Assembly: GCA_963924565.1 (NCBI GenBank)
Contig: OZ004609.1
Span: 10,788,001 to 10,852,000, forward strand
Length of the DNA stretch: 64,000 bases
Source of the DNA: Ascidiella aspersa
Taxonomy: Eukaryota
Direction of reading: 5' to 3'
The translations under genes were made by a program, and so were the position numbers. A model generated the notes under the pieces. The model did no database searches, was not told where the DNA came from, and saw only the letters and a list, made by a program, of their open reading frames with translations. Below are positions 1 through 64,000 of the stretch, in pieces; the stretch's first letter is position 1; every line of letters begins with the position of its first letter.

Positions 1-658
1 ACGAATTTCAGCCAAAATATCGCAGGATAACTGAGCTTTTCAAAAGATAAAAATTTTCATTTTGGTTGGTATGTTATGAACATAAAAATCAACTTATAGC
101 CTTTTATGTGTTTTGAAGTTGTTTAATTAACCTTTTTGCTGGCCTTTTTTCAAAACTTTTATCTGGCAACCCTGGTGGGATTTATACCCTTGCAGCGGAA
201 GCCCTTTATTTATAAAGACATACTGTTTTAGTTATTCTAAATATGCATAATAATATAATTTTTTTAGTGTTTGACTTAGTAGTAGTTTGCAATGGCTTGA
301 AAACGGTCTTTTAATCATTTTTTAAACAACATGAAGCAAAAAAGAATGAAGAAAACAGAGAAAACTGACAATGAACAAAAAGAGATAACCGTACAACAAT
401 TAAGTCCTGAAGTAAAAGGGAAGACTCAGATATATTCCAGAATAGGCCCAAGACAATTTGTTACTTTAATAGAAGAACAATTAAGTATACCGTGCATAAA
501 AAAATCATGTGAAAGACATTTTTTAATTTAACCAAAACAGGTCTTACTTGTGACGTTTTAGCAGAAAAAAAAAATTAAAAAATTCAAACAACTTGTCAGT
601 TTAAAAAACATTGAAAGTGAGTTTGAACAATGTTTAGAGTTTACAGAGGGTAGTGGAT

Positions 659-1977
659 CAGGGTTGGGCTTAAGCACTCGGGAAAAGTTTACACAAAAAG
701 CATGGACACTTAACGAAGGAAACGCGTGGCTTCAGGGAGAAATTTAATTAGTTGGTGTAGGACAACTTGTGTTAAGCAACACTACTAAGCGAAACATTAT
801 TAGCGCCAGTTATTTCGTTAAACACTAAGGCGCAAATATATTTAACACTACACAAATAATAAGCTTAATCGAAGTCACGTTTGAAGCTCGTAATAAAGAA
901 TCTTTGGCCCGTTTTAAAAATCGTTTACCGGCAAACAATCAAATACGTCATTGCTGCAGTGGTAAATAGTTATGAGGTTGATTGTTTAACTTAAACGTTG
1001 TTAATTTTTAAATGTTTAACCCGGTCGTTGACATCCTTGGAAAAGTTTACAAAACTTGCGATGTACCCAGCGATAAGAAGTTTACTTTTCTGTATTGATT
1101 GAATTGTTTGTATAAGAAAATTATAAGCAATTGCTGCAGTTTTGGGCAACAATAAGTTCGAATGAAAATGTCGTATATTATTTGTAAGCAGTCTTTTTTA
1201 AGGTTTTGAGGGACCGAATGGGCCCACTGAACACTACGGTATTTTAAAATTTCGCCTACTTGTGTAACTGTAGCTGAGAATTAATAATGAGTCTACGAAA
1301 GTATGTTGTTGCGATCTTTTAAGCTCATAGCGGTCAACCAAGTCAAGGCTGAAAAAATAACTGTCTGTGAATATTTTATATCGCAATTATTTTAAAATAC
1401 GAATCGAAACCATTGCGGACGCCCTTGGAAAATTGAAACGACCCACTATGGGGCGTCGCACAGCACAGAATCTCTGGCATATGGTTGTTAACTGTGAAAG
1501 AATGGTTTAGTTGTAAATTTACAATTATTTTGTGTTGCTGTTCAACCAGTAACTATAGTGTTAGGTGAAATGTGGCGTTTTGTTTCTAGCGCGAAGCAAC
1601 CTGCGGTGAAACGTCCTTCAAGCACAGAAAAACCAGAATACGATAAAAAAGAGCACGAGCATTTAAAAAAATTGGAAAACAGGCAGGCCGTGGCTACTAA
1701 ATTGTCAGTGTTATTTTTTCACTAAAGACTGTAAAAAAAACATAGTTTTAAGCGTAAACTGCTTTATGGGTCATTCATTTGTTCATCCATGCATGGAAAT
1801 AAACGACCAGACTTTTATAAACACTAATGTTTACTACGTATAGAAACCATAAGACAGGTTAACGATAACCCAAGAAATGACCGCGCTAGGACGGTAATTT
1901 GCAGACTGTGTGCCAACAAATTTGGCGAGTGTTATTTCGACTGGCCGAGTGTAATTTTTGTCTTAGGAACAACCCTG
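659..1977 (+). mobile_element. Internally deleted hAT-like DNA transposon
   Basis: Imperfect TIRs CAGGGTTGggcTTAA / TTAGgaaCAACCCTG with TGGAT on both sides. At ~1569-1700 a frameshifted stub reads MWRFVSSAKQPAVKRPSSTEKPEYDKK...FKKNWKTGRPWL, resembling a ZNF862-like hAT N-terminus. Confidence 0.55.
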
Positions 1978-2367
1978 TGGATATATATCTTATATGACCC
2001 AGAAATTTCTTCAAAAACCCTTGTAGATGAATTTGGGAAAGATTTTATGTTTTGTTCTGGAAATCTTTCAGTAACTGCCATTACCAACTTTAAATCAAAT
2101 CACAAATATTCAACGTTCTGTAAACTTATTGATATTGATTATAAATGGTCTAAATAACAATGAAACAGAATCGAATGGGACACTTTACTGCCTGTAGCAA
2201 AGGTTATTTGTAAATATTTAGGGTTTATATGATATTGTATTTTTTTTCTTGTTCAGCTAAAATGTAAAGTTAATTTTTGACTAATTTTTGTAGCCAAATC
2301 CTGAATTTTCCAATGCTGTAAACTGTTTGTTTGTAGGTTTTTTTTAATTTGTGTGGTAGAAACTAAT

Positions 2368-3750
2368 AATGAATGACTGGAAGATTAATGAAAGCCTATG
2401 TAAGTGAAAATTTTAGCAGAAGTGAGTTGTTAGATTTTATGGTGAGATATTTTTCATGCTATCCTTGCAGTCTCAGGACTTTAGATCAACAGCAACCATT
2501 GAAGAAGTAAGAGAGCAGCAGTTATTGAGGAATTGAGTGGACCAGGACAGTTGTTGGGTTACCGGGCAATGCATAAGAAGATTCGGCAGATATATAATTT
2601 TAAAATTCCGAGAGGATTAATTTATGAACTTATGCATGAACTAGATTCTCAAAGTTTAAACAAAGAACACCAAGTTTTAAGAAAAAAAGAAAGAAAATAC
2701 CATTTACGTCATGTGGACCCAACTGGGTTCATTCTTTGGATGGCCATGACAAACTTATGGGCTATCAAAACAGCACATTTCCTATTGCTATTTATGGCTG
2801 CCTTGATTCATGTAGCAGAAAGCTCGTGTGGGCTAATGTGTGGACAGATAACAGCAACCCAAAATTGATAGCAATGTTCTACCTTGAGCATCTATACAAA
2901 TCAAGGATCATCAGTCGTCACCTTAGGCTTGATAGAGGAACAGAAACCGGACATAACGCCAGGAGCATAGTGATGTTAGAGATTCTACAGAAACAATTAT
3001 TTATGGTCCCTCAACATCCAACCAAGTAATTCACCATAATTTGTTAGTCTATATATATATGTTACATCATCTTTATTTTGTAACAGTGTTACAAAGATTT
3101 GTATTTGGACTAAAGATTTCTTTTCTGAAATAACTGGTGTGTAAAAACTTTATGAAGTTATTTATTATTTTTTTTTACAGATCGAACGCTGGTGGAAAGA
3201 GTTGCATGAGAGATTTGAAAAATATTTCAAAGTGCAGTTAAGGAGTTTAAAAGATGAACATGATCCTACCAATGTGAATCATAGGTATTTACACGACTAA
3301 AGTCAATTTTACTGTTTTAAGTTATGTAACTTGGTTGTTGTTTTAGAATGATGCTTGCATACATGATACCTGTTATGCAGAAAGAGCTTGATACATGTGT
3401 TGATGTTGTTTGGAATACGCACAGGAGAATCAGACCTCAAAAAGGAACAAGCTTACCAACTGGAATTCCAAACCAATAAAAACACAGAAAAGGACATATA
3501 GTTCAAATATGAGATATATAATATAAACTCATGTAGGGTTTTTACTCATCATTACTACTTTTACACCAGGATTGCCAGTCACCATCAATCAGATTGAGAA
3601 AGAAATTGAATCAAGTGGAATGACTGATAAACCTCTTGAGTACTTACCAGAGAATTTTAAAGTCAAATGTCAACAAATTATTGCTGAGCCACTTGCAGTT
3701 CATGTTTCTCACTGTGCTGATGCTTTTCGCTATTTAAAAACAAATTTCTA
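2368..3750 (+). pseudogene. Intron-containing integrase-core (RNase H-fold) transposase-like pseudogene
   Basis: Frameshifted pieces GPGQLLGYRAMH, DGHDKLMGYQNSTFPIAIYGCLDSCSRKLVW, LRLDRGTET and YGPSTSNQ, then after an intron IERWWKELHERF. Short GT-AG introns. Confidence 0.7.
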
Positions 3751-4707
3751 GCTTTGCAGCATTTATCATCAGTCCTTAGTTATCTGACCCTTTTAATAAA
3801 CCAGGCAACTGTCATTTGTTTATTTTTATTGAGATTTTGCTATTGATACAATTTAAAGGGTAATATACACATGCAGTAAGAAAATACACTTAAAACAACG
3901 CAATTAGATATTTTAATTATTAAGTGGACTTGCATACACTACAAAATCCCGTTAATTCTGTTGCTTAGTTCGTGGTCCTTCACAGTTAATTTGTCATCCC
4001 CAACTGCTTCTGGTGATTTCTCAGTAGAACTCCATCTTGTAAAACATATAATCTTGCATGCGACTTGTGACACTAAAAATAAGTGTTAAGTATATAGAAA
4101 TAATAATATAGTGCACAAAATCTTTTTTATCGAATAAAACAGCATGAATATTGTTCACCTGCCAAGAGCTGTTTTAGTCGACTTAACCCCAAGATTGACT
4201 TTATAGTAAATGCACCCACACTGCAAGTTATTAACACTTTCTGAACTCCACTAAATCGAAACTAAACAAACTGACAGTATAGCTCGCTTTTAATAAATGG
4301 CTTACAGCGCAGTAAAAACACGTGTTGCCAGTAAAGAAAGAGTGCATCGTTGACTTTACCAGGCGAACACGCTATAATTCCAAGCACAAACAGACATGCG
4401 TTGTTTCTCTACAACTTCAAAGCCTCATGTAACGTACCAAATTTCGATCTCGAGTTGCCAGTCTAATAGCCTATTAAAACACCTTTGTGTCTGTCGAATG
4501 GGTTCATACTTACTGGATTTTTTCTTAGCAAAAAACCTCGTTCCTTGCAAGGTTTACAAATCCCACCAGAAGGCCCAATACACCATGTGGCAAACCTCCA
4601 TGCGCTGGCTTTGAACTTAAACAGAACACAATAGAAAATTTCATAATACAGTATACTTAAGTATTCTATGATGGCAGTGATGGTCCGACCGTAATGCGTT
4701 TTATACA

Positions 4708-5435
4708 CTGATCTCTATGAAACCTGGATAGCGCAACTGCGTGCTTTGAAAGGTTCCAAAAGTGCGTAAATTTTGCATTACGGCTTATGGGAGAGGTATC
4801 TTAAAATTGTCGTTATGGCAATATTTGCCGAATTTTAAGGGATTATTTATGGTATTGGTATGCTTGACTATACACAATACTCTAATAAAGCAGAATAACT
4901 TGATTTTAGCTCCTGCTGATAGAAATATACTTCGTTTTTACTGGCACCAAAAAATTTTTTTTTTATTGCAACAAGGCAACGTCAAGTTAGGTAAAATCAA
5001 TTTATATGATATACAAATCTTTCGAATGGCCTTTTTGATCAGTCTAGTTAATGTATTTTTTATGTACTTAACTATGCTGGTTGGTAACGCTGTTCTGACA
5101 ACAACATTTCTTAGCATTTATTTTTGCATAATAGTAACAGCAGCAGGTAGTAGTAAGGGTTTTAATTGAAGCTATATGCATAAGTAAAATCAGTTATTTT
5201 ATTTAATTGCTTTTAATTTCTCATGGATGTCCGGAATTAGTTGCTGTGTTTTATATGGTGTTTGTCTGTGTCATCCACTAACAAACATTGGCCACCAGAT
5301 TCCATCACTAACTGGTGTTCAAATGGCAAAATGTAGGATATTATCACATTCCAGTTCATTTTTTGTTTATTGTCGTTACTCTGTTAGGAAAACATATTCG
5401 TGCATAAATAACTTATCCATAATACAAAATCTCTG
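4708..5435 (+). repeat. Dispersed repeat, homologous (inverted) to 19590-20070 and to 34680-34854 plus 35845-36070
   Basis: Shared blocks such as CTCCTGCTGA..AGAAATAT..TTCGTTTTTACTGGCACCA, GTTGCTGTGTTTTATATGGTGTTTGTCTGTGTCATCCACTAACAAACATTGG and GAAACCTGGATAGCGCAACT. Confidence 0.8.
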
Positions 5436-6164
5436 AATGTGTGGGCTGTACTGGATTCCTCTAGTCAATTCACTCCTCGCCTTCAGAGCAGCTTGTACTA
5501 ATAATACCAGTAGCAGCTCTTTGTTGTTGAGGGGTGCGTCGTCCCACGTGATGTTGGTGGTGTTTTCTACTACTTTCTTTATCACTTCCTTCGCCTCTTG
5601 CACTCCCCATAACTTCTGGGTCATCTTGCCCATTTTTGCTAGTGCGCTTTTAAGTGTCCTCGATCCTTTGTCAAAACTCATGCTGTTGTATGCCCTCTTT
5701 GATAGCAGTTCTGTAAAATTGAAATCTTCTTCGAAGAGTCTTTCTTTGAACGCGTTTACACTCGGTTTCGTATCGAAGCTTTTTGCCACCCTTTCTTCTA
5801 TTTGTAGCCATTGATTGTTGGCCTTTTCGAGGAGACCCCTTTGTCCATTAATAGATGCGCCTCTGCCGGGATGGCGACCCATGCCGCCGTATTCTTCACC
5901 ACTCCTTTGTACGTCGTCGTTATACCCAATTTCAACAGGGCGTCGTGCACGGATTTTTTCTCAGCATTCCTGGGGTCCCCCCCTGGACGGGACTCACGGT
6001 CATGAACAATCCATGGGTGGTAATTGGAGCTGCCCTTCTCCACCGGTCCGATGTAAATGATTGCCTTCTCGCTCCTGGTAATTCCCGTCTGTCCAGTTGT
6101 TGTCGTAAAAGCAAACTTTCTTGCCCGATATCTTTAATCCGTTTTTCTCGTTCTCTGTATTCAT
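5435..6164 (-). pseudogene. Endogenous ssDNA virus Rep fragment, copy A (divergent, frameshifted)
   Basis: YRARKFAFTTTTG..IYIGPVEKGSSN, then DTKPSVNAFKERLFEEDFNFTELLSKRAYN and ELLLVLLVQAALKARSE..GIQYSPHI. Collinear with the Rep at 10373-11380 and ends just before Walker A. Confidence 0.9.
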
Positions 6165-6919
6165 TTTGGTAGGTATTAAGTAATCAAAGATTAAATTCCT
6201 TTGCCTAGTTGTTCACAGAAAAAAATACTGGAATCCCTTACTTGTTTTTAGTAAAAGCAGTAAACATGCGTGACGTCGGCGTAAAATTTCAAACCGGCCA
6301 ATGAGAAAATGGCATTGTCTTCTCGTCCAATCAGAGTTCAATAAAATCTTTTAGCATGTCTATTTTTTTCCATCTACGTACCTTTTTTGCTTTCTCTGCA
6401 TTAGAGATCCGTGCGCAGTGTAGCAAAATGTAACATGTTGAAGACAAAAGTCGGCCGCAAGTTTGAAGCTCAAGATTTGTTTCGCTATTATTTTTTTAGA
6501 AGCTGGAACTGCAAAAACTCAACCAAGAAGAGAAATGCTTGCTAAAATTGATTTTATTTGGAATACGGAAACCAAGATTTCTACTGGGTGTCTAAAGTAT
6601 ACATTTGAGACTTCGTTTCTGATGTCTAGTTGTTGTCTATACAATTTTAACTCTGGTTTTCTTGGAATTGCCTTGTTAAACTAATTAGCGCTACCCCAAA
6701 GTTTGGTTTGAAATTGTCATATTGAATGTGACAAAGGTCATTTAGAAAATAAATCTGTGTTTTTTGTTCGAAACGATACTCCTGCTTTGCTGTATTGACA
6801 CATTACGCACGAATAATCAGTAGTATTAGTACTAACAACAAACCATTTCACTGTTACGCGGACATAAATTTACTTCATTTAGTGGAAAATATTTTAGTCG
6901 AAAGATCCAGAAAAGCTGG

Positions 6920-9900
6920 GAACATTAAGGACGGAACAACTTTCGGCGCTCGTCTAGAATCCTACCACAACGAACATTATTTGGGTTAGGGTGTCGGTTA
7001 GCGTTTGGGTTTGGGTGAGTCCAGTAATAGTGTTAAACAATATTACTTGACCTACCCACACCCAAACACTAACCGACACCCTAACCCACATATTATGCAT
7101 TGCTTAATATTTATTTCAACGTTGTGGTAGGATTCTAGACCAGCGCCCAACTTTCATGTTTTTTGGCTGGTAAAATATATTTCTTAAATTTTGCTTTTCA
7201 TATAGCTAGCCGTAGTAAACGATAGATTAACGTTCTTTTTAGACAGTGAAACTCGTATTCTACCGCGTTATACATTTTGTACCCTTTGTGTTTCTGGAGT
7301 TAGCAGCCACCACCTCCTCGAAATACTTTCGTTTTTTCTTCTGTCGGCGCCACATGAACTCATCGAAAATATCCGGGGATGAATTTCTCTGGTGCGCCAT
7401 TTACCTCTTTCAGGTACCGTTTAGCCGCGCACCACAAGCTTTCGGTGATTGGACCGAATGGTTGACAGTATCATGATATGTATGGAGTGATATCAAATGG
7501 AAAACGAACAATGTGGTTACCTGTTAAATTATTATAGGCTTGTCACTTATCAGACCAAATTGTAGTTCCAGGCATGATGTTGGCCTGAATAATCGGCAGT
7601 AATGTCGTGGCACGGTTTGAAGGAAGCATTCCCTTAAAGCAGCAGTGTTAAGTAGACATAAAATGAAAATCTTATCTTGTCGAGATGTCCACGCCGCCAA
7701 ATACCCCATGTTTGGGAAGTAGGGCGAGCCTGGGCATTTGCACTTGACTTGCGTCGTGCCACCATTGATTGACGCGTCGATGGCCACCACATGCCTGCCC
7801 TACTTCCCCGATCATTTGCCGATTAACAATAAGGTCTGCAGAGCATATCTTTGAAAAAAGGTTTGTTTAAACCAAGTTAAGTTTGTAAAATACTGGCTAA
7901 TCTGACAAAGTACTGTCCCTACTTTGTATACTAAGTTTAGTGGAAAATATTTAAAGATAATTGTAATAATAACTCTTCGAAACACATAAAACAAAAAGAG
8001 TAAACACCAAAAATTTAGTTTCAACCTTACAAAATGTATTTTTCCACCTAAATTTTACGACATACGATCAATCCTGCTGATTTTGTTGCTAGGAAGCCAT
8101 TATAACATGCTTGAAAGAGCTAACTAGGTTAGAGGCGCTAAAGTGTTAAAATATTAAAGTTATTGGGGGGGGGGGGGGGTGGCTCATCGGTCCGGCCTGA
8201 TCATAGGTCCCGGTTTTCCCTTACAAAGTTACAATGCCCCTTTTGTAACACTGTTCAGAATTTGTCATATCTTAACTACTGGCTACTCCCTCCTCACAAA
8301 AAATGACTGGATATGTTAGGAACGCACTCACAGTAAACCCGTTTTAGCTTTTTCAAAACTATGTTCTTTCCGTACGTTTTTTTACCATACTCTTACTTAC
8401 ACTCCATCCAGGGTTACATTAAACTGTTCGGACTTTTGGGATGTTTTTTTAAATCAGAATAATTCGGATTTTGTTTATCTGAGTAACAAGCACTATCTGT
8501 TTGACAGTAAAACAAAATTTTGTACATTTAAAAACTGTATTAAGGATTTCTGGCGCTAATCCGGGTCGCGCTGCCGGCGCCACATAAACTCATCTAGGTA
8601 GCCTGGTATGAGATGTGCCGGAGCGCCGTTCACACTTTTTGGGTAGCGTTTTGCTGCACACCATCATAGACTTTCAATATGGTTTGTGTGAACGCCAGCT
8701 GGTGATAAAAATTCTATTGAATCGTGCTGGAACCCTATAGCAGGAAAAAAAGTTTTATCTCATCAATTATTTTTTTTATAAACGGGAATAGCGCAACAGC
8801 TAAAGCTATAAACATCTACATTGTTTTAAACTTACACGACAAGTTGGCGTAGGCGCGCCACATGTCGGACCATATTGTGGTGCTTGGCTCCTGTTTGCCA
8901 ATATAATGGGTGAAGCATTCTCTAGAAAAACATAAATAAAAATGAAGTGATATCGCAACAAATATGTATATACGGTAAGTTGATGTTATTAAATGAACTC
9001 ACTTGGTGTCGACGCCGCCAAATACCCACAATTGGGGTATATTGACCATGCCTTATTGGCGCTTAGCTTACGCCGAGCCACCAGGGGATTATTCGTCGAT
9101 TGCGACGACGTGGCCGACGCCGCCTATCAGTGCCCTTTCAGCTAGCAAATCATGTGAACAAATCTGTGAAAAACATAAATTTTTATAAAACTTCAAACGC
9201 ACGCATAGTCGCATACATACACACACACACACGCGCAAAAACGATAAACATAGTAGTTATACTTCTAACAAATTTCGCCAATTAGTCTGTTTCGACAGGG
9301 CAGTTTGGCGGAGGATATCTATCGTCGTTGCTTTATATGCCCAATGGTAACCCAGTCAGAAATTTTAATGCGGGCCTTACTCGAACTATCATCGGTGTTA
9401 GTATGGCCCATTACCAGATTACCACAGAAACCCCATAGATATATCCCAGCTGGGAGACCGGAAAGGTAACATCGGCCCATGTTAGATTTTCTTTGATTTC
9501 CCATACATGGCATCCCACATATGGTTCAAGCGTGAAACTAGCCTGGCCAAATATATTCCTGCTTTACACCAATTTTAAAATAGCAAGCAATCAATATTTA
9601 TTGTCATTAAATTTCCGCGCACAGAAGCACAATAACAGCACGTACAAAAATATCAAACGGTTATTCAAAAAAAAAAGTTAAAAACAATTGAAGAAAACGG
9701 CTTTAAAGAATAACTTAGGAATGATTAAATATAAACACAAATAGAAAAAAAGAATTATAAACATTGCTGTAATAAAAAAAACATGGATAGAACTTTTGAC
9801 ATCACACGAGTTACAAACCGCAAAATACTAAACAATTAAATCATAAGTTATGGCCAATTCTTTCAGAGTTTTGACAGTTGATGGAATGCTTAACCAAGAG

Positions 9901-10180
9901 GTTCGTAAACAATAAATAGCTAAATGTAACTGTTGACAGTATACTCATAAACACATATTAATGCAATTTATGCCTGAGTTTTGGTTTTCATATCCACTTG
10001 TAATTGTTTCTTGGTGGTTACAAACACAATATTGAGTGTTGAGTGAGGATATGGAACATCTGTAATAACATAATTAGTGTTAATGTATGTGTATACATGT
10101 TTATATACACATAAATATTAAAATTATGTGCTAGTAAAACGTTTGAACTAACTATGTTTACAAAAGCAACAAACCTGCTC
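6920..10180 (+). repeat. Segmental duplication, copy 1 (~3.25 kb)
   Basis: Matches 13189-16450 at offset 6269-6270 with about six differences by eye. Identical ORF translations appear in both copies. Confidence 0.97.
6945..7147. mobile_element. Fold-back MITE, Merlin-like (GG termini, 8-bp TSD)
   Basis: TIR GGCGCT(C/G)GTCTAGAATCCTACCACAACG, TSD CAACTTTC (6937-6944 and 7148-7155), nearly palindromic interior. The superfamily call rests on termini and TSD only. Confidence 0.8.
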
Positions 10181-10299
10181 AAAGCAGTGCAGTGTAATAG
10201 TGTATCTAATTAGCATATTTAAAATTTTTTTTTTATTGAAAAATTTTTTTCTTTTTTCTTAGTTCGGAGGGTCAAACGAACTCCCATCATAACCCCTCT

Positions 10300-10393
10300 G
10301 CACTAAACACTACACTATTAGTAATGTATTTCATTTTACACTAGTGTTTTAGTGTATTTTATTTTACATTACTTATAGTGTAGTGTTTAGTGC
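10300..10393. other. Viral hairpin H1a, downstream of Rep
   Basis: Perfect 19-bp stem GCACTAAACACTACACTAT/ATAGTGTAGTGTTTAGTGC, 9-bp stem AGTAATGTA/TACATTACT, 7-bp stem TACACTA/TAGTGTA and a 6-nt loop. Confidence 0.92.
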
Positions 10394-11380
10394 CCACACA
10401 ACATATACAACATATATACCATTGTGGTGCATAAACTTCACGGCGGCCAACAGGGCGTCGTTATTAAAGAAGGCGTTGCCTGCATCATCTATCTTCAGCA
10501 CCTTATGGCGAAAACGTAGCGCCATCTGCCCCACGCCCTGCGAGTCGTTGGTGAGGATGCTTGCATACTCCACTGGGAAGAACATTTTCCCGAGGACGGT
10601 TTTACCCTTCCCCGCTACCCCGTGTAGCATTATATGCGGAGCGTATTCTATCCCTCCTGCTTCCGATCGCGCCTCCAATCCCGCTTGTATCAAAACTAGC
10701 AGCAGCTCGTCGGTCGTTAGTTGATCTTGATTGTACTCTATGTTCTTTGCTTGATTTATGATATGGTAGATACCCTTTTTCGCTTCTTCTACCGTCCATT
10801 TGGGTACTTGGTTCTTTGCCATTTTTTTGAGAGCCTTTTTCAATTTATTTTTTTTCTTTCCAAAGGTCACCTGGTTGTAGGCACGCTTCGCCAACAGTTC
10901 CGGAAAAGAGAAATCTCTTTGAAAGAGCCGCTCTTTGTACACGTTCATGGACGGCTTCGTGTCGTATTCCGCGGCTACTTCCTCGGCTATCTGTTGGTAT
11001 TGACCCTTGTTTGCTGCCGACCCTTTCTTCATATGCTGCTTTATCTCTTCGGGAACGTCGGTTGGCTCGGCGTGCTTGTACATGTACCTGCACCATTCTG
11101 CTTGATTCTTGATTGCCGCTATGTATGTCAATGTGAACCCTAGCTTTTTGAGTAGGTCTGTCGCTTTCTTCTTGGTTATTGCCAATGGTTGCGCTCCCCC
11201 CTCCTGACTCTTCATGATGCACATCCCATGATGGTGGGGTATGTTCGAGTTGCCTTTCTCGAGGGGCCCTACATAGATTGTGCATCGAGCCGTCTGGGTT
11301 ATTCCAGGCTTCCCAGCGACCGTTGTAAAAGCCCATTTTCGGCCTCTGTATGAATTTGCGGTGTCTTCGCTTCCATTCAT
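10373..11380 (-). CDS. rep: CRESS-type Rep (HUH endonuclease + partial SF3 helicase), C-terminally deleted
   Basis: Motif I WAFT, motif II PHHHG, motif III YMYK, Walker A GVAGKGKT, Walker B KIDD. Departs from copy C after KFMHHN because of a ~675-bp deletion. Confidence 0.9.
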   Translation of the reverse strand: MNGSEDTANSYRGRKWAFTTVAGKPGITQTARCTIYVGPLEKGNSNIPHHHGMCIMKSQEGGAQPLAITKKKATDLLKKLGFTLTYIAAIKNQAEWCRYMYKHAEPTDVPEEIKQHMKKGSAANKGQYQQIAEEVAAEYDTKPSMNVYKERLFQRDFSFPELLAKRAYNQVTFGKKKNKLKKALKKMAKNQVPKWTVEEAKKGIYHIINQAKNIEYNQDQLTTDELLLVLIQAGLEARSEAGGIEYAPHIMLHGVAGKGKTVLGKMFFPVEYASILTNDSQGVGQMALRFRHKVLKIDDAGNAFFNNDALLAAVKFMHHNGIYVVYVVWALNTTL

Positions 11381-11510
11381 CGTGGTAAATCAGTAATAAA
11401 TCTTCTGTTAACCTATTAAGCCTTAAGGTTTTCTGGAAAGCAGTGTCAAGAGGATTAGGTTTAAGATAATTAGTTGCTATATTTCTGATAACGTCGATAG
11501 TAGGAAACAT
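10845..11510 (-). CDS. Overprinted accessory ORF (221 aa) overlapping the 5' half of Rep
   Basis: Starts 130 nt before the Rep ATG, behind a TATA-like motif. Homologous open frames exist in copy C (MFPTID...PNPLDTAFQKTLR) and copy D. Confidence 0.7.
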   Translation of the reverse strand: MFPTIDVIRNIATNYLKPNPLDTAFQKTLRLNRLTEDLLLIYHDEWKRRHRKFIQRPKMGFYNGRWEAWNNPDGSMHNLCRAPRERQLEHTPPSWDVHHEESGGGSATIGNNQEESDRPTQKARVHIDIHSGNQESSRMVQVHVQARRANRRSRRDKAAYEERVGSKQGSIPTDSRGSSRGIRHEAVHERVQRAALSKRFLFSGTVGEACLQPGDLWKEKK

Positions 11511-11559
11511 TTTTGCAATGGTACATTTTTATTTGCACGAACATATATACACACAGATT

Positions 11560-11647
11560 ACACTAAACACTACACTAAAGTTAATGTATTTCATTTTACA
11601 CTAATGTATAGTGCAGAACAGATTACATTAAATATAGTGTGGTGTTA
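11560..11647. other. Viral hairpin H2a, between capsid and Rep blocks
   Basis: ACACTAAACACTACACTA...TTAATGTA...CACTA-ATGTA-TAGTG...TACATTAA...TAGTGTGGTGTT. The right arm overlaps the capsid stop codon. Confidence 0.88.
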
Positions 11648-13063
11648 AAATGGATTTGCGAATACGACATCTAGTTCCATTGTATATGGTATGCAAATGA
11701 AGTTGTCGGTTTTGTCGGTATATCCCACTGTTGACGTCGAGTACGTGGCTCCTCGTAGTTCCTTTTTGATTGATCCCTCATAGACATGCATCTGGGTTGT
11801 TAGTGCTTGGCATTGTGGTGATACACAGGTGCTTGCCTCCCACCATGGTGTTTCGTAATATTGTGCTATGGTCTTGTTTGTGCTGTGTGTCGCGTCGTTG
11901 CATATGGTGTGCGTATCTGATTGCAGGAATTTGATCGGTATTTTTGTGAATGAATCTCCCAGCTGGTATCTTGTGCAGTCCTGATATTCTTCCAGTGGGA
12001 ATTCTGGTACGTCTGCTGAGTTTGTTGTTTGGTATCCATAGTCGAATCTCAATCTGTGGTTGAATCCTGTCTTTTCTGTTGCGACGTCGAGTAACATTAT
12101 TGGCATATTTCTTGTCTTGTCTGTACTGTTGTTTAGTGCTCCTGCTGGCCATAAGTACATGTTCCAATTTGAGAACTTTATCATAGTATACTTGGGTGCT
12201 AGTGACTTGACTTGTGATAGCTGCGTTCCTGTTGTTAGTCCATTTGGCCCGTAGACTCTCCATCTTCTTCCTAACGTTGTTCCTTTTGATTCTAGTGCAC
12301 TCATCTGTCTGTGTATCACTTCACTATGTACGATCATTTGTGCTCCAGCCGCAGGCAACGAAACGCTTTCATAAGTGTTGCCATCCAGCCACGTTTTCCA
12401 TGGTTTGAAGGTTCCCTTTGGGTCGTCGACTGCTTTAGTGTAGAACCACCAGACTCCTTTTGTTTTGCATTTGACCTGGACTGTTGGTTGTACTGGGTGC
12501 ATTCTAGGCACTGGCAATGTTCTTGATCTTCCTCCTCCTCCCCCAGCTCCTGCACTATTAGTCTCCGCAAGTCTTGCTCTTTTCGCTGTTGGTTCTCCGT
12601 CGTCCATAAGTGACTGGGAATTGATGGATAGATCCTCCATCGCCTCATTCATTGGACTTTCTATAGGGCTGTTTCCTCGTATGTTGGCGGGGGTTGTTGT
12701 AGTTGCTGTTGTAGGCCTTGTTCTGTTGTAATTCTGTATCTGCGGCCAATTCTTCTCAGTGCGTGCCTTTTTCGCAGGGGGCATGTGAGGTAGTAATGCC
12801 TTCTTAGCCTTGAACACACCACGCACGATAGTCCCACTAACGCCAGGAATATGAGCGCTATTTCTGAGTAGATCGCTATCCGCAGAATTAAACTTGAAGT
12901 ATGCTTCGTTACCCAATTTTTGATATTGCTTGTCGTGTTCTTTGCAAGCCTCATCAAGTTCCCCAGTAGTGTCTTCCCCTATAGCATTGAACGGTCCGCA
13001 ATGTGGATGACCTGGTATTGTAATTCCACCTGTTGCTAACTTCCTCTTCGAGATCAATCTCAT
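11645..13063 (-). CDS. Parvovirus-like capsid protein with N-terminal phospholipase A2 domain (472 aa)
   Basis: PGHPHCGPFN (Ca-loop variant of PGYKYLGPGN), LDEACKEHDKQY (catalytic HDxxY), YFKFNSADSDLL, NLS-like PPAKKAR and PTAKRAR, glycine tract GAGGGGG. The ORF is uninterrupted. Confidence 0.88.
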   Translation of the reverse strand: MRLISKRKLATGGITIPGHPHCGPFNAIGEDTTGELDEACKEHDKQYQKLGNEAYFKFNSADSDLLRNSAHIPGVSGTIVRGVFKAKKALLPHMPPAKKARTEKNWPQIQNYNRTRPTTATTTTPANIRGNSPIESPMNEAMEDLSINSQSLMDDGEPTAKRARLAETNSAGAGGGGGRSRTLPVPRMHPVQPTVQVKCKTKGVWWFYTKAVDDPKGTFKPWKTWLDGNTYESVSLPAAGAQMIVHSEVIHRQMSALESKGTTLGRRWRVYGPNGLTTGTQLSQVKSLAPKYTMIKFSNWNMYLWPAGALNNSTDKTRNMPIMLLDVATEKTGFNHRLRFDYGYQTTNSADVPEFPLEEYQDCTRYQLGDSFTKIPIKFLQSDTHTICNDATHSTNKTIAQYYETPWWEASTCVSPQCQALTTQMHVYEGSIKKELRGATYSTSTVGYTDKTDNFICIPYTMELDVVFANPF

Positions 13064-13112
13064 AATGAATGTAAACTTACCTTATTTGCATATTATATTC
13101 CCTTTCTTGTCT

Positions 13113-13189
13113 ACACTAAACACTACACTAATACTAGTGTACTTCAAACACCACTACTCACTAGTGCAGATCCTTTACACTGAATTTAG
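13113..13189. other. Viral hairpin H3a upstream of capsid, right arm truncated
   Basis: ACACTAAACACTACACTA, inner stems AGTGTA/TACACT and CACTA/TAGTG. Cut after TTTAG where the duplicated host flank resumes. Confidence 0.8.
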
Positions 13190-16100
13190 AACATTAAGGA
13201 CGGAACAACTTTCGGCGCTCGTCTAGAATCCTACCACAACGAACATTATTTGGGTTAGGGTGTCGGTTAGCGTTTGGGTTTGGGTGAGTCCAGTAATAGT
13301 GTTAAACAATATTACTTGACCTACCCACACCCAAACACTAACCGACACCCTAACCCACATATTATGCATTGCTTAATATTTATTTCAACGTTGTGGTAGG
13401 ATTCTAGACCAGCGCCCAACTTTCATGTTTTTTGGCTGGTAAAATATATTTCTTAAATTTTGCTTTTCATATAGCTAGCCGTAGTAAACGATAGATTAAC
13501 GTTCTTTTTAGACAGTGAAACTCGTATTCTACCGCGTTATACATTTTGTACCCTTTGTGTTTCTGGAGTTAGCAGCCACCACCTCCTCGAAATACTTTCG
13601 TTTTTTCTTCTGTCGGCGCCACATGAACTCATCGAAAATATCCGGGGATGAATTTCTCTGGTGCGCCATTTACCTCTTTCAGGTACCGTTTAGCCGCGCA
13701 CCACAAGCTTTCGGTGATTGGACCGAATGGTTGACAGTATCATGATATGTATGGAGTGATATCAAATGGAAAACGAACAATGTGGTTACCTGTTAAATTA
13801 TTATAGGCTTGTCACTTATCAGACCAAATTGTAGTTCCAGGCATGATGTTGGCCTGAATAATCGGCAGTAATGTCGTGGCACGGTTTGAAGGAAGCATTC
13901 CCTTAAAGCAGCAGTGTTAAGTAGACATAAAATGAAAATCTTATCTTGTCGAGATGTCCACGCCGCCAAATACCCCATGTTTGGGAAGTAGGGCGAGCCT
14001 GGGCATTTGCACTTGACTTGCGTCGTGCCACCATTGATTGACTCGTCGATGGCCACCACATGCCTGCCCTACTTCCCCGATCATTTGCCGATTAACAATT
14101 AGGTCTGCAGAGCATATCTTTGAAAAAAGGTTTGTTTAAACCAAGTTAAGTTTGTAAAATACTGGCTAATCTGACAAAGTACTGTCCCTACTTTGTATAC
14201 TAAGTTTAGTGGAAAATATTTAAAGATAATTGTAATAATAACTCTTCGAAACACATAAAACAAAAAGAGTAAACACCAAAAAATTTAGTTTCAACCTTAC
14301 AAAATGTATTTTTCCACCTAAATTTTACGACATACGATCAATCCTGCTGATTTTGTTGCTAGGAAGCCATTATAACATGCTTGAAAGAGCTAACTAGGTT
14401 AGAGGCGCTAAAGTGTTAAAATATTAAAGTTATTGGGGGGGGGGGGGGTGGCTCATCGGTCCGGCCTGATCATAGGTCCCGGTTTTCCCTTACAAAGTTA
14501 CAATGCCCCTTTTGTAACACTGTTCAGAATTTGTCATATCTTAACTACTGGCTACTCCCTCCTCACAAAAAATGACTGGATATGTTAGGAACGCACTCAC
14601 AGTACACCCGTTTTAGCTTTTTCAAAACTATGTTCTTTCCGTACGTTTTTTTACCATACTCTTACTTACACTCCATCCAGGGTTACATTAAACTGTTCGG
14701 ACTTTTGGGATGTTTTTTTAAATCAGAATAATTCGGATTTTGTTTATCTGAGTAACAAGCACTATCTGTTTGACAGTAAAACAAAATTTTGTACATTTAA
14801 AAACTGTATTAAGGATTTCTGGCGCTAATCCGGGTCGCGCTGCCGGCGCCACATAAACTCAATCTAGGTAGCCTGGTATGAGATGTGCCGGAGCGCCGTT
14901 CACACTTTTTGGGTAGCGTTTTGCTGCACACCATCATAGACTTTCAATATGGTTTGTGTGAACGCCAGCTGGTGATAAAAATTCTATTGAATCGTGCTGG
15001 AACCCTATAGCAGGAAAAAAAGTTTTATCTCATCAATTATTTTTTTTATAAACGGGAATAGCGCAACAGCTAAAGCTATAAACATCTACATTGTTTTAAA
15101 CTTACACGACAAGTTGGCGTAGGCGCGCCACATGTCGGACCATATTGTGGTGCTTGGCTCCTGTTTGCCAATATAATGGGTGAAGCATTCTCTAGAAAAA
15201 CATAAATAAAAATGAAGTGATATCGCAACAAATATGTATATACGGTAAGTTGATGTTATTAAATGAACTCACTTGGTGTCGACGCCGCCAAATACCCACA
15301 ATTGGGGTATATTGACCATGCCTTATTGGCGCTTAGCTTACGCCGAGCCACCAGGGGATTATTCGTCGATTGCGACGACGTGGCCGACGCCGCCTATCAG
15401 TGCCCTTTCAGCTAGCAAATCATGTGAACAAATCTGTGAAAAACATAAATTTTTATAAAACTTCAAACGCACGCATAGTCGCATACATACACACACACAC
15501 ACGCGCAAAAACGATAAACATAGTAGTTATACTTCTAACAAATTTCGCCAATTAGTCTGTTTCGACAGGGCAGTTTGGCGGAGGATATCTATCGTCGTTG
15601 CTTTATATGCCCAATGGTAACCCAGTCAGAAATTTTAATGCGGGCCTTACTCGAACTATCATCGGTGTTAGTATGGCCCATTACCAGATTACCACAGAAA
15701 CCCCATAGATATATCCCAGCTGGGAGACCGGAAAGGTAACATCGGCCCATGTTAGATTTTCTTTGATTTCCCATACATGGCATCCCACATATGGTTCAAG
15801 CGTGAAACTAGCCTGGCCAAATATATTCCTGCTTTACACCAATTTTAAAATAGCAAGCAATCAATATTTATTGTCATTAAATTTCCGCGCACAGAAGCAC
15901 AATAACAGCACGTACAAAAATATCAAACGGTTATTCAAAAAAAAAAGTTAAAAACAATTGAAGAAAACGGCTTTAAAGAATAACTTAGGAATGATTAAAT
16001 ATAAACACAAATAGAAAAAAAGAATTATAAACATTGCTGTAATAAAAAAAACATGGATAGAACTTTTGACATCACACGAGTTACAAACCGCAAAATACTA

Positions 16101-16450
16101 AACAATTAAATCATAAGTTATGGCCAATTCTTTCAGAGTTTTGACAGTTGATGGAATGCTTAACCAAGAGGTTCGTAAACAATAAATAGCTAAATGTAAC
16201 TGTTGACAGTATACTCATAAACACATATTAATGCAATTTATGCCTGAGTTTTGGTTTTCATATCCACTTGTAATTGTTTCTTGGTGGTTACAAACACAAT
16301 ATTGAGTGTTGAGTGAGGATATGGAACATCTGTAATAACATAATTAGTGTTAATGTATGTGTATACATGTTTATATACACATAAATATTAAAATTATGTG
16401 CTAGTAAAACGTTTGAACTAACTATGTTTACAAAAGCAACAAACCTGCTT
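13189..16450 (+). repeat. Segmental duplication, copy 2 (includes MITE copy 13214-13416)
   Basis: Near-identical to 6920-10180. Confidence 0.97.
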
Positions 16451-16574
16451 AAAGCAGTGTAGTGTAATAGTGTATCTAATTAGCATATTTATAATTTTTT
16501 TCTTTTTATTCAAATTTTTTTTTTCTTTTTTTCTTAGTTCGGAGGGTCAAACGAACTCCAATCATAACCCCTCT

Positions 16575-16667
16575 GCACTAAACACTACACTAAACTTAAT
16601 GTATTTTATTTTACACTAGTACTTAGTGCAGAATAGATTACATTAAATATAGTGCAGTGTTTAGTAC
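16575..16667. other. Viral hairpin H1b
   Basis: GCACTAAACACTACACTA...TTAATGTA...CACTA-GTACT-TAGTG...TACATTAA...TAGTGCAGTGTTTAGTAC. Confidence 0.88.
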
Positions 16668-16707
16668 CCACAATAACATACGATATATACAACATACAAT
16701 AATACAA

Positions 16708-16902
16708 TTAAAATTCGATTCCACTTTCTTTCATTGCAGCTTCAACCATGTCTATCATTTCGTAGTCCAATGCTTGTAATTCTTCGTCTTGTTTTTCTTC
16801 GTCTCGTTTTTCCTGTTGACATGTGCACTGCGCACACATCCCATTGTGCTCACAACTTCTTCCGTCGTCATAGAAGTCTTCTATGGTTGTCTCAGCGGCC
16901 AA
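16708..16902 (-). CDS. Small acidic Cys/His-rich viral ORF (64 aa)
   Basis: Overlaps the Rep stop codon and ends ~40 nt before the hairpin. Contains CEHNGMCAQCTC. Confidence 0.5.
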   Translation of the reverse strand: MAAETTIEDFYDDGRSCEHNGMCAQCTCQQEKRDEEKQDEELQALDYEMIDMVEAAMKESGIEF

Positions 16903-18329
16903 GCCCGTGGCAGTCTCAACACGTGATGTCTTGGCCGCCGGTTCTTCTTCTTCTGATTCATACGCCCTTTTACTTCCTCTGCTGCTTTGTGTGCTCTCTT
17001 GTCCTCTTCTTCTTCCTCTTCTTCTGCGCTATCTTCTTGTAGTAGTTGTGATACTTTTCTCACGTACTCCGCTATTTCAATCAACGATGGCTGAACAGCC
17101 ATTTGGCGTTGCTCCATTTTCTCTACGATTTCTTCTACTAACTCCATTAGTACCTCGTCGGTAATATCCGAGGTGATTCTTTTCTGTTGACCGAGGTTGG
17201 GATTTTCGCTTGCTTCGTTCCACTCTGCGGTAACAAATCTTCGCCGCATTGGCGCCATATCCTCGAGCCCTGCCATCTTGACTAACGGGTTGTTGGCGTT
17301 TGTAGTAATAAACGCGCAGGTCGCCTCGTTGTCCTGCCGGTCGCCGTGAGTCTTGGCGCTCCACGCATTGTGGTGCATAAACTTCACGGCGGCCAGCAGT
17401 GCGTCGTTGTTAAAGAAGGCGTTGCCTGCGTCATCCACCTTCAGAACTTTATGACGAAAACGTAGGGCCATCTGCCCCACGCCCTGCGAATCGTTGGTAA
17501 GGATACTCGCGTACTCTACCGGGAAGAACATTTTCCCGAGGAAGGTCTTCCCTTTTCCCGCCACCCCGTGTAGCATTATGTGGGGGGCATACTCTATGCC
17601 TCCTGCTTCTGATCTTGCTTCTAGGCCCGCCTGAATCAGTACCAGCAACAGCTCGTCGGTTGTCAATTGATCGTGATTGTACTCTATGTTTGTGGCCTGT
17701 TTAATTATATGATAGATTCCTTCTTTTGCTTCTTGTACTGTGTCCACTTGGGCACTTGATTTTTTGACATCTTCTTTAGGGCCCTCTTCAATTTATTCTT
17801 TTTTTTTGCCAAATGTCACCTGGTTGTACGCACGCTTGGCCAGGAGTTCCGGAAAAGAAAAGTCTCTCTGGAATAAACGCTCTTTGTAAACGTTCATACT
17901 TGGCTTGGTGTCGTACTCGGCGGCCACCTCCTCTGCGATTTTTTGATACTGCCCCTTGTTTGCCGCTGATCCCTTTTACATAAATTCTTTCATTTGATCC
18001 GGTACCTCTATGGGCTCGGCATGTTTGTACATGTACCGAGCCCATTCCGCTTGATTTTTCACTGCTGCCACGTAGGTCAACGTAAACCCGTGGTTTTTGA
18101 GGAGCTCTGTTACCCTCTTCTTCGTAACTGCCGGTGACTGTGCTGCCCCCCCCTGATTCTTCATTATGAACATTCCATGATGGTGTGTAATGTTCGAGTT
18201 GCCTTTCTCTAGGGGGCCTACATAGATTGTGTAGCGTGCCGTCTGGGTAATTCCAGGTTTCCCAGCTACCGTTGTGAATGCCCACTTTCGGCCTCTGTAG
18301 CTTGATGCTTGCTCTTCTGATCCATTCAT
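16881..18329 (-). pseudogene. rep: Full-length CRESS-type Rep (~480 aa reconstructed) with one nonsense codon and two small indels
   Basis: WAFT, THHHG, YMYK, GVAGKGKT, KVDD, B' KTHG, motif C FITTN, Arg finger MRRRF, acidic then basic tail. TAA at 17976-17978, +1 in the poly-A near 17800, +2 near 17742. Confidence 0.92.
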
Positions 18330-18459
18330 GATGATATATTAGTAATAAATCGTCAGTTAATCTATTTACTCTTAAGGTTTTCTGAAATGCAGTATCAAGT
18401 GGGTTAGGTTTAACGTAATTTGCTGCTATATTGCTTATCATATCAATCGTAGGAAACAT
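17788..18459 (-). CDS. Overprinted accessory ORF, copy C
   Basis: MFPTIDMISNIAANYVKPNPLDTAFQKTLR..., homologous to 10845-11510 and open over the same span. Confidence 0.65.
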   Translation of the reverse strand: MFPTIDMISNIAANYVKPNPLDTAFQKTLRVNRLTDDLLLIYHHEWIRRASIKLQRPKVGIHNGSWETWNYPDGTLHNLCRPPRERQLEHYTPSWNVHNEESGGGSTVTGSYEEEGNRAPQKPRVYVDLRGSSEKSSGMGSVHVQTCRAHRGTGSNERIYVKGISGKQGAVSKNRRGGGRRVRHQAKYERLQRAFIPERLFFSGTPGQACVQPGDIWQKKRIN

Positions 18460-18510
18460 TTTTTCAAATGAAACATATTTATTTGCGTCAACATATATAC
18501 ACATTTTTTT

Positions 18511-18575
18511 GCACTAAGTACTACACTATATTTAATACAGTTAAAATTGCACTATAAAAGTAGTACAGTACTAGA
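18511..18575. other. Viral hairpin H2b (shortened variant)
   Basis: GCACTAAGTACTACACTATATTTAAT...TGCACTATA...TAGTACAGTACTAG, in the same position as H2a and abutting the capsid stop. Confidence 0.7.
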
Positions 18576-18798
18576 ACGGATTTGCGAATATGATGTCACA
18601 TTCCATTGTATACGGTATGCAAATGAAGTTGTCCGTCTTGTCCGTATATCCCGTTGTTGACGTTGTGTATTGGGCTGCTCGTAGTTCCTTTTTGATTGAC
18701 TGGTCGTAGACGTGCATCTGGGTTGTTATTGCTTGGCATGATGGTGATTGACACGTACTGGCTTCCCACCATGGTGTTTCGTAGTATTGTGCTATGGT
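18571..18798 (-). pseudogene. Capsid C-terminal fragment, copy C
   Basis: TIAQYYETPWWEASTCQSPSCQAITTQMHVYDQSIKKELR...FICIPYTMECDIIFANPF* aligns with the copy B capsid end. Confidence 0.92.
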
Positions 18799-18835
18799 GG
18801 CTTTTTATGGTGAGACAAAGCCAAATCCGGTTTAG

Positions 18836-18930
18836 GGCGCTGGTCTAGAATCCTACTACAGTTATAAAATCTACACACAAAATTTGAGTTAGGGTGCGAG
18901 TTTGGGTGTGTGGTCAAGTATTATTATATT
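18836..18930 (+). mobile_element. One-ended copy of the Merlin-like MITE
   Basis: GGCGCTGGTCTAGAATCCTAC...GTTAGGGTG...TTTGGGTG. Confidence 0.65.
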
Positions 18931-20289
18931 CTTTATTTAATAAGAATTTAAACAATGCATGAATTTATGACAAATAATAATATTGTTGAATATTAAACTA
19001 ACAATATAATTGTTGTTGCTGATTTGAGTATCTCAGATTACTTAGATTTAATAATATAGATGATGTATGTTAACCTGTAAATATTTCCTGAAGACTTTTG
19101 TACTGGGAAAAATAAAAACAAACATGGAACAACAGCGAAGTGGTATATTCTTATCTGAATGATTTAAAGAGCAAGAATCAAGGCAAGCAACAAAATAATA
19201 CAATCCTGGACAACTTTTGTCTCATGTAATATGTGATGTGTAATGAGAACTAACAAGAAAAAACAATGAGAATTTGTTAAGATTTTTTAAATCAATATTG
19301 TCACCCAACAACTGGCTAAAACTAATATAAACTTGAAAGCACCGAAGGTTGTAGTTTGACATATAATGAATTACTCATTAAACACATAGATAGCGTTTTG
19401 TTAACATTTTTAAATTCAATAAGGGTAATTTATAGAAAATGCAACGTATAAACTTTTTACGAATTTACCTTTTATTTTATTGTTTAATTACAAGTGTCAT
19501 TTGACTTTGTATTCCTTAGTTATGGTTGTTTTTCTATTTGTGTAATGCAACAGAGTTGCTGCTGTGTGGAAAATAGTAATTATTTACAGAGATTTTGTAT
19601 TATGGATGAGTTATTTATGCAAGAATATTTTTTAACGACAATAAACAAAAAATGCACTGGAATGTCATAATATTCTACATTTTGCCATTTGAACACCAGC
19701 TAGTAATGGATTGGGCATCTGGTGGCCGCCAATGTTTGTTAGTGGATGACACAGACAAACACCATATAAAACACAGCAACTAATTCAGGACATCCATTAG
19801 ATATTAAAAGCAATTAAATAAAATACCTGATTCTACTTATGCATATAGCTTCAATTAAACCATAAAAAATACATTAACTAGACTGATCAAAAAGGTCATT
19901 CCAAAGATTTGTATATCATATAAGTTGATTTTACCTAACTTGAAATATTTTTTGGTGCCAGTAAAAACGAAGCATATTTCTCTATCAGCAGGAGCTAAAA
20001 AATCAAGTTATTCTGCTTTATTAGTATTGTGTATAGTGCCAAGCATACCAATACATCACTAATCCCTCAAAATTTAATGGTATATCCATATGCCTTCGAT
20101 TGGGTTGATGTTAGTCGAAACATTTTTAAATATTCGTTTTCCTCCATACAGCCAATGTGGCTTTTGCCTGGTGGAAAATTAATTTCCGGGATTATTTCCC
20201 GAATAGAATCAAATAGCTCTGTATTTGCTATTTTTACAAATTCCTGAAATGTCTTGTGATGTTTTTGGTATATTTGGACGGACATAGAT

Positions 20290-22720
20290 TACATACCCAG
20301 AAATTTTGAAAATCACCAGTTACACAATTCTGGTGGAACCATTTTTCCTCCGTCATCGGGCATACGGCAGTGGCAATAAACATAACATACCCAGCAAAAT
20401 GCCACAGATGGCGACTGTGCATTCATTGATTCTGCTAAGAACTTCATCCACGAAACTTATATTACTTTGCCTCAATGCGTATGTTAAAGATGTCCTCATT
20501 TTTTGTTGGAACATAGTGACTGTAGACGGATTAATGTTTTGCAACAAAAGCGCAGCATATCCGATTGCAAATAGGCCACAGTCATTAGCACCACCGGTTT
20601 GCTGCTGAACTGTTTCTACAGACATAATAATGTTGGCTTTTGGTTTTAGGAATTCACAAGCAGCTTTTTCAATGCTTATGGGATATCTAATCCCTCCGTC
20701 TTTACAACTTGATTTTTGCAAACTGTCATAAACAATAACTTCATTCATCTTTGCGAATACATTTAAAATATACACCCAATTACCTCTCACATTTACAATT
20801 TGTATAAACTTTTCAATTCCATTAGGCGTTGCCTAATATTACATCACTCAGTCCAGTTAAGTCTTTGTTTTCCATTAACATCATGGCAGCATTTATTAAT
20901 CTATTATCCCACCACTTTTCGGAATCCAATGTGGCGAGATCTGTTGTCGTTAAGTGGTACTTGTCCAACCAGTTAAAACTTTTATTGTTGTTATATTCTG
21001 TGGAAGTTGGTTGTTGAATATCATTTTCTGAGTTGCTGTCAAATTATGTTGGTTCGTGATGAATTCTTGAAATCGAAATTCGGCCAAACTTGTCAAAATG
21101 TACATATTTCTTTGTGTTTTTTTTTATTCTTTGAATGTTTTGGTTGTTTGACTTTGTATTTCGTAGGTCTATCAAAGATCTAAACAAAAATATATGGTTA
21201 AAAACTGCCTTCATTTGATTAAGAAAACGAATGTCTCGTTTCCTGCTTGAATATAATTGTGCTGCCCCTTGGCTATTAATAAATCCTTTCATTTCCACCA
21301 CATTGTCAAGGCGACGAAGAATTTCTTTCTCATCTTTAACATTGCCTTCGTGGAACCTGGCAAAAAGGCAAAGAGTCTAACAGAGCTTTTCGCAACTGGG
21401 TGGACTTCAGAGCTTTGTTGTTCGGTCTTTGTAGCTTGTCCATTGATCCACGGGAAGGATACATTTAACGACTTGTGTTTAGAAGACTCTATATTAATTT
21501 TAGTTGCTTCTGCTACCATTCCGTTATGTGGCTGAAACATCCCTGGTTTTCTTTTATTGTCATGAGCCACTACCATATTGGCCATATCAATGATAACAAT
21601 ATTCGGAGGATGCTTCATTGATAAAATAATGTCAACAAAATCGCGAGGACTTTCAGCTCGCAAAACAAACTTTAGCGCATAGACAACACCATGCTGGCAG
21701 GTTGCTGATGCCCAGCCACCAGAACAACCCCATAGCTTGCTGAAAGCCTGTTTAAAAGTAGCTTTGTTCACTGCAACAATAATATCAAGTTTAGATCCTT
21801 TAGATGGGGCGCCTATACTTTTAGCAAACGCTACAACTTCTTTCGCTGTAGAATGGCTAAGCAACTCAACAATTCTTTCTTCGGTAATTTTTCTGCAGTC
21901 ATCTTCAAGATTTTCAATCTTTCAGTCGCTACATTTCCGATGCTCTGTGTTCAATAACATATCACTCTTTCGTGTGTGTCTTCCAATAAATGGGGCCCAG
22001 CACAAAAGATTAGGTACCACTGGATATGGTAGATTTGCTTTAGCTGCAGGAAAACCACGTAATAACACAATTTTTCCACGTTTGTCCAAAATTACTCACA
22101 ATTTACAGGATCTGATTCGATTTTGTCATAGTTCTCTGGTAACGTTAAACTGGAAAGCGGACAGGGAAAAGCAATTTTTCTGTTAAGGTCAAAGGTTAAA
22201 ATTGTTGGATGGTGACCACAAAGATTACAATAAAAGTCATACGTGTGATCGCACAAGCAGTCAAAATGCAAATATGCATCAAGTACAGTTTGAGATGGCA
22301 AATTTTTCTTAATTCTTTCTTCTAAAATTTTAACCACTTATCCCACGGGAACATGTTGCATTAGGCAACATAAAACAAAATTGTCATTGTAGTTATGGAT
22401 ACCATCTTATCCGTTTGATATCTGTAACATGAATTTATAAACCCAACTAACCTTGCAATCCCAGTGACCTTAGCGATTCCAGCGATCCAAGCAATTCATT
22501 TGATCTTGGACTACGGTACATTTTATTAAAAATGTGATCAGTTCCTTACCTTATTTAGAATGGTTCCCTCCAATACCGCTGACTAAGGTTTAAATGAAGT
22601 GAATTAAATACTTCCATGGTTGGCAGCATAATATGCAAAGTCTTTCTCAAAAGTGTCCAATTATTTTTTATTACCTCCCGTGGAAAAATCTGTTTGTTGC
22701 ACAACACATGAAATTAAACA
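20290..22720 (-). pseudogene. Zisupton/HMGXB3-like KDZ transposase followed by Ulp1-like protease and PHD finger (frameshifted)
   Basis: CxC region FDCLCDHTYDFYCNLCGHHP, WGCSGGWASATCQHGVVYALKFVLRAESPRD, protease VIVYDSL...QQQTGGANDCGLFAIGYA, then a YCHCRMP stub. Confidence 0.8.
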
Positions 22721-23639
22721 TAAATTGCACTTAATTTACAGCTCTCAAATACATATATATAGAAGGCTTATAAGATTAAGATAATAATTCATTTTATTCT
22801 TAAATTCAACAATTAAAAAAAATTCTTACGCTGTTTAGTTGCTCCATCAATGTATATGGATCCGCTTTTTTTTTCGGTATAAAATTAATATTTTCTTTGA
22901 TTGTGTCAAGTGTTAATTCAGTGTAAAAAAACCCTTCTGATACCTCCTTGGGTACTCACATGTAGAAATCATGAAAAAAACATAAAATGCACTTAAAACG
23001 TCAACAGTTTACCAACTATTTAGCCACATTGAAAAAATATTTATATATACATAAATAATAATTATATATGTAACTACTAAATTATAAAATGCCCTTTTTT
23101 TGTGAATTATCTTCAGTTACGGCTGGTACTTGTGGTTATGCAATGTATGCAGGTAGACAAACTTTCAACAATGGCAGTAAAACCTTAAAGTAAACATCCC
23201 AAATTTTGGACAACAATTAAAATGTTTTAGACAATTTTTGTGTAAAAGCAGTTCTCCAAATGTGTAATTTAAATGAGGCTATGGAATTTGTCATTTCTTT
23301 ATTTGAATCAGTTTTTAGAATTGCTAATTCAGGATGATGCCGGTTTACAATGATGTTGTTGTAGCATTGGAATACATTAATATTGCTTGTTTCGACTGGT
23401 CAACAAAATAAGCAGTAAAGTGAATGTGATGCTGAGACAAGTATTTACAGGCATGGGTGGTAATTCAAGGCTGCAGGCATGGGTGTTTCAAGATAGGCGT
23501 TGATGTAAAAATTGAAAGATGTTGTACAGATTCCAGGCAAAAAATGCAAAATGCAATGTAATAAAGGTAAAAATAAAAAATTTGATTGTAAAGAAATATA
23601 AAACAAAATATTTCATTTAAAAAAGATGGGTTAACGCAA

Positions 23640-24090
23640 AACAAAAACATATATTTTGATATAAATTGATTGGAGCAAATTATTTGATTAAATATAAAAT
23701 GATTTAAAGATAAAGGAGATATTAACTAAAATGATTGAAAGATAAAAAGAAAGGTAAAGAACAGTATTCAAAAGAAATGGTTGATTGATTTATGAAAGAT
23801 GACTCTTTTAACTAAAAAATATAATTGATTAAATGATTTGGACAAACAATAAGTTGATTGGGGCAGATTATTTGATTAAAAATAAAAAGAAAGGTGAAGA
23901 ACAGTATTAAAAAGAAAATGGTTGACTTATGAATTATGACTCCACACAATGATTTAAATTGAAGTGGGGTTATAATAACTAAAAAGTTGTTTAATAAAAT
24001 GATTTGGACAAACATTAAATTGATTGGGGCACATTATTTCATAAAATATAAAATGATTAAAACATAAAATGAAGGGAAAGGACAGTATTT
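23640..24090. repeat. Degenerate AT-rich tandem repeat (~3 units)
   Basis: GATTGG(A/G)GCA.ATTATTT.AT.AAA.ATAAAA recurs at ~23668, ~23856 and ~24022. Confidence 0.6.
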
Positions 24091-27000
24091 AAAGTAAATA
24101 ATTAATTTTAACAAAGTGTTCATCAGTAGCAACAGCAGAAAGGTTATCTTTTTCTAATAAAATACTGTTTTGGCAAGCAAAGTAATTTTCGTTTGCTGCT
24201 GGTTCTTGTGTCATTCCTACACATGTGCTGTGGAACCACTGTGGACACCGAGAGCATTGTACCCAATGAACTTTTTTAGGGTCATCACATAGTTTGCACT
24301 TGTTGTTTCTTAGTGTTCCTTCAAGACAAGCCCCAACAACAGAATTGTATACTTGCTGGCGATAGTCAAATACTCCGGAATGCACAAGATTTTTGTTTGT
24401 TGCAAGCCATTTTGCATACATGCATACTAGGACCCCACAGCTATCTGTGTCTGCTTGTAGAGTCTGTGGCCAGCTTTCCACAGATGTAATGGAAAATTTG
24501 AACTTTTGTGTCATAAGATGATTTATAAATGCAAAAGCCCTTCGAACACTCATGTTTGTTTGAGTGCAAACCATTTGAACGGGATCAAGGTACAAAAGAA
24601 TTCGCTTTTCAATATCTACTGCAAGTAATATCCAATGTCGTCCACTTGGGTTCCACGGCACAAATATCCACTTCTTGTTAGTTAGAGATATTTTAGACAA
24701 CAATCTTTTAATTGAGCCTTTTTGCTGTAGAATTAGGGCAACCATTGATGACACATAGAGGATGTTGCTATGACATACACTAAGTTGCCATAAAAAAACA
24801 TTTACAATCTCATCATATACATCCTGCACGAAAACTGTGATCATGGGACAGCAAAACCAGTAATTCTCCTCTGGGTATGTGTGGCTCAATAGATTTTATT
24901 TGTAGCATTGATAAAGAATGTGGACCATTTTTAACTATGGTGTGTTCATGATGTTGAACAACATTAAGGTTCGGCGTGATTTTTTTAGTGTTACACTTTT
25001 GTCTTGGGTTCTGTAGCTCTTTAGCAGGTGATGGCAATGGCAGCATATTGTCTTTGTGTGTACCACAACTTGCAGAAAGTTTGTTTTGTATTCTTGGGGT
25101 TGGATATAGCGTGACAACTTGATGCAATGCCTGCATCTCATTAGCGAGTGCTCCAGATCTTGAAGCAAAGTAGTTTGGTTTTGGATGTTTCCGAGGAATC
25201 TCATTATGACAAAGACTGTTTGAAGGATGCTTTCGTTTGATTTTTAAAGAAGTTTTTGTTAAATCTTTTTTTATTGACTTGTTTGTACAATATTTTGTTG
25301 AATCTAAAGCATTACGCGAAACTTTTAACCCAGCATCATAACTGCATGTTTTTGTAATAGCTATAATAACCTCAGAGAGATTTTGCTCAACTTCTTTTAA
25401 AACTTTCTCGGATCCAGCATCATATATCAAATTTTTTATTTCTGCAAGTTGGTCTACAATGTTTTTGGTAGTCTTGGGGTTTGGTTTGTCATCAGTTTTT
25501 GGTGTGTAGTAAAACTCAGCGGATGCTTACACTCATTGCTTGTTACTGTTATATTTTGATCTGTAGTTGAAATTGGAGTGCCAACAGAACTCTCATTTAA
25601 GTTTTCTTTAGGTGCGATCTTCCTAACAATGTCATCGTCTAGTGTTAAAAACACAGAATTGCTGTACCATTGAGGTAAGCTAAACCAAGAAACGTCATCA
25701 AATGTTTTGAAAATGGCAAACATGTGCTTGCACGGCAAAATATTTTGTCTGAAGTCAGGGCATGTACATTTTGGAAACTCCTGTGCAGAGCCAAGTCGAA
25801 CATTATATATCTCATTATTTAAAGTGCTTTTTACAGTAAAAGTATTGCCAATCCTTGAGATACTTCCAGCCTTAACACCTGTGGACTGTGCAATTCTTTG
25901 CATGCAAAACTTAAAAGGTATTCGGGCGGTTTTTCAAATAAAAAGGAAAATTATCATTGTACTTTCTGTAGGAACCTGATGACCTCAGATTCTTTTCCTC
26001 GTACCTGTATTACAAAATATATTTAGTAAGCAACAGGCATACTGTTAATTTAATATTGTTACCTTCGTTTAGCTTCTAGAAGAAATTCTTTATGCAGAAT
26101 TGTTACTAATCCTGAAAGTGACTTATCTGTGCGAAATTTTATGTGGCACTCCTTAAGAACGCGGTTCTGCCTCTCCACACCTTGTTGGTTCTGATTAATA
26201 CTTTCAGTCTATCTGCTCGATAAAGGTACACCCATCGCTATAACAAAACTATTTCAAAATTCTTAAAAAATGTACAAATATACTTTTTAATATATTATTA
26301 TAGTTTAACCTTCTCTTTTAGCCACATGTTCTCAAAGTATCTTTGTAATTTCAAGTTGTTTTGCCAAAGCTCATTTGACCTTAAATTCTGCAATGCTTTA
26401 ATAAAGACACTTTTTGAGTTTCTGCCTGAGCTACACTTCTAATATGTTTTAGAACTTCCTCTCTTCTGTCCCCAACATTATTTTCAGTCCTTTTTACCCA
26501 TCTTTCCCATGCCTGCTCTCGATGGAAATCACAAATTAATACCCTGCAATCTGCAGAAAAATATTAAATAAATAACTTGTAAATCTTTGTAAAACCTACT
26601 TCAACAACAAGCAAAAATGTCTTCAATAATTATTATAGTACCACCTACATTTGCTTTACTCCCAAGAATGTTTTTACCTGTAAAAGTTCTTTCTATTGCA
26701 TTTATCTCTGCATCACATTTGTCCGTCATGAAAAAAGTAGGACTCCAATTAGGACACCATGATTTTAAAACATTCAGCGCTTCTTCAATATCTGCCTGCC
26801 TTTCATTCTGTGTAAACATTGGTTTTTACGCACAAGAAAAATAAAGGTAGGGCATATTTTGATGTTTTATATGTGGCATCCAACCGGCAGAGATATCTTG
26901 TCCATAACGGAGAAGCAGTCTGCGTTGCCAAGCAAACTGGTGGACAAATAGAAGCGCTGACAGTTGGAGAATAAGAGCACAATCATCAGTATTTTTTTCT

Positions 27001-28130
27001 AAATCTGGCAAAAAATTTGTGTCAGCAATATAGGGTCTAAACATAATATTGTCATCCTTAAGAGCTTCCTTTTTCCATTGGTCCACTAACAATTGGACAT
27101 TACTTTGGTCAATTTTAGCAAGCCTTCGTTTTGCGAAAGACCTGCAATAGTGGTTCTGAATGTCTTTTTTTAATGGAAAAAATCTTCGATTTGAGGTCAA
27201 TGGAGTAGTTTCCTTATTTTCAAAAAGTTCTTGGACAACGTATATATAAAGTCCTCGTTTGATTTCCTGTATATTGTGTACACCATTGTTAACCATTTCA
27301 TCAATTTTTGATTTCAGTCTTTGGTCTACTTTTTGAAATATTCCTGCCGCCTAAAAATTATTAAAAAACAATATATTAATATAATTTTTCCATTAAATAT
27401 AACAAGGGATTTAATTCAATAAAGTCTAACAGCAGCCAATTGTAAATAATTATGATTTCTTTTAGCACAGTAACAAACCTGTCCCAACACATGCCCAGAA
27501 TGTTCATCCTCATGGGGAAATGTAATGCTACATGCAGCTTCCTTGACTAATATTGTTCATCTTTTTTATCCAAGATCCTTTTGCGAAGTATTTTTATTTC
27601 GAAAGAAGAAATAGTTGAGTTTAAGCACTTAGTTACGTAGCATGATACATACTTGATATTGCGGAAATGTAATAACTTCTCTAATCGTTATCTTAGCCTT
27701 GCAACCCATTTTTTTTTTAACATTGTAAGTTTAAATTGGTTTTAAATGGTTGGGGATGGTCCAGCAACTGAGAAAACAAGCATTATTTAACATACAAGTT
27801 ATTACTTGTTTGGGAATTTGCCGTGCTCTTTTATCATTGCTTGCTTTGTTATAGTCTTTTCCATGTTGACAGATGAGTTCCTTTCTTTTTGTAACAACAA
27901 TATATGGTATTGATTCCTCATCCCACTGAATTGGACTTTTTGACAAATCTACCACAAGATAAGTTAAAACATAAAGCTAAGATGAAACAAACGATTGTAA
28001 GTAGTTTTTATAGAAATGCCTACCATGGGAGTGGTTGCGATATGCAATAAACTTAGTTGTAGGAAATATTTCTAAAGTTTGTAAGAGCATCTTCAGCTTT
28101 TTGGATTGATGAAAACCACTTAAGACATAA
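24089..28130 (-). pseudogene. Multi-exon Mutator-like transposase gene: MULE core, SWIM, Ulp1-like protease, PHD
   Basis: LFVHQFAWQRRLLLRYG, DAT(Y)K, FFMTDKCDAEINAI, ICDFHREQAWERW, SWIM CTCPDF...PCKH, HWILLAVD...QADTDSCGV, WVQCSRCPQWFHSTCVG. Confidence 0.85.
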
Positions 28131-29164
28131 AACATCAGTATAGGTTATTTACTATTTAGTTCTATCAGACTGACATAACACTGTACCTTGATGTTTAGTT
28201 TCTTTGTTTGGGGCATAGGTTTATCAGTGGGTCTTTGAGAAACATCCTTAAAAACAGATGTTAACTTTTTAACAACTTTTAAAATAATATTAATACCCGC
28301 TAACAATTTACAGGGGCAATAAAATATAATTACCAAAATTTTAGAATTACGAATTGTTAGAAAATATCCTTCATCTTTTTGAAAATCCGCATTAAAAAGT
28401 GATTCTCGAATGATTTTACTACATTTTCTCTTATAACCACCATTTTGCCAATTTGTTTCTGACTAAAAACAATTTTTACATTGATAAAAACAGTTTTGTT
28501 GCACATGATTTAATTCTTTTTAAAAATGACGAATAACTCTACAAAACATATTCTTACCGATCCAAGGTAGGCAGGAGATGCAGCATGGTCAGGGGGTGCA
28601 GTAGGGCCTGGGGATGTAAATGTTAGATGGTTTAGGATCATTGTGCCCTAGGGCGGCTCACACCTATCTGACATTTTCGATAAGCCATACTACCTTTAAA
28701 AGCTCGAAAGATTTATTTAGGAGATATTTTGAATTTGATTAGCTTTCCAGGAAAAATATTATGCGAAACAATTAGGCGGGAAAACAGCGGGCATAATAGC
28801 GGAACGTTTAAGTATTCTATTTCAGCAAAAATATTTATATATTATTAATTTAATAAAATATTTTTGTTTAAAAACTAATTTGTATGTTATATTTTACGTC
28901 AATTGACACGTAAAACATGAATTTAAAAAAAAAACTCTCTCCTGCAACTTGTAGATGTAAATAAACCTACCTAATAATAGTATACTCACATGCAGTAGGC
29001 CATGTGTATTATTAAAACAACAGATAAGTAAATGAAATAAATAACAGGCGTAGTATATATCAAACTAGATTTTTTTATTAAACACAGTGGTTCTACTGAG
29101 GACCGCGACTGAAGTGACAAGAAGGGTTAGGAAAATAAAAAATGATTTTATTTAATTTTAAGTT

Positions 29165-29635
29165 AAAAAATTTATTCGAACGCCGTTTTGACGCCTTAAA
29201 CCACCACACAGTATGTTCGGTAAAAATTCGCCCGTATATGCGTTATTATGCGAACGCCCGTATATGAGGAGACCTAGCCAAATATATGGGTAATTTACTA
29301 CACCACTTGATAAGTGTGACGTCATGATAAAGACATGATATGACGTCATAGCTGTCAGGCAACACAAACACCTTATAACGACCAAGTAAAATTTATTCGA
29401 ACGCCATTCCGACGCCTTACACCACATATAGTACGTTCGGTAGAGAAATTCGCCCTGTATATGCATGCGACCTAGCCAAATATATGAGTAATTTACCTAC
29501 ACCACTAGATAGATTAGTGTGACGTAATGATAAAGACATAATATGACGTCATAACTGTCAGGCAACACAAACACCTTATGGCCAACTAAAATTTATTCGA
29601 ACGCCATTCCGACGGCTTACACCACACAGTATGTG
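29165..29635. repeat. Tandem repeat, ~200-220-bp unit, about 2.2 copies
   Basis: AAAATTTATTCGAACGCC at ~29167, ~29388 and ~29588 with collinear interiors. Confidence 0.85.
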
Positions 29636-29984
29636 CACTGCAAACCAAATTGGGTAGGTAGTTACTTAAACATGCATTGTGAGATCCAAAATCCAAGCAT
29701 TATAGGAAAGTTTCCTCCTATTAGCTGAAATTTTATGACGTCACAGATGCTCAGCTGAGCGGAACGCACATTCTTTACAGAAAGTTAGGTAATTTGACAA
29801 AAAATTCGTCTAGTGAGTGTGTTTGCTCGATGCTAAGTTAATCTTTTACTCCACATGAATAAAATGTAGTAACATTCATTAAAATAAAAAAATTTCTGAA
29901 AATTTAGTTATGAGAAGTTGAGAACAGTTGGTTTTTATAGTAAGTGCCATGAAACCAATTGACTCGTTAAAAGTTTTCTAATTT

Positions 29985-30340
29985 ATTTTAAATGTATTTG
30001 AAACCTGGTGCTCTAACACAGTCATCCTAAGGCCAACCTGATTTATTATATTGAATCAATGTTACCTAAATGCTAATATAGTTTCTTCCAATAGCTGCTT
30101 TGCTACTTTTGTAAACTATACTTCTAAAAAAACAGGACTTTCTTCACCTGGCATTACTTGTTAAGAACATGTTGGGTACTCCAACAATAATCATTGCAAC
30201 CTTCTGTGTTTTTAAATAAATTTTAATATAACGTAACGCCCTTTTTCAGCAACATGATGATACCATATAAAAAGTTGCCTTTAAAATAAATCAAGATTTT
30301 CCAGCCGCACCCTAGAGGTGTAATCTTTTGCGGTCATTCC
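29985..30340 (+). repeat. Dispersed repeat homologous to ~58775-59002
   Basis: Shared TTTAAATGTATTT.AAA.CTGGTGCT and AATCAAGATTTTCCA.CCGCACCCT.GAGGT..AATCTTTTGCGGTCATT. Confidence 0.7.
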
Positions 30341-31079
30341 CATTAAACACAAAACGTTTTTAGGTAATCTTCAAATCGTTTAAAACTCGCAATCGTCTTG
30401 GTCTTATTTAGGTCTTCAGAATGTCTAAAATCGTAAGGGTAAATAAAGCGCTAAAACTCGACTAGTAGACGTATTAAAAAATCGTCTTTTAATCGTCTAA
30501 AATTCGTTTTCGTTTTGGTCTAGTTTACGTCTATGGGAAATCGTAACCGTAAAACACGATCATAAAAATCGTTTCTTTTTTAGGGGGCTTAAAACGTATT
30601 GAGGACATCTTTAATTCGTCTAAAACAAATCGACTATTTGTCTTTCGTAACGTCAAATAACACATTTTCAGGAGATTGTAAAATGTCTTCAACTCATCTT
30701 AACTTCGTTTATAGTCACACGTGTTAGACGTCTTTATAAATTTAACTAACGTGTGACATTATCAGAGTATTCCTTCATTTCACCGCAACATATTAAACTT
30801 GCAAATCACTGTTCACAGTTGCTTGTATGTGTTAAGCATGTGCTCTTTATAAAGGGCAACACAATGACGTGATCAACATTTTAGCATGCAGTTGACGAAG
30901 AGTTTGTAGAAACTGTAAAGACATAAAAAAATAAACGGTTTGTAAAACCACATTCCTTTAAAAAAAATATAAAATAGGATACAAAATTACTTAGGGACCT
31001 CATTAAACAAAAAATATAGCCTACTTATTTTAACCACAGCCGGAAATAAGCAGGTTGTGCGGGACTTAAAATGTGTAAA

Positions 31080-32828
31080 GCAAGATTCACACCAGACGCG
31101 GTTGGCGGCAAGTGGCGCGTTTTTGCGTTCGACGGCAAGCGACAGGGTATTCACACCAGACGGCGTCATGCCGTGACGGCGTGATTTTTTCGCTTGAAAC
31201 GGCTGACGGCAAAGTTAAATCAGATTTAACTTTTCCGTCAGCCGCACTACTTGCAGACTGAAGAGCTGTGTGCAGAACCTTGTTGCAACGGGACAATTTC
31301 GTAGTTTTAAGTTGGTTGGCTTGAGGATAGAAGGTTTATGTAATATTTATTTATGGTAAGGGTACAGTTTGTCCTTCCCTAATATTTTTTTTTGAAAAAG
31401 TGTCGCAAGAAGAGTAAAAGACACGATGAAAGGTGCAATAATGTTGGTTTGATTTAATTATTTTGGTGTTGTGTTGTAGACTTTTGTTAAGATAAAACTT
31501 TTGCTTAAAAAACAATGGAATTCAATGAAATGCTGATACAATTGGTTCAGGATTCTCCCTGTATATATGGTTCTGGTAGCAGCCAGTACAAGGATCAAAA
31601 GCGGAAAGAAAATGTGTGGAAACATATTGCCCAACAAACTGGCCAGACAAATAAGACTTGATACCCGGTAAATTATTTTAATTATGACACGATTATCAAT
31701 GTTGCAGTTGAAACTTGCATGAAGCGCTGGTAGAGTTTGCGAGACCGCTTTGCTAAAGAAAAGAGGAAGAATGAAAATGCACAAAAAAGTGGTGCTGCTG
31801 CTGCAAATTTACAGGGAGCACTATGAGGCTCTTAAATTTTTGCAAGAGCATTTGAGGCATAAAGTGTGTGATTTTTAAAATTAATAGAAATTTTTTAAAT
31901 GTGCTCTGTTAACAACTGTGATTTTTCATAGGACTGTTGGCAACTTTCGCCAAACCTCCAGTCCAATTATTAATTTCACACAAGATGAAGAGCTATACCA
32001 AAAGATGGTATTTTTATATTTGTTTGGTTTCAATCAATTCAATTTAACATATACTAATGTATAGTGTCTTGCACTTTTTGTATGCTTATGTGCACTTTTG
32101 TACAGTCTAGTTGTTTTCAATTTCATATGCTCCTGGTGTTTTGTTAGTGTGTCTTGTATTTTTACATGCTTTTTTGTAATTTTTATATTCCAAGTGTTAA
32201 TTGTGTGTACTCATGGTATTCTGTTACCTCATTATATTTTTTGTTCTGTATTATTAGCCAATGTTTATGCTGTTTCTGGCTTATCAAACATGAAAATGTG
32301 CAAAAGCTTTGTTTGCTTTAATATGTACAAAAACAAATTTAACAAAACAGTGAATGAAAAGAACGAGGTTCATATGTAGCAAAGGTAATGCAGATCCTTA
32401 CTGGGCTTTAATAACAAATTGTTCACATTGCTAAGATATTTGTCTTAATAAATAAAAAACATGCATGACTATTTGATTCTTTACTGGGGTGGGGTTTAAT
32501 ATACTCCTTCTGTCAAGCACACTGACCCACTTTATTTGGCTATAAGCGTCCAAAAGCGCAAATAACCATGGACACATAAGTTATGAACCGTTACTTTTCG
32601 TGCCCTTTTGAATTTGGCAAAGCCTTTGTTCAGTACAAGATGATCCATTCCTATCCCGCTGTGTTTGCAAGACAAAAACACTTCGTCGCCGCGTCGCCGC
32701 GTCGCCAAACGCATAGCTGGTGTGAACGCCGTTTTTGCGTCAAACGTCGCGCGGAAGAAACGCGATCAACCGTTGCCGCCGCTTATCGCCAGCCGTCACC
32801 GTCAACCGCGTCTGGTGTGCAGAGCCCT
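31080..32828 (+). mobile_element. Non-autonomous PIF/Harbinger derivative with MADF (Myb/SANT-like) gene remnant
   Basis: Inverted CACACCAGACGCGGTTG.CGG at ~31088 and ~32820. 31515-31860 reads MEFNEMLIQLVQDSPCIY..QYKDQKRKENVWKHIA and KRW*SLRDRFAKE. Confidence 0.75.
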
Positions 32829-34854
32829 TTAGTAGTGTTAACCAAACCTTAAAAAACCTGTGTACATCTCATAGAATAATAGCAATATTTACACCGAGCA
32901 AAAATGTAGAAAAAGTCTTGTAAAAGGAGGCCTAATAATTATTGTTTTTAGGACATTTGGTTATGTGAGTTTTTAATTGTTGGTGTGCTTCAAGGGTGGA
33001 ATATTAACACAAATTTATAAACGAAATAATGTGTGCTGCGTTTGTTGCCTTTTCAGAGCTGCTTTCTTTAATCTAAAAATGGAAAATCCTTTACTACTTG
33101 CAAATCCACTACAGAAACTGAAGCCTATTTTGCGAGCCAATGTTTCATTCAAGGTAATATTATTTAAATTGCATTTGAAAAAAGGCACCTTATACTGAGA
33201 AAATTTCAGCAAATGTTTAACGGTTATTTTGGCTTGACAATCCATGTTATTAGTTCTTTGTATATGAAGCCTTCTTTTAAAAGGAGTTGGATGATCTTTA
33301 AGCTTTAAACAATGGTGTTAACTAAAATGTCATGCGCGCTAATAACTGCTAGAATCAATTTTTATTTATAAAAGTTACCTGGTCTGGAGTTTGTGTTTGG
33401 CGGGAAGCATTCGATGCTTTATTGCGGTGTTTAATAGCATGTTGGCATTCAAGGAATGGTTTTAAATGATCAAAATAGAAATTATTTAATTTGAAACGAT
33501 ATATATATATATATATATATCATTTAAATTAATATTTGCCATATTTATTATAGACAATAAATTTGGTTAAAGTTGTTCGTTCAAATTTGAATAGCAGTTT
33601 CAACTTCTTTCATTGAGAAGAAACACTCTTAAAAAAAAAATTTCTTGAAATGTTTATATCTATTTTATCAATATGTTATTACCATACATACATTCACAAA
33701 GCAATTATATACTTTAAAACTAAAATAATAGTTTTGTTATCTGAGTTACACAGTTTTTAGCAATGTAGCAAAATGCGCAAAAAATATCTTTCTCGATAAA
33801 AACACAAACCATTACAACAAGTACACCGAAAGCCATTGCAGACTAGCTAAATACTAAAAAACAGGTTAACTGAAAACAAATGGACTATGTTAAAAACAGA
33901 ATATGTATTGTAAACCGACAACAAAAAAATAGTGTTTTATTTTTTTTTCCAAATTGATTAATATAGATTACTATAAAAAGAAATATATCACTATGGTAAA
34001 AACCTTTATTGTTCTTAATAAATATAGGTTATTACTTGAAAGGCACTACTACCTTAATAATTTGCTTTTCAACAGTATGTATCTTTTCTCCTTCCTTTAA
34101 CTCCTGAACATTTAACATCAACTTTACATCAGGTTGATATTTTATACCTTATTTTTTTTTAAATAAAAAAGTTTACATTTCCAGAATATTTTACTAAAAA
34201 TCCGCTCACTCTCTTTAAAGATGTGTAGCTTTTCTAATTACTTTGCTGGCAGTTTTTTCGTTAGATGTTATGTCAAATCACATCTTATCTATAGAAATTA
34301 AAGTTTCAAAATAATATAGCAGCAACAACACAACTAAAGATAATTGCAAAAATAATTAGAAGTACTTTGTGTTGTGGAAATCTTTCTGTTCAGAAATTGT
34401 CAACATCTTTTCATTGGGGGATATATTCCAGGAGTCGTATGAATTAACAATATATGGACTTAGTGATTCATCCCAATTTACTTGGTTGTTTACACTGTCT
34501 GTAAAGTTTTATAAATAGGTATTTATTTAAAAAAACAAAACTGAAACTTTAACAAATTTAAATTTATGGTTATCTGAAAATTCTTGCAAAAAGTTTCTTG
34601 CATCCTCCTTTGATTTAAACCACTAAAAAATAGATAATGTACCTGCTGTCGTTACTATTATACGAAAATAAATGATAAGAAACGTTGTTGTCAGAACAGC
34701 GTTTACCAACCAGCATAGTTAAATGTACATAATAAAACATACTTGACGTTGTCTTGTTTCAATAAAAAATGATATTTTCTGGTGCCAGTAAAAACGAAGT
34801 ATATTTCTGTCAGCAGGAGCTAAAATTAAGTTATTTTCCTTTATTAGTATTGTG

Positions 34855-35836
34855 CAGGGCTGCCACTCCTAGTGGTTTTCCACTAGATCTAGTGGTTTTT
34901 ATAACCTTGAAATGGAGTAATAAACTTTAAGTTATTTCCCGGCTTCCATTGTTAAAAATGGAAAAGTGAATGAAAAATTCCCTTTTAAATCAAATGGAAA
35001 AGCCTGATCGTGTTTGGTGATCGTCGATGGCTCGATGCTTGTTAATAACAAGTTTCTATACTGATTACTGTTAGTGTCGAGCAGCAGACTATATTTAGAA
35101 GTTTGTACAGCTGTAGTGCTGCACTTTGTAGGGTGCTAAAGGGAGAAGAGGGGAGTGAGAGAGGAAGCAGGTCTAGGTAGGGTATATAGGTAAAAATGAT
35201 AAATTAGCCGGCAAAATAAAAATTCCTTTTTCAAAAAGTCGACCTCTAGGGAGGAATTTTTGGCAATCTCTGGCTAGGACCCTCAGGGTCAGTTATACTC
35301 ATTTATAGTGAATACTTTACAGTTCAATTGATATCATATTCGAAGTGTGACGTAACTCCACCACGAAAAAACATGTTTTTATCGCCTGTTTAGCCGTGAA
35401 TTAGTTGTATAATGACAATTTAAAGCCTGACTGAAACCGGATAAGACTGATAGATATACAGCAATATGCCAAGCTTGCTATAAAGTTAAAACAACCACAA
35501 GTGGCGTTTAATGTACCGTACAAAGACAGTGTTAAGCATAAAAGAATAATACTGCCTAACTCAAAACCACTGTTGCTACATTTTTTTATGTAGGTGCCTT
35601 AATATTCAACAAAAAACAGTAATAAAAGCAGAGCTTTTGTTGTGTATATTTAGCAAATAGTACAGCTTTAATAACGCAATTATGGCACACAGACTTAAAA
35701 AATAGTCTGTTTTACATTTTATTAAACGTCTGGAGATGTTAAATCAACATAAAAATGGCAATATGTTGTCGCGATCACAATCTAGTGGTTTTTCTCCGGA
35801 TCTAGTGTTTTTTTAATTTTGATAGTGGCAGCCCTG
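34855..35836. mobile_element. Non-autonomous hAT element (982 bp)
   Basis: 13-bp TIR CAGGGCTGCCACT and 8-bp TSD GTATTGTG. It interrupts a repeat that is contiguous at ~20020-20040. Confidence 0.92.
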
Positions 35837-36786
35837 GTATTGTGTATTAAAGTACTAAGCATACCAACATCACACTAATCCCCTAAAATTCGGTAAAATA
35901 ATTACCAAATATTGTCATAAAGACAATTTTAAGATATCTCTCCTATAAGCCGTAATGCAAATTTTGCGCATTTCAGGAACCTTTCAAGATGGCGTCAGAG
36001 CTTTCTAATTGGCTTCAAAAACCGCTCACGCGTGCCGTTAGTTGCGCTATCCAGGTTTCATTGAGATCAGCGATGTCAACTTGACACCCAAAACAATTTA
36101 TATGTCCACAGTACCCTCTTTATAACACTGGTCAGAATTTGTTATCTTAACTACAAAATGGCCTTTTCAAGGCAAAATTCCTCGAAGCTGTCTTTTTTAG
36201 AGTCTGTTGGCCTTAGAAATTTGTTTTTTTTAATTTACTCTTCAAAATTCCCGATAAATATTTCTCATATATCGTAATCTTACCAGATGAAATGACATAT
36301 TCATCATGTGACGCAGGTTAAAGTATCATCTATTCCTATGGGATGGTTTCCACCACTAGGGGTCGCGCGGACCGACTCAGATGAAGGCGCATATTTTCAT
36401 AATGTAAGAGATAGGCTGTCTGTGTCAAATATGGGCTAAAATTAAATTATAAAGGTTTTGTTGCGGTCTTTTTGAGGTAAAACAATAGAAAATGTTGTGG
36501 AACGCAACCGCGCCATTCCCGAGCACGCGGCTCGAGGCATTCTTGTGTTATTTTAATTGCTATGCGTTGTTTGTGTGTACGCGCTTGATTTGTGCCTACT
36601 GCCGGAATGTAATTGGTGTGTTTGTAATTACTTCGTGAGCCTATAAAAGGCTGTTCACTTACTACTACGTTACCATTCCATTTTACTGATTTCGACTGAA
36701 TACAACTTAAGTTACAACAAACTGTGCTTATTTGGACTCTGTAAAGAAGCAAGGCGCAAACGTGATTGAAAACACAACAGAGTTTT

Positions 36787-36804
36787 TGGCGACGAGGATG
36801 GGAT
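36787..36804 (+). promoter_or_regulatory. Primer-binding site complementary to the tRNA-Ser(GCU) 3' end
   Basis: TGGCGACGAGGATGGGAT is the reverse complement of ATCCCATCCTCGTCGCCA. Confidence 0.85.
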
Positions 36805-36845
36805 CGGTCAACTGAACAACTTTCAATCTCAACGTTTGTGTCAAT

Positions 36846-39800
36846 ATGGAGAAGCTATTGGAGACGATGCAGAAGCAGATGAAACAGCAACAACGACAGC
36901 ATGAAGAGCAACAACGACAGCATGAAGAGCAACAACGACAGCATGAAGAGCAAATGAATCTTATCCTGTCTGTGTTGGAAAGGTCTTCTGGTCCCGCTGT
37001 TACCAATTCTAATGTTGCTGCACCTAGCTTTAACCCTTTTGATTCTACGACAGAATTGTGGGATGACTACTGGTCTCGCTTCTCAACATTTATGAAGGCT
37101 CATGCAATATCCGAGAAGAGGGTTGCCCAAGTGTTTTTAACGAACCAAACCACGACAACTTACAAGCTGCTGTCCAATTTAGCAGGACAAAGTTCGCCAG
37201 CGAAAGACGTCAACGATCTAACAATGAATGAGATTGAAGGCTTCATGAAAGATCAATTTGATCCCAAGCGTTTTATTATTCGCGAAAGGTTTCGGTTTTG
37301 GAGCAACATGAAGCGCAAGCCAGGTGAAACGGTGCAAGAATTAGCCGCCCGTATTCGTCACGATGCTGCTACTTGCGATTTCACCTCTATCAAAGATCCG
37401 TTGGATGAAGCTTTACGAACCAGGCTCATCTGTTCAATATCCAATGAAGCGGTGTTGAAGGCCATGTTCAAACTCAAGTCAGATGAACTTACTTTCTCTC
37501 GTGCGATTGAGGTTGCCATGCAGACGGAGGATGCGGCGCAAGTTGCCAAGGAAACCGTCTATGGGACGAGCGGTTCTGTGCGTAAGGTGCGCGGATCCAA
37601 GAAGCAGTTTACAAAATCCGCACCGAATGAGAAGCCCAAAGAAGCTGCCCGGTGTTATCGCTGTGGGAAAACTGGTCATTTTGCGCCGGTTTGCCGTCAC
37701 AAGAATGCGACGTGTCGATATTGCAATCGTATAGGTCATACTGAAGATGCTTGCCGTAAGAAGAAGTCCGATGTGGTCAATTCGAGGACGAATGTTCATT
37801 TGCTGAAGTCAATTTCCACTCGTTCCCCACTAAACAAGTTGAAGGTTGTGGTATCACTTTTTGGCAAATTTTGCGAATTTGAGCTGGATACAGCAACCAG
37901 TGGAAATTTCTTGTCTGTCCACGATTGGAAGAGAATCGGGTCGCCTAAGCTTGGCGCTCCTGATCGACGTTTTAATTCTGCGACAGAGCACCCAGTGCCT
38001 TTGTTGGGTATGTTTACGACGCCAACTACTTATGGTGGTCGAGTCTTTGATCAAGATTTCTTTGTCACGAAAGTTCCATGCTTAAATTTGCTTGGTCGCA
38101 ATGCCATATGTTCTTTGGAGATTTCGGTTGACGACATACTGCATCATTCATCTTCCAAAGATTGCGTGAATTCCGTTGTTACTTCGGGCGACCAACTCTA
38201 TCTGCCTTTACAAGATGCTTGCCGAGGTCTTTGCAACGAGTTTAAAGACATTTTCAAACCTGAACTGGGTTGCTTGAAAGGTTTAGAGCTTGAAGTGAAG
38301 TTTCAAGCGGAGGCTAAACCGGTTTTCTTTAAGCACCGTTCTGTGCCATTTGCGCTACAAGAAGAAGATGTTGCCCGTGGATATGACGCGGGAATTGCCC
38401 GAGGAATCTGGACTCCAGTCAAGTTCAATGACTGGGGTACACCGATGGTTCCTGTTCGAAAAGCACCGTTGTCAACTCACAACAGGCCACGGCTAAGACT
38501 TTGCGGGGATTACTCAGCCACGGTAAATCCCCAATTGGCACTCCATCGACATCCACTACCTCTTCCAGATACGTTGATGCAGAAACTTCGAGGAGGATTT
38601 GGTTTCACAAAAATCGATCTTGCTGATGCATACAACCAAATACGTCTAGGTCCCGAAAGCCGGAAAAGGTTGGCGTTGAGCACTCACCGAGGTGTCTTGC
38701 TGCAAAATGTATTACCGTTTGGCATCACCTCGGCTCCGGGATACTTTCAACAGATTATGGACGAACTGACGCAAGATCTTCCTGGAGTGGCTGTATATCT
38801 TGATGATTTACTTGTCAGCGGTTCATCGGCAAAAGATCACTTAAACAATCTCCGTCAATTGCTTCAACGTTTAAGTGAGAAGGGGCTTCGCTGTCGTTTC
38901 GAGAAATGCAAGTTTGCACAACCCACAGTTGAATACTTGGGTCATTTACTTCATAAAGACGGCATCAGGAAAGCTTCCAAACTCGATGCTGTGCTCAATA
39001 TGCCTGCACCGAAAAACGCATCGGCACTACGTTCGTTTCTTGGGTCGGTTCAATTTTATAGTAAATTTTTGCCACCAAGTTTTTCTTCCATTGCTGAACC
39101 TCTGTATCGTCTGACTCGAGACAAAGTTCTTTGGAGTTGGAATAACGAAGAATCAAAAGCTTTCCGTCAATTGAAGACATGGCTGTCTTCTCACAATGTT
39201 TTAACTTACTTTGATCCCTCTCTTCCTATTGGGATATCTTGTGATGCGTCAAATGTGGGCATTGGTGTCGTACTTTTTCATCGCTATTCGGACGGAAGCG
39301 AAAGGCCAATTGCCAATGTCTCAAAGTTGCTCTCCTCCAGTCAGCGCAACTACAGCCAAATTCAAAAAGAGGCTCTTTCAATTATCTTCGCACTGAAGAA
39401 ATTTTACCAGTATCTTTTTGGTCGTGAATTCATTCTTGTCACCGACCACAAGCCACTGTTGGCACTTTTTGGTCCTACAAAGCCAACTCCTCCACTTGCG
39501 GCAAATCGGTTAGCACGATGGGCGCTTTTCCTTGGTCAGTTTAAATACAAAATCGAGTACAGGAAGACCGCCAGTCACCAGAACGCCGATGCACTCAGCC
39601 GGTTACCAGAAGGGGAAGATGCCTATTTTGACAAAGAGGAAACTACAGATGATGTCGACACTGTTTGCACCATCACTACGCTAAGTCGTCAAGTCCAGCC
39701 CACAGACCCCAACACCATGAAAAAGGAATCCGGAAAAGATGATGTTCTTTCCCGAGTCATGCGTTTTGTCCAACACGGTTGGCCAACAACTTTTTCCTCA

Positions 39801-39857
39801 AATGACCCAGCTGCAAAGTTTCGCAGGTCTGCTGATTTATTCATGCTACTTCATTGA
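36846..39857 (+). CDS. Gag-protease-RT-RNase H polyprotein
   Basis: Two CCHC knuckles, protease LDTAT, RT YLDD, RNase H CDAS...QKEAL...TDHKPL, and a 21-bp tandem repeat (QQRQHEE x3) at the N-terminus. Confidence 0.95.
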   Translation: MEKLLETMQKQMKQQQRQHEEQQRQHEEQQRQHEEQMNLILSVLERSSGPAVTNSNVAAPSFNPFDSTTELWDDYWSRFSTFMKAHAISEKRVAQVFLTNQTTTTYKLLSNLAGQSSPAKDVNDLTMNEIEGFMKDQFDPKRFIIRERFRFWSNMKRKPGETVQELAARIRHDAATCDFTSIKDPLDEALRTRLICSISNEAVLKAMFKLKSDELTFSRAIEVAMQTEDAAQVAKETVYGTSGSVRKVRGSKKQFTKSAPNEKPKEAARCYRCGKTGHFAPVCRHKNATCRYCNRIGHTEDACRKKKSDVVNSRTNVHLLKSISTRSPLNKLKVVVSLFGKFCEFELDTATSGNFLSVHDWKRIGSPKLGAPDRRFNSATEHPVPLLGMFTTPTTYGGRVFDQDFFVTKVPCLNLLGRNAICSLEISVDDILHHSSSKDCVNSVVTSGDQLYLPLQDACRGLCNEFKDIFKPELGCLKGLELEVKFQAEAKPVFFKHRSVPFALQEEDVARGYDAGIARGIWTPVKFNDWGTPMVPVRKAPLSTHNRPRLRLCGDYSATVNPQLALHRHPLPLPDTLMQKLRGGFGFTKIDLADAYNQIRLGPESRKRLALSTHRGVLLQNVLPFGITSAPGYFQQIMDELTQDLPGVAVYLDDLLVSGSSAKDHLNNLRQLLQRLSEKGLRCRFEKCKFAQPTVEYLGHLLHKDGIRKASKLDAVLNMPAPKNASALRSFLGSVQFYSKFLPPSFSSIAEPLYRLTRDKVLWSWNNEESKAFRQLKTWLSSHNVLTYFDPSLPIGISCDASNVGIGVVLFHRYSDGSERPIANVSKLLSSSQRNYSQIQKEALSIIFALKKFYQYLFGREFILVTDHKPLLALFGPTKPTPPLAANRLARWALFLGQFKYKIEYRKTASHQNADALSRLPEGEDAYFDKEETTDDVDTVCTITTLSRQVQPTDPNTMKKESGKDDVLSRVMRFVQHGWPTTFSSNDPAAKFRRSADLFMLLH

Positions 39858-40663
39858 TGACGTCCAAGGCGACCATGAACTTGCTCGAAGAAGACTTTGC
39901 ACATTTTGGTTATCCACACACTATCGTCTCAGATAACGCGCAGGCTTTCGTTTCTGCCGAGTTCCAGGATTTCTGCCGGCAGAGGGGTATTGTTCATCTA
40001 ACGGGTGCGCTTTATCACTCGTCCACAAATGGCGCCGCCGAACGGCTAGTTCAAACGTTCAAAAAGGCAATGAAGAAGTCAGAGAAACCCCCGAAAGAAG
40101 CTTTACAGGAGTTTCTTCTTCAGTACCGAAGAACCCCCAATTCTAGCGATTTCTCCCCGAGCGAGCTACTTAACGCTCGACAAATTCGATCGCTCATAGA
40201 CACGATGGTACCATCACCTACACATGTCTTGCAACGCCAGCAACAAAATTCCGTGTCGAAGAACAACAAACCAGTGCGTATTAGTTTTCGAAATGGTGAT
40301 CCATGTTACGCGCAATATTTTGGATCTAGACATGATGGTTCGAAAAGATGGGTTCCTGCCACTATTGTTAAATGCTGTGGGAGTAGAACATTTAACGTGA
40401 GAGTATTTCCTCGTGGTCCAATCTGGAGACGTCACCTTGACCAACTTCGCCCTAGATACCCTAATGAAGACGATGACCCGGGTGAGCCTGAACTTTCATG
40501 TCCGTCAGAGCATATTCCCCTGGTCCCGTACACTCATATACCGGCATCATCCTCACCTACTCCTCCTGATTCCCCGAGGTTTGGTCCCGACAATCCCCGT
40601 CGCTCGAAGAGACAACGTCTACAGCCGAGGAGGTTCGGCTACGGTGTTCTGGGTGGACAATAA
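39840..40663 (+). pseudogene. Integrase C-terminal part (HHCC and first catalytic Asp missing)
   Basis: IVSDNAQAF, NGAAERLVQTFK, YRRTP, SPSELL. Out of frame with the upstream pol. Confidence 0.88.
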
Positions 40664-41195
40664 TTTAAAAGGGGAGGTGTTGTGGAACGCAACCGCGCCA
40701 TTCCCGAGCACGCGGCTCGAGGCATTCTTGTGTTATTTTAATTGCTATGCGTTGTTTGTGTGTACGCGCTTGATTTGTGCCTACTGCCGGAATGTAATTG
40801 GTGTGTTTGTAATTACTTCGTGAGCCTATAAAAGGCTGTTCACTTACTACTACGTTACCATTCCATTTTACTGATTTCGACTGAATACAACTTAAGTTAC
40901 AACAAACTGTGCTTATTTGGACTCTGTAAAGAAGCAAGGCGCAAACGTGATTGAAAACACAACAGAAAAAATAGTTCAGACACCGTATGACATCAAATGT
41001 TTTTCGTTTCACATTCGAAAGCGGGAAGTTTCGTCCTATTGTGTACTGCAGTCTAGAACAACGTTATTCGTAGGGACGTATCGCGATTTTTATACAGTTT
41101 ACATATTGTGTTTGAAGATATCTTAGTTAGGATGTGCATGTCTAGAAGAGCTGAACCATGAACATCTTTAAAAAGTTCATTTTCTGGCTATTTTG

Positions 41196-41398
41196 GGCGC
41201 TGGTCTAAAATCCTACCACAGCATTGAAACAAGTATCAAAGTAACACACATTATTTGGGTTAGGGTGTCGGTTTGTGTTTTAATGAGGATTGGTCAAGTA
41301 TTATTATCTAATAGTATTGGTTAACCTACCCGACCCAAACGCTAACCCGCACCTTAACCTAATTATTTTTATTGTGCTAGGATTCTAGACCAGCCCTA
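41196..41398. mobile_element. Degenerate copy of the Merlin-like MITE
   Basis: GGCGCTGGTCTAAAATCCTAC ... TAGGATTCTAGACCAGC. No clear TSD. Confidence 0.7.
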
Positions 41399-41571
41399 AT
41401 TAGTGAAATTTTATTGCCCAGCACAAAAGTATGCAAAAAGTAACTGCTTTGACCAAGTATTTAACCTTGGTAAAACAAATAGGACACGACAGTAAACACG
41501 AAGAAAAAAACATTTATTACTAATTTTGTTAATACTCTTTTGTATTACATTTAATACTATAGTGCCCAATA

Positions 41572-43079
41572 ATGGCTACCAGTCATTGCTGTGTTCCAAA
41601 CTGCACAAACACTGGTGGACATAGATTTCCAAGAAATGAAAAACTCAAGCACAGATGGATTTTGGCAATCCGTAGAGTAATGACAACCAAGGGAGGTAAA
41701 GATTGGCAGCCTAAGAAATTTTCAACAGTTTGCCGTGAACATTTCTTGGAGGAAAACTACTTGTCAACTAACAAATACGGTATGCACATATTGAGTCAAA
41801 ACCCCTAAAAAAAAGTGATAGCAGTGGAGTTTATTTCTAAATTATTATACAGATTATGATTTTCTGAAATTAGTTTCAACAGGCTTTTTAGATCTTTCCT
41901 ATTTACTTTTCTATAGGAATAAAGCCACTTGTTAGAAGATTAAAACAAGGTTCAGTACCCAGCTTATTTTCTTGGTGCAAAGAAGGGAATACAACATCAG
42001 AGCGAGAGGTTAGGCTAGGCAAGCGTCACAGAGAAGATGGAGGAGAGACGTTGCTTTCTTTGACTGAGGCATCCATTGGAGCAGAAGAGGAGATTGAAAC
42101 TTTGGAAGAACATGCGTGTTTGTTATCAAACATGCTGTTACATGCTGCAACACAAACAGACCAGACAGGTCCAGCCACAATATTTAGTATTTCACACTTT
42201 ACAAGGGATCCAGATGGCATACAATTTTTTACTGGTCTGCCAAATTATGAAGCTTTTCAAGCAGTTTTCTACAGCTTAGGAGACTGTGTCAATAAGTTGG
42301 AGTATTTTTATCCATTGTCGTCTAATAATTTTTCCAGTGAAAATTTACTATTTATTGTTCTTATTAAGCTCCGGCAAGCCAAAACCAATTTTGAATTAAG
42401 TCGAATGTTTTCAATCAGTAAAAAAGATGTATATTCTATCATAGTAACTTGGATTCGTTTTTTAGGTTTACAATGGACAGAAATTGATTTATGGCCTAGC
42501 AAAAATTTAGTGAACTTTTATTTACCACTAAATTTTAAAATTGACTTTCCTGCAACCCGTATTATCATTGATGGCACAGAAATTGCAATTAAAAAACCTA
42601 AACAGCCATTTGCACAGCAAGTAACATTTTCAAAATATAAAAACAGAAATACAGCAAAGGTTTTAATTGGTGCAACCCCTGGCGGTTTAGTTTCATTTGT
42701 TTCACCAGTATATGGTGGGTCTGCCAGTGACAGACAGATTGTTGAGCGAAGCATGTTGCCTAGCATGTGTGATCCTAAAGATTCTGTCATGGCTGATAAG
42801 GGGTTTGATGTTCAAGATATATTTGCCTCATATGATGTAACGGTCAACATCCCTACTTTTTTTCGTAAAAAAAATAGAATGAATTTGTCCACCGTTTTAA
42901 GAGATAGAAAAATTTCAAGCAAACGCGTACACATTGAAAGAATAATTGGATTAGGAAAAACTTTTAAAATATTGCAAAAACCCCTAAATAATACTGAAAC
43001 TGAACTTTCAGATGACATTGTATTTATTTGTTTTATGTTGTGCAATTTTAGAAATAACATTATGTCAACAAAGGTTTAG
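41572..43079 (+). CDS. THAP + Harbinger-type DDE transposase, 2 exons (41572-41779, 41917-43079; ~456 aa)
   Basis: THAP CCVPNC..HRFP..W..VCREHF, with spliced LKQGSVPSLF in frame with IIDGTE, FSKYKNRNT, MADKGF, RVHIERIIG. Confidence 0.9.
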
Positions 43080-43373
43080 CCTATTAATAGTTTGTTCACT
43101 TTTTTCAAAGTTCTGTTCTTTTTAAGTTACTATAAAAATTATTTTGTACTTTTCTTTTGTTTTATTGGTACCATATGCAATAGAAGTAAATTCCTTATGC
43201 TTCACAAAACTGTGCTTGTCACTATGAAAACTATTTTACACTCTTCTTTGGTATTTCTTCAAAAATATACTTCACAGTGAAAGAAACTTGTATTGTATAT
43301 GCAATAGAGGAAGGAAAGTAACACTAAATAAATTACAGAAAACAAAAAAATAACAAATTGCAAAATGGGACTG

Positions 43374-45233
43374 TTATGGTTCACCAACAAAACTGTACTT
43401 GTCTTCATCATGGTACAAAATAGCATTTAGCATAGTGCGCTTAAAGTGCAGGTGAAAAAAGTGAAGAAGTTGCATAACCATATAGTATATGAATTCATCA
43501 TTTCGATTTATATGTATCACTTTAAAATCCTTTAGAGATAAAACCACAAAGTCACACCATTTTCTACCCGTGCAAAACAATACTCCTTGAATTTGATAAT
43601 AGTAATCATGGTTATTTTTTAAACACAGTACGCCATCACAGTATTCAAGATAAGGAACAGTTGATGGACTAATTTCGTAATTTCTAGATGTGTAAGGACA
43701 CTTTATTTCTATAGAACCATCATGTTGGACAAGGCCATCAGGTGAACAGGCCAAAAATGGATGAAGTTGGGACACGCAAAGACCTGTACTAGTTACTTTA
43801 TTTAAAGTATATTTTTCATAGGTTTCTCGTGCTTGTTGCTCATATAGCTTTCCATAATTAATGGCAGCAGAACAAAAGGTTTTACAAAACATAAGGCGAC
43901 GTGCAAGTTTGTCAAGATTAGTAGTTTGGGTTGATTTGCATATTTTACCAAAGTTTGAAGAAGTTATTCTTTTTCTGCGTTCATCAAACCATAATTGACA
44001 ATTACTTTGTAGTACTGTTTTGTTTGCAATTTCAAAAATACGGGATGATTTTATTGAAGTAACTTCTTCTTGGTCTAAAAAAATTTGCTCCGCATGGTTT
44101 TTTAAATAATCATGATCATCATAAATTGCATGTTTTTGTGCAGGTGAATAAAGTTGGCGAATTGGTGCATTATTATTACAACTATTTAAAACAACATTGC
44201 GAAAGATTGAATTATAGTTAGGTTTATTACGACAATAAACAGGGCGTGGGTCAAATAAACTTTTTTTCCTCAGAGATTTCTTTCTGAGTTTAAGTGATTT
44301 ACACTTAATTGGAGATCCAAAATAAGGTTTGCTGTGGTGAAAAGTTTGTAATTTCTGTGTACATGTTTCTCTTAGCAAGACCTGTTTTTTTGACGAAAAA
44401 TCTTCGAGGGCAAATAGTACACATAAAACATGCTTACAGTGTGCAGAAGGACCCATTCCTGCAGCACATTCACACTGTGATTTATGAATAACACCTAATT
44501 TATTTATCTCTATATCAATTAAGTAGGAGACAGCTTTTCTCATCTCAGCATGGCATCTTGATTGTACAAATGTATTTTCTTTGGCTTGTGCTACACGGAT
44601 GTACTGAATAAATTTCTCTTTGTACAATAAACTAGCTTTTTCTCCCCCAGCAGTTCCATATTGTGCAATAAAACTTCTGATTTGTTTCTGTGTTATTGTT
44701 GGAATCTGAAGAACAAAACAATATTAACTTAATACTGAACATCTACATTGCCAAATAACCTGCATATCTCAATCATATAGACGTTAGCAAACTGCGGCTC
44801 GCAAGCCATATGTGGTTTTTTGACATGCATTTTTTGGTTCTTTTATCCAAAGGGCAAATAGTGAGAGTTTTGTTTATTTATTCACAATTTAACAGCGCCA
44901 ACAAAACAAACATACCTTTGTATTTGAGTTTATATCTCTGTACTCAGTTGCTTCTGGAATCTCCATTGTATAATCCATATGTGGTAATGTAACACTTTGT
45001 CCGAAATTTGCATTTTTTTCATAACTTTCTAACCTGTAAGTATATATTCTTAATTTTCTACCAAATTGAGGTACTTATGATAAGTTAGACAATTTTGTTT
45101 ATTTAGTATTGTACAAAAACTAGAAAACAAATTACCGTTCTACTAAGTCGCCTTTCTTTCCGGTAGTTTTGGCTCCTCGTTTTCTTAGTTCTTCTCTTAA
45201 GTCTTTTATTTTCATTTGTCCAAAATGTGACAT
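43374..45233 (-). CDS. SAP-SWIM-YqaJ (lambda exonuclease-like) protein, 3 exons (45233-45136, 45033-44916, 44705-43374)
   Basis: SAP LREELRKRGAKTTGKKGDLVERL, SWIM CECAAG...CKH, RITSSNFG, LACSPDGL, EIKCP, YYYQIQG. Canonical splice sites keep the frame. Confidence 0.9.
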
Positions 45234-47699
45234 TCTCTGTATTCTGTTGCCCGCACTCTTCAGTTTAATAATATTATGTCTTGCTACAAATAACAGGTAT
45301 AAAGTAGTATATTTGTTAACTCCACAACTTTTATTTTTATTAAAAAACAATATGAATCATGTCTATTAGTATTGAACTCAAAACATCTCGCCTAAAATCT
45401 CCAGGCTAACTTTCATTGCTCTATACCTCGTATAATCAGTATTTTTAATACAGTTTACTATCTAGGCTTTTTAGCTATAACGAACGCGCACAAAACTTAA
45501 AAAACGATTATTTCGTCAAAATACACAACTAGTTTCAAAATGAAACTCGTTTTGTAAACAGTACTCCAACAAATTGGCGCAAACAACTCGCTTGAAAATG
45601 ACGGATTACCATTGTAAAAGATACGGGTTCGCGACTGATCATCTGACTCACGCAACGCCTCTAGTGGTGGAAACCATCCCATTGTATTATTAACCTATAT
45701 ATATTGCTAAAATTGAAAGGGTCGGTTTCTTTGTATAACCACTTGCGGTTCAAGGCTGATCCTTCCCCAAATTAAGCGTGGATGGAGAGAAAAATAAAAC
45801 TTGAAACTTAACCTATTATTGTTGACTTGATCCAAGATGAAGAGCTGGGAGAAATATTGTCACTAAAAGAGTGTAACGAAGAGGACGGTAGTGCTCTAGT
45901 TTTAATAGAGGAAATGTCGTTGAATTTAAAACTGGTCAGACCTTAGTCAGAGTGTTACGTCACCCGCCAAGTTTTGCTTGCTTAAAATTTGCTAATTATC
46001 TTACTACAATAACGCATTACGTCACACGGTGTTGTTTTTTACTGCTGCTAAATGCAGTTAGTATTTTTTCTTTGTGAACTACTTGTGTTGCTGGCTGGTT
46101 GGTACTATGTAACTCGTTTATTTAAATAAGACTGTTGAAAATGTTAACGCCGATAATTAAGCGACTGTTCCTAACAGTTCGAGTTAAATGTTAGATCTGT
46201 GGTGTGGGGGGGGTCAGTCCAAACACTACCGCGTGGAACCAGGTTAAGTGGCCAACATCGTGTTTATAAATCGCAAACTTCTGTTTTAACAAATCTCCAA
46301 ACCAGGTGGCCCTGGTGTAACAAGTTGTATTGTAAAGTTAAAAACCTCTCGCTCATCTAGAAATTGTGGACAGTAAACCGGCTACTACGTATTACGAACT
46401 CGGCGCCTTTACACGAGTAATTCATATTTTGTTTTATCTGGAGTAAATCGAATTGGAAAAAGTATCTTTCTTGCCAGGAATCGGCGGGTGGTACTCTTCT
46501 AACTGGGGTCTTTGGTTTTGACACTTTGCCCTCACAAACTAAATCCAAATACTGCCATCTATTTTATGGGGAAGATTGTTCAAAATTACACGGAGGTAAA
46601 ACCAATCCTTACAAGATGACCATTCAACCATCAGATCGACTTCTTGGTATATTTTTTAACTTTGTTTTGCACAATTTTTTTTAACATTACCACCCACCCT
46701 TGGGCCGAAGCGTAACCACCGCTGCCGGGCATGGGATGGCCCCCGAGTTACCATGGTGGCATACGACACACGAGGAAGTTTTCGATGATAATCCACTGCT
46801 AGGAAGGTATTATTACTAGAACCTGGCAGCGGACGAGATGTGGTGTGGTGCTCCTGGTGTCTTGTCGTCTTTGTAGTCTGCGCACTCCCGAGCGAATAGA
46901 GGGGCAGGGACACTCGTTTGGACTTCCCTTCTCTGAACCGTTCTGCCACCGCGAACGCACTTGATATTGGTGAAACATCTACCAACAAACACATAGTTAA
47001 ATTATAGAAACATGCCAACATCAATGCGGCAAATGTATTTTCTCTCGGTAAAATATAATATAAAAAAGGATCGAGTTCCACAATTTGTATAGGCCTAGTA
47101 ACGACTTTGACGGTGGTGCGCAGTGTAAAAATTTAATTTACGTTTATAATTCTTGTTACAAACATACTATATGTAACCAACGCGAGTGTATTGCTGGCGA
47201 CCCCTTACATTTTTCTGGTGTAAAAATATCTGTTTTTAGTTCTTTTTAATAATTCAGTATTTCTGCCTAGTGAGTGCACCTTATGTTGAGTAAAGTAACA
47301 GAAAACACAAAAATTCATTTTAATGTGATTTGTGAAGCAAGTTTTGAAATGTGTGTGTTTGTGCTTTTACCATCTCCATTCAATTAACGATCGGTTGAAA
47401 TTCATAGGCTGTCGTCGCAGGAAGTCGCTCACCTATACATGCCACACTTGTTCGGTAACGAAACTAATTTTTGTTTAACGCAGGTATTTTGCTGCAATAC
47501 AACAATAAATTATATGTATATATATATAACGATGGCAGCAAAGCACCGCTGTTTTCCAGGATGCACCAGGAACTCGAAAGTTTAAAAACATACGCAAACT
47601 ATCGTGCTTCACTGTGCGCAAGCTATGTTTGGCAACCAGCAATGAAAAAAGAATACACAGAGAGCAACTAACAAGGTTTTTATTGTCTATGCGCCATAT

Positions 47700-49230
47700 T
47701 GCTTCTGGAGAGCATATTAATAAAGAGCTGCTTCACTGAGAAACGGCATTTTTTTTAAAAACTTGCACACTAAAGTATTAATGCAAAGGCAAACATTTCT
47801 TTACAGTTTTTCTTTACAACTGCATGCATCGCTCAAGTAGAAGCTCCACCGAAACTATATATTGTGGGTTTCCAGCATTCTCTCGTTTGCAGCGTAGAAG
47901 TTCAGACTGAAATCTTGAACCAAAATCAATTTGATATCCCCGAGTGTCATAGAGTCTTTGCTTCAGGGTTTTGTAATGCACATCCAACTCACTAACCATT
48001 TTCTCTGGGTCAGCCTTAGAGGCTTGAAAGAATGCATATTAACCTTTTCAAATTCTTGGATCACTGGAGCAACCATAATTAAATACAAGTAAGTTATGTA
48101 GTCATCACACGATATTACGTAGTAGAGTTGTGCAGCCTTGTATCTGACATCTTGAGTTTCAATTAGCTCTGCTGCTGCAAAGTATTCTTTTAAAACTTTT
48201 CAATACATTGGTAATCAACTTTCCGCGTACTAAACCACCTTGTTGCACTCATTTTCTGGAAAGGAAGAGAAGCTGAACTGCTCCCCTCAGCAGTATCCAA
48301 GGCCTTAAATAAAAAGTCTTGTACTCGTCTCTCCTAAGTGCACTCTTACTAAACTAAGATGGAATTTCAGCTAAAAGAAAGCCTAAATAAAGCTGAAGAA
48401 AGCTTTTCAAAGCCTTTCTGTACACACAGAGCAAGACTGTGGCAAATGCACTTAAACAAAACACAGCTGGGCGATTCCTTCAAAATCCTTGAAAACAACG
48501 AGTTTTGCTCTCCCACCATGTTTGCTGTTGTGCTCCATCACTTCCAAATCCGATGCAGTTCTTAAAATCCATACCAGCATCTACAAGAGTTTGTTTCAGC
48601 AAACAAAACAATGCTTCTCCTGTAGCTTTGGTGACGGGAACTAATCCAAGTAACCCAACATCAATCTTTTCAAGCTTTTCATTTAAGTAAATCACAAGAG
48701 CACACATATGTTTGTCAGAGGAAATGTCAGTAGATTCATCTCAAATCAAAGAAAAGGGCTTGTTTTTTTACATCTTCCATGAATTCTTCAAATAATGATT
48801 TGGACAAAACGTTTTGAATTATTTTGGCGCACTTCGTTCTGTGCAAGCGAATATTGGCTAAAGCACTGCCTGTGCCATGCTTTTTTACTATCTCACTTAA
48901 ATGATCCACAGTTGATACAGAACAATAATGGCAACATACCGAAGCAGCAAAGCTCCATGTCCACTTTTTTTTAACTTCCACTGAAGGTGACACGCTTTGA
49001 AATTTTATTTTTCTTGAATTGTTAGTTGCATTTTCTCTTTTCTTGTGTTCGTCTGTTTTGTGATGCTGGATGCGATGGCTGCTTTTCGTACCGCAAGCAC
49101 TTTTCTGCAAAGTTTGCAATAAGGTGCATCTCCTCCATCACTAGATTTAGAGATCCAAGGAAATTCATGAGACCATTCTGAACGAAATTTTCGTTGACCA
49201 TCATAACGTGGTTTCCATTTCCCTTGATGC
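47700..49230 (-). pseudogene. hAT (ZNF862-like) transposase remnant
   Basis: LHRTKCAKII, DESTDISSDKHMC, GFGSDGA, CHSLALC. Multiple frameshifts. Confidence 0.8.
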
Positions 49231-49273
49231 CATTATTATTCAGTAACTTCAGTCCTACACTCTACTGTTACTG

Positions 49274-49420
49274 TTAGGGTTGCCAGATTGTAAAGTAAAT
49301 CTGTGGTAGAAATTCAGAAACAGTTTTTTTACTTTCAAAAATATACCAGTTTTCCAAAATATACCAAACGAAAAAATCGCATACCAAACAGGTTTGAAAT
49401 ATACCAGTTGGCAAGCCTGT
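49274..49420. mobile_element. Small hAT-type MITE
   Basis: TAGGGTTGCCAG ... TTGGCAAGCCTG with internal AAAATATACCA repeats. Confidence 0.5.
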
Positions 49421-49484
49421 GTCTGAGCGATTATGTGGCTTTAAACAAAGAGATGTGGGTAATTGGGCCCGAACATGCCTTTGT

Positions 49485-50190
49485 TGCAATCACGTGCATC
49501 GATAGTTTTACTCGATGGCCCGAAGCTTTACCCATGATAAATGCCACAGCAAAGTCGTGTGTGCTAGAGCGTTATTGTCCGATACGGAACACCCAGTACC
49601 ATAACTTCGGATAGAGGTCGACAGTTCGAATCCAATCTCTGGGCTAGCTTTAAACCAATTGTTAGGTTCTCATCGACAGCGTACGACTTCCTACCATCTA
49701 CAATAGAACGGAATTGTTGAAAGAATGCACCGGCAACTGAAGTCAGCGTTAGAGGTCCGTCCGTCTTACAGACCCCAACTGGTTTGACCAACTTCCAACT
49801 TGGAATTAGATCAGTGCCAAAAGAAGATATTGGATGTTCGGCAGAGTTGGTGTATGGACCACATTGAAACTACCGGGAGAATTCTTTTCACCTCTAGAAG
49901 AAAATCAAGAATGTCAAGACCCGACCTCATTATTTCTTATTTACGCAATACTATGCAACATTTGCGCGTCCTATACCAACATTCTGGCATCGCAATCCCC
50001 GCAATAAGATTCCCCCACTGATTTAAAAACATTTGTTTGTCCGCAACGACGCACACAGAACATCAAAAATCGAAAAACTTTTGTGCCAACAGGTTCATGC
50101 TACCGGACTTGCCATCATCCAACACGTACACGCTATGGTCGCGTTGTAAATTTACCAATTCGTTTTCGTGTGTAATACTGGTGGGGGGTG
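49485..50190 (+). pseudogene. Degraded Gypsy integrase fragment
   Basis: ITCIDSFTRWPEALP, ITSDRGRQFESNLW, and a terminal GGGGGG PPT-like run. Confidence 0.7.
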
Positions 50191-50719
50191 CATGTCGTTT
50201 TATTATTGTCTCTTGTGCCTCGTTGTGTAGCGATGTAAGGTCACTTGAATGAACTACGTGCTGCTGAAAGGTCGTGTTTTATGTGTAGCCCAATCGTTGT
50301 ATATTTCTGTTTTAATTTTTTTGCGACTCGTTTTAAACTTTTAAGCAGTCTGCCCAACTGCTTGTCCGACTATAGAAAAATGGGTGGTAAGTAAACAAGA
50401 AAATCTGACCTGGATATTTCTTGATTAATGAACATAGAAATTTATGCTCAACATTTAATTGGGAAGTTTTTGGCAAATGCTCGCTAAGAATCCACGGGTA
50501 ATATTAAGTTTTCGTTCTAAGGCAGTAAAATGTTTTTTTAGCGATCAAACATAAATTTACGAAAATGTTCTGTATGACAAGCAAAGTCCATCTTGGTAAT
50601 ACGCAGAAAAATATGTGTAAAAATTGATCACCATATGTTTGGTTAAACTTTAATTACAAGCCAGAAACAGGGTTATTGGTGGTAGCATTTGATTTTGAAA
50701 TACCATAAAACAAAAAATT

Positions 50720-52990
50720 CACCTTGCCACTGTCCCAGATTGAAATGATATGTTTTCATTTTTATGATTGTCATCATTATATTTAAGGCTTTAAATTACC
50801 TCTCCTTTTCAATACCTCTCTGTTATGTTATTTTTTTGGTTTGGTGGCTGATCTATATTTTTGAATATCTTCGATGTTAATGGCTGCAAAAACATTAAAT
50901 TTGTCATTTATAAATCTTTACCTGTTAACTTGGAAAATTTGAGGGAAACCTACTTACTTGGATGGGAAGCCAGAAGAGTTTTTAATGTGATTTCACTCTT
51001 TGTTGCTTTGTCAAAGCTATTGTAACAGAACATGTACTTTTAAGACAAAAGATAAATAAATCAAACCAAGCACACATTTTTTAAGTAATGCTACATAAAA
51101 AAACAAGATGTTTACCACAGGCAAAAACTGCGTTTAATAATTCACCAACCCAGCAGCGCCTCTGCATAATACAGTAGCCGCGCATCATCCGTCACGTTAA
51201 CACATCAGTTCGATGTTCTGATTTCATTTCTTTCGTGATTTTATTTAAATTTCTGAGAAATGACCATAGCTTTTCCATTCCTTCAACTAAAAAGTCTTTA
51301 TTTAACTTATCTCGCAATTTTTTTTGAAATGTTATTGCATAATTTAAAGTTCATGGAACTATTAAAATATTTCCTGGTAATTTAACCAAATGACACACAC
51401 ACACACACACACACACATATAATTGACAATTCATGTTGTGGCCATAATCATGAAAAACCGGTACAACGAACTTAATAAACTAAATTTTACACTTATGTAA
51501 TCTATAACTATACCAGGAAAACTGGAATGTTGCCAAATTACTTCTGTAAGCACTATTATTATACTTACTGTAAGATTGAGCCTTCACACGACAAGCAATA
51601 TCATAAAAAAATGTTAAGGGAATCGTGGCAATTCAGCAGCTGTGTAAATTACCCATATGGAATGCCCAAATTCTAAATAAATAAAAACAGATTAGCCATT
51701 TTGCGGTTTATATATTTGCTATACTTTTCTCCAGGTCTGATCGAAAAACGGCATTGACTGACAGCTTGGTGCTTTGACCCTTATATCACTTCCAGCTTGG
51801 AAATCGCTAGTTCTTTTAACAGAACAGTGATTTAAAAATACTACTTCATTATTTAGAGAAGAAGGTTTATTCTCTTCAAGGAAAGAATTAACTTTTGGTG
51901 ATGGGGCTCCATACTGTTGTCCAGTTTGTCGACGAACTAGGCGAAAGTTGGCATCAAGTAGACATGTACCACAGTCCTCGCTCTGGAAAAGCAAATTCAC
52001 AAAATTTATTTCTTGTTGGTTTTATATTCGTTTTAATACTATTGTTGTATCATCATAAGTTGAAAAAATATCTGAAATAAACACACCATGTAACAACTTG
52101 GACAGTTTGTTGCGTTATCTAAACCTTCTAAACCAAACCCTTGGGCATGTTTTATGATTCCCTTTGTTAGAAACATATTTTTTTAACATAAGCACCCTTA
52201 AAAATTCCAAATGTTTAATAGATAAGGCCACTTTTGTTTTTTTTCAGAACCATGCCAAAGAGATTTGAACGCAGAAAAGTGTTTCAGTTTTACATAAACT
52301 TTACTTTGATAATAATTTTTATTGATTATTATATTTCCTCAATATTTTATACACATTACCTTCGGGATCAACAACCACAATTTGCCGGACATATTTGTAT
52401 CCGCAAGTATGTCCATCAGGCCTAGAAACTTTGTAAACCGGAACTTGCATTTGAAAAAACATATTTTCCTTAAATTTTACTAGTTAGTTCTAGTTTGATA
52501 AGACAATTTATTGATTTACGTTTGCATTCCAAATATCAGGCTTGTTAAAAATTATGTTTTCATGGCTTGACAACCAGCAAGGTTTACAATAAAATTGCGA
52601 GGCACCACAATCAATACAGCGAACTATCTCGTCTATACATTCAAGTGGTATATTAAATGTTAAAAAATAACTATTCTAAAAGTTAATATTGACTATACCG
52701 ACTTGAACTCGAATAATTTACTTTACGATCGAGATACTGACTTGAATATTCAACTTTAAAACCAGCAAGGTTTACAATAAAAATACAGCGAACTATCTCG
52801 TCTATGGGTTGTCCTCAAGTGGTATATTACATATTAACAAAAAATAACTATTCACTTGTATGAAGAGAAATATTCGTTTAAAATAGTTGTTTTAATATGT
52901 AACAGTTTAGCAAAAAGCAAGCAGGAACATCAGGTTTGTACATCTTTAAATGTCAACATAAAAACATTGAGCTGTTGCAACAGTTGGCTT
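50720..52990 (-). pseudogene. Intron-rich KDZ (Kyakuja/Dileera-like) transposase remnant
   Basis: LDANFRLVRR, YDIAC (~51591-51605), VPVFHDYGHNMNCQL (~51420-51470), EGMEKLWSFLR (~51255-51285), upstream Cys clusters. Confidence 0.78.
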
Positions 52991-53904
52991 TTTTTTTTCA
53001 TTGCATTTTCCTGCTTATACTTTTAGTGGTGCGTGCGTTCAGTGCCGGCACAATGCTTTGCATAACAAAAGAAACACCGCCTGGCCATCATAGTGAGGCG
53101 GGGAATTACGACTGTTTTTAACGAAAATGGAACCGGATATCAAGAAGCGTATGCAATTGCACCAAGCTCATCATCTCCTTCACACTACACTAGAGAATTA
53201 AATAAACAATCATTTGTATTTAATTCGTTTTTTTCTTTTTGTCAAGGGGGCGCTATGGGAGAATAGTCTGAGAAACACTGGTGTTTACATGATTGTATTC
53301 CATGTCCAAAATTCTGATTGTGCTCTCTTTATTTTACATTAAAATGCCTATCTACTATAAAATATTCAGCTTATAGTTGTTTGATTGGTAGCCTAGTCTA
53401 TGGAAAGCATCCAAATATGTCTTTTTTTTAATTAATATTTAAAATAAGATAACTGCTTCATGACTGACAACATTCCAAAATAACCACAACATCAAATTTG
53501 TTTAGTGTTTCAATTGATTGACAGCAAGATAAGTTATATTTCTAAAAAAGTTTCATTAAACAAATCTCTCCATCTGGATATTTTTTAGCACTAAATTGGT
53601 TGTTAAAAAGTTTAGTTTTTTATAAACTTTCACAAAACTATTCTTAAGGCTTGCATTGTCCAAGGTTCAAAAGTTAAATAAAATTTAAACAAACAAGAAT
53701 GACCTTTTGTGAACAGTAAATGTCGGCAACATCGGGCAGTTATTTCTTCATGTACATGTGGTTGTGCAATAAAGTGTTTTAATAGGTTACAAACATCACC
53801 CATTTTTTTCAACATCTGAAGAATTTTCCCCTTGAAAATGTTTCTTTCGAAGGATATTCGATACATCTGACAAAAGTCACCTTCCCGTTTTATAATTGTT
53901 GGCT

Positions 53905-54085
53905 TTTCAAGGAGGGACGGACAGAAACTTACCAGCACCCTCTTGGCCGAAGAAGGAGGAGGGACAGAAAAGGGCTTTCGGGCACTCATCAACACCCTTG
54001 GCCGAAGAAGGAGGGACAGAAAGGGGCTTCGGCCACCCACCAAGAAGAAGAGACCCTTGGCCGAAAAAGGAGGGACAGAAAGAGG
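53905..54085. repeat. Purine-rich tandem repeat, ~57-60-bp unit x3
   Basis: CTTGGCCGAA.AAGGAGG(AGG)GACAGAAA at ~53942, ~53997 and ~54056. Confidence 0.8.
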
Positions 54086-55166
54086 TCAAGTGGCGATCAC
54101 TAAACAACTAATTTTCTTTGTAAACTTTGTATTATGTTCCGACTGCCATAGTAGCTCTTAAAATACAAATTTATGTATCTTCAGTGAAACTTGAGGTCAT
54201 ATTTATTTTAATTGTTACAATGACAGACTTGTATACTGAGGAAATTCTCCAAGAGCTCCCGCTGGAAGACTATTTGCATGTTACCTGTAAATAATTTTAA
54301 ACGGTCGCCTAATAAAAAATATAAAATTTCTGAAAGTACAGCTAATGAAGTGGTGCCAAATACAACATTAACAGAGTTTGGTTTAAAGCATGTATTGAAC
54401 TGGTTACACAATTATACAATACGAAGTCACGACTTATTTCCACATGGAAGCGATTGTCAAAAATAATATAACAGTTGATAGTGTCGCAGAAACAACGTTC
54501 ACTATTACAGAAAAAGAAAATGAGGGCTAAGCCTTCCGAAGTTATTTGGAACTATCAAAAGAATGCAACAAAGCTTGGAGGGAAATTGATTTTAACTGCA
54601 TGATGGAAAACATTTTAAATAGTCTTAGATTTACCAGATTTGTTGAATGTGCTCGTGATATAAATGAACAGCCAGAATTTTATAAAATTAATGTCATATT
54701 TAGTTACTTTGTTTGTTAAAGTTTCGCATGAAAACTAATAATGCTCAGTCTTCAGGTTTACGAGAAGATTTAAAAAAATCAAATAACTCAGTTACATATT
54801 GAGGTATTTTTATGCTCCTCAGTGTGCCGGCCAAGGACGCAGTTTACTTTTTCAGATCGACAGTTGCTTATTTGTGCTTTTCCTTTTGCAGAAAATTTGG
54901 TTACTTGATTAAAAGGTCCTAAACGACGAATTAGATTTTGTTTTCTTAAAACATGGTTCGTCACATAACTTAGTCCAAGCATTTTTAGATCCAAATGTTG
55001 TGTTGCCACATGCAGCTTGCACAACATCTGGATTGGTGGACCGTCTACCTACTTGACGCTAGGACAACAAATAAGATTTTAAGTTATAAAGTTATAATAA
55101 TTTATTTAATATATTTTTAAATAATTAATTTTAGCAAAATCCAGTTGGGCCTTTGCATGTTTTTAT

Positions 55167-55235
55167 TGCTCTGTCCAGACTCGAACTGGGGTCTTTCACA
55201 AGGTGTGGAAGTGATTGCCGCTGCACCACAGAGCC
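55167..55235 (-). tRNA. tRNA-like pseudogene or SINE head, anticodon not assignable
   Basis: Acceptor GCTCTG/CAGAGC, A-box TGGTGCAGCGG, T-arm CCAG-TTCGAGT-CTGG. The anticodon arm is distorted. Confidence 0.55.
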
Positions 55236-55329
55236 GTATAATCTGTTGTTTATGCACAGGCATTAAATTGGATTAAGTTTACACAAGTAGTACTTCTCCA
55301 AGCAGATGTTCCCTACTAACTAATATAAT

Positions 55330-57480
55330 CCAATTATTTTAAACAGCACTTTCACTCACTAAATTGCCAAAGAATGCTTCCAGCAAAGCACGTCTTGCGT
55401 AAAACTGTTGAAGTACATGTATTCAAGGTCAGTTGTGGTTAATAGACGTTTTGCAAGAGAAATTAAGTTGTTGGTTGTAAAATCCAAACCCTCAATTGTT
55501 ATTTTTCTCTCTGCAAATAAATATGGTAGGATGTTCACAATTTAAAACTCACATAAATGCACCTACCTTCCATGTTAGAAGTTTGGCAAGAAAAGTGTCC
55601 CTCAACCAAACAATTCGTTCGTCATTGTAGTTCCGTATGGGCACTTTGGCTTGCAATTTATAATGTCGTACCACCTGTTTTTAATCAGTGTTATTATTCT
55701 AAAGTATAGAAACAACACCATACCGGTCGAAAAGAAGGATAAATTCTGAGGTTCCAGTGGCACCTGGTAAACCTTTTAAAGCTTATCCAACCTTCCAGCT
55801 TAGAACATCTTCTAGCCAAATTAACCTTCATCTGTATTTAAATAATAATCACTTTAAGTTTGAAGCATTAGGAATATAATGAACTCACTTCATATAGCTG
55901 ACATACATGGGTCCAAAGAATGTCTTTAAGGTCATGTTCATATACCGTGTATCACCTGATCGAGAGGACAGAAGGGAATTACGAACAGTCTGCAATAAAA
56001 TAGACATTCTTAAATTGTTTTTAATGCTTCGCCATTTGGTTTAAAAAAATAAAAACAGCACATGAATCACAGTCCAACAGGTGAATTATTTTGTATGTTT
56101 ATATGTATTCTAACCTTTATCAAGTGTGATGAATCGGAGCATAAAAATACTGGCCTTTCTGGTGCATAGGGGTTTGATGCAGTGAATGTACCATCCATAG
56201 GTACAGTTATTGATCAACTTAAAAAACTTTCTATTTATGGAGAGGCCATCTGCCACAACAGCATGCACATTAACCCCCCTGGTTTCACACTCATGAAGTA
56301 CATGCCAGTACCTCAAAGCCAACTGCTCAGCAGGGGCTGTGTGTGTGGGATATACCATGCTAGTGGGATTGACAACTCCCGCTTCACAGATCGAACATAG
56401 TACGGTATACTTTAAAAAAATTGATCGTTTAACAACATATATTTAATGTATAACCAAATAGAAACTGAACTGCACCACCATACTATACTTCCCAAGAATG
56501 TGGGTGGCAAGTATATTTTTCTTATCCCACCACCTATTTTGCCATCTTTGAGCACAAGATTTTCTTTAACTAATTTAAATAAGCATATGGAAGTCAAAAA
56601 TAGCAGAGTAAAACAATCTATCAAATGTTTTCAGTGTACTACTCATTCTTCATTTCATATAATGTTACAGAAGCTGGCGAAATCTTGCCATTGTTTTCAA
56701 TCATCACCCTTTGAATTTCTTGAATGGCAACTTCGTTGATGCCAGGTCGTGGATGATACAATTTCTAAATTAAGTACAAATTTATTAAAAATTATCAAAA
56801 ATAAAACAGTAGGCTAATTTGATTAACAAACAAATCTTAAAATATACATTTTTAAGGAAGTATACCTGTACCGCTGAATAGTCCTTGTTGATGGCAGCAT
56901 TAAAACATGGCTAGACCTTAATAGCCCATCTAATGAGGTCTGGGTGGTATCTTCTGGCATTGGGATGCACCAAGCAATTTCGTATTTGATGGTCATAAAA
57001 CATCTTTTGCCATTCATTTAATGTTGAGGCTTTCCAAATATTGACTAAAAAAGAATTAATTGTATAATAATAACTGACATCCGATAATAAAAAAACATCT
57101 AAAAGTAAAGCTACCTGGTAGTTACCACTCTCATCATCAGATATGTCTTTTTTTTTAAATAGTTCGGAAGTCTCATCCACATTGGTTAATTGATTTTCGT
57201 AGCAAGACAGATTTTCTTTCGTGGATAATAGAAAGTAAGTACTACAGTTACCAATAAATAAGTTTAACATAAAACAACATAACTCATTGAATTAACTTAC
57301 CCATTAATGTACAACAGCACGGTGAACGACCGATATATAGTTTGATGCAGAAATTTCTGTCGTCCCACTTAATAAGCAACGGATGTACATTGATGTGGCA
57401 ATTTACGCAATTTGCTTGGCCTGTCCCTTGACAAAGATGGACATTTTCCAAATAATCTACAGCAAAATATCACATAGTAT
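55330..57480 (-). pseudogene. P-element/THAP9-like transposase remnant, multi-exon
   Basis: RRYHPDLIRWA, LMLPSTRTIQRY, VHAVVADGLSINRKFFK, SDSSHLIK followed by TVRNSL. Confidence 0.78.
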
Positions 57481-59279
57481 TACCATGTCAAAAACAACTA
57501 TCAAATTTGTGTTAATGTCAATCATTTAACAACTTTGTAATAAAATTGGAAAAATTCACAACAAAAGGCTAAAAAAATGGCCATATTTAAGACAAACCAA
57601 TAATTTGTATAACATTGTTCGGAGCGTAACCAAATTCTAACTGAACCTTCTTTAAATCAACCAGCCAACCATACACAAAAATGCGACTTAGTTTTCCAGC
57701 TTCATCAACAGTTATTAATACCCATAAAATAATGATTATAAAGTAAAAAACATAATTACAAAAAACAATAACTTCAAGGGTGTTTGGCATGCGTTGTAAC
57801 ATAACTTTAGGAACGAACGCCTTAACAAGCCACTGAATAAAACTTGTTATAATACATTTGTGGGTTTTAAGCACAATGAAGGGATGTTTATTGCAAATAA
57901 ACAAACGACAAACAGTGAATGAACAGTATGCTTTTGGCATAAATGCAATTCGCTTATATAAAATATTCCAGCTGGCGGCAATTAAATTCGTGACAACACG
58001 CTTGAACACGAAAAATGAAAACAGGAAATTTCGAACGATTGACTAAACGCTTGCAACAATTTGCTGACAGTTTGACGTTACAACCGGCCAGCCTGCTTCA
58101 TCTGAATGGCCGATGTTACCGGATGGAGCAAGAAGTCAAGTGTGACAAGAATTTCTTAAGATGAACATGTACACACAGGTCAATAAGGAATTAGCATGTT
58201 AAAACATCTTTTGATGGGACTGTAAGAATTCTATATATTATAATAAAGTTTAACACATTTACTTTAAGCGTGTGTCACGTTTGTCTTATAAAGGGTTATT
58301 TCTTACATTAAGTGCGAGCTAAGGTGGCTGACTGAGCGGTGTTATCTTAACTGACCCATTAAACGAAATTAAAAAAAATATTTTAATACGAGATCCCTTC
58401 TTTTCGCTAGCACGCGTTGGAGATTATGTTGATTTGAACTACTTTGGTGTTCGGATAAATAGCCTCTTCTAACTCCTTTGTTGCCAATATGCAACACTGT
58501 TTTTGTTGGAGATTATGTCAAGTTCTGCCATACTTTCCAGGCAGACTTAGTATATTGTGTTTTATAACTCATGGCGACCAAAACCTCAGAATAATAATTT
58601 TTTTTATTTACCACACTGTTGTTTACAGTGAACAAAAATACAACCCTTGCTATCGGGTCTTGTTTATTAATAAATAAATCAAACCTCTTCACACATAAAA
58701 GTAGCCAGCAAAAAGCGATAGAGTGGCCCCAGAGTAATTCATGAAATCCTACACTTTTTGAAAAGTTTTGTAATTTGTTTTAAATGTATTTCAAAACTGG
58801 TGCTAACACAGTTGTCCTGAGACTAACACATGCTTTATCATATTATAGAATCAATATTGCCTAATTGTTCAATGCACCGACAAAAAAACTTTATGCCTTC
58901 TTTTAAGCATTTTTCCAGTTGAAACGATGTTATCAAAATTAGCCTTTTAAACCAATCAAGATTTTCCAACCGCACCCTTGAGGTAATCTTTTGCGGTCAT
59001 TAGGTTTTTTGTATTTTACAAGCAGGACCTTTTGCCAGTAGCTGTATTAAACCTGCTTGGGTTTAAAGGAAACACACTTAAAGAAAATGTTATGTTTTTT
59101 GGGCAGCAGGACCTCTCGTCAAAATGACCATATTTTACCTGCGTGGAGCAGATTTCCTTGAAACTTCTAACCAGCATGATGAATATGCGGTTCAGAAAAA
59201 TGCTAAATAAAGGGCTAGGTTTTTTTGTCAGCAGGACCTCTCGTCAAAATGACCATATTTTACCTGCTTTAAACATGCT

Positions 59280-62200
59280 TTGGTTAGAAACAAACATACT
59301 TTTTATTCAGGGGAGGCTGACCTCCATAATTAACACAGCCACTGATGACATCTGGAACATTGAAGCCATTTTGTTTCAGCGCTGTTGGCATTTCCACACA
59401 CTGGTCTTTAATCAGATTCCCGGTTAAACAGGTTCCAGCAATGGTTTGGAAGATTTCTTTTCTGTACACTTTATTATTTTGTAAAGGATCCAAATATACA
59501 AGGGATTTTTCTTTGATATTAACTACCAAATTGTTGGATGGGTTCCAAGGAATAAAAATTAATCTTTTGCCTGTTAAAGAAACGTTGCACCACAGTCGCT
59601 GCAAAGACCCCTGTGATTCCATTATTTGGGCAACCATTGATGAAGCATATATGATTGCTTTTTAAGCAGCCACAAAAAGCTATTAATAACCTCATCATAA
59701 AGCCAGCCTATTTGAAACATTTGGTCAAATGAAAGCAAAGTAGTATGCTCAGAATGGTCAACACTGGGTTCAAGTGATTTCAGTTGCACCAATGTAACTG
59801 AATGAGGCCCATTCCTAAGGAGTGTTTCATTCGGAGTCAAATTAAACTTCATCAGAGTTGATATTGCTGGCGTGAAGGATTTGTGTATGCATAATCTATT
59901 TTCATTGGACTGTTGCTGTGGTACTGGACTTTGCCTAACATCTGGCTGTATTGAAGTCACACCGTGAAGGGGCTTCATTAGTTTCGCATAACTACCATGA
60001 CGTTGAGCATATGGATTGGATTTAGGATATTTTCTGGGATGCTTATCAAAGGTTGGGGCATCAGAAACTTTTCGTTTCTTATCGTTAGCTTTCTTAGTGA
60101 TCCTTAAATCCCGCGTCTATTTACATGCAGCAGATAAATTAGAAAACACCTGCTGAAGATCTGATTCTGCTTGTAGAAAAACAATCAAAAGATACAATCA
60201 TTATGAATACCTCAGAGAAGATTTGAAATATTTTTTATATTGACTTTCCAGACGCTGATGTACCGGATTCGCAAGCATCTTCTACATCAGTTGGAGACCG
60301 GCATGATTTGACATTGGGATAAGGTGGAGTAGGACTATCATCTTTGACCACTGATGTTCTGGGTGGAACCAGTTTGGAAACAACCTATTTTTCTGGCTAT
60401 AGTATATAACCAGAAAACAACAACATATATACAGGGTGTCGTAAAAAAATGTACTGCACTTTTAAGAAATTCATATCTCAAGAACTAAGGAAGCTAGACA
60501 TATGGCACTATTCACAAAAATCGCACAACAATTTCATTGGTACAAAAATCAAAAAAAAAAATTGGCAAAGTCTCAGGTAGGAATTCTTGGTGTAAAACAC
60601 CAACTAAACCCGAAAGGGACTTGTCAGTGCGCATGTGGCACTCCTTGAGAACCCTGTTTTGCCGTTCAACACCGTTGTTTGTACAGATCAAAACTTGCAG
60701 ACTGTTCGCTCTGTACAACCACACCCATCTCTACAAAAACAACAAACATCAATTATATTCAATTTTAATGTAGATAATGTTTTATTGTATGTTTGTAGTA
60801 GTTTATTACAGTATATATGGAGGGTGGTGATAGGCCTCAAGGTCAAATATCAGCCAACCTTTTAACTCACTTTTTTTTCTGAAAGCCATATGTTGGTGAA
60901 ATATTTTTGAAACGTTCTATTGTTTAACCAAATGTCGCTATTTTTTAGGCAGCCAAGCATTCTTCAGTTGCTGCTTTTGCGACTTCCCTCATGAGAGCAA
61001 GGGCTTCCGATCTATGGGTCAGCAATTATGCCATTGGCACATTTCTTTGACCAGCGCTCCCATGCTTGTTCGCGATGAAAGTCGCAAATCAAAACGCGAC
61101 AATCTATGATTACAATTCAAGTAATAACAATTTTACATCTTTAAAATTACAAATATTTTTTGATCAGTCCTTACAAACTCTTGACTTACTTGGAAAAACC
61201 TTTCGGTCATGAAGAGTGTTGGACTCCAACTCTCTGACCATTTTTTGAGGATGGAAAGGGCCCTCTCTTCGATGTCAGATGCAGTTTTATTAAAATGAAA
61301 CTGCCAACCACAATATAGCCAACATTTGTCTTGACGCAAAGAAAAAACAAAGGTAATGCATACTTAGTTGTCTTATAAATTGCGACAAGCAAACATATGT
61401 TTTGCGCATAGCGCTGGAGAAGCCTCCTCTGCCAGGCAAACTGATGAACAAACAGAGTTTGTTCACAGTTGATGACAGGGGCATTGTTGTCATCCCCTTC
61501 AATGTCATCTTGCACAAACTGACGGAAACCTGTAATTGTAAGTTTTTTATCTTTCATACAAAAGATTTTAATTTTGTTTTTTACCAATTATATTTATTTG
61601 ATTGCAATGCTGAAAATGAAACTTAAGTTTTTTTCTAATTGGGTTCATTTTGGTTTTTGCCAAGAAACTCAAGGCTTGCTTATTTCCGGATTTATTTAAA
61701 GTAACTATTACCTGCAACATATGCTCGAAAAAAGATTTCATCACCTGGTGTGGAGGATGAATGCCAACTTTCAATCATTGCGTTTAAGTTTGATTGATCA
61801 ATTTTTTGGCAAGTTTCCGCTTGGCATAGGCCGCCTGATAGTAATGATTGCGGATGTCCCTCTTGGTTGGAAAAAATCGCCGGTTATCATGATTCGGTGG
61901 TTGTTGATTTTTAAAATGCGCGCTTTACTTCCGGGATACGGCAAATCCCCTCCTCCACCATTTGATCGATTTTTTCAACTAATTGACTGTCAAAAATTTT
62001 TTTTGTGGCCTTTAGAGTCTCTAATTCCCAAAAGTTTTTTCCCATTGATTATAACTATTGTAGGAATAAATTGAAAAATTATATATTTACTTTTACCTCT
62101 CCAATAACATGTCCGGAATGATCTTTTTCATTTGGAAACATTACTACTCCACAAGCAAATTTTTGGACGACATTTGGGTCATGACATTCAAGCTGATGCT

Positions 62201-62640
62201 TAAGTTTTAGGCTAATTAAAGCTTTTGTTTTTTCATTTAATGTTGTCTTCTGCAACGAAGTGCAAACACATTTTTTTACATTGAAACCTTTGAAATTTGA
62301 ATTTGCTTAGGTGTCCAGTACTTACTTCATCCCATATTGTGATGGTTGCAAGGCAACCCATTTTTTTGAGCCTTGAACCATTTTTTTTTCTTCGACTCAC
62401 ATCATGTTCCATCATCTTGCAAAAAAACAATAAATGCGTTTTAAATTTACCTTTTTGCTATTTACTACATTAGAGATTTACTGCAAAGATGCTGGGGGAG
62501 GTTGTGTTTTGTCCTCTTCATATTGTGTTTCTTATTTCTATCTTTAGCTTGAAGCCATTCTAATTTTAATGTCTTAACAATTATGTAAGGAGTGTTTGTG
62601 TGATCCCATCGAATTCTGTTATTTTTCAAACCTACAAAAT
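59280..62640 (-). pseudogene. Second, more degraded Mutator-like SWIM/Ulp1/PHD-family gene
   Basis: LFVHQFAWQRRLLQRY, YKTTKYALPLFFLCVKTNVGY, ICDFHREQAWERW, TNNGVERQN, GWLYDEVINSFL, IFIPWNPS. Collinear with 24089-28130. Confidence 0.82.
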
Positions 62641-63554
62641 TAAAAAAATATTGTTCAAATTGAATTTATAGGTCTCACTCATTCTTGTTGGTCCACAGTC
62701 TAAAACTCTAGATCAGTGGGTCTCAACCTTTGTAAGTATTTAAACCCTTTCGGTTAGTTTAATAAGTAAAATATTCATCCAAGGCAAATCAATTTAGGAA
62801 TAATTTTTACCCTATGATATCTATGCACTTTCAAACTTGCAACCTATTTTTTTTGTGTTTGATCCAGACTTTTTTATACTATATCCTACCAAAGCTGTTG
62901 GTGTATGGCTGAATAAACTTGGTCAATGTTGAAGTTTCATATGCCTGTATAGCTGCCTTTGCATTTTGAATGGAAAACCACTGCAATTATATGAAACACA
63001 ACTAGCTGTTGATTATACGCAATAAACTGGCTACTCAAAACACATAAAATAAGTATCCTTTTAGGGTATATAAATATTTTTCTTACTTCTACTGCAGGTA
63101 TATACCTTTTGGCAAGCAATTATTGTCAGGTACCAAATTAATTGTACACTTCTGAAAGGAAATTAACAAATTGAAATTTATTTTTGAAGCCTCAACTATT
63201 TATCATAGTTAAAATCTAGTACCTCCGTCTCACTACTGTCCACATCTTTAATGACTATGCTCTTCTATAAATGGATAAAGAATTACAGTATGCAAATTAT
63301 AAAAATTTTACAAATACTAGCCAAATTTTACCTTGTTTATATTAGGAAAATGCACAATGCATCCTGTAACCCTTTGAATTATTTTATCTTTTTTTTTTCT
63401 CCCCTTTGGAGGCTTCACATGAAACCTGTTAACAAAATTTTATATTTATCATTTTATCTCAGAAACATAGGGGAAATATATACGTTTTTTTAGTAAAGGT
63501 AATAGTTTTCAATTTGAATCTGTTACCTAAAACTGTGGTAGCAAAACAACCTCA

Positions 63555-64000
63555 ACCGCAAGTTCGTACAGAGGCCGAAAATGGGCTTTTACAACGGTAG
63601 CTGGGAAGCCTGGGATAACCCAGACGGATCGCTGCACCATCTATGTAGGGCCCCTCGAGAAAGGCAACTCGAACATACCCCACCATCATGGGATGTGCAT
63701 CATGAAGAGTCAGGAGGTGGGAGTGCAACCAATGGCAATAACCAAGAAGAAAGCGTCAGACCTACTCAAAAAGCTAGGGTTTACATTGACATACATAGCG
63801 GCAATCAAGAATCAAGCAGAATGGTGCAGGTACATGTACAAGCACGCCGAACCAACCGACGTACCCGAACTAAAGAAAATGGCAAAGAACCAAGTACCCA
63901 AATGGACGGTAGAGGAAGCTAAAAAAGGTATCTACCATATCATAAATCAAGAAAAAAATATAGAATATAACCAGGACCAACTAACGACCGACGAGCTACT
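63555..64000 (+). pseudogene. rep: Endogenous ssDNA virus Rep, copy D (5'-clipped, in-frame internal deletion, runs off the window)
   Basis: YRGRKWAFTTVAGKPG...PHHHG...YMYKHAEPTDVPE joins directly to LKKMAKNQVPKW. Very close to copy B. Confidence 0.93.

Follow-up and report, generated by a model that had tools for sequence, protein, structure and literature searches.

A Second Viral Strain at the Host Junction of a Probable Resident Viral Element Suggests That Old Viral Fossils Can Guide New Insertions

Introduction

Integration of AAV DNA with partial duplication of the target is described in the accessible text of an earlier account (PMC3413126). To the extent covered by that source, the locus presented here resembles AAV at AAVS1 in that an ssDNA virus with an HUH/SF3 Rep and hairpin ends appears to have been inserted beside an origin-like sequence, and in that the host DNA adjoining the insert is duplicated, here over 3256/3257 bp if the tandem is real. 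It differs from AAVS1 in that the target is a resident related virus, the event is inherited, and joining was precise to the base; the Rep belongs to the CRESS type, and its role here would be putative.

Copying of the flank occurs in ectopic gene targeting. One-sided invasion in gene targeting, in the portion of the account consulted (PMC9299229), joins one end via homology and the other via end joining, as at this locus. Unlike gene targeting, the present locus is natural, and the viral donor shares only 79-88% identity with its target. Integration of MVM and dependoparvovirus DNA directed to shared sites of Rep binding and cleavage has been reported (Corsini 1997, cited in PMC5978394). As far as the citing text relates it, viral DNA there joins DNA with a cognate origin, to which this locus may be likened, but those are laboratory systems with no germ-line EVE.

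The IHHNV EVE clusters of shrimp are described as scrambled fragments with one viral type per cluster (PMC9357335; PMC12287923). The likeness to the present case lies in the clustering of ssDNA-virus EVEs that differ in age, in continuing insertion, and in piRNA-like clusters, whereas the accessible parts of those accounts describe no common junction with duplication of the flank. The Oomyviridae / Lineavirales were presented, in the parts available, as parvo-like hybrids with predicted stramenopile hosts (PMC12451638, PMC13426907, bioRxiv 10.64898/2026.04.22.720165). No precedent for an insertion of the present kind at a resident EVE was found in the literature searched, which comprised titles and the beginnings of abstracts and left most subscription papers outside.

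Non-retroviral viruses enter germ lines, where their fossils may cluster either through selective trapping or through targeted insertion. The locus described here records a base-exact insertion at a fossil that is probably older, and both joins can be read, so that the choice between the two becomes testable by genotyping one locus.

Organization of the Locus

The window analyzed is a stretch of 64,000 nucleotides that contains no N gaps. The order of elements across 6920..18798 is F - virus B - F' - virus C (Table 1). This arrangement with near-identical flanks was proposed in the first-pass annotation and is confirmed by global alignment of the assembled sequence. Flanks F (3256 bp) and F' (3257 bp) differ at six sites, with a divergence of 0.09%. 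The alignment of 6920-10179 with 13189-16449 contains three substitutions (7774/14043, 7831/14100, and 8336/14605) and three one-base indels (8008/14278, 8165/14434, and 8591/14861). One of the six differences, the 8591 indel, could be polarised and is derived in F'.

Beyond the flanks, mismatches begin at 10180/16450, from which the annotation had dated the divergence of the two copies. The step at this position is indeed sharp, but the true boundary is 10175/10176, the point at which the transposon is cut off. The viral terminus has seven substitutions in 110 bp and the flank three in 3256 bp; the identity step at the flank/virus boundary is therefore not due to chance (Fisher p = 3.6e-9). 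What was annotated as a host flank is duplicated as stated, but it is largely a patchwork of transposon pieces. A hairpin of -77.8 kcal/mol is predicted for the region 6920-7170. The Rep fragment of virus A gives values of 31-38% against the Rep relatives (tblastn).

Table 1. Features of the locus, with positions in the window
Feature	Position	Strand	Basis or remark
Virus A, Rep fragment of a more distant family member, outside the duplication	5376..6183	-	ORFs 5376-5960, 5798-6133
Flank F, first copy, repeat patchwork	6920..10175	.	alignment; repeat matches elsewhere in assembly
MITE-like palindromic element	6942..7150	.	starts 22 bp inside duplication start
Young dispersed transposon, first 825 bp, truncated at virus junction	9351..10175	+	full length >2.8 kb
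Virus B Rep-side terminus	10176..10300	-	host junction same as that of C
Hairpin of strain-typed repeats	10301..10390	.	similar: 11561-11646, 13113-13188, 16576-16665, 18513-18575
Virus B Rep, 320 codons, HUH nuclease and start of SF3 helicase	10421..11380	-	CRESS-type fold
Capsid gene of virus B, 472 aa, with a parvovirus-type PLA2 domain at the N-terminus	11645..13063	-	Pfam PF08398, E 1.6e-11
Non-homologous join, B to start of F'	13188..13189	.	<=1 shared base
Flank F', second copy	13189..16445	.	6 differences from F (alignment)
Virus C: terminus, Rep, about 75 capsid-end codons	16446..18798	-	cut by common repeat

The Shared Host Junction

Viruses B and C abut the same transposon nucleotide, whereas other copies of the virus have unrelated junctions. 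The 25 bases to the left of the viral end contain one mismatch between B and C; for the other 20 of the 21 pairs formed by seven termini, 12-21 mismatches are found. The truncated transposon piece is present at 96-99% identity at no fewer than 15 loci (40 of 107 candidates scored; best 98.9%). All 10 of the transposon copies fetched continue beyond the truncation point with one common sequence, and the remainder of the truncated element is absent from the window and from the neighbouring loci examined. Judged from these alignments, the common host junction of B and C cannot have arisen twice.

The terminus of B is 88% identical to that of C and 96%, 95%, and 95% identical to those of copies L003, D, and L006, respectively. 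No stretch of B is C-like, and B-type sequence reaches the last bases of its terminus. The terminus is thus that of its own strain to the end, which places the exchange within the outermost 4-14 viral bases and rules out a crossover deep inside the virus. Recombination through viral homology, as suggested in the annotation, would have been resolved not inside that homology but at those outermost bases. Other viral copies end within approximately 10 bases of the same viral position, and the palindrome at the junction has a stem of only 4 bp. At its opposite side, B is broken within the capsid-side repeat hairpin at 13188, and the capsid-side telomere is missing.

Divergence of Viruses B and C

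Viruses B and C are 78.6% identical over 1461 bp (BLAST), and identities of 71.5-89.5% are obtained in sliding 200-bp windows of the viral part. The differences over 318 Rep codons are distributed as 30/19/138 among codon positions 1/2/3. The dN/dS of B versus C, which the annotation had named as a check, is strongly synonymous-biased at 0.053 (bootstrap 0.029-0.082), with a dS of about 1.4 that is near saturation. The predominance of third-position changes noted earlier in the helicase region holds for codons 215-320 (8/0/38). A dN/dS of 0.25 was obtained for the common capsid end (75 codons). The dN/dS of 0.053 together with the 79% identity indicates that B and C diverged as free viruses. 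In the helicase tree B clusters with L003/L006 and not with C (support 91/96), and the proposal of a second exogenous strain is thereby upheld.

A simple tandem duplication was expected to give equal divergence throughout. The control segmental duplicate L017/L018 behaves in this way, with 0.5-0.8% divergence in the virus, 0.4-3.5% in most flank windows, and 5 synonymous and 5 non-synonymous codons among 127. The B/C pair does not, and the flank divergence of 0.09% versus 21% for the virus, with a dN/dS of 0.053, rules out a simple tandem or segmental duplication.

Run X1, which may be the source of the assembly, contains 0.66 of the words of B. No RNA dataset containing the sequence is present among those listed.

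Relative Age of B and C

In C, the Rep gene is interrupted by a premature stop (17976-17978) and by indels that break the frame near 17790, 17740, and 17000. Contigs of run X1 match C at 17460-17865 and 17916-18405 with zero differences. The one stop and three indels of C occur in about 620 codons versus none in 792 codons of B (one-sided P 0.037); P is 0.12 when the large deletion of B is counted as a lesion. Private changes of C, which include natural viral variation, number 3 in 148 conserved columns versus 0.16 expected for a C no older than the duplication. The C-terminal half of its Rep shows only 1 such change in 131 columns, like other copies. The larger number of small lesions is suggestive of, at most, a greater age of C.

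Insertion Mechanism and Alternatives

The locus displays a common junction, separate viral ancestry of the two elements, an exchange at the outermost viral bases, and one homologous together with one non-homologous join. Arrival of B at a resident C, with one homologous side, one end-joined side, and a 3.26-kb duplication, is on balance the probable explanation; we infer that C preceded B and that the source was exogenous, along with the mechanics of the strands. Virus C would have integrated first and truncated the young transposon at 16445/16446. A different circulating strain, B, would then have entered the germ line at the resident C. The Rep-side end of B would have paired with the homologous end of C and primed synthesis outward through the flank, and the other, broken end of B would have been joined without homology to the chromosome end at the flank start, beside the strong palindrome. 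This single event would give F-B-F'-C with a 3.26-kb target duplication, the same product as the re-inserted flank-plus-virus unit of the annotation, which stands in that sense. Against this model, homologous pairing at 88% identity should be inefficient, microhomology of 4-14 bases would account for the join equally well, the broken end of B has no recognisable nick site, and only one such case was found.

The initiating step may have been the repair, by the host, of a break or a stalled fork, a tentative choice that is preferred over a nick by the Rep of B at the resident origin. The latter, by analogy with AAVS1, is rather doubtful. The two initiators yield the same product. Virus C keeps its terminus and the repeat type of B, a candidate target for Rep binding and nicking.

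It is improbable that the tandem represents the alleles F-B and F-C, of which one took the place of the other at the common junction and which were tandemised by the assembler or by unequal crossing-over. The B/F' join is covered by no contig among the matches listed for runs X1 and X2 (contigs only, repeat-dominated), as two alleles would allow. The X1 depths of 67.8 for the flank contig and of 26.6 and 29.4 for two C contigs fit one flank per haplotype or a tandem equally, contig depth being no copy number. However, the window is gapless and the non-homologous B/F' join is not something that an assembler invents; the model of B arriving at C is subject to the tandem being real. Neighbouring alleles differ by ~1% (8 substitutions and 8 gaps in 773 bp for X1; 9 and 6 in 872 bp for X2), ten times as much as F and F' do (0.09%), and the common junction would still require strain replacement.

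An ordinary tandem duplication of flank plus virus, followed by conversion from an endogenous copy absent from the assembly, is slightly less credible still. About 31 viral copies exist, copy D lies 50 kb from the locus with a Rep N-terminus that matches that of B at 93-97%, and X2 contains a B-like contig (97.4% over 615 bp) that is closer than any assembly copy. A donor of the age of the duplication should nevertheless be >99% identical, and D is ruled out at 87-96%. The assembly yielded no donor, the best matches being 96% over 315 bp for B and 83% for C, in a search of one haplotype with incomplete repeat scoring that an unseen donor may have escaped. Relative to the compared copies B is a mosaic whose N-terminus resembles D and whose helicase resembles L003/L006, a pattern that a circulating recombinant should show, and the conversion tract would need to stop exactly at the start of F'.

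Integration of both strains in one co-infection event, with the flank re-copied during the same repair, is very unlikely. It gives the same product, and joins between different viral strains exist at C5:33.07 Mb, but C appears older than a flank divergence of 0.09% would imply, and short-read contigs confirm its stop and two of its indels. Equally remote is ligation of the natural end of B at a fragile, broken resident end with no homology or Rep guidance, which the similar ends of other copies would fit by themselves but which requires breakage no more than 4-14 bases away from the old junction, at a palindrome of only a 4-bp stem, and a second break for the duplication.

If B arrived at a resident C as proposed, the locus suggests that old viral fossils can guide where newer ones land. 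The broader role of EVEs as landing pads that update loci, as put forward in the annotation, would be an extrapolation from the only shared junction among the seven termini compared. Genome-wide clustering of viral copies has a rival cause in piRNA-cluster-like loci. That resident copies keep a working origin recognised by the Rep of a later strain of the same repeat type, so that new strains enter the germ line beside old ones and build strain-by-strain archives at antisense-transcribed clusters, is unlikely; if true, the antiviral memory of an animal would grow in a virus-driven, CRISPR-array-like manner. A shared flanking junction is equated with a single integration in the dating of EVEs. 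The present locus warns that a common junction proves neither a single integration event nor the age of the virus behind it.

Gene Content and Classification of the Virus

The Rep of B terminates at an internal deletion (join 10419/10420), and about 670 bp of Rep that are kept in C are missing; a further ORF, 10845-11528, overlaps it. The N-terminus of the B capsid protein matches AAV/parvovirus VP1 N-termini. The rest shows weak likeness to ssDNA capsids, with atlas scores of 0.90-0.92 to ssDNA capsid clusters, and a jelly-roll body was not confirmed by structure prediction (pLDDT 28). The strain-typed repeat hairpins are probably iteron-like, by analogy with CRESS biology. Their type is common to B and C and differs in L002, L005, L007, L012, and L015, and this identity of type would allow cross-recognition by Rep.

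The virus is unclassified and combines a CRESS-type Rep, a PLA2 capsid gene upstream of Rep, and a parvovirus-like hairpin end. An extended Y-eared palindrome is found at the capsid end of L001, L002, L007, and L011, followed by non-terminal sequence. These integrated copies point to a linear ssDNA genome with terminal hairpins, as in Parvoviridae. A circular genome opened at the stem-loop, suggested by the many copies that end at one place, is disfavoured; the capsid-side telomere palindromes never run into the Rep-side end.

The monosense genomes of Parvoviridae carry the NS gene upstream of the VP gene. The opposite order, VP before Rep on a single strand, is found in B, C, L001, L002, L005, L007, and L011. 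None of the 24 aligned Rep relatives has a Parvo_NS1 match, and the named fold matches of Rep are CRESS Reps; membership in Parvoviridae is rejected on the Rep. The top-ranked entries in the PDB comparison are domains of circoviruses and nanoviruses (weak matches, E 0.015-0.054), with AAV2 Rep68 at rank 34; PDB sequence searches with Rep gave generic P-loop matches only.

A linear genome with a CRESS-type Rep and a PLA2-bearing capsid protein (PF08398) are shared with the Oomyviridae / Lineavirales as described in the accessible accounts, the comparison being by description only. The 52 Rep relatives include no named member of these groups, and the sole name among the 20 looked up is "hypothetical protein". 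No relative was confirmed among 604 pattern matches in viral contigs. Unlike those viruses, the present one has about 31 chromosomal copies in an animal-like genome and a capsid gene upstream of Rep. The data point to repeated entry into an animal germ line by an unclassified linear virus of the CRESS type whose ends resemble those of parvoviruses. In place of a stramenopile host, the copies lie in contigs of 26-41 Mb with animal-like neighbours that include an ALS2CR8 domain and ORFs that we take to be EGF-repeat and LDL-receptor-like.

Structure of the Duplicated Locus

The window corresponds to G000:C3:10788001-10852000 in an assembly (G000) of 308.6 Mb and 75 contigs, and contains 0 N. Two copies of a host flank, F (6920-10175) and F′ (13189-16445), each precede an endogenous strain of one virus, B and C, in the order F-B-F′-C. 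The flanks differ by 3 substitutions and 3 one-base indels, in agreement with the roughly six sites counted in the first-pass annotation. The sharp divergence that it placed from 10180/16450 onward is also recovered: the differences jump there, and the viral parts of B and C are 71–90% identical per 200-bp window. The step from flank to virus is from 3/3256 to 7/110 differing positions (p = 3.6e-9). The ORFs around the locus look animal-like, some of these labels being our presumption. The F-B-F′-C block and virus A, a more distant Rep fragment, appear to be flanked by two halves of a common repeat with an apparently intact form elsewhere (Table).

The lack of a gap, a join of a kind no assembler would make up, and the divergence of adjacent alleles (~1%, versus 0.09% for F/F′) indirectly support the tandem as physically real. 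No contig across 13188/13189 appears among the short-read contigs listed. In sequencing run X1 the contig depths are 67.8 for the flank and 26.6 and 29.4 for C, values that fit a tandem or its absence; contig depth is not copy number. At positions 4083 and 5467 the nonassembly allele in X1 is about twice as deep as the assembly allele (69.2 of 106.8 and 63.7 of 101.9), which may point to a mixed sample, polyploidy, or an additional copy.

Divergence of B and C

A simple duplication had been expected to give equal divergence throughout. This is the pattern at L017/L018, a genuine segmental duplicate at another genomic site, where the virus differs by 0.5–0.8%, most flank windows by 0.4–3.5% (badly aligned windows being higher), and 127 codons by 5 synonymous and 5 nonsynonymous changes; it is not the pattern at the B/C locus. 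Over 318 Rep codons, B and C differ at 30, 19, and 138 first, second, and third positions, with a dN/dS of 0.053 (0.029–0.082), which bears out the earlier statement, made for the helicase region, that most changes are at third positions and leave the protein unchanged. The capsid ratio is 0.25 over 75 codons. The Rep ratio and the contrast with L017/L018 show that B and C diverged while replicating as viruses.

B clusters with the copies at L003 and L006 in a helicase tree of 15 fragments, from which overlapping duplicate sequences and hits <250 bp were left out, and is a mosaic when set against resident copies. The L003 and L006 copies are nearly one strain in the helicase (branch lengths of 0.003 each) and lie on different contigs with unrelated junctions; their near-identity reflects recent repeated germ-line entry. 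The hairpin that B carries between capsid and Rep resembles the central hairpin of C less than it does the hairpins on the Rep side of C (90%) and L006 (93%), a pattern of recombination among repeat hairpins within the virus.

Shared Junction and Site of Exchange

F ends in the first 825 bp of a young transposon, which is present at 96–99% identity at at least 15 loci (40 of 107 candidates scored) and is 98.9% identical to the nearest copy among the matches listed. All 10 copies examined run on past the virus switch point, nine of them for ~2 kb, and neither the window nor the neighboring loci compared contain the rest of the element; the virus therefore cut the transposon a single time, after its insertion. 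Other viral copies end ~10 bases or less from the same viral position, on unrelated sequence. In pairwise comparison of 7 termini over the 25 bases upstream of the viral end, 1 position separates B from C, against 12–21 for the other 20 pairs. The junction is common by descent; the viruses that follow it are not.

Within the ~230 terminal bases, B shares 88% identity with C and 95–96% with L003, L006, and strain D of locus L004. Counting from the junction, B and C first differ at distances of 5 and 15 bases, and the base of B at 10190 recurs in other copies, which places the exchange in the outermost 4–14 bases. Such an exchange is the outcome of a linear donor used to its very end. The other end of B breaks off within its repeat hairpin on the capsid side, where it meets the beginning of F′, sharing 1 base at most, 22 bases from a palindromic MITE.

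Proposed Mechanism

The favored reading of this unusual structure is that a later strain, of exogenous origin, was put exactly at the end of a resident endogenous viral element (EVE), with target duplication. We lean modestly toward a class of mechanism in which a single event produced the homologous join, the nonhomologous join, and the intervening duplication. B would pair with the end of C and prime synthesis through the flank, and its second end would be ligated at a break located at the flank start. Host repair can give such a product, by one-sided invasion (PMC9299229). An AAV-like route, in which Rep nicks the resident origin, can also give it; AAV integration gives partial duplication of the target (passages of PMC3413126 and PMC2900306), and related parvovirus work is cited in part of PMC5978394. 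Host repair is slightly ahead of the Rep nick. The earlier proposal that a flank-plus-virus unit was reinserted stands in part, in that its product is the same as that of the favored model. The event, so read, adds a natural form to the mechanisms already known for integration and targeting; no description of one was found in the literature searched, in a library of limited coverage.

The evidence on order of arrival is suggestive, with C probably older than B. In ~620 codons, C carries one premature stop and three indels that break the frame; X1 short-read contigs contain that stop and two of these indels. B has none of these lesions in 792 codons, but a 670-bp deletion. The contrast gives P 0.037, or 0.12 with that deletion counted. 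In the part of Rep that both retain, private changes at conserved columns number 3/148 for C and 1/147 for B, and only 1/131 for C in the C-terminal part. No near-identical donor is among the matches listed in a whole-genome search (best for B, 96% over 315 bp; for C, 83%). A second run, X2, contains a B-like contig of 97.4% identity; therefore, unseen endogenous relatives of B exist, which counts against the favored reading.

Clustering of Viral Copies

Among ~31 viral copies in the genome (hand-merged matches, some possibly parts of one insertion), 21 have another copy within 20 kb; the average over 10,000 random placements is 0.12. This fits landing pads, but trapping at loci that resemble piRNA clusters, which PMC9357335 reports for IHHNV EVEs in shrimp, fits as well. 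Only one shared junction was found, and a general landing-pad rule is therefore hypothetical.

A rare promoter-like module occurs 12 times in the genome, 7 of them within 10 kb of a viral copy and two more within 50–70 kb. Its elements are, we presume, a CRE motif and two CCAAT boxes. Viral genes beyond the module are oppositely oriented in five clusters; virus A, lying on the opposite side of it, departs from this arrangement. The module is a candidate promoter of antisense (piRNA-like) clusters.

Strains D and E of the same virus lie 50 kb away in a back-to-back arrangement, separated by a common repeat and the module; D carries an in-frame internal deletion. At G000:C5:33.068-33.077 Mb (L010, L011), at least 4 strains, 70–82% alike, lie in one orientation within 11 kb, some directly joined.

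Genes and Affinity of the Virus

B encodes, on the minus strand, a 472-aa capsid protein with a parvovirus-type PLA2 domain, followed by Rep; the capsid gene is upstream in 7/7 copies with both genes in line. Rep of B matched no Pfam family at E 0.01, and its 52 relatives are almost all unnamed among those looked up. Against a viral library, the Rep model (pLDDT 80) gave 11 matches to CRESS Reps with E no higher than 0.001; against the PDB, it had weak matches to nuclease domains of circoviruses and nanoviruses. Judged by Rep, the virus is not a parvovirus, and it is unclassified. Because the capsid end retains a long Y-eared palindrome in four other copies, the genome was most likely linear with hairpin ends. 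From the descriptions in parts of PMC12451638 and PMC13426907, Oomyviridae/Lineavirales are alike in linear genome, CRESS Rep, and PLA2 capsid, but their predicted hosts are stramenopiles, unlike the animal-like setting here.

Hairpins of short repeats, putative Rep-binding iterons, bracket each gene. The repeats come in strain types, and the type common to B and C is absent from L002, L005, L007, L012, and L015. The capsid-side telomeres of four loci have an identical GC-rich eared apex in strains otherwise only 70–82% alike. An overlapping ORF across the 5′ part of Rep is open in B and C; its copy in B has no match in Pfam. Elsewhere in the window, an LTR retrotransposon is a very recent insertion.

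Coordinates of features in the window and at other loci (L numbers)
Feature	Location	Remarks
Promoter-like module	window 6215-6420; L004 6320-6487; L012 2201-2335; L041 6730-6826 and 7754-7855; L010 6922-7018; L015 7267-7332	
Virus A	window 5376-6183	Rep fragment
Split common repeat	window 4746-5435, 18795-20074	apparent intact form, L004 4596-6247
Hairpin of B	window 11561-11646	capsid/Rep
Overlapping ORF	window 10845-11528 and 17788-18513	227-241 codons
Strain D	window 63555-64000; L004 2056-3731	
Strain E	L004 6655-7642	
L003 and L006 copies	L003 4205-5448; L006 4365-5789	
Capsid-side telomere	L001 4080-4330; L002 6100-6370; L007 6500-6780; L011 4240-4510	
LTR retrotransposon	window 36493-40966	identical 289-bp LTRs; RT/RNase H and integrase ORFs
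Harbinger-type DDE transposase (PF13359)	window 41892-44723	facing YqaJ-like nuclease ORF (PF09588)
ORF with Ulp1-type protease and PHD finger	window 24089-24895	
ORF with ALS2CR8 domain	window 26826-27350

Follow-up and report, generated by a model that had tools for sequence, protein, structure and literature searches.

Genes and features in the window

The window, that is, the whole 64,000-nt stretch of Ascidiella aspersa DNA that was analysed, contains two incomplete copies, A and B, of a viral unit comprising a capsid gene, a small open reading frame (ORF2) and a replication initiator gene (Rep), all of them on the minus strand. Copy A has the following parts:

11645..13063, minus strand: capsid gene, 472 aa in a single open frame, with PLA2, basic NLS-like stretches, a Gly tract and a predicted jelly-roll core
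12803..13027, minus strand: VP1u-type PLA2 domain, capsid residues 13–87 (HCGPFN, HDKQY, AD; PF08398, E = 1.5e-11)
11648..12529, minus strand: capsid core, residues 179–472, modeled as a single jelly-roll with low confidence (pLDDT 51)
13064..13189, minus strand: remnant upstream of the capsid gene, with half of a repeat palindrome, a TATA-like box and the GCAAATAA motif
11561..11646, no strand: repeat block between capsid and ORF2, 89.5 % identical to the right-end repeat palindrome of copy B
10845..11510, minus strand: ORF2, 221 aa, overlapping the start of Rep in another frame, an NS2-like position
10420..11380, minus strand: Rep, with HUH nuclease, helical linker and SF3 helicase as far as Walker B, the remainder being deleted
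10175..10422, minus strand: right end, with a 94-nt repeat palindrome (10300–10393), an A-rich stretch and the inner arm of the right terminal palindrome

The Rep of copy A starts at ATG 11380 of the minus strand and its viral part ends near position 10420, after the deletion; the right end folds at −43.3 kcal/mol (z = −9.0). Copy B, the host segments and the other Rep pieces are distributed as follows:

18571..18798, minus strand: final 75 codons of the capsid gene of copy B, 84 % aa identity to A
17788..18459, minus strand: ORF2 of copy B, 223 aa, 58 % aa identity to A
16711..18329, minus strand: Rep of copy B, with two in-frame stops (near 17977 and 17794), a frameshift near 17030 and an acidic tail
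16447..16710, minus strand: right end of copy B, with the repeat palindrome (16575–16665) followed by the inner arm of the terminal palindrome up to its inferred tip
13189..16445, no strand: non-viral, repeat-rich host segment between copies A and B, duplicated at 6920–10175 with 6 differences
6920..10175, no strand: second copy of this host segment
13211..13419, no strand: palindromic host MITE
5427..6142, minus strand: older, more decayed Rep fragment, 42–50 % aa identity
63546..64000, plus strand: beginning of another, internally deleted Rep copy, 93–98 % aa identity to A, running past the window edge

Copies A and B are separated by a 3.5-kb duplication (6920–10422 = 13189–16695). They are 78.6 % identical over 1461 nt, with a Rep dS of 1.35, and both carry the junction between the end of the capsid gene and the start of Rep, which bears out the earlier claim that the same junction occurs in two strains and that the pairing of the genes is real. 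On their sequences, A and B read as insertions, both of them broken, that derive from separate strains of a single virus. The preliminary description had proposed that the two copies allow the reconstruction of a genome of ca. 3.6 kb; they do appear to be strains of one virus, but the left terminus is absent from both. The palindrome at 13211–13419 was considered as a viral terminus and ruled out, because it is a high-copy host MITE with 3105 candidates genome-wide.

ORF2 (221–223 aa) overlaps the start of Rep in both copies. Its best Pfam match, DUF2817 (E = 0.017), is below the cut-off, and its likeness to the ORF2 of a distant relative (30 % over 112 aa) may come from the overlapped Rep frame.

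The capsid protein

In addition to its Pfam match, the N-terminal region of the capsid matches the VP1 proteins of bufavirus (E = 6.7e-12) and AAV (E ca. 3e-10) through its PLA2, indicating that the capsid bears a PLA2 of the parvoviral VP1u type, a predicted enzyme; a relative at locus L058 has no PLA2 match. The nuclear localization signals and Gly tract noted earlier were also found, the former as the basic stretches PPAKKAR and PTAKRAR. The core was expected to be a jelly-roll, and structure prediction agrees with a single one, within the confidence given above. Its best folds are from the group of Circoviridae, Nanoviridae and other Arfiviricetes, while matches in the ESM Atlas score under 0.9 and are leads only.

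The Rep protein

All the Rep and PLA2 motifs listed in the preliminary description are present in frames of the window. Copy A contains KWAFT (residues 15–19), PHHHG (48–52), YMYK (99–102), GVAGKGKT (254–261) and KIDD (296–299), and the frame 17792–16884 of copy B contains the full SF3 set (Walker A, VDD, KTHG, ITTN and RRRF). An HUH nuclease with motifs I–III fused to an SF3 helicase is a feature of Cressdnaviricota, and the deduced Rep has this arrangement. The distance from motif II to Walker A is 202–209 aa in the viral family vs. 113–135 aa in Circoviridae, Nanoviridae, other Arfiviricetes and plasmid Reps. The family comprises 52 Rep clusters, none with a curated Pfam match.

A profile of the nuclease scored 91 % with CRESS Reps vs. 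0.1 % with two parvovirus sets; since a control comparison of CRESS to parvovirus nucleases likewise gave 0.1 %, this test shows the type of nuclease and not an absence of homology. The best structural matches were pMV158 RepB (Z = 8.2), FBNYV Rep (Z = 7.8) and duck circovirus Rep (Z = 7.5), values of 7–8 being close to the background of the tool, and Foldseek gave no match at E ≤ 0.001 in the PDB. Every named hit of Rep in BFVD was a CRESS Rep, no parvoviral NS1 domain occurred among the structure-search matches listed, and the Rep profile found weak P-loop matches only among PDB sequences. Profile and predicted fold thus both assign the nuclease to the CRESS type.

For the SF3 helicase, the profile values are 97.4 % for CRESS vs. 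83.9 % for parvoviruses. The Rep family sits on its own long branch, apart from parvoviruses, and in the SF3 tree it forms its own clade (100/100), separate from the parvovirus clade (100/100), in an analysis whose bootstrap had not converged and which included 12 parvovirus sequences and a CRESS panel of 34 Reps, 20 of which share one motif type.

Terminal palindromes and form of the genome

A left-end hairpin of ca. 150 nt, lost from the window (including the remnant at 13064..13189), was found at other genomic copies, lying directly upstream of a capsid gene at five of seven matching places. The four complete hairpins fold at −39 to −61 kcal/mol (shuffle means, −22 to −24), with 0/60 shuffles as low for each of them, and all have the same orientation; at the tip, the two-eared Y form is not the predicted minimum (−6.3 vs. 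−8.1 kcal/mol). At the right end, homology stops within window positions 16445–16452 at six of ten other places, with differing flanks, and locus L026 retains both arms of the right palindrome.

In relatives, the right palindromes span 120–280 nt, and their asymmetric arms are swapped between loci L068/L069, L070 and L071 and loci L061 and L066. These flip and flop forms are clear only in the relatives (35–37 % Rep identity), amounting within this genome to a 3-nt loop difference. Flip/flop termini are described as evidence for rolling-hairpin replication (PMC8195378), and bocaviruses as having one variable and one fixed end (PMC8242256). The left hairpin and the long right palindrome, occurring in both forms in relatives, therefore make it most likely that the viral genome is linear and replicates by a rolling hairpin, rather than as a circle. 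This linear ssDNA form, with two different terminal palindromes, is drawn from integrated copies and assembled contigs, among which no virion DNA or RNA in free form was encountered. The "circular-ssDNA signature" seen initially consequently fits the enzyme only and not the genome, because the termini indicate a linear hairpin form.

Distribution, selection and host

The host genome contains 58 Rep and 26 capsid matches, with viral copies on several contigs (C1, C3, C5, C7 and C8). At 12 of the 13 capsid places, the capsid gene is followed by ORF2/Rep on the same strand, and the thirteenth has the same order across a deletion, confirming the order cap-rep reported for the window. Among metagenome loci, a tblastn search placed capsid upstream of Rep in 13/23, many of these being re-assemblies of one locus. 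Purifying selection operates between the viral copies, with dN/dS of 0.15–0.25 for the capsid (five pairs of copies) and 0.02–0.03 for Rep (four pairs; three further pairs were saturated).

The COX1 gene of the host has eight AGR codons, several at conserved glycine sites, and its mitochondrial code is that of ascidians (tunicates). The host assignment through germline integration is thereby sustained. A relative of Rep is annotated in Styela clava, and IMG/VR scans found no relative of the family. Sequencing runs X1 and X2 behave as genomic DNA from the same organism; in run X3 the viral genes have no coverage, which proves nothing.

Origin of the insertions

The initial proposal of an endogenised ssDNA virus with a CRESS-type Rep and a PLA2 capsid is borne out by profile and structure matches and by the capsid-to-Rep junctions. 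We consider it probable (ca. 0.7) that several strains of a linear ssDNA virus, measuring ca. 3.7–4 kb and belonging to an unnamed family, inserted into the germline of an ascidian and left these copies, a reading that draws on the gene content and order, the terminal palindromes and the orientations of the right one in relatives, the CRESS-type nuclease, the selection and the mitochondrial code. The layout would be left hairpin, capsid with PLA2, ORF2 overlapping Rep, Rep and right palindrome. The left hairpin would prime the host DNA polymerase; Rep would bind short repeats beside both ends, nick through its HUH/Tyr site and unwind with its SF3 domain, in rolling-hairpin replication whose terminal resolution would take place at the right end. 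As in parvoviruses, the PLA2 of the capsid might serve endosomal escape, and the insertions could arise when the host repairs DNA with hairpin ends, in many cases after opening at the tip of the hairpin. A narrower proposal, on which we are evenly divided, is an unnamed linear cressdnavirus lineage of family or order level, with animal hosts that include tunicates, that exchanged the rolling circle for the rolling hairpin and gained PLA2 independently of parvoviruses and oomyviruses.

The lineage was thought to be possibly undescribed, and this is probably so; no description was found in the literature, including that on tunicates/ascidians and S. clava, most subscription journals being outside the scope of the search. 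We regard it as rather unlikely that the copies instead come from a diverged offshoot of Oomyviridae or Lineavirales (the PHV-1/NIH-CQV group) that infects animals and has its genes in reversed order. Oomyviruses have the same combination of linear genome, circovirus-homologous Rep and PLA2 capsid, according to PMC12451638 and PMC13426907, and the BFVD top 50 for the capsid core includes one parvo-like hybrid virus capsid and two "parvo-like virus" proteins (ranks 22, 44 and 46); these are, however, 12 % identical and ranked among generic CRESS capsids. No named PHV Rep occurs in the BFVD top 50 for Rep (best E = 6.7e-5; many rows are unnamed), nor any PHV name among the 28 hits looked up of 52 Rep hits in a library including NCBI nr. 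PLA2-pattern scans returned parvoviruses and densoviruses, and no oomyvirus, among the matches listed, and in 5252 frames taken from the PLA2-pattern loci listed, the Rep and capsid profiles of the family had no match at E ≤ 1. PHVs are moreover described with replication and then capsid ORFs (PMC9703751) and with stramenopile hosts.

An HUH transposon of viral origin that multiplied by itself inside the genome, in place of repeated infection, would agree with the number of Rep matches, the sharp shared right ends and the clustered or tandem copies. It is nevertheless improbable: the copies differ mainly at synonymous sites (Rep dS 0.8 to saturated, dN 0.03–0.25), the capsid is under purifying selection, the end repeats are not alike between lineages, and a family of near-identical dispersed copies was not seen.

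A highly divergent parvovirus of the NS1 lineage with swapped gene order would account for the hairpin termini, the PLA2, the NS2-like overlapping ORF and the long Rep with its acidic tail. We hold this to be very improbable, given the compact nuclease (ca. 115 residues) with motif I, its CRESS profiles and folds, the DD Walker B and the RRF arginine finger, as well as the limitation of similarity to a parvoviral VP1 to the PLA2 region. No Parvo_NS1 (PF01057) hit was obtained in eight window frames or 26 relatives. A placement of Rep inside parvoviral NS1, raised in the preliminary description as the contrary outcome, is not what the best tree shows, with its separate clades, but SF3 alone leaves a grouping with densoviruses that the AU test does not reject (p = 0.062).

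Least credible is the integration of a circular CRESS virus that was opened at its origin stem-loop in the process. It would explain the CRESS-type Rep and the tandem of Rep, palindrome and capsid in relative L071, but the long palindromes differ between the two ends, that of the right end occurs in two orientations, a right-to-left end join was seen at none of the fetched loci, and the capsid start in L071 is truncated at the join.

Germline insertions of a linear virus would fix the host from the copies themselves instead of guessing it from metagenomes. Tunicates are the sister group of vertebrates. Few lineages join a CRESS enzyme to hairpin ends; this family does, with a gene order unlike that of parvoviruses, which allows tests of the way in which hairpin ends are resolved by a CRESS-type nuclease and of the number of times that linear genomes and PLA2 originated. 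The analysis also marks some 50 unlabelled clusters of proteins as viral; one of them carries annotation as a tunicate gene. Circular CRESS viruses are the presumed ancestors of parvoviruses (PMC6668415); the independent lineage, if real, would be a living model for this proposed step.

Comparison with known systems

The family resembles Circoviridae, Nanoviridae, other Arfiviricetes and the pMV158/pCRESS Reps in HUH motifs I–III, SF3 with DD and RRF, and the best folds for nuclease and capsid core; it differs in its hairpin-ended linear layout, PLA2, longer motif II–Walker A spacing and want of a curated Pfam Rep match. With Protoparvovirus and Bocaparvovirus it shares the left hairpin of ca. 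150 nt (short GC-rich ears and bubble), the long right palindrome, the VP1u PLA2 and the Gly tract, and with Iteradensovirus a small ORF overlapping the replicase (NS2). Unlike Parvoviridae, it has CRESS-type nuclease and helicase motifs, a reversed order (NS upstream of VP is absent) and a core of ca. 290 aa with no detectable sequence similarity beyond PLA2. In Swazi bat megaparvovirus-like viruses, as presented in PMC13426907, a PLA2 ORF also lies upstream of the replicase and the host was named from endogenous copies, but those viruses encode PLA2 in an ORF of its own, place the capsid after NS1 and have a genome of ca. 6.4 kb.

The preliminary description presented PHV-1/NIH-CQV as hybrids known mainly from metagenomes without confirmed hosts; they are no longer unplaced and now form the family Oomyviridae, order Lineavirales, with predicted stramenopile hosts (PMC12451638; 10.64898/2026.04.22.720165). 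The combination of Rep and PLA2 capsid on a linear genome is therefore of a known kind. Oomyviridae (Lineavirales, Cressdnaviricota) share with the ascidian family linear ssDNA, a circovirus-related Rep, a PLA2 jelly-roll capsid and a record based partly on endogenous copies. The ascidian family differs, by description and indirect tests, in having the capsid upstream of Rep, where PHVs are described with replication and capsid ORFs that run forward, as in Parvoviridae (PMC9703751), in its tunicate host, and in the low identity of the capsid fold match.

Copies A and B in the window

Copies A and B, two broken insertions on the minus strand, belong to what we regard as a real feature: a linear virus with hairpin ends, a CRESS-type Rep and its capsid gene first has inserted repeatedly into the germline of an ascidian. 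Every motif listed in the preliminary description was found in the window sequence, and the genes are as follows:

13063-11648, minus strand: capsid gene of copy A, 472 aa, open frame
11510-10848, minus strand: ORF2 of copy A, 221 aa
11380 to near 10420, minus strand: Rep of copy A, cut past Walker B
Minus strand: final 75 capsid codons of copy B, and its ORF2 of 223 aa
18329-16711, minus strand: Rep region of copy B, broken by two stops and one frameshift

The copies are 78.6% identical over 1461 nt, with 38 differences between their right ends (248 nt) and a Rep dS of 1.35; judged by sequence, they are different strains. A duplicated host segment sits between them, part of the duplication 6920-10422 / 13189-16695. 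They have one host junction in common, plus a 3.26-kb host segment with merely 6 differences that starts exactly at the break of copy A's left end. This pattern fits an integration of A via pairing with B's right end, copying B's flank, in which case old insertions would act as landing sites. The end of a host repeat (window 16400-16445), which recurs with 98-100% identity at no fewer than 17 other sites, abuts the viral right end exactly.

The window also contains a recently inserted LTR retrotransposon (36493-40966; 289-bp LTRs 100% identical, 1013-aa RT/RNase H frame) and DNA-transposon-like remains (24089-25933 and 43374-44723), in which a frame for a YqaJ nuclease accompanies fragments of Ulp1 protease, PHD and SWIM.

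Germline integration in the host

The contig that carries the window measures 39 Mb and belongs to a genome of 308 Mb (75 contigs), in which Rep has 58 matches and the capsid 26, on contigs C1, C3, C5, C7 and C8; host transposons adjoin the viral copies. Pieces identical to copy B occur in short-read contigs from two DNA-like runs (same organism, one study, possibly the source sample). The copies are concentrated in a few regions, partly as tandem arrays (C3:10.79-10.86 Mb, C3:5.09-5.19 Mb, C5:29.77-29.79 Mb, C5:33.07 Mb and C5:6.9-7.9 Mb). In the mitochondrial COX1 of the assembly (L200, contig C75), AGA or AGG occurs 8 times, in several cases where glycine is conserved (e.g. DPGG.GDP, TV.GLTG), which marks the code as that of ascidian mitochondria. 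Contig C7 carries another COX1 fragment, perhaps a nuclear copy.

Differences among copies are mostly synonymous, with dN/dS of 0.15-0.25 in five capsid pairs and 0.02-0.03 in four Rep pairs, three further pairs being saturated. We therefore infer that divergence took place while the viruses were still functional, and that germline entry happened more than once. A distant Rep relative (P0020), annotated as an uncharacterised protein of the tunicate Styela clava (XP_039269095.1), is probably an endogenous viral gene.

Gene order and capsid

The cap-then-rep order noted initially holds across the genome: the 26 capsid matches represent 13 places, at 12 of which ORF2/Rep comes after the capsid end without a change of strand, the thirteenth having the same order across a deletion. 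In metagenomes, tblastn placed a capsid match upstream of Rep in 13 of 23 loci with a related Rep, many of them re-assemblies of one locus, and three further loci (L058-L060) have an ORF in the capsid position.

The PLA2 assigned to the capsid was borne out by a match to PF08398 (E 1.5e-11), and the likeness to parvoviral VP1 does not extend beyond the N-terminal region. As anticipated, nearly all top matches of the predicted core are jelly-roll capsids, on a weak model (pLDDT 51), including those of BFDV (Z 7.0), bat circovirus (Z 6.8) and parvovirus 4 (Z 5.8). A BFVD search with the core (best E 2e-7) returned named entries that were mostly capsids of circular-DNA viruses, with a parvo-like hybrid virus capsid at rank 22 (12% identity). 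The capsid-position ORF of L058 (3644-5245) aligns with the family core and has no PLA2 match, so PLA2 may have been gained or lost within the family.

Affinities of Rep

A search among 1.84 billion representatives (E<=0.001) gave 52 Rep hits; the 28 looked up bore only the name 'hypothetical protein', besides the Styela entry. No Pfam family exceeded its cut-off with the Rep of copies A and B, nor with any of 26 relatives scanned. In the model of Rep A (pLDDT 80), residues 7-121 form a compact nuclease whose best fold matches, all modest, are pMV158 RepB (Z 8.2, rmsd 3.0, 103 aligned), FBNYV Rep (Z 7.8, rmsd 2.4, 81) and duck circovirus Rep (Z 7.5, rmsd 3.1, 86). Every named BFVD hit of Rep is a CRESS Rep, and its neighbours in the Atlas, at 0.94-0.95, are Reps of plasmid and CRESS type.

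Profile comparison of the nuclease gave 91% with CRESS versus 0.1% with parvoviruses, a value also obtained in the CRESS-to-parvovirus control, and that of the helicase 97.4% versus 83.9%. In a helicase tree (135 columns; 24 family, 20 of 34 CRESS and 12 parvovirus rows; bootstrap unsettled), the family (100/100, branch 4.9) is separate from parvoviruses (100/100, branch 3.4). Placement of Rep inside parvoviral NS1, one of the two outcomes that would have overturned the preliminary description, was not seen in this best tree; forcing the family together with densoviruses cost 18 log-likelihood units (p 0.062), and this grouping was not rejected.

Terminal palindromes and genome length

The left end is absent from both window copies and kept in others, as a palindrome that carries two TGACGTCA sites and a pair of short GC-rich ears and lies ca. 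180-320 nt ahead of the capsid start. It occurs at 7 places, directly upstream of the capsid gene at 5. Four complete palindromes, all in one orientation, fold at -39 to -61 kcal/mol versus shuffle means of -22 to -24; their Y-shaped tip is a by-eye reading, the folding model slightly favouring another form. Two weaker matches (72-73%; C5:7694932-7695052 and C5:7457567-7457687) have no neighbour among the listed Rep and capsid matches.

Right-end homology stops within 16445-16452 at 6 of 10 other places, with a different flank each time. One locus, L026, retains both arms of a ca. 190-nt palindrome centred at the equivalent position, and therefore the breaks probably fall at a hairpin tip. In relatives this palindrome measures 120-280 nt, and its asymmetric arms are swapped in L068/L069 (one locus), L070 and L071 versus L061 and L066. 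PMC8195378 cites two terminal orientations in AAV as evidence of rolling-hairpin replication, and PMC8242256 describes for bocaviruses a Y-shaped left end of ca. 140 nt that has ears and a bubble, one end being in two forms and the other in one.

Summing the parts gives a genome of roughly 3.7-4 kb; contigs that code for relatives, at 3519-4378 nt, agree with this. One short repeat stands ahead of both the capsid and the ORF2 start (window 13064-13130 and 11510-11580), with a TATA-like box and GCAAATAA after it, and recurs after Rep as a palindrome (window 10300-10393). Another lineage of copies has a different repeat, which suggests putative Rep-binding sites co-varying with Rep.

Proposed replication and comparison with known groups

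The component parts are present in the copies, and the activities proposed here are modelled on parvovirus and CRESS biology. The left hairpin would most likely prime a host polymerase; Rep would bind the short repeats that lie close to each end and in front of the genes, nick by the motif III tyrosine and unwind with its SF3 domain; and the right end would invert each round. PLA2 would help the particle leave the endosome, and host repair would insert the hairpin-ended DNA.

The literature searched, a corpus without most subscription journals, held no description of this lineage, which is probably an unnamed family. The element works like Parvoviridae with two different ends, but a CRESS enzyme drives it and it lacks the NS-first order required there. 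A linear genome, a circovirus-related Rep and a PLA2 capsid together define Oomyviridae (Lineavirales), whose likely hosts are stramenopiles, according to PMC12451638, PMC13426907 and 10.64898/2026.04.22.720165; PMC13141889 attributes most PHV records to contaminated reagents, with no host known. We give roughly even odds to an independent third origin of the linear hairpin lifestyle, apart from parvoviruses and oomyviruses. The element shares the combination of Oomyviridae but departs from them in both gene order and host, a separation drawn from their descriptions.
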